The notes below the pieces were generated by a model that was given only the letters and a program-made list of their open reading frames with translations, had not been told where the DNA came from and ran no database searches. Positions 1 to 64,000 of a stretch of DNA of 64,000 nucleotides are shown in pieces. The position numbers and the translations under genes are program-made. Source of the DNA: Selaginella moellendorffii (Eukaryota; Plantae; Lycopodiophyta). The stretch spans positions 1,279,430-1,343,429 of the forward strand of contig NW_003314297.1 of the NCBI RefSeq assembly GCF_000143415.4, in the 5' to 3' direction. The stretch's first letter is position 1. Each line of letters starts with the position of its first letter.

Positions 1-968
1 TTTAGTATCGGAGGTGATTGAATCTGGAGCGATCAATAAGATTTTCGGGGAGCTTGTTTTGTTGTGAAGATATATCAGAGAGCTCGGATCAAAAGATTGG
101 ATAAATACTGGCTTGTCAAGCCACTCCTTTGTGAGATACTTTGCATTGTAGTCATATTTTTTCAAGATGTTAAGAAAAACATCCTCAAATTTTCTTCCCT
201 CGGACCATTTAACCTGGAAGAAAATAAAATAATAAATAGAAAACCTTTAATCAAGAGAGGACTTACGTGGTGATTGATAAACGTTGGGCTTTTAATTTCC
301 ACGTAGATTCCAACCCTCTCCGACTTCGGTGAAGCCAAGGCAATAGCTATGAATTCCTCGAAAGTTGGTATTTGAAGTTTACCTGGAGCAGCATTTCATG
401 CGATCAACAAATCTTATACTTTGCAAACTTTGCAAACTACCATTGTAAGATTGGTCGCGATTAGGATATCGTTGGATCAAGCGCAGCGACTTTAATTCCT
501 CCAGAGTGAAGTCCACTACACAAAAACACATCGATCACACAAGTTTGTAGAGATTACACACTCACCTGCGAAGTATCCAGTGACATTAACACCATCAACG
601 ACATACGTTTGCTTTCGACTCGCAAACTCGGGGTGATCATGCACGTCGGTAACGCTGTCCAAAATCAAGTCATGGAAGCAAATCAGCTTGCCATCCTTAG
701 TTGCTGTTATATCAGCCTCAATAAAATCGGCCCCCTCTTCAATGGCACGCTAAATCAAACACCAACTTAGAACAATCAAAGCTGCAAAAGAGTAGAACAC
801 AATTACCTTGTATGCAAGCACGGATTCTTCCGGAAACTCCCCGCTAGAACCTCGGTGAGCGATGTTATATGGTTCATTCGTTTGAAAAGGGAATTGAAAA
901 ACACGGCAATCAGAACCCGCGAGTAGTAGTAACAGCAATAGAGAAACGTAAAACATCGTAGAACCCAT
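1..968 (-). CDS. Glycerophosphodiester phosphodiesterase (GDPD, secreted type); multi-exon, 3' part runs off the window start
   Basis: Signal peptide then YNIAHRGSSGEFPEES; later exons give IEEGADFIEADITATKDGKLICFHD and PVFIQSF; GT-AG introns. Confidence 0.88.
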
Positions 969-1104
969 GACGCTCTAGAATCGTTCTCTAAGGTTTTGGC
1001 CTCTTATAAAATCCCAGTCTCCAAATTCGGTTTGCCCTAATATGGGCACTCTGTTTTTAGGGTTGACAAGATGTTTAGGGCTAGGCAAGGGCAAAGGTGT
1101 CGGT

Positions 1105-1151
1105 GACACGTAGAGCAAACGCGTGCATACGCGGCGAGCATTACACGTGGC
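1105..1151 (+). promoter_or_regulatory. ABA-response complex: two ABRE/G-boxes plus a CE3-like element in the GDPD/GEM divergent promoter
   Basis: GACACGT 1105-1111, ACGCGTG 1119-1125, ACACGTGGC 1143-1151, about 110-155 bp upstream of the GRAM gene ATG. Confidence 0.5.
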
Positions 1152-1259
1152 TTTCGCTCTTTATTACAATATAGTTTTGCCCTTGGCATTGCGATTGATC
1201 GATTTCATTTGAAGTGGTGCTTTTTAGGCGAGAACAAACGCGAGAGGAAGAGAGAAGCT

Positions 1260-2635
1260 ATGGCGACTCAGCAGCAGCAACAGCAACCTCCCAGCTACGA
1301 TCAAGCTCAATCGCGCGGCGGCAGCGATCCGTATGTGTCGTATCCACAGGTCTATCCCGGCGGTGGCGAGAAAGCGAAGCAATCCACGCAGTGGGAGGAG
1401 GCGCCGGTGATGGGCACTCCAGCGAACCCTAGCGCTCATCCGGGTAATCAGCAAGCAGCCATGTCCCAGCGCCCCGAATTGAAGGAAGGGAAGGGATTTG
1501 ACGAGCCCGGAGTGGCGGGAAGCTATGTCTCGCCACAGGTCGGCGGAGGAGGAGGAGATCCCAATAGAGCCGGTGGCGGTGCTGGAAGTCCCTACGTCCA
1601 GACAGCATCCATCCCATCCACTCCAGGAAAGAGTAAGCGATCTCTCATAGTTTGATCTCTTCCTTTTTTGTTGGATCGATCGAGCCTTGTGATCGCAGGT
1701 CCCATGGAGTCTATCCTCGAGATCTTGAACAAATGGGGAAAGAAGGCCGAGGGCATGGCCGAGAACGTATGGAATCACTGTAAGTTCTTCCACAAGAGTC
1801 TAAAGTTCACAGTGATGTCTCTAGTGGATTTTCCTTCTAGTGGATCTTCCATGAACTTCATAGCTTACTTGCCAGTGAAGAAGCTCACAATTTTTAATCT
1901 TTTGCAACAGTGAAGGCCGGTCCTTCAATGACGGATACCGCGTGGGGGAAGCTCAGCCATGGCACCAAGGTCTTCACGGAAGGGGGATACGAGAACGTCT
2001 TCAAGCAAACTTTCGGTACCGAGGAGAACGAACGCCTCCGAAAGTCGTACGCGTGCTATCTCTCCACGTCTACGGGGCCGGTGCCGGGAGTTCTCTACAT
2101 CTCCAACCGTAGAATCGCGTTTTCTAGCGATCGACCGCTCACGTATTATCCCTCGCCGGGACAGCAAGCCATGAGCTACTACAAGGTAAAGTCTCTTCCT
2201 TCGTTTCGAGTTTCTTAGTTCCTTCGCGTATTTCTTCCTTTGTTTCGAGTTTCTTATTTCACCCTGGCTTGTTTCTTCCTCTGTTTCGGGTTTCCTTCGC
2301 GCATTTCCTCCTTTCAAGTTTCTTAGTTTTCCATGGCAGTGTTTTACTTTTAAATCTTCCATTTTCCCTGGTTTTCTTTCGTTTAGATCTTTCATTTCTT
2401 ATCTCTGTCCATTTTGCAGCTGGTCATACCTGTGGACAAGCTGAGGAGTGTCAATCCCTCGACCAATCCACAGAAACCCATGGAGAAGTATATCCAGCTC
2501 TCCACCGTTGACAACCATGAGTTTTGGTTCATGGGGTTTGTCAACTACGACAAAGGTGTGAAGAACTTGCAGCTGGTGTTGAACAATCCGAATGGGTCTT
2601 GGGATTCTTCCCCTAGACCACAGTACAATGCTTGA
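1260..2635 (+). CDS. GRAM-domain GEM-like protein (4 exons)
   Basis: Exons ~1260-1632, 1699-1779, 1911-2184, 2420-2635; motifs ACYLSTSTGPVPGVLYIS, YYKLVIP, EKYIQLSTVDNHEFWFMGFVNYDK. Confidence 0.92.
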
Positions 2636-2919
2636 AAGCGTCTACCATTTGTATAAATCTGTATGTGATGTGAAATCTTTTAAAGCTTTGTGTGGACTGA
2701 ACAAACCAAATTGTCAGAAGTGTGTGAGAATCTAAGCAGGGAAAAACATACCTTGTGTTTTTCGGATAATTCGGTCTAACAATATCTTTGGAATGATCAT
2801 TTAATTCGGCACCATTATGTTCCACGCATTTGGAACTTCCCCTGGATGATATAAACATGCCGCAGGCATGAGCATTGCAACAAAATAAAAATCAGCTAAA
2901 AAGTGAAATCACTTACCTC

Positions 2920-4130
2920 ATGGGGCTTATATTTCTCTTTCTTGTATTCCTTGTTTTTGTAAAGCAATGCTACGAGTCAGTAATCGAAGCTCAAGAAAAA
3001 TGAAATGTTTGCTCACCGCTACGCGTCTCAAATGGCTCCTCCGCACAGATATCTAGGTGCTTCAAAGCGATGTACGTTCTCGGGGACTCCCTGGACGACA
3101 CTGGGAACTTTGCATCCGGGCACGCCACCCAGTCCGTACGGTGTCACGAATCCCGGGTGTCCCAAAGGCCGATTCACCAACGGTGGCGTACTGGTGGATT
3201 TCATAGGTCATCTAGAGCAAAGAAAACAAAATGTCAGGGAGCCAAATGAACGCTGCAGCACAAGACCTTGGACGAAAACCAACAATTCCTTACCATAGCT
3301 GTTCTTGCGGGACGAGCTTTGCCTTCGTTGGAGGAACGGTGTTAGGCCTGGATTACTTCCACCAAAGGGGGGTACCTACTCTCGTGCCAGGATCGTTTGA
3401 CAATGAAACTGCGTGGTTCGATTCTTACAGAAAAAACTGCTCCGGTATAGAGCTTGAGAAGAGCTTGGTCGTTGTCGGGGGTGGTGAACTCTGCAACAAT
3501 AGACGAAAGTATACACCACTGGGTTGATCAATTGGTGAACAAGTTAGTCCAGGTAAATAGAACTTACAGTCTCGCTCACTCTTTCAAGATCATATGTTCT
3601 GTCTTTCCAGAATGCCTGTTGGTTCTTAATGTGCCTTCCACAGCCTGTACGCCAATTTATCTCGACACTATACCAGACATCAAAGGTTTGGATGACTATG
3701 GATGCTTGAAAGGATACGGAAAAGTTATAACCACTCACAACAAGAGGGCTGTTCAAATCGGAGGCGATTACCAAAGGAGCTACCGTCTTCATAGCCGACC
3801 GCTATAAGTTCCTGTATGACGTGCTGCGAGAGCCAGGAAAATATGATGAAACCATCTACTTTCAAGTTGTTTTGATTGAATTGTATGTACGCAGGATTTG
3901 AGAAAACTCACGAGGCTTGCTGCGGTGGTGATGGCCAACACAACGCAATTGTCGGGTGTGGTCACTCTGGATTTACTCTCTGCAGCAACGTCAGTCAGTA
4001 TCTTTTCTTCGATCAATTTCACTTCACGGAGAGTTTCAATAGGCAGGAAGCAATGGCACTCGTCCACGAAAAAGAATACCTTGTTTCAAATCGTGGATCT
4101 CGATTATCTCTGGATGACTTATGTCGATAG
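2920..4130 (+). pseudogene. GDSL esterase/lipase, frameshifted
   Basis: MYVLGDSLDDTGN (frame of 3061) shifts to PYG...GRFTNG (frame of 3005) with no intron between; further frame changes; C-terminal ACCG and LFFDQFHFTE (DxxH). Confidence 0.72.
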
Positions 4131-6302
4131 TAGTCGTGATTCGTGCATTTGTGTAATGGAATCGCTGCACATAGTTCTAATTCGAAGTGCTTCGTCCAAC
4201 ATGCCAGCAGTAACATATATGTTAGCCATCGTCACATAAATCGAAGCACCAACATTACCAAGCTTCAACATGGACTCGAAGGCAAGCTGTCCGACTTCCA
4301 CATTCTTCCACCGTTGAGAAGCATCCAGCAAACACGTCCATATTACATGATTTGGTTCGAATGGCATGCTCCTCACCAATGCCACTGCATCATTCAACTG
4401 ATTAGTACGACCGTAGAGATCAACCATGCATGAGTAGTGCTGGATGCAAGGAGAAACCCCATACTCCGAGCTCATGACTGTGAAGAAATGCTTCCCTTTG
4501 TCGATAAGTCCGGCATGGCTGCAAGCGCTCAGAATCGAGAGGAAGATCACGTCGTCCGGCTGCAACCGCAGCTTCTTCATCCTCTCGAACAAATCAAGCA
4601 CGCTGTCGGTGTCTCCTTGAGAGCTGTAACCTGCCATCATCGCACTCCAGGCAACTAAGTTCTTGTGGTTGCTAGGAACCGAAAAGAATACCTGCTCAGC
4701 TTCGGCCATGCTCCCGCACTTGCCAAAAAAATCGATGAGACAAGTCCAGACGAAGGTGTTGCTGTCCAATCCAGCTCGCTGAAGCTCCTTGTAAATCTCT
4801 CGTCCTTTCTCTAACGCTCCCAAGCTTGCGCAGGCCTTAAGAGCAGCCACGAATGTCACCGCGTCCGCTACAAGCCCCTCTCCTCTCATGCGTGTAAAAA
4901 GTCGTAGAGCCTGCTCGCTTTCCCCGACCTGGACGTAGCTCTGAATAATCGCTGTCCACGAGACCGAATCACGATCCGTCATGCCGTCAAAAACACGTCG
5001 TGCTTCCTCCACACTCCCACACTTCGCGTACATGTCGACGAGAGCATTTGACACGAAGAGGTCCCGTCCGAGACCATCTGCGGCAGCTTGCGAGTGAATA
5101 CCTCTACCAATCTCGAGCCACTTTCTCTTGAGCACCTTGTCCTCGGACTCTCGCCCATGAACCGGCTTGCTACTGTCACCACCATCACCACTTGCTCTCT
5201 CGGCCAAGCTCACGCAAGCCTTGAGCGCAGCTAGATAAGTCACAGCATTTGGCACGTATCCGTCACCTCGCATTCTCGAGTATAAATCCAAGCTGAGCTC
5301 GCCTTGCCCGCACCGTGCGTAGCCCAGAATCAACGAGCTCCACGAAACCACGCTTGGTTTCCTCAAAGCGTCGAACACCCGCCTTGCATCCTCCATACTT
5401 CCACACTTCGAGTACATGTCCACCAAGGCGTTTCCCACGAATTTTTCCAGCTCGTAGCCACCTTTTAGTGCTTGACCATGCACTTGTCTGCCTCTTCTTA
5501 GACAACCACTGAGAGAACTCCTCCACTGCTCACTTGATTCTCCCAAAGAAGCGCAGGCTTTTAACGCTGCGAGAACCGTGACCCGGTCGGGATCGCAGCC
5601 TTCTTCTTGCATGGCAGCGTAGAACTCCAGCGCCAAGTCTGCTTGCCCGGTCTCGGCAAATCCCAAGATCACCGCAGTCCAAGAGACTGCATTCCTGGAA
5701 TCCATGCTCTCGAAGACGAGCTGGGCGTCCACCAAGCTCCCACACTTGGCGTAAGAATCCGTCAAAGAACTGGCCAGAAATATTTCTGAGAGTTCCCCGA
5801 ATCTGGCAGCCCGAGCGTGGATGTCCTGGATTCTAGCCAAGAATCTAGCTCTGGAGCCACGGCCCCTGGATCGCTCGATCAAGCTCGAGCAAGCCTTGAG
5901 CGCTGCAAGAAATGTGACATGATCCGGACGGCACGACGAATCACTGCCTCCCCCTTCCTGGACAAACCGATCGAAATATCCCAGCGCGGCATCACCATCG
6001 CCGTTGAGCGCCAGTCCCTGGATGATGCAGTTCCAAGAAACCACGTCGCGCTGCCGGATGCTCTCGAAGACGCCGCGAGCCTCCATCGCGCTGCCGCATT
6101 TCGCGTACATATCGATCAGCGAGCTCGCGATGGCCGGGTGCGCGTCCAAATCCCCGTTCTTGGCCGCGTCCCTGTGAATCATCCTACCTGATTCCAGGTC
6201 CCTGGAGCGCTTGCATGCCTTGATCGCTGCCAGGACGGCTCCCACGCCGGGATTCACTCCCTGATCGCGAGCGCTGTGACAGACCGCGATAGATTTCTCC
6301 AT
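4119..6302 (-). CDS. PLS-class PPR protein with E domain, no DYW (organellar RNA-editing factor family)
   Basis: Intronless ORF with repeated LIDMYAKCGS / DVVSWN / PDxVTFLAALKAC motifs, ending HYSCMVDLYGR...WTCLLDAS...YVTMANIY; first ATG at 6302. Confidence 0.92.
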   Translation of the reverse strand: MEKSIAVCHSARDQGVNPGVGAVLAAIKACKRSRDLESGRMIHRDAAKNGDLDAHPAIASSLIDMYAKCGSAMEARGVFESIRQRDVVSWNCIIQGLALNGDGDAALGYFDRFVQEGGGSDSSCRPDHVTFLAALKACSSLIERSRGRGSRARFLARIQDIHARAARFGELSEIFLASSLTDSYAKCGSLVDAQLVFESMDSRNAVSWTAVILGFAETGQADLALEFYAAMQEEGCDPDRVTVLAALKACASLGESSEQWRSSLSGCLRRGRQVHGQALKGGYELEKFVGNALVDMYSKCGSMEDARRVFDALRKPSVVSWSSLILGYARCGQGELSLDLYSRMRGDGYVPNAVTYLAALKACVSLAERASGDGGDSSKPVHGRESEDKVLKRKWLEIGRGIHSQAAADGLGRDLFVSNALVDMYAKCGSVEEARRVFDGMTDRDSVSWTAIIQSYVQVGESEQALRLFTRMRGEGLVADAVTFVAALKACASLGALEKGREIYKELQRAGLDSNTFVWTCLIDFFGKCGSMAEAEQVFFSVPSNHKNLVAWSAMMAGYSSQGDTDSVLDLFERMKKLRLQPDDVIFLSILSACSHAGLIDKGKHFFTVMSSEYGVSPCIQHYSCMVDLYGRTNQLNDAVALVRSMPFEPNHVIWTCLLDASQRWKNVEVGQLAFESMLKLGNVGASIYVTMANIYVTAGMLDEALRIRTMCSDSITQMHESRLLST

Positions 6303-6438
6303 CCCGGATCCATAAACCCTAAAATGCGCCACTCGGTATATCCTCCATCCAGTTGAAAGAAGGTATATCCAGTTTTATAAGGTTTAGACGAGGGTTATTT
6401 GATCAGCTCGTGGAAATTTTGACGCATCGAGGAGCGCC

Positions 6439-8285
6439 ATGGTCTCCAGAGTAAGCCATCGATCCCAAATTTCGATTCCAGGCTAGATTTCTCTCCAAAT
6501 CTCTTCCATCACTGGTGATCTGAGGGTTTTTGCTTCGATTTTCCAGCAGCGCAGCGCCGGCATCCCCTCTAGCCCTAATTCGCCAGCTCCGGAACAGCCA
6601 TTTCTATCCATCTCTGTCACCGATCCGGTGAAGCTCGGTAACAATGTACAAGCCTACATTTCTTATCGGGTCAGCACCAAGGTGTGTGAGTTTTAAGCTT
6701 GTTATGTGTTCTTCCCGGAGAGATCATCTTTTTCTTTCTTTTTTCCTTTCAGACTAACATGCAAGAGTATCGGGGCTTGGAGAAGATTGTCATTCGTAGA
6801 TACAGCGATTTTGTGTGGCTACACGAGCGATTAACTGAGAGATACAAGGGCATTATCATTCCTCCGCTTCCAGAGAAAAGTGCAGTAGGTGAGTGAGCAA
6901 GAAAGTATTTTTCTTTTGCTCTTTCTTACTTACACTTTGTTTGACTGTGCAGAGAAGTTTCGATTTAGCGCCGAGTTTATCGAGGTCAGACGACGAGCTC
7001 TAGACGTGTTTCTGAATCGGATTGCTGCACATCCGATTCTTCGTCAAAGTGACGACTTGAAAAGCTTTCTGCAAGCCGATGAAGACAGTTGGGTTAGTGA
7101 GTTTGCTAGATTTCTATGCAGTGCAGTAATTTTATGTTCCAGGTTGTTGAGAAATCAAGAACAGCTGAGGGGGTTTTCAAAAAGAAACCCAGCGATTTCA
7201 TGCAAATATTCAAGGTAGAGCTGCCAAGTTCTGGTTTTACATGCCATCCTCATTGTTATGGTTTCAACAGGATGTACAATCCAAAGTCACGGACGTTGTG
7301 TTGGGTAAAGAAAAACCCCTGGAAGAGACGAGCGAGGAGTATGAAAAGGTCAAGCACTATGTCACAGAACTTGAAGATCATCTTGGCGAGGCACAGAAGC
7401 AGTCGTATCGTCTGGTGAAGCGTCATAGCGGTCAGCAATTTTATTTTCATCGTGATATCATCTCTTAACTTACTTCCACTTTAGAGTTGGGACAAGCCTT
7501 GGCTGAGTTTGGCAAATCGGTGAAGTCCCTTGGAGGCTGTGAAACGGGACTTCTTGGCAAAGCCTTCGGAGAACTTGGCAACCGTGCGGAGTTACTTTCC
7601 TACAAGCTACAAAAACAGGTATTCTGCTTTCCATATCTCCTTGTGAAATGCTTATCGGTCATTTCATCCAGGCGCAAGATCTGCTCATGAACTTTGAGGA
7701 GCCGCTCAAAGAGTACGTCCGAACTGTCCAGTCTATCAAAGTAAGATAACGTCTTTTCTAAAAAAGAATGCTAAAGGGGTGTTTCTTGTGTAGGCGGTGC
7801 TGAGTGATAGAGCGCAAGCCTTCAGGCAACAACGTGAGCTCTTTGAAGCATCAAAGCTGAAAGAGATCAACCTGTAAGTGACCCATGCTCTGTATTTCCA
7901 GTCGACTTATCCAGCTTCCTCGTCTTGTCAGGGAAAAGCTAAGAGTAGTGCGGCCTGACAAAGTAGGGGAGGCCGAGATCGACTACAGAGAGGTATGTTC
8001 GCATCGATCGTTGTTGTCTTGCACGAATGACACTTTGCTTCACAGACGAAACTTCAAAGCGACGAAGCAAACAGGCGCTACGAAGAGATCGTCAAGGTGA
8101 TGCAGCAGGAAATGGTGAGGTTCCAGGAAGAAAAGACTCGAGACTTGGGTGCCGTCTTTCACGAGTTTGCTCGCGGCCAGGCCCAGCTAGCCAACGACAC
8201 AGCCGAGGCTTGGAAGGTTTTGGCATCGCAACTGGACGCCTGGTCGCATCAAAGCGCTGGAAAGGCCGTAGAGTCGTCCGCTTGA
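6439..8285 (+). CDS. SNX1: Sorting nexin 1 (PX + BAR), multi-exon
   Basis: ISVTDPVKLGNNVQAYISYRV, VIRRYSDFVWLHERL, PPLPEKS, EFIEVRRRALDVFLNRI, EMVRFQEEKTRDLG; stop at 8285. Confidence 0.93.
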
Positions 8286-8389
8286 GACGAACAACGCACT
8301 CTCGTGTTGTAAAAATTTACAGGCGAAGAGAATATCATCCTTCCAGGTGTGCTAGAATGCTTCTTCTTTCCTGTTGTTATTTTCGCTCG

Positions 8390-10723
8390 CTAGCCATGTA
8401 CGTAAGAGCCAAGCGCGCTCGTCACGAGAGAGCGTGCCAGCCACAGCAATCCAGGATCATTGGTCTTGAGCACAAAGCTTGACATCGCTGCTTCTTCGGC
8501 AAATCCAACCATTTTAAGCAGCTCAATCGCTCCTGTAAAAACAAAACTAAGGACACTCGAAGACCATACAAGCTTTAGACTGATTACCGGCAAACTTTGC
8601 AACACGCTCCTGGAAGACGGGATTGTTCTGCCATGGAACAGCACACGTTAGCAACAAAAACGAAGAAAGTATCGCTTTCATTCACTCGCCTTCTTTATAC
8701 GCCGGTACTTCTCTTCGTTTGGATGCTCCATGACGTTACTGAACAAGCAAGAGCATAGTGAGAAAACAAATGAGAAACCAAAGCTAAACCTTAAGATTTT
8801 CACAAGAGTTTGGAAAGCCATGGCCGCTTCCAAGGGAGTAGCCTGACGAGTAAGCATCGCGATCGAGTCCTCGAGCCGGGAACTAGCAGCAGCTGCTGCG
8901 GCATTGATTCGTTTGATCTCCATGTCCAGTTCTCCCATCTCCATCACTTCCACGTCTCTCTGAAACGGACTTCCATGCCTGAGATCGTCGTCTGGATCCG
9001 GTTCTTTGTGATCTTCTGGAAGTTTAGTTCTTTTATTGTCTCCGTATGCTTCTTGATCGTCTGGATCATTGTCGTCTGGATCTGGTTCTCTGTAATCTTT
9101 TAGAGTTTCCTTCTCGTCCGGGTCTGGTTCTCTGTAATCTTTTAGAGTTTCCTTCTCGTCCGGGTCTGGTTCCCCGTGATGTTCGTTCTCGTCTGGATCT
9201 GGTTCTCTGTGACTTTCCTTCTCATCCGGGTCTGGTTCCCAGGTTTCTGTTCTATATGCGTGCGGTTCGTCTGGATCTGGTTCACTCTCGTAAGCTTGAG
9301 TTTCATCGGGATCCGGTTCACCATCAGGAAATTCTTTGTTATAAGTTTCTTGGTCGTCAGGATCTGGTTCTTCGCTTACTTTATCATCTGGTTTTGAGCT
9401 TTCGGCATTTTCTTTCAGTCTGTTCAATGCTGCGTTGGCTGCTGCTACCTTGACATTCAAAACGGAAGATGAACCTCCACCGAGGCGGTGGCCTTTGCGC
9501 AAGACCTCTGAATTATCCTCAATACTATCTGGAACTTGGTGTTTCATGCCGCTTAGACTTTGGCCTCGCGATCTTGTCCAGTCAAGCTCAAGCGACTCTT
9601 TGTTAAGCTGAAACAAGAAGGATAAGCAATGAGATTGAACCAAAGGAGAAATGTTTACCAGTTTGTCCAGTTGATGGAAATTCTCATCGTGTTCATCATG
9701 TACCATATGCGCCTGAACATAGAACACAGAAGGGTGTTTGTCGGTTGCATATCACAGAAGATCAAGTTTATCTCACCAGTTCATGAAGTAAAGTCTTTCT
9801 TATGGATTCATACTTCCGAAAACCCTTCAAGTCATCTGTTCGAAGACGTAGAGAGATCTCTTCTCCGCGATTCTGCAAAACTATGGAGCTCAACAACAGG
9901 TTCATCGCATGCTTTCGAATTACCTTGTTGAATCCGAGAAGACACTTGGGACTGATTCCGACCAATCCCTCGGGTGCCATTTCACTAAAAACTCCCACTC
10001 GCCATCGATACTGAAAACAAAGTAAAGATCAATCCTTCCGAAGGCATAGAAAAATGCACCTTGTTCATTATGGCGATGATGCCTCTGTCACTAGCCAAGG
10101 CATGCAAGAGCTCGAGAGCTTTCGGAGGTGGTGGAGTCATCTACGAACACCAGCACAAAAATTCCGCGACAATCCATCAAAAACAAAGTACCTGTACGCC
10201 AGGAAGATGAAGAGTTTTAAAGTCTTGAAACGTATAGGGGCCGGCAGGGAGTTTTCCCGTAGCAGAAGCCGAGGAAGCTCGTCGCCGAGCTCGTTCCTCC
10301 TCTTCCTCAAATCCAAGGCTTCTAGTGTCCTTCTGTAAAGCTCCCGAGACTTCCACCGTCTCGTGAGGGAGTGCTCCCATCACACGTAAAACCTTTCCCT
10401 GGAAAGCGAACAATAGAAGCTTTGTAAGCATGGAGGAAGCCAGCGAGCGAACGAAAGAAAAAAAGAGAAACCTCTTCGATCCCACACTCTCCAAGAGATA
10501 GCATGGCGCATTCCTCGCTGAAGGGCTCCAGCGCTCCACGGGCACCTCGAGGAACCAGCAGCTTCATTGTCTGCGGGGAAATCCCAGTAGCCGACTGTAG
10601 CTCCTGCCCCAATTCCCGCAGCGTCGAGCTCGCCGTGATCGCCAGCACGAATTCCTTTCCTCGGTACGTGAACCTCAAGCGCTGCTGCCGCGGCGCCGCC
10701 TCTCGATCCACCTCCATCTCCAT
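8390..10723 (-). CDS. Ubiquitin-like + WLM metalloprotease + PUB domain protein (WSS1B-like)
   Basis: N-terminal UBL; LLGFNKNRGEEISLRLRTDDLKGFRKYESIRKTLLHEL|AH (HExxH split by an intron); PUB-like NVMEHPNEEKYRRIKK and DPGLLWLARS. Confidence 0.9.
8980..9375 (-). repeat. Coding acidic EPDPD repeat array (about 9 copies, including a perfect 42-bp tandem duplication)
   Basis: EPDPD recurs about 9 times; EPDPDEKETLKDYR occurs twice in tandem. Confidence 0.9.
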
Positions 10724-10746
10724 CGCCACTGGACCCAAACCTTCCC

Positions 10747-13314
10747 TTATGCTGGGCCGTCGGATGCGCTTCTCGCATCGCCCGCCACGTGTATCAAATC
10801 GTCACCGTCGCGGTCGGACGAATATGCCAGATTTGAAAGTATAACGTGGGCCGCCGCGTTGCCAGGATCTAGCTCGAGAACTTTCACCGCCGCCCTCTTC
10901 CCCGCCTCTTCGTTGCCACGGACCTTGCTAGCGCCCAGGAGCGTGATCCAAAGCACGGAACTCCCGGAGAAATCCGAGCTCGCGACGAGCATCTCGGCCT
11001 CCTGGAGCTGCCCGGCCCGGCCGAGGAGATCAATCACGCAGCCGTAGAGCTCCAGCGAGCGCCACTGGACCCCAAAGTCACTGGCGGTAGAGGCGAAGAT
11101 CTGGAGGCCGCGATGGAGGAGCCCGGCGTGGCTGCAAGCCGAGAGGACGCTCACGAGCGTGACTTCGTCCGGAGAGCCGCCGCCGTCGAGGAGCATGGCT
11201 TCGAAGAGGCCGAGAGCTCGAGCGGAGTGGCCGTGACGAGCGAACGCCGCCACCATCGTCGTCCAGAGAACCGTGTCCTTGTTCTTCCCAAGTTTGTGGA
11301 AGAACTCGCTGGCGTCGTCCAGGCTTCCACACCTCGCGAGCATGTCCACCATCGCCGCCTGGACGAATCCATCCTCTTCCACGAGTGATTCCGGGATGGA
11401 AGAGATCACAAGCTTACCGTCGGCAAGGCTCCGGCACGAGTTGAGCGCCAGGATGATCGTGGAAACACTCGGCTGGATCATCTGCTCCAGCTTCACCATC
11501 CGGTGGAAGAGCTCCAGCGCCGCTCGCGGCTTTCCCTGCGCGGCGTAAGCTCCCATCATCGCATTCCACGAGCTCTCGATCTTCCGCGGGAGTGCCTCGA
11601 AGATCTCCAAGGCTTGTGGCAGTCCTCCACACCTTCCATACGCAGTGATGAGCGTGTTCTTCACCTCGCTATCCTGCTCGAATCCACTCTCTCTCACGCA
11701 AGAGTGGACGAGCTTCGCTTCCCCGACGCTGCCACAAAGTCCGAGCACGGTGAGAAGCGTCACTCTGCTCGGTGCCATACCTTCTTGCTGCATTCTCTGG
11801 AAGAATCCCATGGCGGCCTCCGGGGAAGAGTGATCGTTGAGAGATGCAATCATGGTGTTCCAAGTTACGTTGTCTCGAGCTGGCAAGGCCTCGAAGATCT
11901 CCAACGCCGCCTCCAGCTTCCCGCAGCGTCCATAGAAAGTGATGAGCGCAGTGTCGAGCATCAAGTCGGACGCAAACCCGGAGCTGGCGATCTGCTGGTG
12001 GATCCGGCTGCCTTGCTCCAGATCTTTCAAGCTCGCACAGACATCGATGACGGTGTTGAGCGTGAGCCTGTCCGGTTTCACACCTTCGAGCATCATCTCG
12101 CGGTACAAAACCAGCGCTTGCTCCTGCCGGGAGCAGCGAGAGTACGCCGCGAGCAGGCAGTTCCACGACGAGACGTCGCGAGCTTCGATTTGCGAGAACA
12201 CTTCCTGCGCTTGCTGGGCGTCTCCCCACCTAGCGTACATGTTCACGAGGCTCGTTCCAACGCCGACGTCCGACTCGAGTCCCCTCTCTCGGATCAAACC
12301 GTGAAGAACTCCTCCAACTTGGCGAGCTTCCGGATGATCCTTGCAAGCTCGCAAGACGGCCATGAAAGTCATCTTGCTCGGCCTGTCACCCTCGAGATCC
12401 ATCCTCTTGAGCAGCTCGAATGCCCGATCGAGCTTGCCGAAGTGAGACAGAGAAGCGATCATCACTGTCCAGAGCTCCACGTCCCGAGATTCGATCTTCT
12501 CCATCACCTTCCAGGCCTCGTCCAAGCTCCCACACTTCCCATACATCTTGATCAACGAAGTAGCCAGCGATGGCGCTATGGACTCCTGGAATCCAGCCTC
12601 CTCCAAGAGCCTGTGGAGTTTCTTCCCTTGATCCAAAGAAGCCGGCCTCGAGCAAGCGTGAAGAAGCGCGATAAACGTACCCTCGCTTGGCCGGACGCCT
12701 TCCAGGAGAGATTTCTTGAAGAGGAGCAGTGCCTCGTTGATCCAGCCCCTCCTCACGTACGCGGAGATCATCACTGTCCAGCACTCTCCATTCCTCTCCA
12801 CCGCCATGGAATCGAAGAGCTTGCGAGCGCTTTCGACGCTTCCACACCTCACATACATCCCCAGCAGCGCCACTCCAACTCTCTTCCTCTTCGATTCCAC
12901 CAGGTTGAGGCAGCTCGCGACGCAGTGGATTCTCTCCCCGGCCTCGAGCATTCTGGGAGAGGAGAGGCGATTGAGAGCGGCCACGATCAAGCTCTCGCTC
13001 GGCACACTCTCTTCCTCCTCCAGGCACGTCTCCTCGATCATCCTCACGGCTTCCTCGCATCGACCTTGCTCCAAGTACTTTAGAATCAAGGAGTTCCATG
13101 GAACCCACCTCTCGACGCCATCCTTCTTGGAAGCCCCGATAGCATCCTTCGATCGCTCCTCCTGGACGAAATCGGGGATTTGTCCTTGACAGATTCCACT
13201 CGCCCTGGAAGGAAATCGTCCAAGAACATCGATATTTCCACTGCTGCCACGATTTTCTTCCTTGCCTCTGTGAACTCTACCGAAAAAATGCCTCCCACAG
13301 CTATGATCTATCAT
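10747..13314 (-). CDS. PLS-class PPR protein with E domain, no DYW
   Basis: ~855-aa intronless ORF with many MYGKCGS/WN-type repeats, ending YGCVIDLLGRAGQL...WITLLGAS...HVILSNL. Confidence 0.92.
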   Translation of the reverse strand: MIDHSCGRHFFGRVHRGKEENRGSSGNIDVLGRFPSRASGICQGQIPDFVQEERSKDAIGASKKDGVERWVPWNSLILKYLEQGRCEEAVRMIEETCLEEEESVPSESLIVAALNRLSSPRMLEAGERIHCVASCLNLVESKRKRVGVALLGMYVRCGSVESARKLFDSMAVERNGECWTVMISAYVRRGWINEALLLFKKSLLEGVRPSEGTFIALLHACSRPASLDQGKKLHRLLEEAGFQESIAPSLATSLIKMYGKCGSLDEAWKVMEKIESRDVELWTVMIASLSHFGKLDRAFELLKRMDLEGDRPSKMTFMAVLRACKDHPEARQVGGVLHGLIRERGLESDVGVGTSLVNMYARWGDAQQAQEVFSQIEARDVSSWNCLLAAYSRCSRQEQALVLYREMMLEGVKPDRLTLNTVIDVCASLKDLEQGSRIHQQIASSGFASDLMLDTALITFYGRCGKLEAALEIFEALPARDNVTWNTMIASLNDHSSPEAAMGFFQRMQQEGMAPSRVTLLTVLGLCGSVGEAKLVHSCVRESGFEQDSEVKNTLITAYGRCGGLPQALEIFEALPRKIESSWNAMMGAYAAQGKPRAALELFHRMVKLEQMIQPSVSTIILALNSCRSLADGKLVISSIPESLVEEDGFVQAAMVDMLARCGSLDDASEFFHKLGKNKDTVLWTTMVAAFARHGHSARALGLFEAMLLDGGGSPDEVTLVSVLSACSHAGLLHRGLQIFASTASDFGVQWRSLELYGCVIDLLGRAGQLQEAEMLVASSDFSGSSVLWITLLGASKVRGNEEAGKRAAVKVLELDPGNAAAHVILSNLAYSSDRDGDDLIHVAGDARSASDGPA

Positions 13315-13396
13315 CACTGGGCACCTTCCATTTTAGGGTTCTTCGCTCCAAGGAAAGGGTTTAAGGGGTTTAAGACAGAAATGTTTTAGGGTCTTC

Positions 13397-15045
13397 ATGC
13401 TCGCCCTGGGCAGCCGATTTCTTCGTCCCGGTCTTCGTTTACAGTGCGGATCTGGTCCTCAGCATCGGCATTGCATTGCGACTACGGTGAGTTTGAGATA
13501 CGGCTCGACCGCTTTCGATTGATCTCGTCTCTCTGACAGGCGAGCATGGTTTCCAAGCCATTTGTGTGGACTCCAAATTTTATTCCAGTGGAACACGACG
13601 ACATTTCAGAGTTTCCAGAGAGTAAGAAGAGAGAACGAAGAAAACGATCGCATTGTCACGAATTTTGATTTTGCAGCTGGAAGCTTTCGAGTGGTTTCAT
13701 ACAACATTCTTGCACAAGTAGTGATTTAAATCTTTTTTCTTAGCTTCGATCGATCGAAACGTTTTGTGTTCTTGTTCTTTTGCAGGTCTATGTGAAGAGT
13801 TCGCTGTTCCCTCATTCGCCATCCTTGTGTTTGAAGTAAGTTTCTCATCATTTTCTTGTCAAGTTTTTGCATCGCCGAGCATTTCTTTCGAAGGTGGAAG
13901 ACGCGCTCAGAGCAAGTTCTATCGCGTCTTTTGTCTCTGGACGCTGATCTCCTTTGTCTCCAGGTTTGCGTTCGTTTATTCTGTAAGCTCAAAGCCTCCC
14001 TCTTCGTTTTCTTTGCAGGAGCTAGACGAATTTGAGAGCTTCTACAAGCCTCTCCTTGAAAGCAAAGGCTACTCTAGCATCTACGTACAGAGAAGTGGCA
14101 AGAAACGCGATGGCTGCGGCATCATCTACAAGGCCAAATGGTTAGCCTCGGATTGATTTTGCGAGGTTTGTTTGATATTTCATTCTACTCAGGTGCCAGC
14201 TGCTAAAACAACAGTTTCTCGACTATAACGACATCGCGCCTGATGAAACCACAGCCGGAAGAGCGTCGGAATCCGTCGGTATATATCCACACACGCCGAT
14301 GTATTGTCTCTGATTTCTCAGTTCCAGAGGAAGAGAACAACAGAGATGTGAGCGATCCACGCGTGCGCTTTCGAAGGAACTGTGTTGGAATTTTTTCGGC
14401 CTTTCGCTTCAATCACGCGCCTAGTAACATTGTTGTGATTGCAAACACGCACCTATACTGGTAAGATAGTTCTGCCGAGTTCTTTATATCCTTTTTCTTT
14501 CCCAGGGATCCAGCGCTGCAAGACGTGAAACTCGCACAAGCCAAGTACCTGCTTGCAAAGCTCTTGCAGTTCGAGAAGGAGATATCTCAAGAATTCAACT
14601 CCAATCCTGTCGTTCTAGTCGCAGGGGATTTCAACTCCACTCCGGGTGATCGGGTAAAGTCTTTCATTCAAAGCTTGGAAAATGGAACAAATGCCGTCTT
14701 CTCTCTTCTCAGGTGTACAACTATATCACCTCCGGGCGTCGCAACTCCGGCCCCGACGTCGAGCTCTCTAGTTTCAAGGTGCCCGACTTGGAGAGCTTGA
14801 AAGTCCCAGCGATCCCACTCGACAGCCTGTACGCCGCTGCACAAGGCGAGCCAGCGTTCACGAACTGCACCCCGGATTTCACAGGAACTCTGGACTACAT
14901 CTTCTTCAGTCCCTCGGCGTCCATGAGACCAAAGACGATCTTAGAGGTGCCTCGGCCGGATGCTCCAGACGTCAAGGGAGGGCTCCCAAACCATTTCCAC
15001 CCCAGCGATCATCTTCCCATAGGAGCGGACTTCAGCCTCTCGTGA
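13397..15045 (+). CDS. CCR4/Angel/PDE12-family EEP phosphoesterase (CCR4 homolog 4-like), copy A, with putative transit-peptide exon
   Basis: FRVVSYNILAQ, LCLQE, RDGCGI, IANTHLYWDP, AGDFNS, GTLDYIF, PSDHLPI; exon 1 MLALGSRFLRPGLRLQC. Confidence 0.9.
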
Positions 15046-15073
15046 AGAAGCAGCTCGTCCAGCAAACCAAAGC

Positions 15074-16465
15074 TTATCTTCGCTCCTTGAAGAACGGGTG
15101 TCTTAGAGCTTCTTTCGCTGTCAGCCGATCGGAGGCTCCATATCTAAGGAGACCCTCGAGCAAGTCTGTCAAGGAACTGGCAGAGTGCTCGACATGCAGT
15201 TGTACAAGCTCCTATTGAGGGAAAAACACAGACATGAACGGGAAGGAGTTTTTATTTTTCAATGTGTACACTACCTTGAGCCGTGGTAACCTTTTCACTG
15301 TCCGGATACTCTCGAGAGAAGAGGCTGCATCGGGCCAGTTTAGTTCCCTCCCGTTTTTGAAGTACTTCTGAGCTTTTCTACTGTAGAAAGCACCGTGGGA
15401 TGAGCCACAAGGTTTATAGATCCAGTACAAATCCGACTTACTCTACGTTATCGATTATGCGTCTGGGAATGGGACCGAGAATTCTTTCCATCATTGCCAG
15501 GTGCTCGAGATTTTCGTGAGTCTGAAACAATGGATCTCCCTGGAAGCAGCCAAGAAATATGAGATTAATGGACTTTGCAGTTTTCTTACCGAGAAAAGCT
15601 CCACTAAGATGCAACCAACGCTCCACAAATCACACGCGTACGACCATCCAAGGCCTAGAAAATATGTATTGTCAAGATAACACTTAAGCAAAAGAAACAC
15701 CCAACGTACCCAGGATGATCTCGGGTGCTCTATATTGCCTTGTAGACACTATGGACGAGTGGTGCTGGTTTTCAAACGTCGCACTCCCAAAATCTATCAG
15801 CCTTATTTCAGCTGATGTCGGTGTCCTGGTTAAGTGTTTATCCAGTCGAGCAGACTGTAACGGAAAAAGTGTTAATATTACTAGAAACGATCTAACAAAA
15901 TGCACTACCTTGTAGTCGAGTGTCTTCACGTATGCCGAAGAGACCAGCAGTATGTTCTCCGGTTTTAAATCAGTATGAATCAAAGATAGCTCATGTAAGT
16001 CTATTAAAACAGGAAGCAAACAACAGTGCATCAATAACACGGGAGCTATAAACGAAAACATCAAACGCGGCATACATGCTACAGAATTCAAAAGCTGCCA
16101 GCCGACATGTTCTATCGAGAATGGCCGGTAGCTATTCTTTTTCAGGAAATCGTACAGGCTTGGTCCAAGCTTTTCCGACACCTAAGTTCGCCAGTAAGTT
16201 TAGATGATGGTAAGGAAAATAAAATAAAATCGAGAAACTTACGATGCAGACATGATTCCGGTAATCGAACCACTCTTTCATCTGAAGACAGCCACTGCAA
16301 ACAAAGGCTAAGAACTTTATGATGCTTAGTTGCAAGCTTTACCGTTTGCCATTCTTGTCATGCTTTTGAAGTGCTTTTAGAACGTCAATTTCAATCAGAG
16401 TGGCTTCTCTGTATTTTGGGACGTTTCTTATAACTTTAATGGCCACAAACTCCTGATACTTCCGG
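15074..16465 (-). pseudogene. 5'-truncated duplicate of the AFC/LAMMER kinase
   Basis: [19 protein letters not shown]; breaks off mid-exon at 16465, losing the N-terminus and Gly-loop; 9-bp deletion (RDI) relative to the intact copy. Confidence 0.85.
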
Positions 16466-16949
16466 CTTTGATTTACTACTAAATTGCTCTCTATGGACTT
16501 CGAAGTTCCTACCATGAGTATAATTCCTTCTTTAGTTTACTTCAAATTTGTGTCATTGAAACTTTTTCTTCTAGGTTTACTAGAAGACGTGGAAGAAAAG
16601 GAGGTGGATGGCCTTTCATCCAATTTTAGTGATTCGAACTGTGATTCAGGTGTGGATAATGATAATGATGCTCTCCTAAAGGTTTGTTTAGTTTCCAGTC
16701 TCTTAGATTCATGATTTGCGATATTTCTAGGCCTTCTATAATTTTTTGCGATTGAGGGGATTTAGTAGTCCAGCTGCATTTAGCACCTAGATACACCTAA
16801 AGATCCTCAAGACTAAGACTATTGTTTACCTTGCATGCTATCTTAGAATTTCCAAGCCAACACTGTACAAATACATGTGGCTTGTTGATCCAAATTGGAG
16901 AAGTGTATATTACAGAGTACCACCTGAAAAGGTACTTTATCACATTCAG

Positions 16950-17750
16950 ACTAACAATGCCATGAATCGAGGTGGCACAAATTGAGGGATTATCAATTCT
17001 TTATCTAGTTGTCAAACTAGAGGATATTAGTTTAGCTGACACCAAATTTGTCAAGCCTTAACCACTCACAATCTAACTAGGCTGGAATAGAGGCACATGA
17101 CAAGGATTTGACGATGGATTTATAAGAATGAGAAGGTTTATACACTTTGCTATATGGATTGTGAGTATTCTTTCATTTTTGCTTTTTTGTCAGCATATGT
17201 GGTAACATGTTTATTGTAGTATATTGCAAGCTTGTAAGCTATGGTTTCTATGTATATGCCATTATTTGTAGGGCAACTCATTATATTGTAGCTTGTGAGC
17301 TAGCTACCTCCAAAGAATCCCATGCAATATTCAACATATGTGCGTAGGCTGTTTGTCAATTTGGAAGGCTCAAGCGCATTCGGAGCAACAATGCTTTAGA
17401 GCACAATGAGGTTGAGAGGGACATGATTTGCTGTTTTCGTCCTGTAGCTAAGAGCTTCATACGTGGGACATCAACACGTAACTAGGTACTCACAATGTTA
17501 GAGTTTTTTCAAATAAAAACTAAATCAAATTTGTTTTACAGCACATAGTGCATTTGTGGAGAGAGTTCTTTGAGTGCATGGTATGGTTTTATAAGCACCT
17601 TTTTAGTCCATGGAAGACATAGAAATTCTCAATGTATCTAATCCATGGCACAACTAGAGTCTACATTGTGTCTTTGCTCCGCACCTCAAGAAGGATATTT
17701 CACACTGGGTTGCAACCTAGAACTTCTATGATGTCCGTCCGTATCAATGT
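16950..17750 (+). pseudogene. Degenerate DDE integrase-core transposase (IS3EU-type)
   Basis: Manual translation: HQICQAL...MTRI*RWIYKNEKVYTLCYMD|LYCKLVSYGFYVYAIICRATHYIVACEL...AVCQFGRLKRIRSNNALEHNEVERDM...KSFIRGTSTRN*|..LWREFFECMVWFYKHLF...LHCVFAPHL; parallels the RRxY..LWHxD..KL..G..RSD.G.EN..SFI.G.S..NQRIERLWR consensus. Confidence 0.75.
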
Positions 17751-18499
17751 GGTAATTATTTTAGACCATCTTATGTTCTTGCAAATTTATTTCAACTGAT
17801 GGAACGAGAGCTTGGGTAAAAATTTTCGTAATGTTACAGAATTCTTTATAAATTATGCTTTTGTAAGATTATATCGGCTGTTGGTGAAAAAGATATTGAA
17901 GACATACCGGGACCTTTTCTCTCCAATGTTGAAGGTGCAACTCTGTCAAAGGTAATCTTTAGAGCAAGAATAGAACAATTTCTTTTAATCTATTTCATTG
18001 TGCTTGGCTACCTTATAAGCTCTTGGCACTGTTTAAAACCAAGCATTTTTTATGCATCGGGAGGGACTCAATTTGGATGAGTAATATTTACTTTATTTGG
18101 ATCTAACAATGGAGTGTGCAATGGCTAATATTACGGGTGTAAATCTACCACTACATCGAGAGTGCTTTGCTTACAGCAACACCAGTGAAGCGACGAGCTT
18201 TGGAAAAATTATACTTGGCCATACTCGGAGAAAATTGAGTGTTCTTTAGTGTACATTTCAAATTTAAATTTAATTCTTGATTTCCTCAATTTTAGGGTTC
18301 CCACATTCGGGATTAGGGTTTACACCAAGTCCCAAATGTGCCTTGGATACAAGGCAATTTCATTTTATGACATGATTTTGTCGATGGTTTGTTCATTTTT
18401 CCAATCGATTCGCATCATCTAATCAGAGGCAAGGCTTCTAGTGCACACTCCCCTAATTGCAAGACCACCACCCAAGCAAGAGCGCCACAGCTACGATGG

Positions 18500-21400
18500 T
18501 GGGTAGCTTCTCCTCGATTAGGTTTGCATAACCAATCCCTTGTGGTTTCCATGCTCGAAGGAAGAACATTGCACGCCTCAACAGTAGTAGACACTATGCA
18601 GGAAACACTTCAGAAGCATGCACCCAAGCACTTGATGTTCTGCAATCAGTACAGCCAACAATCTCGTGAGACACACGCTAGCCACTTGATTTTCCAAACT
18701 CCGCAGCAGGGACATCAACTCCAACAACATCCCATCCACAGCTCCTGACTGCATTTGAGCAAGCAGAGTGCCACCTAACATTGCATACACTGCAACATAT
18801 ATGGAACCTCCAACATGTTTCGTTCTCTTCACCTTCCTTGGAAAGCAGCAGCCTAAGCATCTGAAATGAGCAAGTCCGAATGCCTCATGCCCATGGTGTT
18901 ATTCAATCTGGAATGCTACCACCAACACCAACTACAAGACGTGCTCACGGAAGCCCATATAGTGCCACTACTACCAGCCCCACAACTCCACTAGCCACTA
19001 CAATTCTCGCAACTCCATCTACCAATACAAGTGCTAGTATCTGGCCATCTACCTCCCGAAGCAACAAGCAGTCTAGTTCGGTAAGTTTTTCATTTATACC
19101 CGTCTTTTTTCCATGTGTTTTTCTGAGTAGGGTGAGTTGGCAATGCCACCACACCAGCGAGCTCATAGTTCCCCATCAGCATTCCACAACTACTCCCAAA
19201 GATCAACATCATCATCTAGTGGAGCTTCGATATCTAGATATATTCAAAGTAAACCCTCAGGGGGGGTTGCCATGTGAGACACAGGTATACATGACCTTAT
19301 GCACTCTTCAAATTTTTTTTCTTTAGATTTGTTTGACTCATTTTTGTTTCACTGTGCTAGACTCTCTCACCGCTTGTAGCTGCATTGCACACCTATACCG
19401 ATAACAATCGACAGTCTTTATTTTGTCATCGTGGATGTCATGGCAGTCGATCCAAAGTCATTGGTGGAATGTCTTCTATGACACCCTTGGTCGCTCAGCT
19501 GTTCACCACAGTCTTTGTCACCAAGTGGATTGCAATCCCGAAGACTTGGCATGTACACTTGTATAGGTAGAAAAAAGAGCCATCTATGAAGGTGACGAAA
19601 CTTGATGAGCTAGCAGTGGACCTCCAAGAGTGTCTTATATGAGATGGCTTATACTCCAGTATTCGTTTCCAACCCGGCACGGCCCAACATGTGATTCTAC
19701 TATTACTTCAAGCCTCAGGAATCCAACCTTAATCCATGAACAACCTAGGAGCATTTGTCTGGTGTGCAAGGCAATCCAATAGTGGTGAGGCCTATGCCGA
19801 GTCTGCAAAATTTGGCCTCAACTCTATCCGGCCTTGCTACTGGACTCCTCAAACATCATAGGGAGCTATAGCAAACAAGGCCAATGGCAACTGGGCAATA
19901 GTAATATACCTATACAATGTTATGGAACATCTTATTGACAAACATTGGCTAAGTTATCAAAAGCAAGCCTGAGCACTCGAGGAGAAGGATGTTCATGAAT
20001 GTAAGTCATTATTTTTTTTAAGTTCCCTCATAAATATATGTTATAGTCTTTGCAGTTGTGGCTGCTACAAATATCTTGACTGCAAATGATGATCCCTTGG
20101 TGATAGAGCCATTTCTCCCAAGGCTAACCACGTAGGAACCAAACCAAGATGAGATTAATGAAGAAGAAGACTCTACGGATGAAGAGGACATTCTTCCATT
20201 ATCAAAAGAAACTCTCCCCACATAAGACAATATGAACATCACTGAAGTAAAAGAACAAGGTGATGGTGGGGATGAACCACACTAAGGATCTCTAGAAACA
20301 TCCTTGTCACCAGAGATAGTGGCTCTATGCCATGTGGCTAGTAAGAAGCATTAACATAAATGAATATTTCCTTCATTTTCTAATTTTTGAGTGCAGATAG
20401 GCCAATGGTAGTGTATGACAGTGACGGTAGAGGCCTTGAAGACCATGGTGTGCCTCCACCCCCCTTTCTAGAGGGAAGTAGCTCCACTCCACTTACTCTT
20501 ATGGAGTTGCTTGACAACTTTTCCACAGTAGAGTAAGATAATTGAAAATTGTGCTATTCGAAATTGAACTAATGTTTACATGTAAATTATTGGAGTGTCA
20601 ACAACGATGGATTGATGCCACCAATGCATTTAATAAAGTTATTCAGTTAACCACTCAGAATAGTGCCAACTTCATCATGTTGCAGCATGAGGAGGTTTCT
20701 GCCTTACAGGATACCAGCATAGCCCTTGAGGTGAGGGCATAAAGGGATGTTAAAGTTCTTTCACAGGTGCAATGGTTGAAACACAAGCTTTTTGGTTGCT
20801 TTAGCATAGAGAGCACAAGTGACAAGGAGATGCTAGATGTTGTTACTAGACACTCTAAGTTCCATTGGGCTAGAGGTGAAATATTTTTTCGGCGCGTGCT
20901 TTTTAGCCAAGCCATGCCTCATTAGTAGAATTGAGAGAGTGTTCTCCTTAAGCTTGGCCTTTTAAAAGCATAGTATGAGGGTGTGTTTTGTGATAACACA
21001 ATCTCCTTACTAAAGGAAGCATCAATATGCCTCCTTCAATTGTTGAGTTCACAATAGCATGGTTTATTGAAAAGAGGTACGTGTATTTATTTTTTAGCAT
21101 TTAGTACCATCTTATTGTTTTGTGCAGGGACCTACGTAGGAATTGGGTGGATGCACAACAATTGAGAGAATTATTTGACACTGCTGAAACACTATATTGT
21201 AAGTTCTCCCATTTCTGCATCGAAAAGGCCATGCTTTGGCCATGCTTCGGCCATACAGACTTGCTCATACACATTTGAGGCCATTTCACATTTTAGTAAG
21301 CAATGGATTGCCTATGAATTGGAGTTCCCTCACTTGTCCTTCCGGATTGCACCAAACAATGAATTCAGTTGTTTCCACTTCGCCTTCAATACTAATCTCC

Positions 21401-22660
21401 ACACACCAAATTACAAAGTGGTCTATGCATCTGAGATTGGAGGAGCTTTGGTGTGGGAAGAAGCCATAATAGATGTAGATGAGCCACATGCAAAAGCCAT
21501 TAGGGAGGTTGTTCACCAGATTCCAGGATTGGTAAGTGTAATTTTTACTTAGCTCACTATAGTAACTTTGTGTTACAGATGCATGGACTGTTTGTGCTTA
21601 GGGAAGGAGCCATGTATTGGCATCCCAGGATGCCAGTGCATTCTAAGATGTTGCAACAAGAAAAGTGGGATATGGTAAATCACAAGTTTTATATGCCTCT
21701 CATTTCTATATGCATAGGCTGTCTTTGTGGGCTAGTTGCATTCAAATGTAATACACAGGTGTCTTGCGGGTGTACAATTGCAACATTGGCAATTGCAGTT
21801 GGAGAGGTTCCAAATGAAAATGACTGACAACTTGCCTGAGGAAGATTATATGAGATGGACCTCAAAGCATGCACGCCGCATATTTAGAATCCACTCAACC
21901 AATTGTGAGGTGCATCAAGCGTAAAGGAGGAGGGCAATCGGCACAAGTCTATAGATTCCATTCTAGAGAACTTTGCAATTACCAACTACAACACAATGCT
22001 TGAGTCTAGACTCACTAAACTTGGTGAAGGTTATGAGTAGGCTGTGGAGGCATGTATGGCTGCAGTGGTCTGGCGTTACCTATTCATCAAGCCAAACGTA
22101 ATGGGAGACTTACTTTGAGATGGCTTCCAACACTCAATGTGTATGGAAACTTGTTAGAGGCTTTACAAGAGTCCAGTATTGCTAGGTGGGCTTTCACTCA
22201 TTGGGACAGATGCTTTGTTACAGGTCTTCTGGGTAAGGACAATCATTCCTCCTACGGAGTTCATCAACTGTCTGATCTTTGATCAGGACTTTGGAGAGAA
22301 CTTCCGCAGCTAGATTGTGGATATCATCCAAGGTAACTATTTACTTTCACAAACAACTAAAACTTTTGTATATTTGAACATTTTATAGATATAAGCTCGA
22401 AAGAGTTATCCAAGTTCCTTGATAAGGAGATCCTATTTGGTACATCATCTACTCAATTTCCCAGATTCTCCACATGCACACGAGAAGTTTTCTTCCCTTT
22501 AACATACCCGTTAATGGAGTAGACCAAACACAAGATCCATCAGGCACTCCAAAATCTAGAGAGCTTGTATGGATTGGGCTGATGTTGTGGAAGTACTATA
22601 ATCGAGACACTTTCACAATAAAAATAGATAATTGTCTTGAAGTATGTTTCACACTTTGAA
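18500..22660 (+). pseudogene. Large spliced ORF relic of unknown function inside the transposon (copy 1)
   Basis: Thr/Ser-rich and acidic segments, Cys-rich exon, GT-AG introns, many stops; start coordinate approximate. Confidence 0.45.
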
Positions 22661-23290
22661 AGAGACTCTTTCTAGTTCATTGGTGAAATTAAAGGTAAGA
22701 ATATTCAAAATATTCTACAAATACCCATTATAGGCACTTGTGGCCCTTGGTACCCTTTTGGCTTATGCTTGTCTCACCAAAGGTAGCTTCCAAAGCAACT
22801 CCCAATTTAAGATCTGGGTCAAAACTATCAAGCTTGGGTGTTATATAATGCCTATCCTCACTTGAGGAACTCTCAACTTATTTCATGGTAAAACCAAAAT
22901 CATCCAGGTTTGTGAACTCGTCCTCTCTTGCATCTCGAGCAGTAATATATCCCTCGCTGTCGCTTTCTTTAACAGGACCTTTCCCCCCGGCGATTGGTAC
23001 AACATTAGATGGAGTCTGAGGCTGCCTTGTCAGAGGGATTCTCAAGCCTTGAGAAGAGTAGGCATTATATAGAATCCTTGGTCCTATCCCCTGTTGGATC
23101 CATTGTTGTGCCTCAAAGAAGTCATAGAATCCTCTCCAATTTGCCATGCCAAGAGGAAACCCAAAAACCTCAAACATTGCAAAAGGGTTAGAGTATATAG
23201 GAAACTATCACAAATTTACTTTTACCAAAGTGATCACAAGCTTCCAATCCCTGAAAACTCCAGTTCTTCAGCCGTAAAACACAGCATATA
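20060..23290 (+). repeat. Internal duplication in island 1, copy 1 (matches ~24810-28090)
   Basis: Colinear matches such as gctacaaatatcttgac, gattgggctgatgttgtggaag and gtgatcacaagctt, with mostly transition differences. Confidence 0.92.
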
Positions 23291-23300
23291 TGTAAGCTCC
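22878..23300 (-). pseudogene. RNase H1 N-terminal / caulimovirus viroplasmin (Cauli_VI)-like domain gene, copy 1
   Basis: YAVFYG*RTGVFRDWKLVITLVK|intron|VFGFPLGMANWRGFYDFFEAQQWIQQG matches YAVxxGRxxGIYxxW...V.GF....KxF....EA..F. Confidence 0.68.
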
Positions 23301-23320
23301 TGAGTTTAGACTTCCTGGGA

Positions 23321-24790
23321 TGTCACCTAGCCCAGTACTATTCAAGCCCAAAGACGCTTAACCCCAACTATCCCAAAACCCTTAACCGATTGGAAAAGGG
23401 GGTGCACTCTTGTTCATGGGCCCTTTCCCTCTATATTTGAACCCCTATGGATCGTCTCTCGAATCGTTCCCTTTGGTTGCTTACAATCCATCACGCTTCC
23501 CTGCAAGTTCAAGCCCTCGTGAACGGAAGCTGAAAGCCGCAGCTCTCCCGAGAGCCCCGCTCTCTTGACACCCTACCCCTCGGGTCGAGCCCAGCGGGAG
23601 CAAACTGGACTAGCCAGATGTCAATCAACATATGGTGTGATTCCCTTAAGCCAACCAACAGATTTGGACCTGAGACCGCTCCAATACCAAGTGGTATCGG
23701 AGCCAGGGACCGAGACCGGGACCGAGACCGAGACCAAGGCCGAGGCCGAGACTGAGCCCAAGCCCGAGTCCAAGTCCTAGTCCGAGTCTGAGTCCGAGTC
23801 CGAGTCTGAGAGGGTGAAAGCCCAAAGCGTTTGTCTCCCAGACCCTAGGGGGTTTGGTGAGCTCCAAAAGTATAGTAGGGGGAGGACTGCAGTGGAGCTA
23901 GTTTAGCCAGGAAAGGCCAGTTTGGCCCAGGAAGGCTGTACCCAGTGTTGGGTGATGAGCTGCCCACTGGGAAGTCCAAGACTAGAGTGAACACGAACCG
24001 ACAAGCAGGGTAGCTTGGTGAACTATTCAAGAGCTAGCTCTAGTTCCCCCGGGAAATCGACTGGCCGATGCTCCCAGTCCAAGTGTGGGTGGCACTACCT
24101 ACTTGGATACCTAGCATGGCTCAATGAAACCTTGCTCTAAGCCCATGGCTAGAGCACCTAAAGGTAGAAGGTGGGGAGAGTACCCATGAGGCTCGCGTAA
24201 GGCCATGGTGTTTTGAAGTGTTGTCCCAAAGTCCCAGATGGTGAAAAGGAAGAAGAGCAATCGTCTAGTGTAGTGACCAAGGATATGGTCACAGGGTGAG
24301 GAAGTCCCGAAGGACAGTGGGACTTAGAGGTCGGGTCTGCGAGCCTTCATCCAGTGGCAGTGTTGGCGAACACGGCCATCGATAGAAAAGGGACTTGGTG
24401 GGGACCGGAAAAGAGATGCTGGGGAAGGCTATTCCCCATGTCTGTGAGCATCCTAAAGATGCTAAGGAGTGGATCTGGGTTGATCACTCATGGATGGATG
24501 GCCTAGTCTTTGAGAGACAGGACTGTGATGCAGGTGGTGTTAGACCACCAGTGCGACCAATGTAAATGGGCATGGCCTTAGCATAACGGGCTGAGAGGTC
24601 GGTGGTACCTTGGGGTGTCGATCATGGGATCGGACATGTGGAGCACTTGGAGCAAGTGCAAAGGTTGAGTGGCATGGATGCCATTCTCGGGGCTAGCAAG
24701 CCCCAAGTCTTGAATGGGACTTATGGAGGTTGTGAATGAGACTCCTCCAAGTGGTCGAAGATGCGGTTAAGTGACTAAAGTAGAATGGAA
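23321..24790 (+). mobile_element. LTR retrotransposon remnant: TG..CA LTR-like segment, tRNA-Met PBS, hexamer array, then sequence related to 49320-50370
   Basis: TGTCAC at 23321 to ACCA at 23689; PBS TGGTATCGGAGCC 23692-23704; blocks ccaaaagtatagtag and catggatggatggc shared with the 49.6-50.2 kb region. Confidence 0.7.
23705..23810 (+). repeat. Degenerate hexamer array (GAGACC/GAGTCC)n
   Basis: gaccgagaccgggaccgagaccgagacc...gagtccgagtccgagtc. Confidence 0.9.
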
Positions 24791-24809
24791 AAATTAATCG
24801 CTTACATTA

Positions 24810-27800
24810 TAGTTGCTACAAATATCTTGACTACAAATGATGGTCCCTTGGTGATAGAGCCATTTCTCCCGAGGCTAGCCATGCATGAGCTAAACCAAGA
24901 TGAGATTAATGAAGAAGAAGACTCTGTAGATGAAGAGGATATTCTTCCATTACCGGAAGAACTCTCCCCGCACAAGACAACATGAACATCACCAGAATCG
25001 AAGAACAAAGTGATGGTGGGGATGAACTGCACTAAGGATCTCCAGAGACATCGTTGTCACCAAAGATAGTGGCTCCAGACCATGCGGCTGGTAATAAGTA
25101 TTAACATAAATGAATATTTCCTTCATTTTCTAATTTCTGGGTGCAGATAGGCCAATGGTAGTGTATAACAGTGACGGTAGAGGCCTTGAAGACCATGGTG
25201 TGCCTCCACCCCCCTTTCTAGAGGGAAGTAGCTCCACTCCACTTACTCTTATGGAGTTGCTTGACAACTTTTCCACAGTAGAGTAAGATAATTGAAAATT
25301 GTGCTATTCGAAATTGAACTAATGTTTACATGTAAATTGTTGGAGTGTCAACAACGATGGATTGATGCCACCAATGCATTTAATAAAGTTATTCAGTTAA
25401 CCACTCATGATAGTGCCAACTTCATCATGCTACAACATGAGGAGGTTTCTGCCTTACAAGATGCCAGCACAACCCTTGAGGTGAGGGCACAAGAGGATGC
25501 TAAAGTTTTCTCACGGGTGCAATGGCTGAAACACAAGCTTTTTGGTTGCTTTAGCATAGAGAGCACAAGCGATGAGGAGATGTTAGACGCTGTTGCTAAA
25601 CACCCTAAGTTCCATTAAACTAGCAGTGAAATATTTTTTCGGTGCGTGCTTTCCAGCCAAGCCATACTTCATTGGCAGGATTGGAAGAGTGTTCTGTTTA
25701 AACTTGGCCTTTCAGAAGTATAGTACAAGGGTGTGTTTTGTGACAACACAATCTAACAGCTCCTTATTGAAAGAAGCATCAATGTGCCTCCTTCAATTGT
25801 TGAGTCTATAATAGCATGGTTCATTGAAAAGAGGTACGTATATCTAGTTTTTAGCACTTAGTACCATCTTATTGTTTTGTGTAGGGACCTACGTAGGAAT
25901 TGGGTGGATGCACAACAATTGAGAGAATTATTTGACACTGCTGAAACACTGTATTATAAATTCTCCCATTTTTGCATCGAGAAAGCCATGTTTCGGCCAT
26001 ACAAACTTGTTCGTACACGTTTGAGGCCATCTCACATTCTAGTAAGCAATGGATTGCCTATGAATTGGATTTCCCTCACTTATCCTTCCAGATTGCACCA
26101 AACAATGAATTCAGTTGTTTCCAATTCGCCTTCAATACTAATCTCCACACACTAAATTACAAAGTGGTCTATATGTCTTAGATTGAAGGAGCTTTGGTGT
26201 GGGAGGAAGCCACAATAAAAGCAGGTGGGCCACATGCAAAAACCATTAGGGAGGCTGTTCACCAGATTCCAGGATCGGTAAGTGTAATTTTCATTTGGCT
26301 CACTAAAGTAACTTTGTGTTACAGATGCGTGGACTGTTTGTGCTTAGGGAAGGAGCTATGTATTGGCATCCCAAGATGCCAGTGCATTCTAGGACATTGT
26401 GACAAAAAGAGTGGGATGTGGTAAGTTAATTTAAAGCACAAGTTTTATATGCTCCTCATTTCTATATGCACAGGTTGTCTTTGTGGGCTAGTTGTTATTC
26501 CAAGTGTTCAAATGTAATGTACAAGTATCTTGCGGGTGTACAATTGCAACTGGAGAGGTTCTAGACAAGAATGACCGACGACTTGCCCGAGGAGGACTAT
26601 ATGAGATGGACCTCAAGGCATGCACACCGCATATTTGGAATGCACTCAACCAATTGCGAGGTGCATCAAGCCTAAAGGAAGAGGGCGATCGGCACAAGCT
26701 TGTGGATTCCATCCTAGAGAAATCTGCAATTACCAACTACAATGCAGTGCTTGAGTCTAGATTCACTAAACTTGGTGAAGGTTATGAGTAGGTTGTGGAG
26801 GCATGCGTGGCTATAATGGTCTGGCATTACCTATTCATCGAGCCAAATGTAGTGGGAGATTTACTCTAAGATGGCTTCCAACACTCAATGTGCATGGAAG
26901 CTTGTTAAAGGCCTTACAAGAGTCCAGCATTGCTAAATGGGCTTTCACTCATTGGAACAGATGTTTTGTTACAAATGTTTTGGGTGAGGACGATCATTTG
27001 TCCTGTAGAGTTCATCAACTACTTGATCTTTGATAAGGACTTTGGAGAGAACTTTCGCAGTTGGATTGTGGACATCATAGTGAGGTAACTATTTACTTTC
27101 ACAAACAACTAAAACTCTTGTATGTTTGAACATTTTATAGATATAAGCCCAAAAGAGTTATCCAAGTTCCATCACTTTGTGGTTGATTCTCTACAGTTCT
27201 GATAGGGAGAGCCTATTTGGATCCAAGTTAAGAGACAGGGTACATCATCTGCTTGATTTCCTAGATTCTCCATATGCACACAAGAAGTTTCTTCCCTTTA
27301 ACATACCTATTAATAGAGTGGACCAAACACAAGATCCACTAGGCACTCCAAAATCTAGAGAGCTTGTATGGATTGGGCTGATGTTGTGGAAGTACTATAA
27401 TCGAGACACTTTCACAATAAAAATAGATAATTGTCTTGAAGTATGTTTCACACTTTGAAAGAGACTCTTTCTAGTTCATTGGTGAAATTAAAGGTAAGAA
27501 TATTCAAAATATTCTACAAATACCCATTATAGGCACTTGTGGCCCTTGGTACCCTTTTGGCTTATGCTTGTCTCACCAAAGGTAGCTTCCAAAGCAACTC
27601 CCAATTTAAGATCTGGGTCAAAATTATCAAGCTTGGGTGCTATATGATGCCCATCCTCACTTGAGGAACTCTCAGCCTATTTCATGGTAGAACCAAAATC
27701 ATCCTCTGGGTCTATGAACTCATCTTCACTTGCATCTTGAGCAGTGATATATCCCTCACTGTCGCTTTCTTCAACAAGACCTTTCCTTTCAGTGATTGGC

Positions 27801-28090
27801 ACAACATTAGATGCAATCTTAGGCTGCCTTGTTGGAGGGATTGTCAAGCCTTGAGAGGAGTAGGCATCATATAAAATCCTCGATCCTGTCCCCTGTTGGA
27901 TCCATTGTTGTGCCTCAAAGAAGTCATAGAATCCTCTCTAGTTTGCCATACCAAGAGGAAACCTAGAAACCTCAAACATTGCAAAAGGGTTAAAGCATAT
28001 AGGAAACTATCACAAATTTACTTTTACTAAAGTGATCACAAGCTTCTAATCCCTGAAAACTCCAATTCTTTAGCTGCAGCACACAACATA
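24810..28090 (+). repeat. Internal duplication in island 1, copy 2 (3' part of the unknown ORF plus second Cauli_VI-like relic at ~27676-28093 on the minus strand)
   Basis: Colinear with 20060-23290; different stop codons in each copy. Confidence 0.92.
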
Positions 28091-29092
28091 CATTGGATAG
28101 TTTTGCCCCATGCTTGGAAACCCTTTTTACAAATTTCAAAATTTGAAATGGTTATGATTGGAAAATGTTAAAAGTGTCCATTGTTATCGCTTTTCATGTT
28201 ACTGCATGCAATTGCAACTTCCATATTTTCAAATCTCCTTTAACATGCTCCTTTTGAGAGAACTCTAGGTCCAAACATTAACACTATACACCTTTGTGTA
28301 GTACATAATTGAAATATAAGCCCCACCAATTCATGGAATTGGTTAGACTTCAACTTAATTTTGAGTCATATGCAAATCTTCTAAGCATCATGGTACAAAA
28401 CTAAAGCATTGAGAGAGCTACACTAGAAATTAATGGCAACGAAGGATAAACTCAATGGGATGCATTAGAGATATGATTCCAAACAGTATATATCCATGGC
28501 TTTGCAATGGGGCTAGATGGAGTTCACTTATGCTTGCTATGAACACTATGTTAAAAGAGGTGTGCTAAAAAAGGATAATTCAATTTTTTTGCCAAGAGCA
28601 AAAAGCTCTAGATAAGGTAGTATAATATGCAATTTGGCCGATTGTCCATTTGGTTTGCAACATTAACAACTTGCTAGAATGCATGGGATGAATGGGTCTA
28701 TTGAATGGGTCTATTGAATGGCTCCATTCTATACATAGCATGGGTCATTGCTATGGGCATGATGCCCCATCTGGGGCATAAGGATTGGATATTTGTAAAA
28801 TATTTTATGCTTGTGTTTTTTTCACACTCATAATACACATGGACCAATAGCAGGCATACACATGGTGTGAGTGAAATCTGCCACAGTAACCCTTTTACGA
28901 ATTGCACGCCATACATTTCTCTAGTGGAATGGAATCGCGAAATTTCTCACGGCTACTCGGACTCCACGTCACTGTCCAGATCACCGCAATGTCCTGCAAT
29001 GGCACTGCCACGCGGCATCATGTGAGTGACGTGTTTGGAACACGTGTCAATCATGTATCCTCCTCGCGCCGCGGGGGGCTTATGAATGCCAG

Positions 29093-29305
29093 GGCAGGCC
29101 GTGTCTTCCCTAGAGACTCGCTCAAGAGAGAGCGGCAGGCCGTATCTTCCCTAGAGACGCGCGAGAGACGTGCCTTCCCTAGAGACGCGCTCAAGAGAGA
29201 GCGGCAGGCCGTGTCTTCCCTAGAGACGCGCTCAAGAGAGAGTGGCGGGCATCTTATCCTCCCTAGAGACGCGCTCAAGAGAGAGTGGCGGGCATCTTAT
29301 CCTCT
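29093..29305 (+). repeat. GC-rich minisatellite, about 5 units of 28-43 bp with core CCCTAGAGAC(G/T)CGC
   Basis: Core at ~29109, 29149, 29177, 29218 and 29261; lies just upstream of CCR4 copy B. Confidence 0.9.
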
Positions 29306-29360
29306 CTCCCGCCCTCGTTGAGCGGGCATCGGCCAGGCGCGGCGGGCGAGCAGGAGAGAC

Positions 29361-32300
29361 ACAAATGTTTTAGTTCTTCATGCTCGTCCTGGGCAGCCGA
29401 TTTCTTCGTCCCGGTCTTCGTTTACAGTGCGGATCTGGTCCTCAGCATCGGCATTGCATTGCGACTGCGGTGAGTTTGAGATACGGCTCGCCCGCTTTCG
29501 ATTGATCTCGTCTCTCTGATCGGCGAGCATGGTTTCCAATCCATTTGTGTGGACTCCAAATTTTATTCCAGTGGAACACGACGACAATTCAGAGTTTCCA
29601 GAGAGTAAGAAGAGAGAACGAAGAAAACGATCGCATTGTCACGAAATTTGATTTTGCAGCTGGAAGCTTTCGAGTGGTTTCATACAACATTCTTGCACAA
29701 GTAGTGATTTAAATCTTTTTTCTTAGCTTTGATCGATCGAAACGTTTTGTGTTCTTGTTCTTTTGCAGGTCTATGTGAAGAGTTCGCTGTTCCCTCATTC
29801 GCCATCCTTGTGTTTGAAGTAAGTTTCTCATCATTTTCTTGTCAAGTTTTTGCATCGCCGAGCATTTCTTTCGAAGGTGGGAGACGCGCTCGGAGCAAGT
29901 TCTATCGCGTCTTTTGTCTCTAGACGCTGATCTCCTTTGTCTCCAGGTTTGCGTTCGTTTATTCTATAGGCTCAAAGCCTCCCTCTTCGTTTTCTTTGCA
30001 GGAGCTAGACGAATTTGAGAGCTTCTACAAGCCTCTCCTTGAAAGCAAAGGCTACTCTAGCATCTACATACAGAGAAGTGGCAACAGACGCGATGGCTGC
30101 GGCATCATCTACAAGCCCGAACGGTTAGCCTCGGATTGATTTTGCGAGCTTTGTTTGATATTTCATTCTACTCAGGTGCCAGCTGCTAAAACAACAGTTT
30201 CTCGACTATAACGACATCGCGCCTGATGAAACCACAGCCGGAAGAGCGTCGGAATCCGTCGGTATAAATCCACACACGCCAATGTATTGTTTCTGATTTT
30301 CTCACTTCCAGAGGAAGAGAACGACAGAGATGTGAGCGATCCACGCGTGCGCTTTCGAAGGAACTGTGTTGGAATTCTTTCGGCCTTTCGCTTCAATCAC
30401 GCGCCTAGCAACATCGTTGTGATTGCAAACACGCACCTATACTGGTAAGATAGTTCTGCCGAGTTCTTCTTTATATCCTTTTTCTTTCCCAGGGATCCAG
30501 CGCTGCAAGACGTGAAGCTCGCACAAGCCAAGTACCTGCTTGCAAAGCTCTCGCAGTTCGAGAAGGAGATATCTCAAGAATTCAACTCCAATCCTGTCGT
30601 TCTAGTCGCAGGGGATTTCAACTCCACTCCAGGTGATCGGGTAAAGTGTTTCATTCAAAGCTTGGAAAATGGAACAAACTTTTATGCCGTCTTCTCTCTT
30701 CTCAGGTGTACAACTATATCACCTCCGGGCGTCGCAACTCCGGCCCCGACGTCGAGCTCTCGAGTTTCAAGGTGCCCGACTTGGAGAGCTTGAAAGTCCC
30801 AGCGATCCCACTCGACAGCCTGTACGCTGCTGTACAAGGCGAGCCAGCGTTGACGAACTGGAGCCCGAATTTCAAAGGAACACTGGACTACATCTTCTTC
30901 AGTCCCTCGGCGTCCATGAGACCAAAAACGATCTTAGAGGTGCCTCCAGACGTCGAGGAAGGCCTCCCAAACCATTTCCACCCCAGCGATCATCTTCCCA
31001 TAGGAGCGGACTTCAGCCTCTCGTGAAGCAGCAGCTCGTCCAGCGAACCAAAGCTTATCTTCGCTCCTTGAAGAACGGGTGTCTTAGAGCTTCTTTCGCT
31101 GTCAGCCGATCGGAGGCTCCATATCTAAGGAGACCCTCGAGCAAGTCTGTCAAGGAACTGGCAGAGTGCTCGACATGCAGTTGTACAAGCTCCTATTGAG
31201 GGAAAAACACAGACATGAACGGGAAGGAGTTTTTATTTTTCAATGTGTACACTACCTTGAGCCGTGGTAACCTTTTCACTGTCCGGATACTCTCGAGAGA
31301 AGAGGCTGCATCGGGCCAGTTTAGTTCCCTCCCGTTTTTGAAGTACTTCTGAGCTTTTCTACTGCACAAAGCACCGTGGAAGGTTTACAGATCCAGTAGA
31401 AATCCGACTTACTCTACGTTATCGATTATGCGTCTGGGAATGGGACCGAGAATTCTTTCCATCATTGCAAGGTGCTCGAGATTTTCGTGAGTCTGAAACA
31501 GTGGATCTCCCTGGAAGCAGCCAAGAAATATAAGATTGGAATCAATGGACTTTGCAGTTTTCTTACCGAGAAAAGCTCCACTAAGATGCAACCAACGCTC
31601 CACAAATCACACGCGTACGACCATCCAAGGCCTAGAAAATATGTTTTGTCAAGATAACACTTAAGCAAAGGAAACAGCCAACGTACCCAGGATGATCTCG
31701 GGTGCTCTATATTGCCTTGTCGACACTATGGACGAGTGGTGCTGGTTTTCAAACGTCGCACTCCCAAAATCTATCAGCCTTATTTCAGCTGATGTCGGTG
31801 TCCTGGTTAAATGTTTATCCGGTCGAGCAGACTGTAACGGAAAAAGTGTTAATATTACTAGAAACGATCTAACAAAATGCACTACCTTGTAGTCGAGTGT
31901 CTTCACGTATGCCGAAGAGACCAGCAGTATGTTCTCCGGTTTTAAATCAGTATGAATCAAAGATAGCTCATGTAAGTCTATTAAAACAGGAAGCAAACAA
32001 CAGTGCATCAATAACACGGGAGCTATAAACGAAAACATCAAACGCGGCATACATGCTACAGAATTCAAAAGCTGCCAGCCAATATCACGGACATGTTCTA
32101 TCGAGAATGGCCGGTAGCTATTCTTTTTCAGGAAATCGTACAGGCTCGGCCCAAGCTTTTCCGACACCTAAGTTCGCCAGTAAGTTTAGATGATGGTAGG
32201 AAAACAAAAAAAAATCGAGAAACTTACGATGCAGACGTGATTCCGGTAATCGAACCACTCTTTCATCTGAAGACAGCCACTGCAAACGAAGGCTTTAAGA

Positions 32301-32451
32301 ACTTTATGATGCTTAGTTGCGAGCTTACCGTTTGCCATTCTTGTCATGCTTTCGAAGTGCTCTTAGAACGTCGATTTCAATCAGAGCGGCTTCTCTGTAT
32401 TTTGGGACGTTTCTTATAACTTTAACGGCCACAAACTCCTGATACTTCCGG
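29361..32451 (+). repeat. Segmental duplication 1, right copy (matches 13378-16465)
   Basis: Direct sequence identity. Confidence 0.95.
29380..31026 (+). CDS. CCR4-like EEP phosphoesterase, copy B (diverged; intron-1 acceptor mutated, may start at ATG 29529)
   Basis: Catalytic motifs retained; 12-bp in-frame deletion near the C-terminus; intron-1 acceptor gacag changed to gatcg. Confidence 0.7.
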
Positions 32452-33053
32452 TCCCAGCATTCCAAAACGCGACCAAAAGTACCTGCATTTACTCTGGTAA
32501 ACAACGAGAAAGGAAACTAAACTATAAGCACCTTCACCCATCTTGCTGATGACTTTGTCTGCAACACACAAAAGAAAAAAGCTCGCATTAGAATGCGGGG
32601 AAACAAACAAGACAAGCAAAAGGATCACGCAGCTAAAGGCTCGACCCAAGGAAAAAAAAAGCGTAAAAGAAACGTAAAAAACGCAAGAAAAAAAAATTAC
32701 AGCGAGGTGTAATGTTCTCTCCCAGCTCAAAAACGTAGTGACCATCCTTGTCATCTTCACGCCAGGGAGGCGAAGCAGCAAGAGTATCGCTATGGAACCC
32801 GTTATAGTTAGCTCTCTGCTCCTTGTGGTGCCGACTAACATATGATGAGGGCTGGGCCTCCTACACACACAAAAAGAAAAAAAATTGCCAAATTCCCCCA
32901 AGTGTCATGTCTGGACGTTTTAGAATGCTAGATGCACTAATTCCCGCGGCGGACTCTAGAAATCTCACTATCCCTTTGCAGATCTTTGGCCAGCGAAGAA
33001 TCACTAACCTCATCGCGGTAGGCGGAGCGCGGCCGCTTCCCTCGCCGCTCCAT
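31055..33053 (-). CDS. AFC: AFC/LAMMER (CLK-family) protein kinase, intact copy
   Basis: [27 protein letters not shown]|[38 protein letters not shown]. Confidence 0.93.
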
Positions 33054-33141
33054 TCACAGGCTCTTTAGGGTTCTTCGGTGTTTTAGACCTAAATAGTCGC
33101 CGCATCTTTTTTTCTTTTTTTTTTAAAAGCACCATTTGGGC

Positions 33142-35098
33142 TTAATAAAGTGGGGATGAGCCCAGGTTGGAGACTGGCCCTTGGAACCAGTATCGGGCGC
33201 TGAGGAGCCAGTAAGTCATGGTAAATGTGAAAACTCCCCCCACAGCGACGGGCGTGTAATTGAAGGATTTACTGGTGACGGGGTAGACGATAGGGAGGCA
33301 GAAGAGCACGGTGATGAGGGCCACCCACACCACGGAGATCCAGCCCGTCACCAGGCCAAGGAATTTACCCAGGTGAAAGGGGCCCGGTACAAAAGAATTA
33401 CGGGCAATAGTTACCCGGAAGAGGATGGGCAGTGCATAAGAGATGCACGATCCAATGGTGGCGATTGAGACCATCGCTTGGAATGCCACGGAGCTTCCCA
33501 AGTACTGCGTGTGTAGATGTGTAGAAAACTTGTAAGTTAAAAAGAGAAGTTTTACTTACTGGAAGAGCCATGCAAAACGACACCACGACCGCCAGCCAGA
33601 CGGCGTTGGATGGAATATCCCGCTTGTTGACTTTGTGCCACAGGCGCGACAGCGGTACGGCTCCATCCCGGGAGAAAGCGTATGCCATCCTGAGATTATT
33701 CGGTTAGAATAATCACGGAATAATCATTCCATACATACGTTACCTGGAGTTGCTTGTCACACAGCTCATGCAGCAGAGGAAGACGGCGACGGCCACGATT
33801 GCGAGGCACACGATGCCGCCGCCGCCGCTTCCGTACCGCATCTTAAAGGCATCATAGAACGCCTGGGCCACGGCATATCCCCTTGCATCGTTGTCTAGGC
33901 TCAAGACATGATCCACGTCTGTGATGATAAATGTGATGCCGAGAAGGTAGATGGCGCCGATCACGACCGAAATTCCCACCGCACTGACGATTCCGTACGC
34001 GCCGTTCTTGTCCGCGGACTTGGTCTCCTCAGACTGATAGAAAGCGAGATTATTCCAGAGAGATTCGTGGAATCCCTTTACCATGTGAGCTGATGCGTCG
34101 TATCCGATCAGCGAGTACTGGCTCATCAATAAGCCCACGACGAAGACGTAGAGGCTACTCCCGATGCCGCTTCCATTGTCTTTGTAGAAGTACGAAAATA
34201 CGAACTTGGCACTTCGTCTCTCCGGAGCAACAGCGAGGACCAAAATGGTGATGAGGAAAACTCCTGTGATATCGCAAAGCAATTCACCAGTGATGTGAAA
34301 CTATCTCCACTTACCAATGCAATTCCATATCACCGCCAGCGTTCCCAAGCGAGAAACCCACTTGATCTCCAAGTTATTAATCAGGCCATGCATAAGCAAG
34401 AAAATTCCATGGAATCCAATGACCACGTACTTGGAAGCGTAGTATCCTCCATCTCGCCCTCCGGTGGCGAGCAGAATAATCACTTGGACAAGTATCGCCA
34501 TTGAGAAATTGGCACTGGTGGTCGTCGCCCACTACTCCAAATTCCACATCCATAAAGAACAAACAAGAAAAACAATGGTGACGACCTTAAGAAATTGATT
34601 AAAAATTTCTCATCAGACCTGTCCAAATATGTTGAACCTGGAAAAGTTTTACTCCATTTTTTCAGGAAGAAGGGAGAAATTAAAAAATCAACTATACCAT
34701 CCAGTGATCCATGAAGCAAATGGCCCCCATTTGGGGCCGGCAAGGCTATAGCTCCAAAAGTAGAGACCTCCAGAGGTGGGATACGCTGAGCAAATCTCCG
34801 CCATGGAGAGGGCAATGCACATAGTGAAGAAGCTGACGATAATCCAGCCATAGACGATCGAAACAGGGCCTCCGTACGTAAGACCCGTGTTGTACGTAGT
34901 CGTGACGCCTGTGAGAATTGAGATGATGGCGAAGGACAATGCGAAGTTTGAGACAACCCTGGTTGCAAGAACACAGATTGGATTGAATCACAATCGTGTC
35001 TCCCTGTGAATTTCGGGAATGAAGTATACTTACGAGAGAGATCGCTTGAGCTCCTGTTTGTAGCCCAGCTCCTGGAGCCTCTTTTGCCCGGAGTCCAT
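33142..35098 (-). CDS. BAT1: Amino acid/GABA permease (BAT1-like, APC family)
   Basis: MDSGQKRLQELGYKQELKR, SMAEICSAYPTSGGLY, GYDASAHM, MAYAFSRDGAVP, FNYTPVAVGG. Confidence 0.92.
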
Positions 35099-35328
35099 TG
35101 ATCTCCTCTAGAGATCAATCACGAATCAAGAAATATTTGCGCGCGGCGCGCGTTGCGATAGCTCTTCCACGATTCAACGCGAAAAACATTGAAAATTGAG
35201 ACACACAGCAAACACGCTTTCTTTCCAGCCATGTATTCTTTTCTCAAAGGCCACCCACGGTCAAGATCGATCGGACCGCTCGAGCACAACGGATCGGACG
35301 GTGATCCCACGTTTTGGGAAGCTCCAAA

Positions 35329-37350
35329 TCAAGTAGCATAGAGGTTTGAAAGAAGAGCATATGATTTTGGATCCAATCGCAAGAGCTCTCCTGCATTGCG
35401 ATCGCCGCATCCAACATCTCCCTGGATCCGGCACGCGCCCAGCAGCGTGTTCATCGCCACGTCGCTGGGAAGAAAGGGCATGTTTTGGAGGAGATCCTCC
35501 GATTGCTCGAGCATCCCAATTCGGCCCAGGAGATCCACGACGCAGCAGTAGTGATCCAGCGCCGGTTCGATCGAGTGATCCGATATCATCCAGTAGAAGC
35601 ACTGGATTGCCGGATCGAGTAGCCCGGCGTGGCTGAAAGCTGCCAGGATTGCCACGAATGTGGGTTGCGATGCTCGAACGCCCCCTTGGAGCATGGATCG
35701 AAAGAGGGATAGAATCTCTTGGAAAACCGAACCCGCCAGGGCATAGGCAGTGATTAAAGTGTTCCATCCAGAGGCATTGTGGAAGGGCATTCTCGTATCA
35801 AACAAAAGCTTGGCTGTTTTAATATGCCCACTTTGGGCATACGCAGCAAGAACAGTGTTCCAAGAAAAAGTGTCGTGTTTTGGTAACATTTCAAAACATC
35901 TCTCCACTTTTTCTACATGGTAACTTTGTAATGAAGAAAAAAGTAGAGCGTTCCATGCGACAATATCACGCTGCGGCATCTCGTAGAAGATTCTCTCCGC
36001 CTCTTTGATATGCCCTTTCGCGGTATATGCGGTAATAAGAGCCGTCCAAGAGAGAACACTCCATTTGGGCATTCTGTCGAAGAGGGCTTTCGAAAATACT
36101 GTAATCACACACTCCCAAGACATGATTTGGCGCTCCGGCATTCTCTCAAACACAAGCTTTGCTTTCGAGAACTCCTCGTTTCGTACGAGACCGTGGAGGA
36201 GAATGTTCCATGATACTGAATCCCATCCCGGGGATCTCCCGTATACCTCTAGTGCGAAGTGTACATTGCTTCTCTGAGCATACGCATTGACGATTGAATT
36301 CCATGACACCAGGTCACGCTCTTTTCTCAGTGTAAAGACATTCCAGGCATCGTCTAGATGCCCATTCTCGGCATAAGCCACGGCTAGTATATTCCATGAC
36401 GCCGTGTCCCATCCAGGCATGGAATCGAAGATGCTTTTGGCGGCAAAAGGGTGTCTGCTCTGGGAATATGCCGAAAGAATTGAGTTCCAGGCAATTCCAT
36501 CTTTATACAGCATTTGATCAAACAAGGTTTTGGCTTCAAATGTACAGGAGTTAGCGGCATAGGCAGAAAGCAGTGTTGTGAGGCAATGGAGACAGTGCTC
36601 TGGCATCTTTTGTAATACGATCTTTGCAAATTCCAAGATTCCAGCTTGGATGTATCCTCTGACGAGATAGATCCAGGAATCTTTGTCTCTCTCCAGCATA
36701 GAATCAAACGTTCCTTTACCTTGTGACAAGACTCCTGACTGGAAATAACGCAACAGCAAAGAATTCCATCCCAGAACATTGTGTTGTGGCATCTTGCCTA
36801 GGAAACCTTCGAGCATATTCAAATTGCCGTGCACAGTATAGCAGGATAGTAGAATGTTCCACGAGGATAGAATTCTTACCGGCATCTGATCAAAGAGAAT
36901 CTTTGCAAGATCCAGATTTCCAGCCCGGGCATATGCCATCAGCATGGCATTGAAAGCCAAGGAATCCCATTCTGGCATATTCTCAAAGATCTTAGACGCT
37001 TGAAAACAACTCCCACGTCTCGCAGTTCCTGCCAAGATAGTGTTCCATGTTACGGCATCTTTCTGCGAGGCTTTAAAAAAGATACCACTTGCGTCGTCAA
37101 GATACCCGCTTTGGGCATATGCCGCTATTATCATATTTACAGAGTAAGCATTGGGCCCGTTGATGGAGTCAAAGACACTGCGGGCATCTTTGGGACTTCC
37201 ACACTTGCCAAACATTTCAATCATTAAGTTGGCGAGGTATCTATCATGGCGGTGGTCACTCCTGGATATCCAGTCGTACAGTTTCGTACATTCCGACAAG
37301 AGCCGTGAGTCACCGTGGAGCTTTATGCTCCCGGCAAGCTTAGCTTGCAT
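35329..37350 (-). CDS. PLS-class PPR protein rich in short (S/SS-type) repeats, E domain, no DYW
   Basis: 673-aa ORF with repeated FDxMPxxDxxSWN motifs, ending HYCCVVDLLGRIG...LLGACRIQGD...YALLSNLY. Confidence 0.85.
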   Translation of the reverse strand: MQAKLAGSIKLHGDSRLLSECTKLYDWISRSDHRHDRYLANLMIEMFGKCGSPKDARSVFDSINGPNAYSVNMIIAAYAQSGYLDDASGIFFKASQKDAVTWNTILAGTARRGSCFQASKIFENMPEWDSLAFNAMLMAYARAGNLDLAKILFDQMPVRILSSWNILLSCYTVHGNLNMLEGFLGKMPQHNVLGWNSLLLRYFQSGVLSQGKGTFDSMLERDKDSWIYLVRGYIQAGILEFAKIVLQKMPEHCLHCLTTLLSAYAANSCTFEAKTLFDQMLYKDGIAWNSILSAYSQSRHPFAAKSIFDSMPGWDTASWNILAVAYAENGHLDDAWNVFTLRKERDLVSWNSIVNAYAQRSNVHFALEVYGRSPGWDSVSWNILLHGLVRNEEFSKAKLVFERMPERQIMSWECVITVFSKALFDRMPKWSVLSWTALITAYTAKGHIKEAERIFYEMPQRDIVAWNALLFSSLQSYHVEKVERCFEMLPKHDTFSWNTVLAAYAQSGHIKTAKLLFDTRMPFHNASGWNTLITAYALAGSVFQEILSLFRSMLQGGVRASQPTFVAILAAFSHAGLLDPAIQCFYWMISDHSIEPALDHYCCVVDLLGRIGMLEQSEDLLQNMPFLPSDVAMNTLLGACRIQGDVGCGDRNAGELLRLDPKSYALLSNLYAT

Positions 37351-37826
37351 GGACGAATCTCTTCATCATCTAGCAGGATATATGCTGGAAGTGCTCCGGT
37401 AATATGCTCGAGAATATGCACGCGTACGGTAAAAGAACGCTCGAGCATCTTAAGATATCCATTCGCATTCGCATATCCATATTTTTGGTACAGAGAACTT
37501 GGCCACTCTTCCATCGACCATGTAATTCATACAGTGTCTCCAACGACCAGCACAGAATGTGGTGACCTGGCACGACCGTCGGATGCTCCATCTCCGGAAT
37601 AGCCAGCGGATGGGGCCGTCCAAGCCGCCCGCGGGAGTATTAAACGTCAAAGGAGAGAGGAGCTTGGCGCATTTTACGGAAGACGCGAAATCTAGGTCTG
37701 TTTGATCCATTTTCGTGGTTTTTGGCTCCTCGCTCGCTCGCGGGCATCTTTGGCGCCGCGGCACCGAGATTTCGATCGAGCCAATCCCTCGCAGCGCTAG
37801 GTTTTAGCTGAATCGTCTCTTCCAGG

Positions 37827-38376
37827 ATGCCGACGCTCAACATTAGCACCAATGTGCCGCTCGATGGCGTCTCGACATCGGATATTCTCAAGGACGCTAG
37901 CAGGACGGTCGCGCGCGTTCTTGGCAAGCCAGAGAGTGTGAGTTTTCAATCCCTTCGATTATTCTCAGGGAGATTTGGCTAGATTTCCATCACTTTTGGG
38001 GTTCTTCACTCGCATTTGATTTCGATTTTTATGTAACTTTGGCTCATTGGTTTTTTGTGCAGTATGTGATGATCATCATAAATGGTGCTGTGCCAATCTC
38101 TTTTGGAGGGAGTGAGGAGCCAGCAGCATACGGGGAGCTCGTTTCAATCGGCGCAATCTCCCCCGACTCGAACAAGAAGTTGAGCAAAGCCATAGCCGAG
38201 CTCCTCCAGTCCAAGCTCGCAGTGCCCCCGAATCGCTTCTACATCAAATTCTACGATGTCAAGGTTCTAAAAATCTCTCCTCCAACATTCCAACATTCCC
38301 AGAGAAAGATTTCAAGCTGAAGTCCTCCATTTTCTTGCAGGGAAGCAACTTTGGCTGGAATGGATCGACTTTTTAG
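37827..38376 (+). CDS. MIF: Macrophage migration inhibitory factor / D-dopachrome tautomerase-like protein (3 exons)
   Basis: Exons 37827-37937, 38063-38263, 38341-38376: MPTLNISTNV...GKPESYVMI...AAYGELVSIG...RFYIKFYDVKGSNFGWNGSTF; catalytic Pro after Met. Confidence 0.95.
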
Positions 38377-39291
38377 GCAGAACTTTTTCTTGGTATGCAT
38401 GCTTCTTTTCAGTTTCACTAGTCTTGGATCGTTTCATCGCCTACGCTTTGATCCTAGATATAAATCTTTGCTCGCTCGTATCGTTGGTAAGAAAATTGTT
38501 ACAATGGCAGGCGGGGCGATCTTCGTTTTGATCGTTTTAATCTAAAGAAAGAGATTTGATATCTTTAGCTATGATCTTCTAGCCACACACATTGGATCGC
38601 CGGACGGATCTCCTCCGGCGCTTGTAAAGCCGTCGGGAGATTCTATCCGGCGTGGTAATAATGTTGTGGGTAACGCGCGTGAAAAGACCGGCGCCGTAAG
38701 TCGGGACAGGTGAAAGCGAACGTAAATCGCGCGTACCGCGCGTGTGGAGAGCGATGTTATAATACAAAAATGGGAACCGTAAACTACGAGACAAAGTAAG
38801 GCGGCGGCTACGTATAATTATACGATCCGTAGTGAAGCAGGGCTGCCAATACGCCGACGGGCGAGGCTGACGGGAGTGAAGTTTTATTTGAATGCGCGAA
38901 TGGCGAAGCTAGGGTTTTTGTGTGTTTTGTCTGGGATGAAGAACAGTGGTGAGATCGCCAGATCTTGTCCCCGAGCGGCGAGCTCTGGCAATGTGGCTAC
39001 TGGATGAGGAACGCGCTGATCAGATGCATCGGAGAACACGCCAGCGGCGTATAAAATCGCGTGGAAGACGAGTTCTTCAAAGCTCGCGCTCGCCCGTTTC
39101 ATTCTTTTGATCACAGATTCTAGACGAAGAACACACAGGCGGTATCGGCATTGGCATTGGCAAGGCGCATCGCGGCAGATTTTCATCGTGCTGTGCTTCG
39201 ATTCTTTTCCTGAGTTTCGCCCGAAATATCCAGGGCGCTGCTCCTTTCTCCCTTCTTTCTTCGCAGATCGATCGAAATTTCCACCGATCCG

Positions 39292-41249
39292 ATGGCGCTA
39301 GGTACCGGATGGCTCCAAATTCATAGCGATCGGCTCCAGCAGCAGCCGAAACTCGAGAGCGATCACGTCCTGGAGCAGCATAATCTGATAGGGCGCCTGG
39401 ATCATTTCGAGAACCAGGAGCCTCTCACTGCCGATCACAGCGGCGTTCATTCAAGGCTCGAATTCGATCCTTCCGCCGAGGTCTTGGCGGCCATTGCCGG
39501 TGCTAGCCAGCAGCTGCAAATGCCACAGGGTCATCAAATATCTTCCCAGTCGACGCCGGTGGTGAAGAGAAAGAGAGGGCCGGCTGGAACAAGCAGCAGG
39601 GAGAGGTCGTGCAAGATCCCCGCGCCCACCGCTGGCAAGCGAAGCTCGATCTATCGAGGTGTCACGAGGTACTATATCCTTTACACCGATCGATCTCCAA
39701 ATATTTCGTTTCTTAATGTTTCTCTTCTTCCTCGTTTGCTGCAGGCACAGATGGACGGGTCGGTACGAAGCACATTTATGGGACAAAAGTACCTGGAATC
39801 ATACTCAAAACAAGAAGGGCAAGCAAGGTAAGCTCGAGCTTTGTTTCAAACATGTATAACCAGCTTCTTCGGACTTGCCAATGGATGCGTGCAGTCTATC
39901 TAGGTACTTTCGCGTTGCTCCCTTATAGTTCGCTATCAAGTGGTGTTTGTCTAAAGTTCTTTGGTGCTTGAACTTTTCTTGTAGGAGCTTATGACGATGA
40001 AGAGGCTGCTGCTAGAGCTTACGATCTCGCTGCCCTCAAGTACTGGGGTCCGGGCACACTTATAAACTTCCCCGTAAAAAGCCTTTCAGTTTGACAAATT
40101 GCATACTAGCTGAAGAGCCTTTTGTAATTTGTGCAGGTAACAGACTACGCTAAAGACATTGACGAGATGCAGAGTGTCACAAGGGAGGAGTATCTTGCGT
40201 CGTTAAGAAGGTACGCTTGGGGTTGAGCATTGTCTTGACCGGACTATAAGTTTGTTTTTCTGTGCACAGGAAAAGCAGCGGGTTCTCTAGAGGTGTTTCA
40301 AAGTACCGAGGAGTGGCCAGGTGCTTGCGTTGTCCGGTCATTATTTAAATATCTAGATTGAGCTTTTCTCGTCTCTTTCGCTGCTTTCACAGGCACCACC
40401 ACAATGGACGATGGGAAGCTCGTATCGGTCGCGTGTTCGGGAACAAGTACCTCTACCTTGGCACGTACAGTAAGTACAAATTGGATCCTGTTTATCTTGC
40501 TAATCAGCATTCATGCTTTCCATTTAGGTACTCAAGAGGAAGCTGCAGCAGCCTATGACATGGCTGCCATAGAATACAGAGGCCTTAATGCAGTAACCAA
40601 TTTCGATTTAAGTCGATACATTCGCTGGCTGAGGCCGAAAGCTGGGGCCGTGGCACCAGACGGCGAGGAGTTTCAAGGCATGCCCCGAGCAGAAGAAGCA
40701 TCAAACCAGCAACTGTGGCCACCAATTCAACCCGGCAACTATGCAGAACAGCAGCTTCCGCTACTAGGATCGCTGGGCCTCGCTTCTTACGATCACGACA
40801 ATAACAATCATCGTAGCAACAGCAACCAAGCTCAAAAGAAGGACGCGTCGCCAACGGCCCTGGGGCTGCTGCTCCAGTCATCAATGTTTAGGCAAATGGT
40901 CGAAAAGACGTCTGGTGCGAGCGGGCAGGAACTGAGCATGGACGTTGGTGGTCACTATCTAGCTGCTTCTGAGGTGTACCAACCATCTAGTAGTGACGTC
41001 CCAGACGAGGAACCGGATGCCCGATACTCGTTCCAGCCGGAGACTTATACGTTTCTCCAGAGCGAAAGTCTCCATGGACAAGATGATGGCTCCAATAACC
41101 AGCAATCGGAGCAGCAACAGCAGGAAAACCAGGCCGAGCCAGCGGCTGAAGAAGTGACTACAACAGATGATCAGGGCCTCTCATTATGGAGCACTTATAA
41201 CGGATCAAGCTGCAGTACCCTGCCATTGACAAGCGCGATTGGCTCCTGA
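39292..41249 (+). CDS. WRI1: Double-AP2 transcription factor, WRINKLED/basal-ANT type
   Basis: [25 protein letters not shown], 9-nt VYL microexon 39895-39903, [42 protein letters not shown]; [14 protein letters not shown]. Confidence 0.9.
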
Positions 41250-41480
41250 CACGAGACAAGCCTCATAACTTAAATCACTTCATCAATCAGGTACATCATT
41301 TACAGTTTGGATTGAGAGCAACTTGGTCAGATTCCGTTCTAAATTGAAGCCTCTGGTGCTTGCAGTTAACAGATCAATGTAGCCAGAGAGGAGGAAGAAG
41401 CATAGAATAGAAGTGACATTCACGAGAAGTCGGCATCAGCAGGAAAAGCGACGCCTTGGATGGGATCAAGTTGGCGTAAA

Positions 41481-44400
41481 TTAGAGCTGGCTCCTGTCGT
41501 CCGCCTCCTGTGAAGTTCACACAAACACAGACAGAGAAAGTAGCTTGTTTTGTGAGCAACACAGTACCAGGGAGGTAACCAAAGGCACAGGTGCTTTTCT
41601 CCCTTTTGACTTACCGTTTCGAGTGCCGTGACAGATGAATAGATTGCTGGCCTGGCCGCGGACGAGTACTGCTTCAGCTTTGCAGAAAGAAGTGTCACCA
41701 GGTCCTTCATCATGGCCATCTGCAAATTATTGTACTGCTCCACGTCCTACATCGCGGCACACAACACAAGCACCCGAGTTAAAACTTAAAAAGAGGCGAG
41801 GTCCATGGCCGTGGAAGAAGAGACTGGGCGTGGGCTGAGCTTTCTTCCTAGACTCGACTACACAGGGAGGACAGAGTTTGATGTGTGTCACCTTCAGCCT
41901 TTGCTGCCGCTGCTCCAGCGTGAACTTCAACTCCTCCTGTCGCTGGAGCTCGTTACGGAGTCCGAGGCTGATTAGCGATCCCTGCTGCTCCTTGGAGACT
42001 GGACGTTAAAGGTTAAGACGCGAGGAGTTTAAGAGGAAAGAAAGCTGGCGCTTGCCTTCTTCCAAGGACGATTCCACGGCCTCGAGCTCTGCGCACTTGT
42101 CCTGGTACAGCTTGTTTTCCCGTGCAAACTCTCTCTGGACTGACTCCACTTCGTTTTGCAGCCTGCTTAGCTTCCTAAGAGACATCACCAGCACGCGACG
42201 AAACAAAAACTTAGAGGTCTTTACTCCACCGAGGAGGAAGAAGAAAAGGAAGAGACTTGGGATCCGACCTTTCATAGAGAGACGAGACTTCCAAGTGGTG
42301 GCGCTTCTTTTCCGCGTGGACGATCTCCAGGTCCTGCTTGGTCTTCCTCAGGCTCTGCAGGAGTTTGACCCTGGGGGCGACTTTCTCCTTGTTCTCCCGG
42401 AGCGACTCGTTGACCTCCGCCAGCAGCGAAGTCAACGTGCCGATGGCCTTGTCCAGCTCCTCGTCCCCGCCGCTCGACTCGAGCACGTCTTCCAGCATTC
42501 CTGTAACATTCCAGTTCGTGTAACATAGCTTTGGCTCTTGCCTTGTGAGTTTAGTTTGATTTACCAGGAACGACGGGGTGTGGCATGGAGGAGGCCTGGT
42601 GCTGGAGAATTTGCAGCGTTCTTCGCAAGGCTCCAAACTCGGTGGCCATGTCGTCAGTCTCCTTTTTCATCGTCCTGTACGTGATGCTCTTCGCTCGCAG
42701 TGATTCCACAAACTGTTTGAGTTCTTCTCCTCGTAGAACTGTGCCTTTGACCTGAAACAGATGAAACTAAGTTGGTAAAAAGAAAATCGAAATTGTAAAC
42801 AAATAGAGAAAGATATTTGCCTCGTTGATAAAGTTGGTCTTTTGGGAGAAGTCGACTATGAGTTGCTCTTTTCTTGCTGTGAGAGCCGTGACCTTGTCAA
42901 ACGCTACTTTGAGCCTCTCGGCGACCAAAGCACTCTGCTGCCACTGCACAGAGTCGCCGTCGGGGGAGAGCTCGTTTCTCTTCTCCAGGCAGCTTCGTTT
43001 CCTCAGAGACTTGAGCTCGTTGTTTGCTGATACAAGCTTTGCCTGTGTCGAAAGAACCTCCATTGCAACAAAAAAGGATGAAAAAAACGAAGAGTACCTG
43101 AATTCGCGAGATTTTGTCATCGCTGTAGTTAGGATCATTCAAAACTTTGTCAAGAGCGTCTTTGTGTCGCTGTTTGTCTGCCAGCTCCTGAATAAGAGTT
43201 TGGAAGAGACAAGGTAAATCAACAGGAAAATGGAAGATATAAATCCCCCCACCTTTGGAAGTTTTGTGTCGGCGAGATAGCGTAGCATTGATATTTCCTG
43301 AGCAATTCTTTCGCTCATGAGCGGAGGTGGTGTGTTCACTAGGGCCTGCATGTACTCGAGCTTCAGCAGTGCTTTCCCGTGCTTCCCTGAGCGGCATATC
43401 GTTCCAATCAATCGACCAATTTGGAAGGAACTAGGAGGATGATTTAAATTTCTACCTGACTCGGCAGCTAAAGCTCGCTTTTGTTCCTTTACATTGTTCG
43501 CCAAGTTCGTCTCATCCAGCTTTTCGACCCTGTGTTGCTCAACCAATGCAAGGATTTGATCGAGCTTTGCTACATGCTGGCCAAAACCAAACAAAGCACA
43601 ATCTAGCAGCAGGAGAAAGAGGGAAAAGAAACCAGATGCGAACGACTTACTTGGAGCTTGGCTCGCAGTTTGGAGACTTTTGTAGACAGGTGTTCTTTCT
43701 CGGCTTCTAGTTTGTGGACGTTTTCTCGCAAAGAGACCACGTCTTTCTCCGTCTGCGCCTCCTGGAGGCTTTGCAGCCGGCAATAGTTGGCTTTGAAATG
43801 GTCCCTCAGAGCTCCGCACTGCGCTTGCAAGATGTTGCAGTCCTCGTCCAAGAGAAGCTCTCCAGGAATCTCCACTTCGTTTAGAAATTGTGACAAGTAT
43901 ACGTGCTTCTTAAACACCACAATCTAGAAAACAATAACCAAGCAGCCACCAGCAAAAAGAAGTCAGAGTATGAGAAAGGAAGAAACAAAACTCACTTTGC
44001 ATTACTGTTTAGATGGAAAATGACCTGAGGAAGCAGCCATGAGAGCAAAGGATAAATCACGTCTCTGCTCCCGGAAGATAAACCTTGACGAAATGATATC
44101 CTGCATTAGTGGAGCGATTGAATCCAAGCGAAAAGAGTAGAAAACAATATTTTCTTCTTACGCATCCATGTTGGGGAAATAATAGGAGCGCAAGAGCTCC
44201 ATCATGCAAGCAGTGGACGCCTCTAGCCCATTGCTCTCCAAGCATTTCTTCTGGAAGAAGAATGAATCGATAGGCATTTAGATGGATGCGTTACCTGGCT
44301 GGGACTGATGTAGCTCAAAACGCGGACAAGTAGCTGCCGCAGCTGCTGGGGACTCTTTTGGCTGCTCAAGAAAAGAAATAAAAAAAGAATAGTCTAGCAG

Positions 44401-44500
44401 TGATTCAGCGCAAATCCGCAAACCTAAATTCCAGAAGAGAGATCGTGTAGAAGAGCGGCGATGCATTGAGTTGAGAGACGATCGCTTGCACATCCGCCAT
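41481..44500 (-). CDS. IFT81: Intraflagellar transport protein 81, multi-exon
   Basis: MADVQAIVSQLNASPLFYTISLLEF..SPQQLRQLL; FKKHVYLSQFLNEVEIPGELLLD; LRGEELKQFVESLRAKSITY...EFGALRRTLQIL; coiled coils. Confidence 0.85.
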
Positions 44501-45900
44501 AGCATTAGGGCAAACTAAGGAGAAGATAGAATATTCTATATGCTTACTTTTAAGAATCCTAATTTCATAAAATTGGCGCCAAACGCTGTTTAAAGTTCTT
44601 TAGGAAGAGCTTATTGCAGAGATTGCGGCAAAATACTGTCCCCCCAGAAGATTAGTCCGCTAGATTGCATGCTTGTGTAGGAAATTTCTGGATTTAATTA
44701 GAGAGAAACACTCCAGTACCTTGTTCTTTGTACCTCTCACAATTACACCACAAGCTTTCTCGACTTGTCGGCGAACCAGCTCACTGGTGAGATTCCCGCA
44801 AGCTTGGGAAAGCTGGCGGGAGCTCAACTTGTCACACAACCGGCTGTCTGGAGCATTCCATGGACTCTGGGAGAGATTACGTCCATGGCAGTGCTGGATC
44901 TCTCTTTCAACCAGTAACACTGCCATGAACGCGTCTTGGGGAACCTCCACTCTTCCCACCAATTTCATTCGTTTCTTGCCTTCGGCCTGCATCGAACAAA
45001 TGAGTTGTGTATCAAGTGGCTTATCTACTTACTTGTTTCTTCAACAGCCTCTTCTTCCTCGTTATGTCTCCTCCTGCAGCATTGGAAGATTTTGAGAGCT
45101 GTACAAAGAGTTGAAAAGAGAGCACAGACCATAGCACTTGGCCAGCACGTCTTTGCACATGGCTGAGATTTGTTCACTGACAATGACTCTAGACCCAAGG
45201 CACGCATCTCAGGTTAGAGTTTTTGTAAAATATGGAAAACGAAAGATGGCACCTGAATTGGTATTTTGAAGAGCTGGAGGGGAATCAAACTTTCGAGTTT
45301 CTCTGTCAGAGCCCGTCCTATGGTGTACGCCTGTCGAAATGGAGAGATTAAGTTGCGATGTTGAGTAGAAACAGTGAACAAATACCTTATCTTTATGAAC
45401 GATTGCCGATAGCGGCTCCACAGGCTCCCCATTGATTCTTATATCAAGTTTGACAATCGCTCATGCGATATCTGCATGATTAAACGTATGATTCAGTACC
45501 AGCCTGCTTTTGATCTACACGGTAATGGAGTACTTCATGCTCGCGCAGCCCTTGCTATGTGACTTGAATGACCATTCAAGCAGAAGAAAATGCTTGAAAG
45601 TACTGTACCTCAGCCAGAGGAAGATCATAAACAACACAAGCATTTTCAGTAATATAATTCATCTCTCTGAATTCTCCATGCCTTTCTTGCGAGCTCCATC
45701 AGAGTGCCAATGTACTCTTTCGGGATCAATCTGGCTTAACTTTTGCAAAAAGCTATAAAAGGCTCCATACTCTTAAAGCAGCATCATTTAGCTGCAATTT
45801 CCCCAGTGCTTCTCGTAACTCGGGAAACCTGTTGAAACAGGACGAGTTCAAGTATATCATTAGTGCAACAAGTAGACGTACTGATCTGCATCAATAGGAA
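42950..45900 (+). repeat. Segmental duplication 2, left copy (IFT81 5' half + LepA 3' half; matches ~57362-60305)
   Basis: Colinear identity including introns, with indels. Confidence 0.9.
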
Positions 45901-46330
45901 AGTAGAGCTCTCATTTTTGACAGGTTGAAAATGGTTTTTCTCATTTGCATGACTACCTTTTTGTTTTTGCAGTTACTACAATCCCTACTGCAGCGTTATC
46001 ACGTACTTTAGAGCCGTAGATGGGAGCTTGCGTCAAGGAGAATCAGTAAAATTTATGGCTAGTGAAAGGTGGGGCATCTTCGCTCAGTCGCTGATGCAAG
46101 GTTTGGAGATACCATTACAGGTTCTTCTAGAAAAGCTGAAAAGGCGCTTCCTGGATATCCGCAGGCAACTCCAATGGTTTTCTGTGGCCTCTTTCATTGA
46201 TGCAGATCAGTAAGTTTACTTGTTGCACTAATGACATACCTGAACTCGTCCTGTTTCAACAGGTGTCCTGGGGAAATTGCAGCTAAATGATGCTGCGGAT
46301 TTCCTGGCCTTCTGCACATGGAAATAGTAC
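44660..46330 (-). pseudogene. Rearranged partial LepA/GUF1 duplicate (deletions, inverted segment ~45905-46330, LRR insert)
   Basis: [37 protein letters not shown]; plus-strand [20 protein letters not shown] is an inverted LepA exon. Confidence 0.88.
44759..44914 (+). pseudogene. Captured fragment of a plant extracellular LRR (RLK/RLP) gene
   Basis: LDLSANQLTGEIPASLGKLAG / ELNLSHNRLSG / IPWTLGEITSMAVLDLSFNQ with frameshifts; absent from the intact LepA copy at ~58815-58830. Confidence 0.85.
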
Positions 46331-46630
46331 AGGTAGTAATTAGTAAACAATAAATTAAAAATCAACCTTTGGGAGAGGTTGTCAAACGCTGCTTTGAGCA
46401 CTCTCGAGAAGTAGCCCGGGTCATTGATATATGGCTTTGCAAGAAGGCTTCCACAACGTGTCCTTGTTCAAAATCCGCAAAATCCGCAAAATCCGCTGGA
46501 TGAGCACAAACTTTCCACGCAGCCCATTATAGCCACTAAATAAAGCCAGTTCTTCGCTTAGGGCAAAGAGCTCGGCATTGGTGCAGCTGGACCAGGGGCA
46601 GCGGCGGCGATTGGGTTTAAGCTCTTGAAA

Positions 46631-49077
46631 ATGGATGACGCATTAGAGGCAATTAACAAGTGGGTAGATCAGGGCTATATTGTAGATGAGAAGAAGATCA
46701 TGGCGCTGACAATGTATCTCACAGAAGGCCCTGGTAAGCTCCAGCCACAGGAGTACTGCACTGAGCAGCCAAAGCCAACCTTGATGGCATCTGCAGCTGA
46801 ATGGTGGAAACAGAATCGAGCGGAGTGGAAGCAGCAGAAATTGGAGTTTGAGAAAGAGTTTCAGAGAAGGAAATTGGAGTTTGAGAAAGAGTTTCAGAGA
46901 AGGAAATTGGAGTTCGAGAAAGAGTTTCAGAGAAGGAAATTGGAGTTTGAGAAAGAGTTATTGGAGTTAAAGAAAGGGAAATTGGAGTTTGAGAAAGAGT
47001 TTCAGAGAAGGAAATTGGAGTTTGAGAAAGAGTTATTGGAGTTAAAGAAAGGGAAATTCGAGTTGGAGTTGGATAAGAAAAGAATGGAAAAAGAAGAAGA
47101 GGAGAGGAGGAGGATAGAAACAGTCATAAAAAATGCTCATACCATTTCCGACATGGAGAAGTTCTCTGACAGTGAAGCTGCTGACTTCAACAAGCTTGTG
47201 CTGGATAAGTGGAATCCTTTGCATCAACTCCTGCGTGGCAATACTGATTTGCATGCAATACGGTGGAGATCATTTCTGCCCAAGCAGCTCGGTATGTTTG
47301 TTTGTTTATTTTTTGTTTTGTTTAAAACTTTGTCTCCATAGTTGCATCAGAGTTCCATAGGAGCCAAACCACGTTTGGAGGTCGATATGTGCTCGACAAA
47401 CTCAACCAAGAGGGAATCCAAAAAGGCTGGGACCAGATCAAAAGAGATGTTTGTGCAGACTATAAGGGAAGAGGCTTTGAACATTTACAAGTTTCATATC
47501 TGGAAGCTACGGAGCCTGATCAGCTTGGTACTGTTTTCTATTCTTCTTTCTTCTTTGCTACAAATCCTTGTCCTTGAATGCAGGGAAGAGCATGTATGCC
47601 TGTGATGAGACTTACGCAAAGGTCAGAGTCAAACACTACGCTGCCTATGGCGTTTGTTTTGCAGCGCTGTTGGAAAGTATCTTTCGGGTCCTTGACAAAG
47701 ACAAAGGTCTGCCTACAATTTCGTTGAAGGTTCTGGCCCCAGTTCACACATCAAACGGGAAGCTAGAGGTTGAAGTCGAAAGGTCGAGTTTGAGGTGCAA
47801 GTTCCTAATAGAGATGAAGAATCTGAAGCGGCAGGGTGATGACATTCAGGAGGAGACCAGGGCGAAGAAAAACAGGGTGTTGTTGTCTGACCAGAAAAGC
47901 AACGAAAGTGAGGAGAACAAAACCATAAGCAAGAAAAAGCAACCTATTGTTCTCAGCGACAATAATCAGAGTGAGCCTCTGCAAAAGGCTCGAGGCCAAA
48001 TTGGCGAAGTTCACGTGGAAAGGCAATTTCAACAGGTTCAGAGCGGGTTTGTCAACGGCGTGCATGTTACAATCGTCCGCCGAACTTACTCCACCAAATC
48101 CGAAGATCATTTCAACGCCAGCCGGGTACTGAAAATCTTGGAGAGTAGCGACATAAAGATAGGAGAGGCCAGGAGTTTAGATATGGATTCAAGGGGCGTC
48201 GATCAAGTCCTCAAAGAGCTAGTTATTGCTCTGATTAAAGCCGGGTTCCTGCCACAGAGTCTGCTTCAATGTGATGTTAGTGGTGCTGCAGGGTTGAGAG
48301 CAGAGAGAATGGAAGTAAGTGTTGATGAAGAACAGCTAGTTCAGCCGGTTAAGGCTGAGGTAGCTGAGGTAGAGCACCGGTATCTATTCCCCGTGACAAT
48401 CCATGGATCGGGATTGAAAGCCTGGATTAAAGCAGCAACAGTAGGTGACCGGTACAAGCAGGTTCAGCGAGAGCTTTTAATTCGTCAGTATCTGTGTCCA
48501 GAGGACTCTGTGAAGGCGAGGGCAGTAGTCTGGAGGGGGGTTCCGGCGTTACTCTTGGAAGATGCGGGACAGAAAATCAACACAGACAGGATGACGCCTG
48601 AGGACGTTTTCAATATGACAAAGGCCATTTATATGGTACTTTCTCATGTGTATGGTGAGCATGGGATTTTGCACAATGATGTTGCACCCCGCAACATCTG
48701 CCAAGACGAAAAGGGATGTTACCGACTTATTGACTGGGGATTAGCAAGCCGGCTTCCTGATATTGATCATCCCACAAATATACCTGATTGGCTTTATTCA
48801 GGTACTTAACTTTTTTTCTCGAGTTCGGTAACTGATTGTTCTGTATGCAGGTTCTTGCTTTTTCTCTGGAAGTCAAACTCCAAGAATCCATTCTGATTTA
48901 GAAAGCTTGGTGTACGTGGCACTTGACTGTCTCCATGTACCGTTGCCATGGGTAAATGCAGCCAATGGTTCTGATGTTATTAAGATCCGCAAAAGATTCC
49001 GGAGCAACTTGAATTCCTCAGTGTTGAACGCTTTATATCGACCACTGCTCAAAGCATGGTTAGAATTGGAGATCTGA
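46631..49077 (+). CDS. Coiled-coil + degenerate PD-(D/E)xK-like domain + atypical (FunK1-like) protein kinase, ~760 aa, 4 exons
   Basis: Exons 46631-47291, 47351-47527, 47584-48801, 48851-49077 join in frame; WIK, RE, ILHNDVAPRNI, LIDWGLA, SDLESLVYV; FLIEMK...ARGQI. Confidence 0.8.
46838..47070 (+). repeat. Coding tandem repeat of 33-bp (KLEFEKEFQRR) and 42-bp (KLEFEKELLELKKG) units
   Basis: aaattggagtttgagaaagag repeated 6 times, almost perfectly. Confidence 0.95.
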
Positions 49078-49319
49078 ATACTGCATGATTATAATAAAAA
49101 CGTGATGCTATTTCAAGTCAGTCTTTGTTACTCACACAAAAACATGTTTACGCTATGCAAAAGCTTCGGTTGTAGTTCTATTTACGGTTGCTACTTATTT
49201 ATCTTATTTGTAAAAATAAAACATTTAAAGTGCTGGAACTTTCCAACTCTTTATATATTTATGGAATCAGTTTATCTTTTATATGTTAAGAACTACCAAA
49301 TGCATGAGTTAGTTGATTC

Positions 49320-51120
49320 TGATTCAAAGTTCAATCTCGGACCGGGTTTGAGATTGAGTCCGAGACTAACTCTGAGACCGAGTTCGAGATAGAGTCCAGA
49401 ATCGAGCCTGAGGCCAATTCGGAGACTGAGTTTGAGATTGAGTTCGAGACCTGAGATCGGGTCCGAGACCAAGTCTGAGATCAAGTCTGAAGTCGAGTCC
49501 GAGATCGGGTCCGAGATCAAGTCCGAGATCGAGTCCGAGACCAAGTCCGAAGTCAGGTCCGAGATTGAGTCCAAGATCGAGTCCGAGACTGAGTCCAAGT
49601 ACTAATACAGGTCAAGGGTTGACAGCCCAAAGTGTGCGTCTCCTTCCAAAAGTATAGTAGAGATAGTGAGGTCTAGGAACCAATCTTGAAGGAACTCTCT
49701 AATGGTGCTTCCAAACTGACTTGAGGTTGAGACTGGGGCCGAGGAGCCTTGGGTGGGAGTGAGCATGGACTCGGGTGGTGCTGGAGGGGCCACCCAAGGA
49801 AGTGCTCAAGAGCAGCTCCCACTCCTGAAAGGGAAACCGACTGCAGTGCTCCTGGCTCATATGGAGTGGTGCCTCAGTTGAGTACCTCGTGGCTCATTGG
49901 TCCTCGCCCTTCCTAGGGGCTTGGGCCTTCCCTTCGGGATAGAAGTGGGGGGTAAAGGTACCCATACCGGGCCGTTAGGCCACAATGTTTCGCCCCGATG
50001 TCCCAAAGCAAATGTTGCACCCAAGACTTGGGATTTAGAGGGTCCTATGATCAAGTCTTGTGGTACCAAAGGATGATAGGAACCTGGAGGCTTGGTGTGC
50101 TTGGCTGCTTGTGCCTACGGGGAGTGTAGCCAAACCTTAAGTCCAGTCTAACTCGGGGAGGGGGATTGGGAGAGTTTTGGGAATCCATGGATGGATGGCT
50201 AACACTCCGTTGCTCATGCAGTGAGTAGTTGAAACCAAGTAGGACCAAGTAGGAGCTGGTACCATAGGCTAGAACCTTGGCGAGGGAACTTAGCTAAAGC
50301 CAAGGCAGTGTTGGTCAGATAGACGAGGTAAGTTGGCAAATTGGAAAGAAAAAATTTGTGGCTTACAATTTGGTATCGGAGCCTTCTCCTTAGTTTTAAC
50401 GAAGGATAGAGGCGGATTGCTAGGAGATGGCAAAGGCAGGGCGTAAACGAACCAAGGCAGAGACGGAACCTCCGCCAAAGCTGGAGCCTTTGGTCGAACA
50501 AGAGGCTATGGATGAGGTATCCTTGCACAAGGAGGACTCCAATGAGGAAACTTCCAAACAGGAGTCTGGTGGCAAGGTTCGGTCGTCCAAGGCTCGATTG
50601 GATGTTCTAGAAGGACAGTTGACACAAACCAATGCCCTGCTGGAGACTCTTGTACGCAAGCTAAAGCGTGATGAGAAGCGGAAGAAAAAGTGAAAGACTA
50701 TAAATGCTGGCAACGCAGAAGGTGCAGACCCTTCGATAGGGATTGAGGCAGAACCAAACAAGGTCAAACAGACCGAAGTGGAATCAGTCCCTCAAGTAGT
50801 TCCCAAGTACAAACTAAAACCCCCACCGATCTTCAAGGGAGTGAATAACTATAAGGTGGTGGAGGATTGGTTTTACGATATGGAGAACTACTTCCGAGCG
50901 TTGCGGTTACCAAGCTTGGAGAAGGTCCCATTTGCAAAACCATACTTGGCAGATAATGCCAAGTTTTGGTGGAGAACAACAGAGGCCAATGAAGGACCGG
51001 TGGCCACTTGGGAAATGATAAAAGCGAGAATCTGTGTAACATATGTTCCTCCGAATGCTACTCTGCACCTAAGGGATGAGCTGAGTGTGAGTGACAAATT
51101 TTTCCATTTTACTTTAGTCA
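49320..51120 (+). mobile_element. Truncated Ty3/gypsy element: hexamer array, LTR end, PBS and broken gag
   Basis: (GAGATC/GAGTCC)n 49335-49600; ...TTACA then PBS TGGTATCGGAGCC 50371-50383; gag 50427-51100 (PPIFKG..VEDWFYDMENYF..LADNAKFWW..TWE) with an in-frame TGA at 50691. Confidence 0.85.
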
Positions 51121-51126
51121 CTTAAC

Positions 51127-53031
51127 CCCATTTCCGACATGGAGAAGTTCTCTGACAGTGAAGCTGTTGACTTCAACAAGCTTGTACTGGATAAGTGGAG
51201 TCCTTTGCATCAACTCCTGCGTGGCAATACTGATTTGCATGCAATACGGTGGAGATCGTTTCTGCCCAGGCCGCTTGGTATGTTTATTTGTTTATTGTTT
51301 GTTTTGTTTAAAACGTTGTCTCCACACTTGCATCAGAGTTCCATGGAGCCAAACCATGTTTGGGGGTAGATATGTGCTTGACACACTCAACCAAGAGGGA
51401 ATCAAAGGCTGGGACCGGATCAGAAAAGATGTTTGTGCAGACTATAAGGGAAGAGGCTTTGAACATTTACAAGTTTCATATGTGGAAGGAACGGAGCCTG
51501 ACCAGCTTGGCGTTCCTTTAGGTACTGTTTTCTAATCTTTCTTCTTTGCTACAAATCCTTGTCCTTGAATGCAGGGAAGAGCATGTATGCCTGTGATGAG
51601 GCTCAGGCAAATGTCAGAGTCAAACACTACGCTGCCTGTGGCCTTTGTTTTGCAGTGCTGTTGTAAAGTATTTTTCAGGTCCTTGACAAAGATAAAGCTC
51701 TGCCTACAATTTCGGTGAAGGTTCTGGTCCCAGTTCAGACATCAAACGGGAAGCGAATTCCGGACATACAGGTTGAAGTTGAAAGGTCGAGTTCGAGGTG
51801 CAGGTTTTTAATAGAGCTGAAGAGTCTGAACCAGAAGGGTGATGACATTCAGGAGGAGACCAGGGCGAAGAGAAGCAGGGTGCCGTCGTCTGATCAGAAA
51901 AGCGACGAAAGTGAGGAGAACAACAGCATGAGCAAGAAAAAGCAGCGTATTGTTCTCAGCGACGATAGTCGGGAGCTTCTACAAATGGCTCGAGGCCAAA
52001 TTGGTGAAATTCACATGGCAAGGCAGTCTCAACACAGGGTTCAGAGCGGGTTTATACCCAACGGCGTGCATGTTATAATCGTCCGGACTGACTCCACCAA
52101 ATCCGAAGATCATTTCAAAGCCAGCCGGGTACTGAAAATCGTGGAGGGTAGCGACATAAAGATAGGAGAGGCCAGGAGTTTAGATATGGATTCAAGGGGG
52201 GTCGATCAAGTCCTGAAAGAGGTAGTTATTGCTCTGATCAAAGCCGGGTTCCTGCCACAGAGTCTCCTTCAAGGTGATGCCAGTGGTGCTGCCGGGTTGA
52301 GAACAGAGAGAATGGAAGTAAGTGTTAATGAAGAGCAGCTAGTTCAACCGGTTAAGGCTGAGGCAGCTGAGAAAGAGCACCCGTATCTATTCCCCGTGAC
52401 AATCCATGGATCGGGATTGAAAGCCTGGATTAAAGCGGCAACAGTAGGTGACCGGTACAAGCAGGTTCAGCGAGAGCTTTTAATTCGTCAGTATCTGTGT
52501 CCAGAGGACTCTGTGAAGGCGAGGGCAGTAGTCTGGAGGGGGGTTCCTGCGTTACTCTTGGAAGATGCGGGACAGAAAATCAACACAGACACAATGACGC
52601 CTGAAGACGTTTTCCATATGACAAAGGCCATTTATATGGTACTTTCTCATGTTTATGGTGAGCATGGGATTTCGCACAACGATGTTGCACCCTGCAACAT
52701 CTGCCAGGACGAAAAGGGACGTTACCGACTTATTGACTGGGGATTAGCCAGCCGGCTGCCTGATATTGATCATCCCACCAATGTACCTGATTGGCTTTAT
52801 TCAGGTACTTGCTTTTTTTCTAGAAGTCAAACTCCAGGAATCCATTCCGATTTAGAAAGCCTGGTGTATGTGGCACTTGACTGTCTTCATGTACCATTGC
52901 CATGGGTAAATGCAGCCAGTGGTTCCGATGTTATTAAAATCCGCAGAAGATTTCGAAGCAGCTTGAACTCCCCAGTGTTGAAGATCTTGTATGTACCACT
53001 GCTCAAAGCATGGTTAGAGCTGGAGATCTGA
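51127..53031 (+). pseudogene. 5'-truncated second copy of the nuclease-like/kinase gene
   Basis: Matches 47139-49077; TAA at 51664 where copy 1 has GAA; retains RIPDIQVEV...LIELK; last intron absent. Confidence 0.82.
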
Positions 53032-54531
53032 ATACCCTATGATTATAACAAAAACGTCTTAATTTGAATACTCACCCTTCCACAAAGATGTGTTTCAACC
53101 CTGAACTCATGGTTGCAGCTCTTCTGATGGCTGGTAAATAGTAGTAGTCCAAACTTTCATCTCAGTTCTTGAATATCAAAATGCTTGTTTAAATATTATA
53201 AGAACTAATTAAAGCCTAACTAAAATGATTATCATCTAATATTTAACATGTAGTGTGTAATTCTAGTTTACTTCTTTAAACATGTACTTTGCTTATTAGT
53301 GAGGAGGCACATAGTGCAGGGCAAGGTGATAGGGGGTTGGAAAGTTAGAAAGCCAGGCAAGATCATCTAGGTGTTAAAGACACTTTTTATGGTGAACCTA
53401 TAAAGGAGCATGTTGATCTCCATGGTGCGAAAGTTGTTTTGATGTCATGAATTAAATGTGTCCAAGGATATTAGGAAGACCAAAATTACACTTGTAGATT
53501 AGCAAAACAATGTCCAAAGCAATCCACTAAAGGTAATTGTTGAAACTTGAAAACAAATGCAAAAGTACAAGTACAGCCATGAGCTGAGAGTAGATTTATT
53601 CTCTAGCAACTTCAAGGCCTTTTAGAACTCTAGACTCAATTGAAAATCTTAGAATAAATAAGTTAACTATCACTATATTCTATATTACTTTGCAGTAATC
53701 ACTTTGTTTCTATATTGTAGTAGAGTATTTTATATGATAGAGCATTCCTAAATATGCTAGTTTTTTAAGCTCATAATTCATTTCAAATACCAACCATCCA
53801 TCCTTATGAGCATAAAATTCTGAAGGACTCCAAGATACTTCAAGATATAAGGCAAATGATCAGCCTAAAAGATCAACTATGAATAGATGCAATTCTTTAG
53901 TTCTCCTTTAAACTTCAATTGAAAAATTATGTATAATATACTTGATATTTGGATAGAGCTCAGTGCTTTGTTGGGATCATCACCCATTATGTCTATTGAT
54001 AACATGTTGATTCTCACCATCACTTTGACCTTTTGAAAAGAAATATACAATATTAGTGAACAAAACTGAATAAAAAACAAACAATGGATACAAAGGTATT
54101 AAAAGTAATAGCACCTCAAGTATGAACCATACTATGGATTTGGAAGTAGCTTGTTTGCTATTATCCAATGGTGAAAATAATAACAATTTTCACTAGATTT
54201 CTAACAATGATAATCTTGAGGAAGAGCCAAATAACACTCTTTTGCTACACTTGCTTTGCATGATGTATAGCTATATACCTCTGGCACAACTTATTGATTG
54301 CAACAACATCTCATCATTGTTCCTGGAGTTGTAAAAGCTAATCATAGTAGTGTTGTAGTTGGTATTAATTTGTTAAAATATAAAGTGGAAAATTTAAAAT
54401 TAGTGACATTGATATAACCTTTAAGAGAGGTCAACTATGAGTTGCTCTTTTCTTGCCATGAGACCTTGAGCTTGTCAAATGTTGCTTTGAGCTTTTTAGT
54501 GACCAAAGCACTTTATTACCATTACACAAAA

Positions 54532-57363
54532 TATGGCATGTTATTTATAAAATGGTGTTGCATGAAAAATACCATACTGTGCAATATTGCATTTGCCAAG
54601 TGGCAACATTTGATTGGTCTATCATAACCATATTTCTATTATAAACATCCAATGGGCATCCAATGTGATCAGATTTCCATACATGTCTATTATGCACATC
54701 CCAGTACATGTCTACTCATCCTTTGATTAGTGTCTGGTGAGGCCTACTTGTTGTTGTGTAGGGCACTATGGTGGAGTCTAGATCCATGGGTATTGGTACT
54801 AAAAAATCTAGGGCAATAACAAGGTAATTTATATTTAAAATAGTTAGATGGTTTTATTTTCTTTTGATGACAGGATTTGTAAGGAGGTTTTGACATATAG
54901 CATACATAATGAAGCTTAAGAAACATGAGTAAATTTCTATTGTCAATTTCAAACTTCTTTATTATAGATAACGACATTTTTTTGCTTGAGATTTTCGTTA
55001 GGTCTCATAGAAGAGCAAGATGGTATAAGTGGACAGTCTATCCCATATGATTTAGACTCTTCTTGAACATTTGAGAGTGATAACAAAGAGCAATACACAG
55101 AGGTATATAATTTCATGTTTAGAGTAAATTATTAAATATATGATTATAAGAATTCTAACATTCCTTGGTTTCTAGATGTTTTAGCAATCCAATTGCTTTT
55201 TATTTGTGGATGCATTTGTGAGACCAAGACAATGGATTACTTAGCATCATATTTACAGATTTCAAATCTAACATTGTATAAATATATGAGGTTCATTGAT
55301 GTAAATTGAAGAGTAAGATACCATCATTAGAGGTGTTTCATCATATCCTCACTAACATTGCCATGAGTCACAGTGATACAGATTGTAAATGGCCACTCAA
55401 GTTGTCAATATTATTTTAGTCAATGTCAAATTTGCAAAGCTTTAGCTATACAAGACCTTATAAGGCTCACTTTAAACTTATTTCTGTCATGCTTTACTCT
55501 AGCAGCATAATGTAAACTAGTATCATATGGATTTTATGTCCATGCTATGATTTGTGGTGCTACACATAACATCATCTTTTACGAGTTATCAACTACAAAG
55601 CAGTAATATGTAATTTTTAACATTTATGCACATGTTGTTTATAAATTTTGCTATCCAAAATAGATTAGAAGCAATCACACACTAAAGGCCAACGATGTGG
55701 AGAGTAGAATATAGACCTCCCAAGCTTCACCTTTTATCAGTGGCACTTCAACACAAAACCAAATACAAAATATCTACTCAAATCTTTTTAAATTTTAAAT
55801 TTCTTATATATATATATACACACACACACATTTTATTTTTTTCACAGCATAATCAGAGCATTAAGAAATAAAGATATTGAACTCTTGCTTAGATCATTTC
55901 TATGCAGTGTTGAAGGTGTTACTTTGCCACAAGTATTTAGTTTTATCTTTTTTGTGATGTTCCCTATGTTAAGAATTTCTTTGTTTTGAACAACACATAA
56001 CAACAATCCAGAATCAAGCATTTTCACTCTATTATACTAGGCGAAATCTAGATGAATAATACCTTTTACTCTTGAATTTATTAATATTATGTGCACTAGC
56101 AAATATAAAAAGACATCCCACTCATAGACTACATTGCAACAACACTATGTATGGCAACTCTAGTCATTAGAAGAGCTCTTGAAAAGTTGCAAATGACCAT
56201 TCTCCATCTAGCTTAGTTATGAATTCTTTAAAATTTATTTGTTCTTTAAGGTGTATTTTAATTTTAAGTAGTGGAATTCAAATGTTATCACCAACTATGT
56301 ATTAATATTATTGATTCACAAATAAAATATAATAAAGCATAATTATATTCCTAGATTGGGAGATTGGCAAGCATGAAGTATAGATTTGAGCAATGTGTTT
56401 AGAATCATATAGCAAATCATAGAAGGTAACAATCTTATCTGAAAAATATACATCCTATAAACTAGTATGAGAGTTAAGTGGCCTTCACCACTTTTAACAT
56501 ACCTGAAAAGTATAGTGTTCCATGAAACATAGTCCCAAATACACGTATGAATGTTGTCCAAGCCCATGTATGTGTCCACAAAGCTTCTACATTTGGAATA
56601 CATGTCAACTACACAGTTTGCGATATAAACATCTTATATAAACCTCCTTCAAGTGGCCTTGTAAATAATATGATTTACAAGAGGTATAACTATCTTCGAA
56701 ACATAAACCTCTTTCAGGCAGCTTTATAAATAATATGATTTACAAGAGGTATAACTATCTTCCAATCTCGATAAATTTCTGTCCTTCTTCTATACATAGC
56801 ATATAGTGGGAAATTTTGGCCCATTCTTCCAAATAAAAATAATAATTAAGTATCTAAGCATTTTGAAATCTCAAATAGTTATATTAACTTCCCCATGAAA
56901 CAATGGAATTCCATAAAATTTCTTGCACTGCTCTAGAATGAGCGTCCAATGTTATTGATAGTTGAAATATATGAAGTTAATCACTTTATTTGAGCTCCTC
57001 AGCCCTTGCTAAATTGTAATAGTGCTCAAAAGCTTTAATCAATTGAAATTAGAAAAGGCACTAGGAATCAGGGAAAAAATTCAAGGCTTATAGTTAGAAA
57101 TATTTTGAAACAATAAATGGGTCTAATTAAATGGTTATGGATGGATAAGGGGCCATTTACATGGCCATGATCCCCACATAATGGCCATTAGATTCTAGGG
57201 AATATCCTTCAAAAATCTAATTCAATTTCATGCGTAATCAATTTCACATAAGGAATATACCGTTTCATATCCAATTTTATACGTAGATTATTCTACTAAA
57301 TGCCCCATGGCTTGTTTTTAGTACAGTCTTTTTTCATGCCAACACCAGTTTACGAATAACATA
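54532..57363. mobile_element. Non-autonomous AT-rich TIR element with TATGG-type terminus (probable IS3EU-like derivative)
   Basis: Left TATGGCATGTTATTTATAAAATGGTGTTGCATGAAAAA; right end reverse complement TATGTTATTCGTAAACTGGTGTTGGCATGAAAAA; splits an IFT81 exon; no clear TSD. Confidence 0.72.
56343..56620 (-). pseudogene. Degenerate PPR fragment inside the TIR element
   Basis: VDMYSKCRSFVD...DYVSWNTILFRYVKSGEG...SILHAC. Confidence 0.65.
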
Positions 57364-60305
57364 GTCTCCGTTGGGGGAGAGCTCGTTTCCGTTTTCTCAG
57401 AGATTTGAGCTCGTTGTTTGCTGATACAAGCTTTGCCTGTGTTGAAAGCACCTCCATTGCAACAAAGAAAAGGAACTCGCAAGATTTTGTCATCGTTGTA
57501 GTTGGGATCATTCAAAACTTTGTCGAGGGCGTCTGGTGTCGCTGTTTTTCTGCCAACTCCTGAAAAGAGCTTGCAAGAGACAGGGTAAATCAACAGGAAT
57601 AGCGTAGCACTGATATTTCCTGAGCAATTCTTTCGCTCATGAGGGGAGGTGGTGTTCACTAGGACCTGCATGTACTCGAGCTTGAGCAGTGCTTTCCCGT
57701 GCTTCCCTGCGCGGCATATTGTTCCAATCAATAGACCATTTTGAAAGGAACTTAGATCTCTACCTGACTCGGTAGCTAAAGCTCGCTTTGGTTCCTATAC
57801 ATCGTTTGCCAAGTTCATGGAGAAAGAGGACAAAGAAACCAGATGTGAACGACTTACTTGGAGCTTGGCTCGCAATTTGGAGACCTTTGTTGACATGTGT
57901 TCTTTCTCGGCTTCTAGTTTGTGGACGTTTTCTCGCAAAGAGACCACGTCTTTGTCCGTCTGCGCTTCCTGGAGGCTTTGCAGCCGGCAATAGTTGGCCT
58001 TGAAATGGTCCCTCAGAGCTCCGCATTGCACTTGCAAGATGTTGCAGCCCTCGTCCAAGAGAAGCTCTCCAGGAATCTCCACTTCACTTAGAAAGTGTGA
58101 CAAGTATACGTGCTTCTTAAACACCACAATCTAGAAAACAATAGCCAAGCAGCCATCAGTAAAGTATGAGAAAGGAAGAAAACAAAACTCACTTTGCACT
58201 ACTGTTTAGATGAAAAATGACCTGAGGAAGCAGCCATGAGAGCAAAGGATAAATCACGTCTCTGCTCCCGGAAGATAGACCTTGACGAAATGATATCCTG
58301 CATTAGGGGAGCTATTGAATCCAAGCGAAAAGAGTAGAAAAAAATATTTCCTTCTTATGCATCCATGTTGGGGAAATAATATGAGCGCAAGAGCTCCATC
58401 ATGCAAGCAGTGGACGCCTCTAGCCCATTGCTCTCCAACCATTTCTACTGGAAGAAGAATGAATCAATAGGCATTTAGATGGATGAGTTACCTGGCTGGG
58501 ACTGATGTAGCTCAAAACGCGGACAAGTAGCTGCCGCAGCTGCTGGGCTCTTTTGGCTGCTCAAGAAAAGAAACAAAAAAAGAATAATCTAGCAGTGATT
58601 CGAGATGAGTATTTGCAAGAGCCCTAATTCCATAAAACTGGCGCCAAACGCTGTTTAAAGTTCTTTAGAAAGAGCTTATTGCAGAGATTGCGGCAAAATA
58701 CTGTCTCCCCAGAAGATTAGTCCGCTAGATTGCACGCTTGTGTAGGCCATTTCTGGCTTTAATTCGAGAGAAACACTCGAGTACCTTGTTCTTTGTACCT
58801 CTTACAATTAAACCACATCTTTCTCAAGCCTTAACACTGCCATGAACGCGTCTTGGGGAACCTCCACTCTTCCCACCGATTTCATTCGTTTCTTGCCTTC
58901 GGCCTGCATCGAACAAGTGAGTTGTGTATCAAGTGGCTTATCTGCTTACTTGTTTCTTCAACAGCTTCTTCTTCCTCGTTATGTCTCCTCCTGCAGCATT
59001 GGAAGATTTTGAGAGCTGTACAAAGAGCTGAAAAGAGAGCACAGACCGTAGCACTTGGCCAGCACGTCTTTGCGCATGGCTGAGATTTGTTCACTGGCAA
59101 TGACTCTAGACCCAAGGCACGCCTGTAGAGAGATCTCAGGTTGGTGTTTTTGTAGAATACGGAAAATGAAAGAGGTGACACCTGAATTGGTATTTTGAAG
59201 AGCTGGCGGGGAATCAAACTTTTGAGTTTCTCCGTCAGAGCCCGTCCTATGGTGTACGCCTGTCGAAGCGGAGAGATTAAGTTGCTATGCTGAGTAGAAA
59301 CAGTGAACAAATACCTTATCTTTGTGAACGATTGCCGATAGCGGCTCCACAGGCTCCCCATTGATTCTTATGTCAAGTTTGACAAGATCACTCACGCGAT
59401 ATCTGCATGATTAAACGTATGATTCAGTACCAGCCTACGAAGAGCTTTTGATCTACCCGGTAATGGAGTACTCCATGCTCGCATAGCCCTTGCTACGTGA
59501 CTTCAATTGATCAAAGAAATCTCCAACCATCTACCAAAAGGTTAAACGGCATTCAAGCAGAAGCAAATGCTTGAGAGTACTGTACCTCAGCCAGAGGAAG
59601 ATCATAAACAACACAGGCACGGTTTTCAGTGATATAATTCATCTCTCTGAATTCTCCACGCCTTTCTTGTGCGAGCTCCATCAGAGTGCCAATGTACTCT
59701 TTCGGTGTTATCAGATCAATCTGGATCTTAAAAGTGTAAACTTTTGCAAAAGCCATATACAATTGTGCCCACCTTCACATAAGGCTCCGAAATACATTTG
59801 CGATTTTCAGGGAGTTCCGAAGGATTCGAGCATTCAACCTAGCAATCAAGATATCATCACGGTTTTACCAAGAAAAACGGTACTTACAGTTTCTCCGTCA
59901 AGCCGTTCAATTTTGTACACAACACTTGGTGCGGTTGTAATCAAATTTAAATTGTACTCCCTTTCAAGTCTTTCCTGTAAGCGTTTCATGCCAGCTTAAG
60001 AAAAGAATGAAAATGCGCCAATTATTACCTGTACTATTTCCATGTGCAAAAGGCCAAGAAATCCACATCGAAATCCAAATCCCATTGCACTCGAACTTTC
60101 CGGTTCAAACTGCAGAATTCTAGATACAATGGCATCAGTGTTTAATAGGTGGCGACTTAGCATCGAGGCCATACTCTTAAAGCAGCATCATTTAGCTGCA
60201 ATTTCCCCAGTGCTTCTCTTAACTCGGGAAACCTGTTGAAACAGGACGAGTTCAGGTATTTCATTAGTGCAACAAGTAGACTTACTGATCTGCATCAATA
60301 GGAAA
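57362..60305 (+). repeat. Segmental duplication 2, right copy (matches ~42950-45900)
   Basis: Direct sequence identity with indels. Confidence 0.9.
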
Positions 60306-61913
60306 GAGTCCACAGAAAACCATTGGAGTTGCCTGCTGATATCCAGGAAGCGCCTTTTCAGCTTTTCTGGAAGAACTTGTAATGGTATCTCCAACCCTTG
60401 CATCAGCGACTGAGCGAATTGACGCCGCAAGATACCCCACCTTTACAAAGAAACATCGTCAAGACAAAATGTGTTTTGAAGTTGCGTACCTCTCCTGCGT
60501 ACAGCTGCTGCACGGGCATTTGTGAAGGCGACAATACTCCGATTTCATCAACCTGGTATTCCTGCATGCCAAATACACGTTCCGAGCAGCTGCATATGAG
60601 AAAAATACCCACCTTTCCACTAGCCATAAATTTTACTGATTCTCCTCGACGCAAGCTCCCATCTACGACTCTAAAGTACACGATGACGCCGCGGTAGGGA
60701 TCGTAGTAACTGCAAAAAAATGTAGTGTTACACAGCGTGCGAAGGAGAAAAACCATTTTCAACCTGTCAAAAATGAGAGCTCTAAGAGGGTCAGCGGTTG
60801 TATCCTTCGGCGGGGGAATTTTTTTCACGACCGCTTCTAAAATTTCATAAATACCTATCCCTTCCTGAGTAAGGCCAAAAACATGCTCGAAGAAACTTAC
60901 AAGAACGGAAAAAGGTTACCTTTGCCGAGCACAAAATTGCGTCTGTACAATCTAAGCCTACTATCTGAAAATCCAAATTTAGCCACAAATCAAGCTATGA
61001 ACCTGACCTCTTCGATCTCCTGGCGAACGCGGTCGGGATCAGCTCCAGGAAGATCTATCTTGTTTAAAACCTGCAATACAGCGAATTGGTTTGCTGCATT
61101 GAACACAAGAGCGCAACTGCTATACTCACAGGTATTATCTCCAAATTGTTTTCGAGGGCTAGATACACATTTGCGAGAGTCTGAGCTTCCACCCCCTGCA
61201 AGAAGTGTTCGCATAAAGCGCTAGAAGAAACATAGAATCAAAGCAAACACTTACTTGAGAGGCATCCACAACTAAAAGTGCTCCTTCGCAAGCAGCTAGT
61301 GACCTCGAGACCTTCACAAATGGAAGAGTCACACGAAAACAACAAAACCAAAAGATCAATACCTCGTAAGAAAAATCGACGTGACCGGGAGTGTCTATGA
61401 GATTGAGGCAGTATGGCAAAGAGTCCTCGCTAATATATCGCATTCTTGCTGTCTGTAAGTCTCCTTCCAGATTAAAGACACGAAACTAGAGATTCTATGA
61501 AGAAACTGACCTGGAGCTTGATAGTAATCCCTCGTTCTCTCTCGAGATCCATATTATCCAAGAACTGTTCCTTCATGTCTCGAACCTCCACGGTTCCAGT
61601 CAGCTGCAAGAGCTTGTCCGCCAGGGTCGATTTGCCATGGTCGATGTGCGCGATTATGGAGAAATTTCGGATTTGCGGCACTGGAACCTGCGTGGCCAAC
61701 ACCAGAGAATCGATCCAAGAGCCGCATTCTTCCCAAATATCTCACCTTGTCGAGACGATCGCGCCCAGTCCGGATTGCCGGAGAGCTGCTCGGACTGCTC
61801 GTCACGGCTGCCGCAATCACGCTGAATCTCTCACGCAGTGGCGCCGCATTGGCGCTGCTGGCGCCGCTCCATGGAGACAAGAAGGCGCTGTGCAGTGGCG
61901 CCACTACCGCCAT
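58808..61913 (-). CDS. lepA: Translation factor GUF1/LepA (EF4), plastid-targeted, multi-exon
   Basis: Ser/Ala-rich transit peptide; [57 protein letters not shown], ends [17 protein letters not shown]. Confidence 0.95.
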
Positions 61914-62463
61914 AGCCACACAACGCAAAAACCTCAGATATTACGACGTGGCGGATGACTCAGCACAACGTGCTTACGTGTCCTTGCTCCAATAGGCGCA
62001 TGTCTCTAGGGCCACTTTGCCCTAATTTCTGGGATGGCGAGAGCACTGCATTGCCAGGTTTGTGAGACAGAATCTAGGAATCGCAGCGTTTCTGGAGGGC
62101 GCTGCTATGGCGCCTTCGACAAATCGAGCAAACCGAGCTTACGCGTGTTGGATGGATTGTCCAGAACGGGCAGTCGCGGTGCCCAGCGATGGCCTGACAG
62201 TGTGGAAAGATGGATAAGGAGTGTTGTAGGCAATGTGAGCAGCAGAGCTCGGCTGCGGGGGCATACTGGGCTCGTCTTTTCGTGGCGAATGCCGAGAGAA
62301 GGCCTTTAGTGCAAGCACTCGTAGATCATTCCAAGCAAAGCAGTGCCGATAAAAAGGAAGAACGGGAGAAAGAGAAGGAAAGATCACGAGAGAAGTGAAG
62401 AACTGGTTTCTCTCGGTGTTTCTTCTTCTTCTACTATAGCATTAGCTTCTCAGCTTTACAAGG

Positions 62464-64000
62464 ATGGGTTGCGGTCCCTCGAAAGAGGAGGAGGAGGAGG
62501 CTCCAAATGCTGCTCGAGGACGCAGTAGAAGAGATCGTCCTTCGTCAACTTCTCCAAGAGGTTCTCCAAGGGGACGTTCTCAGTCTCCGGCTGGTGCTCG
62601 CGATCGGGGCCGTTCTCGCTCTCGCTCGCCAACCGAAAGTAAATCGCGGTCTCGGTCTCGTTCTCGGGGAAGAAGCTTTGAGCCGTGGCACTATTCGCCG
62701 CAGTGCTGTGGCTTTCCTCCCCTCAAGCCGGTTCCACCGCGGAAGTACAAGATGAAGCGCAGAGTTTCTCAGCATGGGATACCTCTCGGGTGAGAGCTTT
62801 GGAACTTACAAAACGAAAGTTTTCATCTTTTCTTCCTCGTTTCCCAGGAGTAGAGCACCAACGCGCCTCACGGTTTTTGTCTTAGGTACTTCAAATACTT
62901 CGTGTTTTTTTTTTTTTTTTTTTTTTCCCCTCGCAGAGATATCGAGTAAACTAAGTGTTGGAATTGTTTTTCTAGGTGGCCCGGGATGCGGGAAGGGGAC
63001 ACAGTGTGAGGAGCTTGTTAAAAACTACGGATTTGTTCATCTCTCCGCTGGCGAGCTTTTGAGGGATGAAATAAAAAACAAGACACAGATTGGAATCAGC
63101 TGCGAAGAACTTATGGCAGAAGGGAAGCTTGTGCCATCCGAGATTCCACTTAATCTCTTAAAAGCGGCCATGGAGAAATCCGAACGCAAGCATTTTCTTA
63201 TCGATGGATTTCCACGATCTGTGGATCAGGCGCAGCTCTTCGAGAAAAAGGTACAGCATTTGTCACATTCTTTGAATTATTTTCTATCATGTTCTGATCT
63301 CGTTTTGAGCAGATTGGAAAGCCAAATCTGGTGATATATCTTGAATGTCCATTCAAAGTCATGCAAGAGCGGCTCTTGAAGCGTGGTGAAACAAGCGGAC
63401 GCAGCGACGACAACATGGAGACCATCAAGAAAAGGTTTGAAACTTACCGCAAGGAATCGTTTCCGGTTGTCAGGTTCTATGAGAAGGTTCCAAATCTTTT
63501 GAAGACGGTGAGAGAGTTGACACTCTAAAATTTCTTTATACCGACTTAAAAACTGTGTGTGCAGGTCTCTTCCGCCATGTCCCCGACCGAAGTCTTTGAG
63601 TACATTGCGCAACTTCTCAAGGATCAGTATGGTCTTGTTGCAAAGTTCGCGCCTGTTCTTACAGGATTCGACCACAGACAACACAACTGTAAGAGACGCA
63701 CCATTATTTTCGTTCTAGGTACTTCTCCCCTCATTCCTTTCCTTGTTCTCCAGATAGCATTTTTTTCTCAATCTTTTTCCTTTGGCTTTCTTTGTTTCAG
63801 GTGGCCCTGGCTGTGGCAAAGGAACTCAGTGCGAGCGAATGGCAAGTAGACAGAAAAATTTAGCTAAAGGATGACTGAAGCACAGTTTTTCTGCTTTTCC
63901 CTTTTTTTTCACAGGTCAGAGACTTTGGCTACTCGCACTTATCGACAGGAGATTTGTTACGGGCAGAGGTGGCGTCGGGCTCCGAGCTTGGCAAGCAATG
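62464..64000 (+). CDS. Multi-domain adenylate/UMP-CMP kinase with N-terminal acylation motif and RS-rich linker; runs off the window end
   Basis: MGCGPSK; domain 1 [35 protein letters not shown]; domain 2 [22 protein letters not shown]. Confidence 0.88.

What the first reader, a model, noticed from the sequence alone, without database searches (positions are those of the whole stretch)
16950..17750. Hidden IS3EU-type integrase-core transposase relic in a land-plant genome
No ORF is called here. Reading through the stops gives a spliced protein, I*RWIYKNEKVYTLCYMD|LYCKLVSYGFYV...RIRSNNALEH...SFIRGTSTRN*|..LWREFF...LHCVFAP. It follows the eukaryotic IS3-like (IS3EU) transposase consensus RRxY...LWHxD..KL...RSD.G.EN...SFI.G.S..NQRIERLWR motif by motif. 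Many lesions are TGA/TGG/TAG at expected CGA/CGG/CAG codons, which suggests methylation-driven decay. To my knowledge this superfamily is described mainly from animals and fungi, so a plant lineage would be notable.
Basis: partly seen in the sequence, partly recalled or inferred. Interest (0 to 1): 0.85.

Follow-up and report, generated by a model that had tools for sequence, protein, structure and literature searches.

The report
Dead GingerRoot/IS3EU-type transposon copy in Selaginella
The stretch is a real but thoroughly broken transposase gene of an integrase-type DNA transposon, sitting in a clubmoss (Selaginella-type) genome, which is the plant group where this transposon kind (GingerRoot/IS3EU) was already described in 2019, so it is a correct reading but not a surprising one.

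Summary
Window 16574-18238 (+) holds a six-exon pseudogene for a DDE integrase-core transposase (Pfam rva_4/rve). It matches Selaginella moellendorffii gene models annotated 'Integrase core domain-containing protein' at tblastn E values down to 7e-57.

The pseudogene lies in a 12.4 kb, 5'-truncated copy (16464-28913) of an ~8.5 kb transposon family. Eight copies were recovered from S. moellendorffii. The family has ~63-nt terminal inverted repeats, TA..TA termini, a 5-bp target duplication and no reverse transcriptase.

All 12 in-frame stops in the window copy lie where related copies have TGG, CGA, CAG or CAA. Of its 173 private substitutions, 82% are C>T or G>A, enriched about threefold at CG and CHG. 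Two private frameshifts and two mutated catalytic residues (D>N, E>V) complete the inactivation.

The novelty claim fails. The host is a lycophyte, and GingerRoot, shown to be one lineage with IS3EU, was described from Selaginella lepidophylla, other lycophytes and bryophytes in 2019.

Two departures from the described elements are small: a 5-bp rather than the usual 6-bp target duplication, and shorter inverted repeats. Interest is low.

The parts
16464..28913 (+). 5'-truncated copy of an ~8.5 kb TIR DNA transposon. It lacks element positions 1-377, which include the left inverted repeat. Inside it, element positions ~3995-7265 occur twice (20056-23291 and 24817-28274), with ~1.5 kb of foreign repeat between them (23292-24816).
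   Evidence: blastn against the complete S. moellendorffii copy L001:9784-18324 and seven other copies gives 85-89% identity.
16574..16681 (+). Exon A of the transposase pseudogene (acidic/Ser-rich N-terminal part). It has no stop.
   Evidence: tblastn with P0001 gives 79% identity. The exon is conserved in all copies.
16731..17160 (+). Exon B: a helix-turn-helix-like region (..YLRISKPTLYKYM..) and the lead-up to the first catalytic Asp (GAT, 17157-17159, kept). It has six in-frame stops: 16788, 16983, 17028, 17037, 17088 and 17109.
   Evidence: tblastn with P0132 gives E 7e-57. Pfam HTH_22/HTH_17 hits are weak. The stop codons were compared with the relatives' codons.
17161..17219 (+). Intron 2 (59 bp, GT..AG), conserved in all copies.
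   Evidence: Alignment of seven copies. The S. moellendorffii gene models P0131 and P0132 splice it out.
17220..17485 (+). Exon C: the central integrase core. The second catalytic Asp is mutated to Asn (AAC, 17387-17389). Stops lie at 17345-17347 and 17483-17485, both TAG where most relatives have CAG.
   Evidence: Pfam rve E 0.017 and rva_4 E 0.11 on the two stop-free pieces. tblastn with P0132 gives E 8e-31 at 81% identity. Codon comparison.
17486..17541 (+). Intron 3 (GT..AG), with a 9-bp gap relative to four of the six relatives (L003 and L005 share it).
   Evidence: Alignment.
17542..17751 (+). Exon D (3' end approximate): the third catalytic residue, Glu, is mutated to Val (GTG, 17548-17550). 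A private 1-bp deletion between 17604 and 17605 shifts the frame. Stops lie at 17655 and 17718.
   Evidence: The relative P0125 matches Pfam rva_4 positions 36-135 at E 2.7e-18 across this region.
17868..17951 (+). Exon E. It has no stop.
   Evidence: tblastn. Conserved in all copies.
18019..18238 (+). Exon F: stops at 18034 and 18082, and a private 2-bp deletion between 18151 and 18152. The terminal TGA at 18236-18238 is a stop in all five relatives aligned there (TGA in four, TAA in one), so it is taken as the natural stop.
28851..28913 (+). Right terminal inverted repeat, ending ..GCCATA. Its flank begins CATTT.
   Evidence: blastn of the L001 terminal repeats against the window. End sequences. 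TIR length in the complete copies.
55136..56198 (+). A second, much older relic of the same transposase kind (40-60% aa identity, GC 30.5%, CpG observed/expected 0.09).
   Evidence: tblastn with P0132 gives E 5e-31 and with P0131 E 3e-19. Composition.

Best explanation
The region is the dead transposase gene of a cut-down copy of a TIR DNA transposon of the IS3EU/GingerRoot kind, in a Selaginella-type (lycophyte) genome.

Shown for the family:
- It is ~8.5 kb long.
- It is bounded by ~63-nt imperfect inverted repeats that begin and end with TA.
- It duplicates 5 bp of target on insertion.
- It carries an intron-containing gene of at least six exons. The first catalytic Asp lies at least 180 residues into the readable part; the start codon was not located. 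The protein has a helix-turn-helix-like N-terminal part and an RNase-H-fold DDE core with spacing D-56-D-34-E.

Inferred mechanism: the transposase binds the inverted repeats through its N-terminal part. Like retroviral integrases and IS3/IS481 transposases, it joins the 3' ends of the element to target phosphates staggered by 5 bp.

Inferred history: most stops and frameshifts are private to single copies, so the source element probably had an intact gene when the family spread. After insertion this copy was silenced and decayed, mainly by deamination of methylated cytosines.

Shown for this copy: 12 stops, two frameshifts, D>N and E>V at two catalytic positions, and loss of the left 377 bp with the left inverted repeat. 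It can neither make a transposase nor be moved by one.
For: Family identity
- The piece 17348-17482 finds S. moellendorffii EFJ25166.1/D8RR15, named 'Integrase core domain-containing protein'.
- Relatives pass Pfam's rva_4 threshold: P0125 66.8 bits, P0001 44.3, P0132 44.2. Against rve they reach only 31.6 bits, below the cut-off.
- P0132 hits the NCBIfam IS481 transposase model at E 1.2e-6, far below that model's curated cut-off (28.3 vs 224 bits).
- A family profile weakly hits RSV/ASV integrase cores, aligned on the second Asp.

Element structure
- Inverted repeats.
- TA..TA termini at every end seen.
- 5-bp target duplications in 5 of 5 complete copies, three exact and two with one transition.
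- No Pfam domain in 10 ORFs from the rest of the element, so no RT, RNase H or gag was seen.

Decay
- All 12 stops sit where relatives have TGG, CGA, CAG or CAA.
- 141 of 173 private substitutions are C>T or G>A. Per-site rates are CG 26%, CHG 22% and CHH 7.6%.
- CpG observed/expected is 0.43, against 1.04 in a neighbouring PPR gene.
- Private 1-bp and 2-bp deletions.
- Catalytic codons.

Literature
- IS3EU families always have TA..TA termini, lack HHCC, and form one lineage with GingerRoot (PMC10045372).
- GingerRoot occurs in Selaginella and bryophytes (PMC6839031).
Against: - The target duplication is 5 bp. IS3EU is 'usually' 6 bp and GingerRoot is 6 bp.
- The inverted repeats are ~63 nt, against 100-150 nt in S. 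lepidophylla GingerRoot.
- No direct comparison or phylogeny with curated IS3EU or GingerRoot transposases was possible. I found no statement linking Pfam rva_4 to Repbase IS3EU.
- The window pieces alone are below Pfam thresholds.
- The host species is not pinned down. One window PPR ORF (35329-37350) has only ~32%-identical relatives in S. moellendorffii, and none of the three PPR ORFs has an exact record.
- No intact copy was seen, so the mechanism is inferred from relatives, not tested.
Confidence: 0.85

Rival explanations
1. It is a member of the Ginger2/TDD superfamily, another integrase-like DNA transposon group, rather than of IS3EU/GingerRoot.
For: Ginger2 makes 4- or 5-bp target duplications (PMC10045372), which fits the 5-bp duplications found here. 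GingerRoot's own best Repbase match was a Ginger2 element (PMC6839031), so the cores are similar.
Against: Ginger termini are TG..CA (PMC6839031); every end seen here is TA. The only prokaryotic family hit is IS481, and the published tree groups IS481 with IS3EU/GingerRoot, not with Ginger2 (PMC10045372). [quoted passage not shown]
Confidence: 0.07
2. It is a fragment of an LTR-retrotransposon (Gypsy/Copia) integrase.
For: Pfam rve gives weak hits. The best solved-structure hits are retroviral integrase cores at E 0.02-0.05. 5-bp duplications are typical of LTR elements.
Against: - rva_4 scores well above rve, and rve stays under its threshold.
- There is no HHCC motif upstream of the first Asp (inspection of the translations).
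- No RT, RNase H, protease or gag was found among 10 ORFs from the ~8.5 kb unit.
- The unit ends in inverted, not direct, repeats with TA..TA rather than TG..CA.
- The gene has spliceosomal introns conserved among copies.
Confidence: 0.03
3. It is a pseudogene of a host gene, or a domesticated transposase, not part of a mobile element.
For: The S. moellendorffii relatives are annotated as ordinary hypothetical protein genes. The gene has introns.
Against: - At least nine dispersed copies exist, with unrelated flanks, shared inverted repeats and target duplications.
- All copies examined carry stops or indels.
- The gene models are 195-472 aa fragments that skip broken exons.
Confidence: 0.02

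Closest known systems
GingerRoot (Cerbin et al. 2019, PMC6839031), described from Selaginella lepidophylla and found in lycophytes, bryophytes and aquatic animals
   Same: - Host clade (Selaginella).
[quoted passage not shown]
- Mostly TA..TA termini.
- No YPYY/HHCC/GPY motifs.
- Size within GingerRoot's 3.9-12.9 kb range, with much non-transposase cargo.
- Methylated and inactive copies.
   Different: The target duplication is 5 bp, not 6 bp. The inverted repeats are ~63 nt, not 100-150 nt. The family was found here in S. moellendorffii-type sequence, a species that paper does not mention. Sequence relatedness to GingerRoot transposases was not tested.
IS3EU superfamily (Repbase; Kojima and Bao 2023, PMC10045372)
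   Same: TA..TA termini ('always' in complete IS3EU families). DDE core without an upstream HHCC motif. The first catalytic Asp lies more than 100 residues from the N-terminus. Weak affinity to IS481/IS3-type transposases. The element may encode two proteins: copies carry a second large gene model (IS3EU elements encode two proteins, PMC8232023).
   Different: IS3EU target duplications are usually 6 bp. No Repbase sequence was available for a direct comparison.
Ginger2/TDD DNA transposons
   Same: Integrase-like DDE core and a 4-5 bp target duplication.
   Different: Ginger2 termini are TG..CA. Ginger2 is not known from plants, and published trees group it with LTR and retroviral integrases.
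Prokaryotic IS481/IS3 transposases
   Same: The RNase-H-fold DDE core is preceded by a helix-turn-helix region. P0132 matches the IS481 model over positions 76-200 of 284 at E 1.2e-6.
   Different: The score is far below the family cut-off (28 vs 224 bits). The gene here is eukaryotic, with introns, and the element is about 8.5 kb.

Membership tests
IS3EU/GingerRoot | DDE (integrase-like, RNase H fold) transposase core | tested here: met
   Relatives pass the Pfam rva_4 threshold. The D-56-D-34-E triad is complete in relatives; in the window copy it reads D, N, V. The PDB profile aligns on the second Asp of RSV integrase.
IS3EU/GingerRoot | No HHCC zinc finger upstream of the core; first catalytic Asp 100-300 residues from the N-terminus | tested here: met
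   About 180 residues of exons A and B precede the first Asp. They contain an HTH-like stretch and no H-x-H...C-x2-C pattern. This was checked by inspection only, and the true start codon was not located.
IS3EU/GingerRoot | Terminal inverted repeats with 5'-TA..TA-3' termini | tested here: met
   All eight left ends seen, plus one further solo terminus in L005, begin with TA; all five right ends in S. moellendorffii and the window's right end finish with TA (..CCATA). The TIR is ~63 nt, shorter than GingerRoot's 100-150 nt.
IS3EU/GingerRoot | 6-bp target site duplication ('usually' for IS3EU; 6 bp for GingerRoot) | tested here: not met
   5 bp in 5 of 5 complete copies: TTTTT, GCTCA and CTCTC exact, CAAGC/CAAAC and CACCG/CGCCG with one transition each. 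In the three exact cases the sixth base differs on both sides, which rules out 6 bp there.
IS3EU/GingerRoot | Transposase falls in the IS3EU/GingerRoot clade in a phylogeny of DDE cores | not testable with these tools
   No curated IS3EU or GingerRoot protein could be obtained by reference.
LTR-retrotransposon integrase | HHCC zinc finger, adjacent RT/RNase H, direct long terminal repeats with TG..CA | tested here: not met
   No such Pfam domain in 10 ORFs sampled from the rest of the element. The ends are inverted repeats beginning and ending with TA.
Ginger2/TDD | TG..CA termini with a 4-5 bp target duplication | tested here: not met
   The duplication length fits (5 bp), but the termini are TA..TA at every end.

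The most novel reading that the evidence does not exclude
This may be an undescribed family on the edge of IS3EU/GingerRoot, in S. moellendorffii-type genomes, that makes 5-bp instead of 6-bp target duplications. Its source copy was intact when it spread, and its lesions are mostly private. That would give a natural series for asking what sets the stagger of strand transfer in integrase-like transposases. Much less likely, the window could come from a plant outside lycophytes and bryophytes, which would extend the known range.
Probability: 0.4. Interest if true: 0.3.

Novelty: new member of a known kind. Interest (0 to 1): 0.2.

Why it matters
The practical value is mainly annotation hygiene. 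At least 13 S. moellendorffii 'hypothetical protein' or 'Integrase core domain-containing protein' gene models are spliced-around fragments of this dead transposon family. They should be masked as transposable elements.

The locus adds a GingerRoot/IS3EU-like family with a 5-bp target duplication and short inverted repeats to the lycophyte record. It is also a clean example of decay by deamination of methylated cytosine at both CG and CHG sites in a non-seed plant.

It does not change the known host range of the superfamily.

Tried and rejected
- **Word-index protein search with the 60-aa piece 17165-17344.** No candidate was found. The relic is too decayed and the length window too narrow.
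- **Second hit of the exhaustive search (P0002).** This is a repetitive piggyBac-type protein (DDE_Tnp_1_7) matched through six lysine-rich repeats. I rejected it as a repeat artefact.
- **Inverted repeats around the relic in the window.** Only chance-level pairs were found, because the left end of this copy is deleted. The repeats were found only through the complete S. moellendorffii copy.
- **My first reading of the 20056-21243 / 24807-26000 direct repeats as LTRs of a retrotransposon.** This was wrong. They are an internal duplication of the same element.
- **Pinning the species.** Exact look-ups of three PPR ORFs found nothing. A homology search with one of them gave only ~32%-identical S. 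moellendorffii paralogues. The species stays unresolved within Selaginella.
- **Rfam scan of the window.** Nothing was found.
- **Supplementary files of the GingerRoot paper.** None are held, so no GingerRoot sequence could be compared.
- **Literature search for PF24764.** It gave nothing relevant.
- **Glycine-loop search for the 5' part of the neighbouring LAMMER kinase gene.** None was found in the window.

Full report
**What is in the sequence**

No ORF longer than 76 aa exists in 16464-18300.

I searched the stop-free pieces one by one, by reference. Pfam gave only weak but collinear hits. Piece 17165-17344 matches rve positions 12-52 at E 0.017. Piece 17348-17482, the next in the same frame, matches rva_4 (PF24764, 'Integrase core domain') positions 58-102 at E 0.11. 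An upstream piece, 16791-16982, gives weak helix-turn-helix hits.

The window is from a land plant. It holds three PPR genes, one with an E motif, and kinase gene pieces.

**Relatives**

- A word-index search with one piece found nothing.
- An exhaustive HMMER search of 1.84 billion representatives with the 45-aa piece 17348-17482 found P0001 at E 2e-9 and 70% identity.
- P0001 is Selaginella moellendorffii EFJ25166.1 / UniProt D8RR15, 'Integrase core domain-containing protein'. It passes Pfam's rva_4 threshold (44.3 bits).
- A second hit, P0002, is a repeat artefact.
- Searching with P0001 returned 13 proteins, all S. moellendorffii hypothetical proteins of 195-472 aa. Among them, P0125 reaches rva_4 E 2.7e-18 over model positions 36-135. 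P0132 covers rva_4 positions 1-83 and also hits rve at 31.6 bits, below the cut-off.
- tblastn of these proteins on the window gives E 7e-57 (16797-17216), 8e-31 (17222-17428) and 5e-42 (16465-16961). It shows that the homologous coding region runs from about 16574 to 18238.

**The element**

DNA around P0001 (locus L001, GL377587.1) aligns with window 16464-23291 at 87% identity, and again with 24874-28913.

In L001 the homologous unit is 9784-18324 (8541 bp). It is bounded by inverted repeats first seen as 54 nt at 87% and extending to ~63 nt with one gap. It begins TATGGCG.. and ends ..GCCATA.

I fetched seven more S. moellendorffii loci. Every end seen has the same TA termini. All five copies with both ends have a 5-bp target duplication:

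| Locus | Left / right duplication | Match |
|---|---|---|
| L001 | TTTTT / TTTTT | exact |
| L004 | GCTCA / GCTCA | exact |
| L002 | CTCTC / CTCTC | exact |
| L005 | CAAGC / CAAAC | one transition |
| L008 | CACCG / CGCCG | one transition |

In the three exact cases the sixth base differs on both sides.

Ten ORFs from the remainder of the element have no Pfam domain, so no reverse transcriptase, RNase H, protease or gag was seen.

The window copy spans 16464-28913:
- It lacks element positions 1-377, which include the left inverted repeat.
- It keeps the right inverted repeat, ending at 28913.
- It contains an internal duplication of element positions ~3995-7265, with ~1.5 kb of another repeat between the two copies.
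- Its truncated left edge abuts, at 16463/16464, a LAMMER-type kinase gene on the other strand. That gene appears to lack its own 5' part in the window.

**State of the gene**

I aligned the window copy with six S. moellendorffii copies. It is 87-89% identical to them; they are 90-96% identical to each other.

The comparison shows six exons separated by short GT..AG introns that are conserved among copies:

| Exon | Window coordinates |
|---|---|
| A | 16574-16681 |
| B | 16731-17160 |
| C | 17220-17485 |
| D | 17542-~17751 |
| E | 17868-17951 |
| F | 18019-18238 |

The TGA at 18236-18238 is a stop in all five relatives aligned there, so I take it as the natural stop.

The window copy has 12 in-frame stops. 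Each lies where the other copies have TGG, CGA, CAG or CAA. It also has a private 1-bp deletion between 17604 and 17605 and a private 2-bp deletion between 18151 and 18152.

The catalytic triad reads as follows:
- The first Asp is kept (GAT, 17157-17159).
- The second Asp is Asn (AAC, 17387-17389; GAC in all six relatives).
- Glu is Val (GTG, 17548-17550; GAG in four relatives, AAG in two).
- The spacing is D-56-D-34-E.

Most lesions are private to single copies. The source element therefore probably carried an intact gene when the family spread. This is an inference.

**How it decayed**

Of 173 substitutions private to the window copy, 141 (82%) are C>T or G>A and only 15 are A>G or T>C. Per available cytosine the rates are 26% at CG, 22% at CHG and 7.6% at CHH. 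CpG observed/expected is 0.43 in the relic, against 0.78 for the window and 1.04 in a neighbouring PPR gene.

It also shows that CHG sites decay at close to the CG rate.

For this count a majority state of the other copies was computed inside a script.

**What kind of element**

These features separate it from an LTR-retrotransposon integrase and from a host gene:
- inverted repeats;
- dispersed copies with target duplications;
- an intron-containing DDE gene preceded by an HTH-like region and no HHCC motif;
- no RT.

These features point to IS3EU/GingerRoot:
- The TA..TA termini are the hallmark given for Repbase IS3EU ('always') and for most GingerRoot elements (PMC10045372, PMC6839031).
- P0132 weakly matches the NCBIfam IS481 transposase model (E 1.2e-6). 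The published tree places IS481 on the IS3EU/GingerRoot side rather than with Ginger1/2, Polinton and retroelements (PMC10045372).
- A family profile hits RSV/ASV integrase cores only at E 0.02-0.05.

Two features depart from the descriptions. The target duplication is 5 bp, not the usual 6 bp. The inverted repeats are ~63 nt, against 100-150 nt in S. lepidophylla GingerRoot.

Ginger2/TDD makes 4-5 bp duplications but has TG..CA termini and is unknown in plants. I keep it as a minor rival.

I could not place the protein in a phylogeny with curated IS3EU or GingerRoot sequences. None was obtainable by reference, and the GingerRoot supplements are not held.

**Host and novelty**

Between 85% and 89% nucleotide identity over ~12 kb of decaying transposon sequence to eight S. 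moellendorffii loci places the window in Selaginella. The best hits of a window PPR protein are also S. moellendorffii.

The species is not settled. That PPR has no close S. moellendorffii counterpart (~32% identity), and exact look-ups of three PPR ORFs found no record.

On novelty:
- GingerRoot was described in 2019 from S. lepidophylla. It was detected in other lycophytes and in mosses, and explicitly not in ferns, gymnosperms or angiosperms (PMC6839031; restated in PMC9804982).
- It was later shown to form one lineage with IS3EU (bootstrap 99%, PMC10045372).
- An IS3EU-type relic in a lycophyte is therefore expected.
- In the paper library I found no paper that names GingerRoot or IS3EU in S. 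moellendorffii. UniProt already labels the gene models as integrase-core proteins.

I rate it a new member of a known kind, of low interest.

All searches used single stop-free pieces or natural database proteins.

Noticed in passing
window 55136-56198 (+): A second, far more decayed relic of the same transposase kind: tblastn with P0132 gives E 5e-31, aa identity is 40-60%, GC is 30.5% and CpG observed/expected is 0.09. No inverted repeat of the family was found near it.
   Followed up: partly
window 15441-16463 (-): A LAMMER/CLK-type kinase gene (..[11 protein letters not shown]..). Its homology stops at or near the junction with the truncated transposon, and no glycine-loop exon was found anywhere in the window. 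The gene may be a 5'-truncated fragment left by the same deletion that removed the left end of the element.
   Followed up: partly
window 23292-24816; also L001:1-951, L005:13371-14488, L006:10087-11174 and 15816-16919: A ~1.1 kb repeat sits between the two duplicated halves of the element. In S. moellendorffii it occurs once inside copy L005 and twice, about 5.7 kb apart in the same orientation, inside copy L006. This looks like a solo LTR and a nested LTR element, and the target position inside the transposon is similar in both.
   Followed up: no
L001:12206-16209, L004:13548-16250, L003:13491-17512; window about 18500-22450: The family carries a second large gene model (733-787 aa) with no Pfam domain. 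IS3EU elements are said to encode two proteins (PMC8232023). This may be the second element protein or captured host sequence.
   Followed up: partly
S. moellendorffii proteins P0001 and P0123-P0134: Thirteen annotated 'hypothetical protein' models are chimeric splicings around broken exons of this transposon family. P0132 also joins sequence from the opposite strand of the element (window 22752-23000 and 27551-27802).
   Followed up: partly
window 13523-15042 (+); 4119-6332, 10747-13317 and 35329-37350 (-): Neighbouring genes are a CCR4/nocturnin-like endonuclease-exonuclease-phosphatase gene and three PPR genes. The PPR tested has only ~32%-identical S. moellendorffii relatives, which is odd if the window is from the reference strain.
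   Followed up: partly
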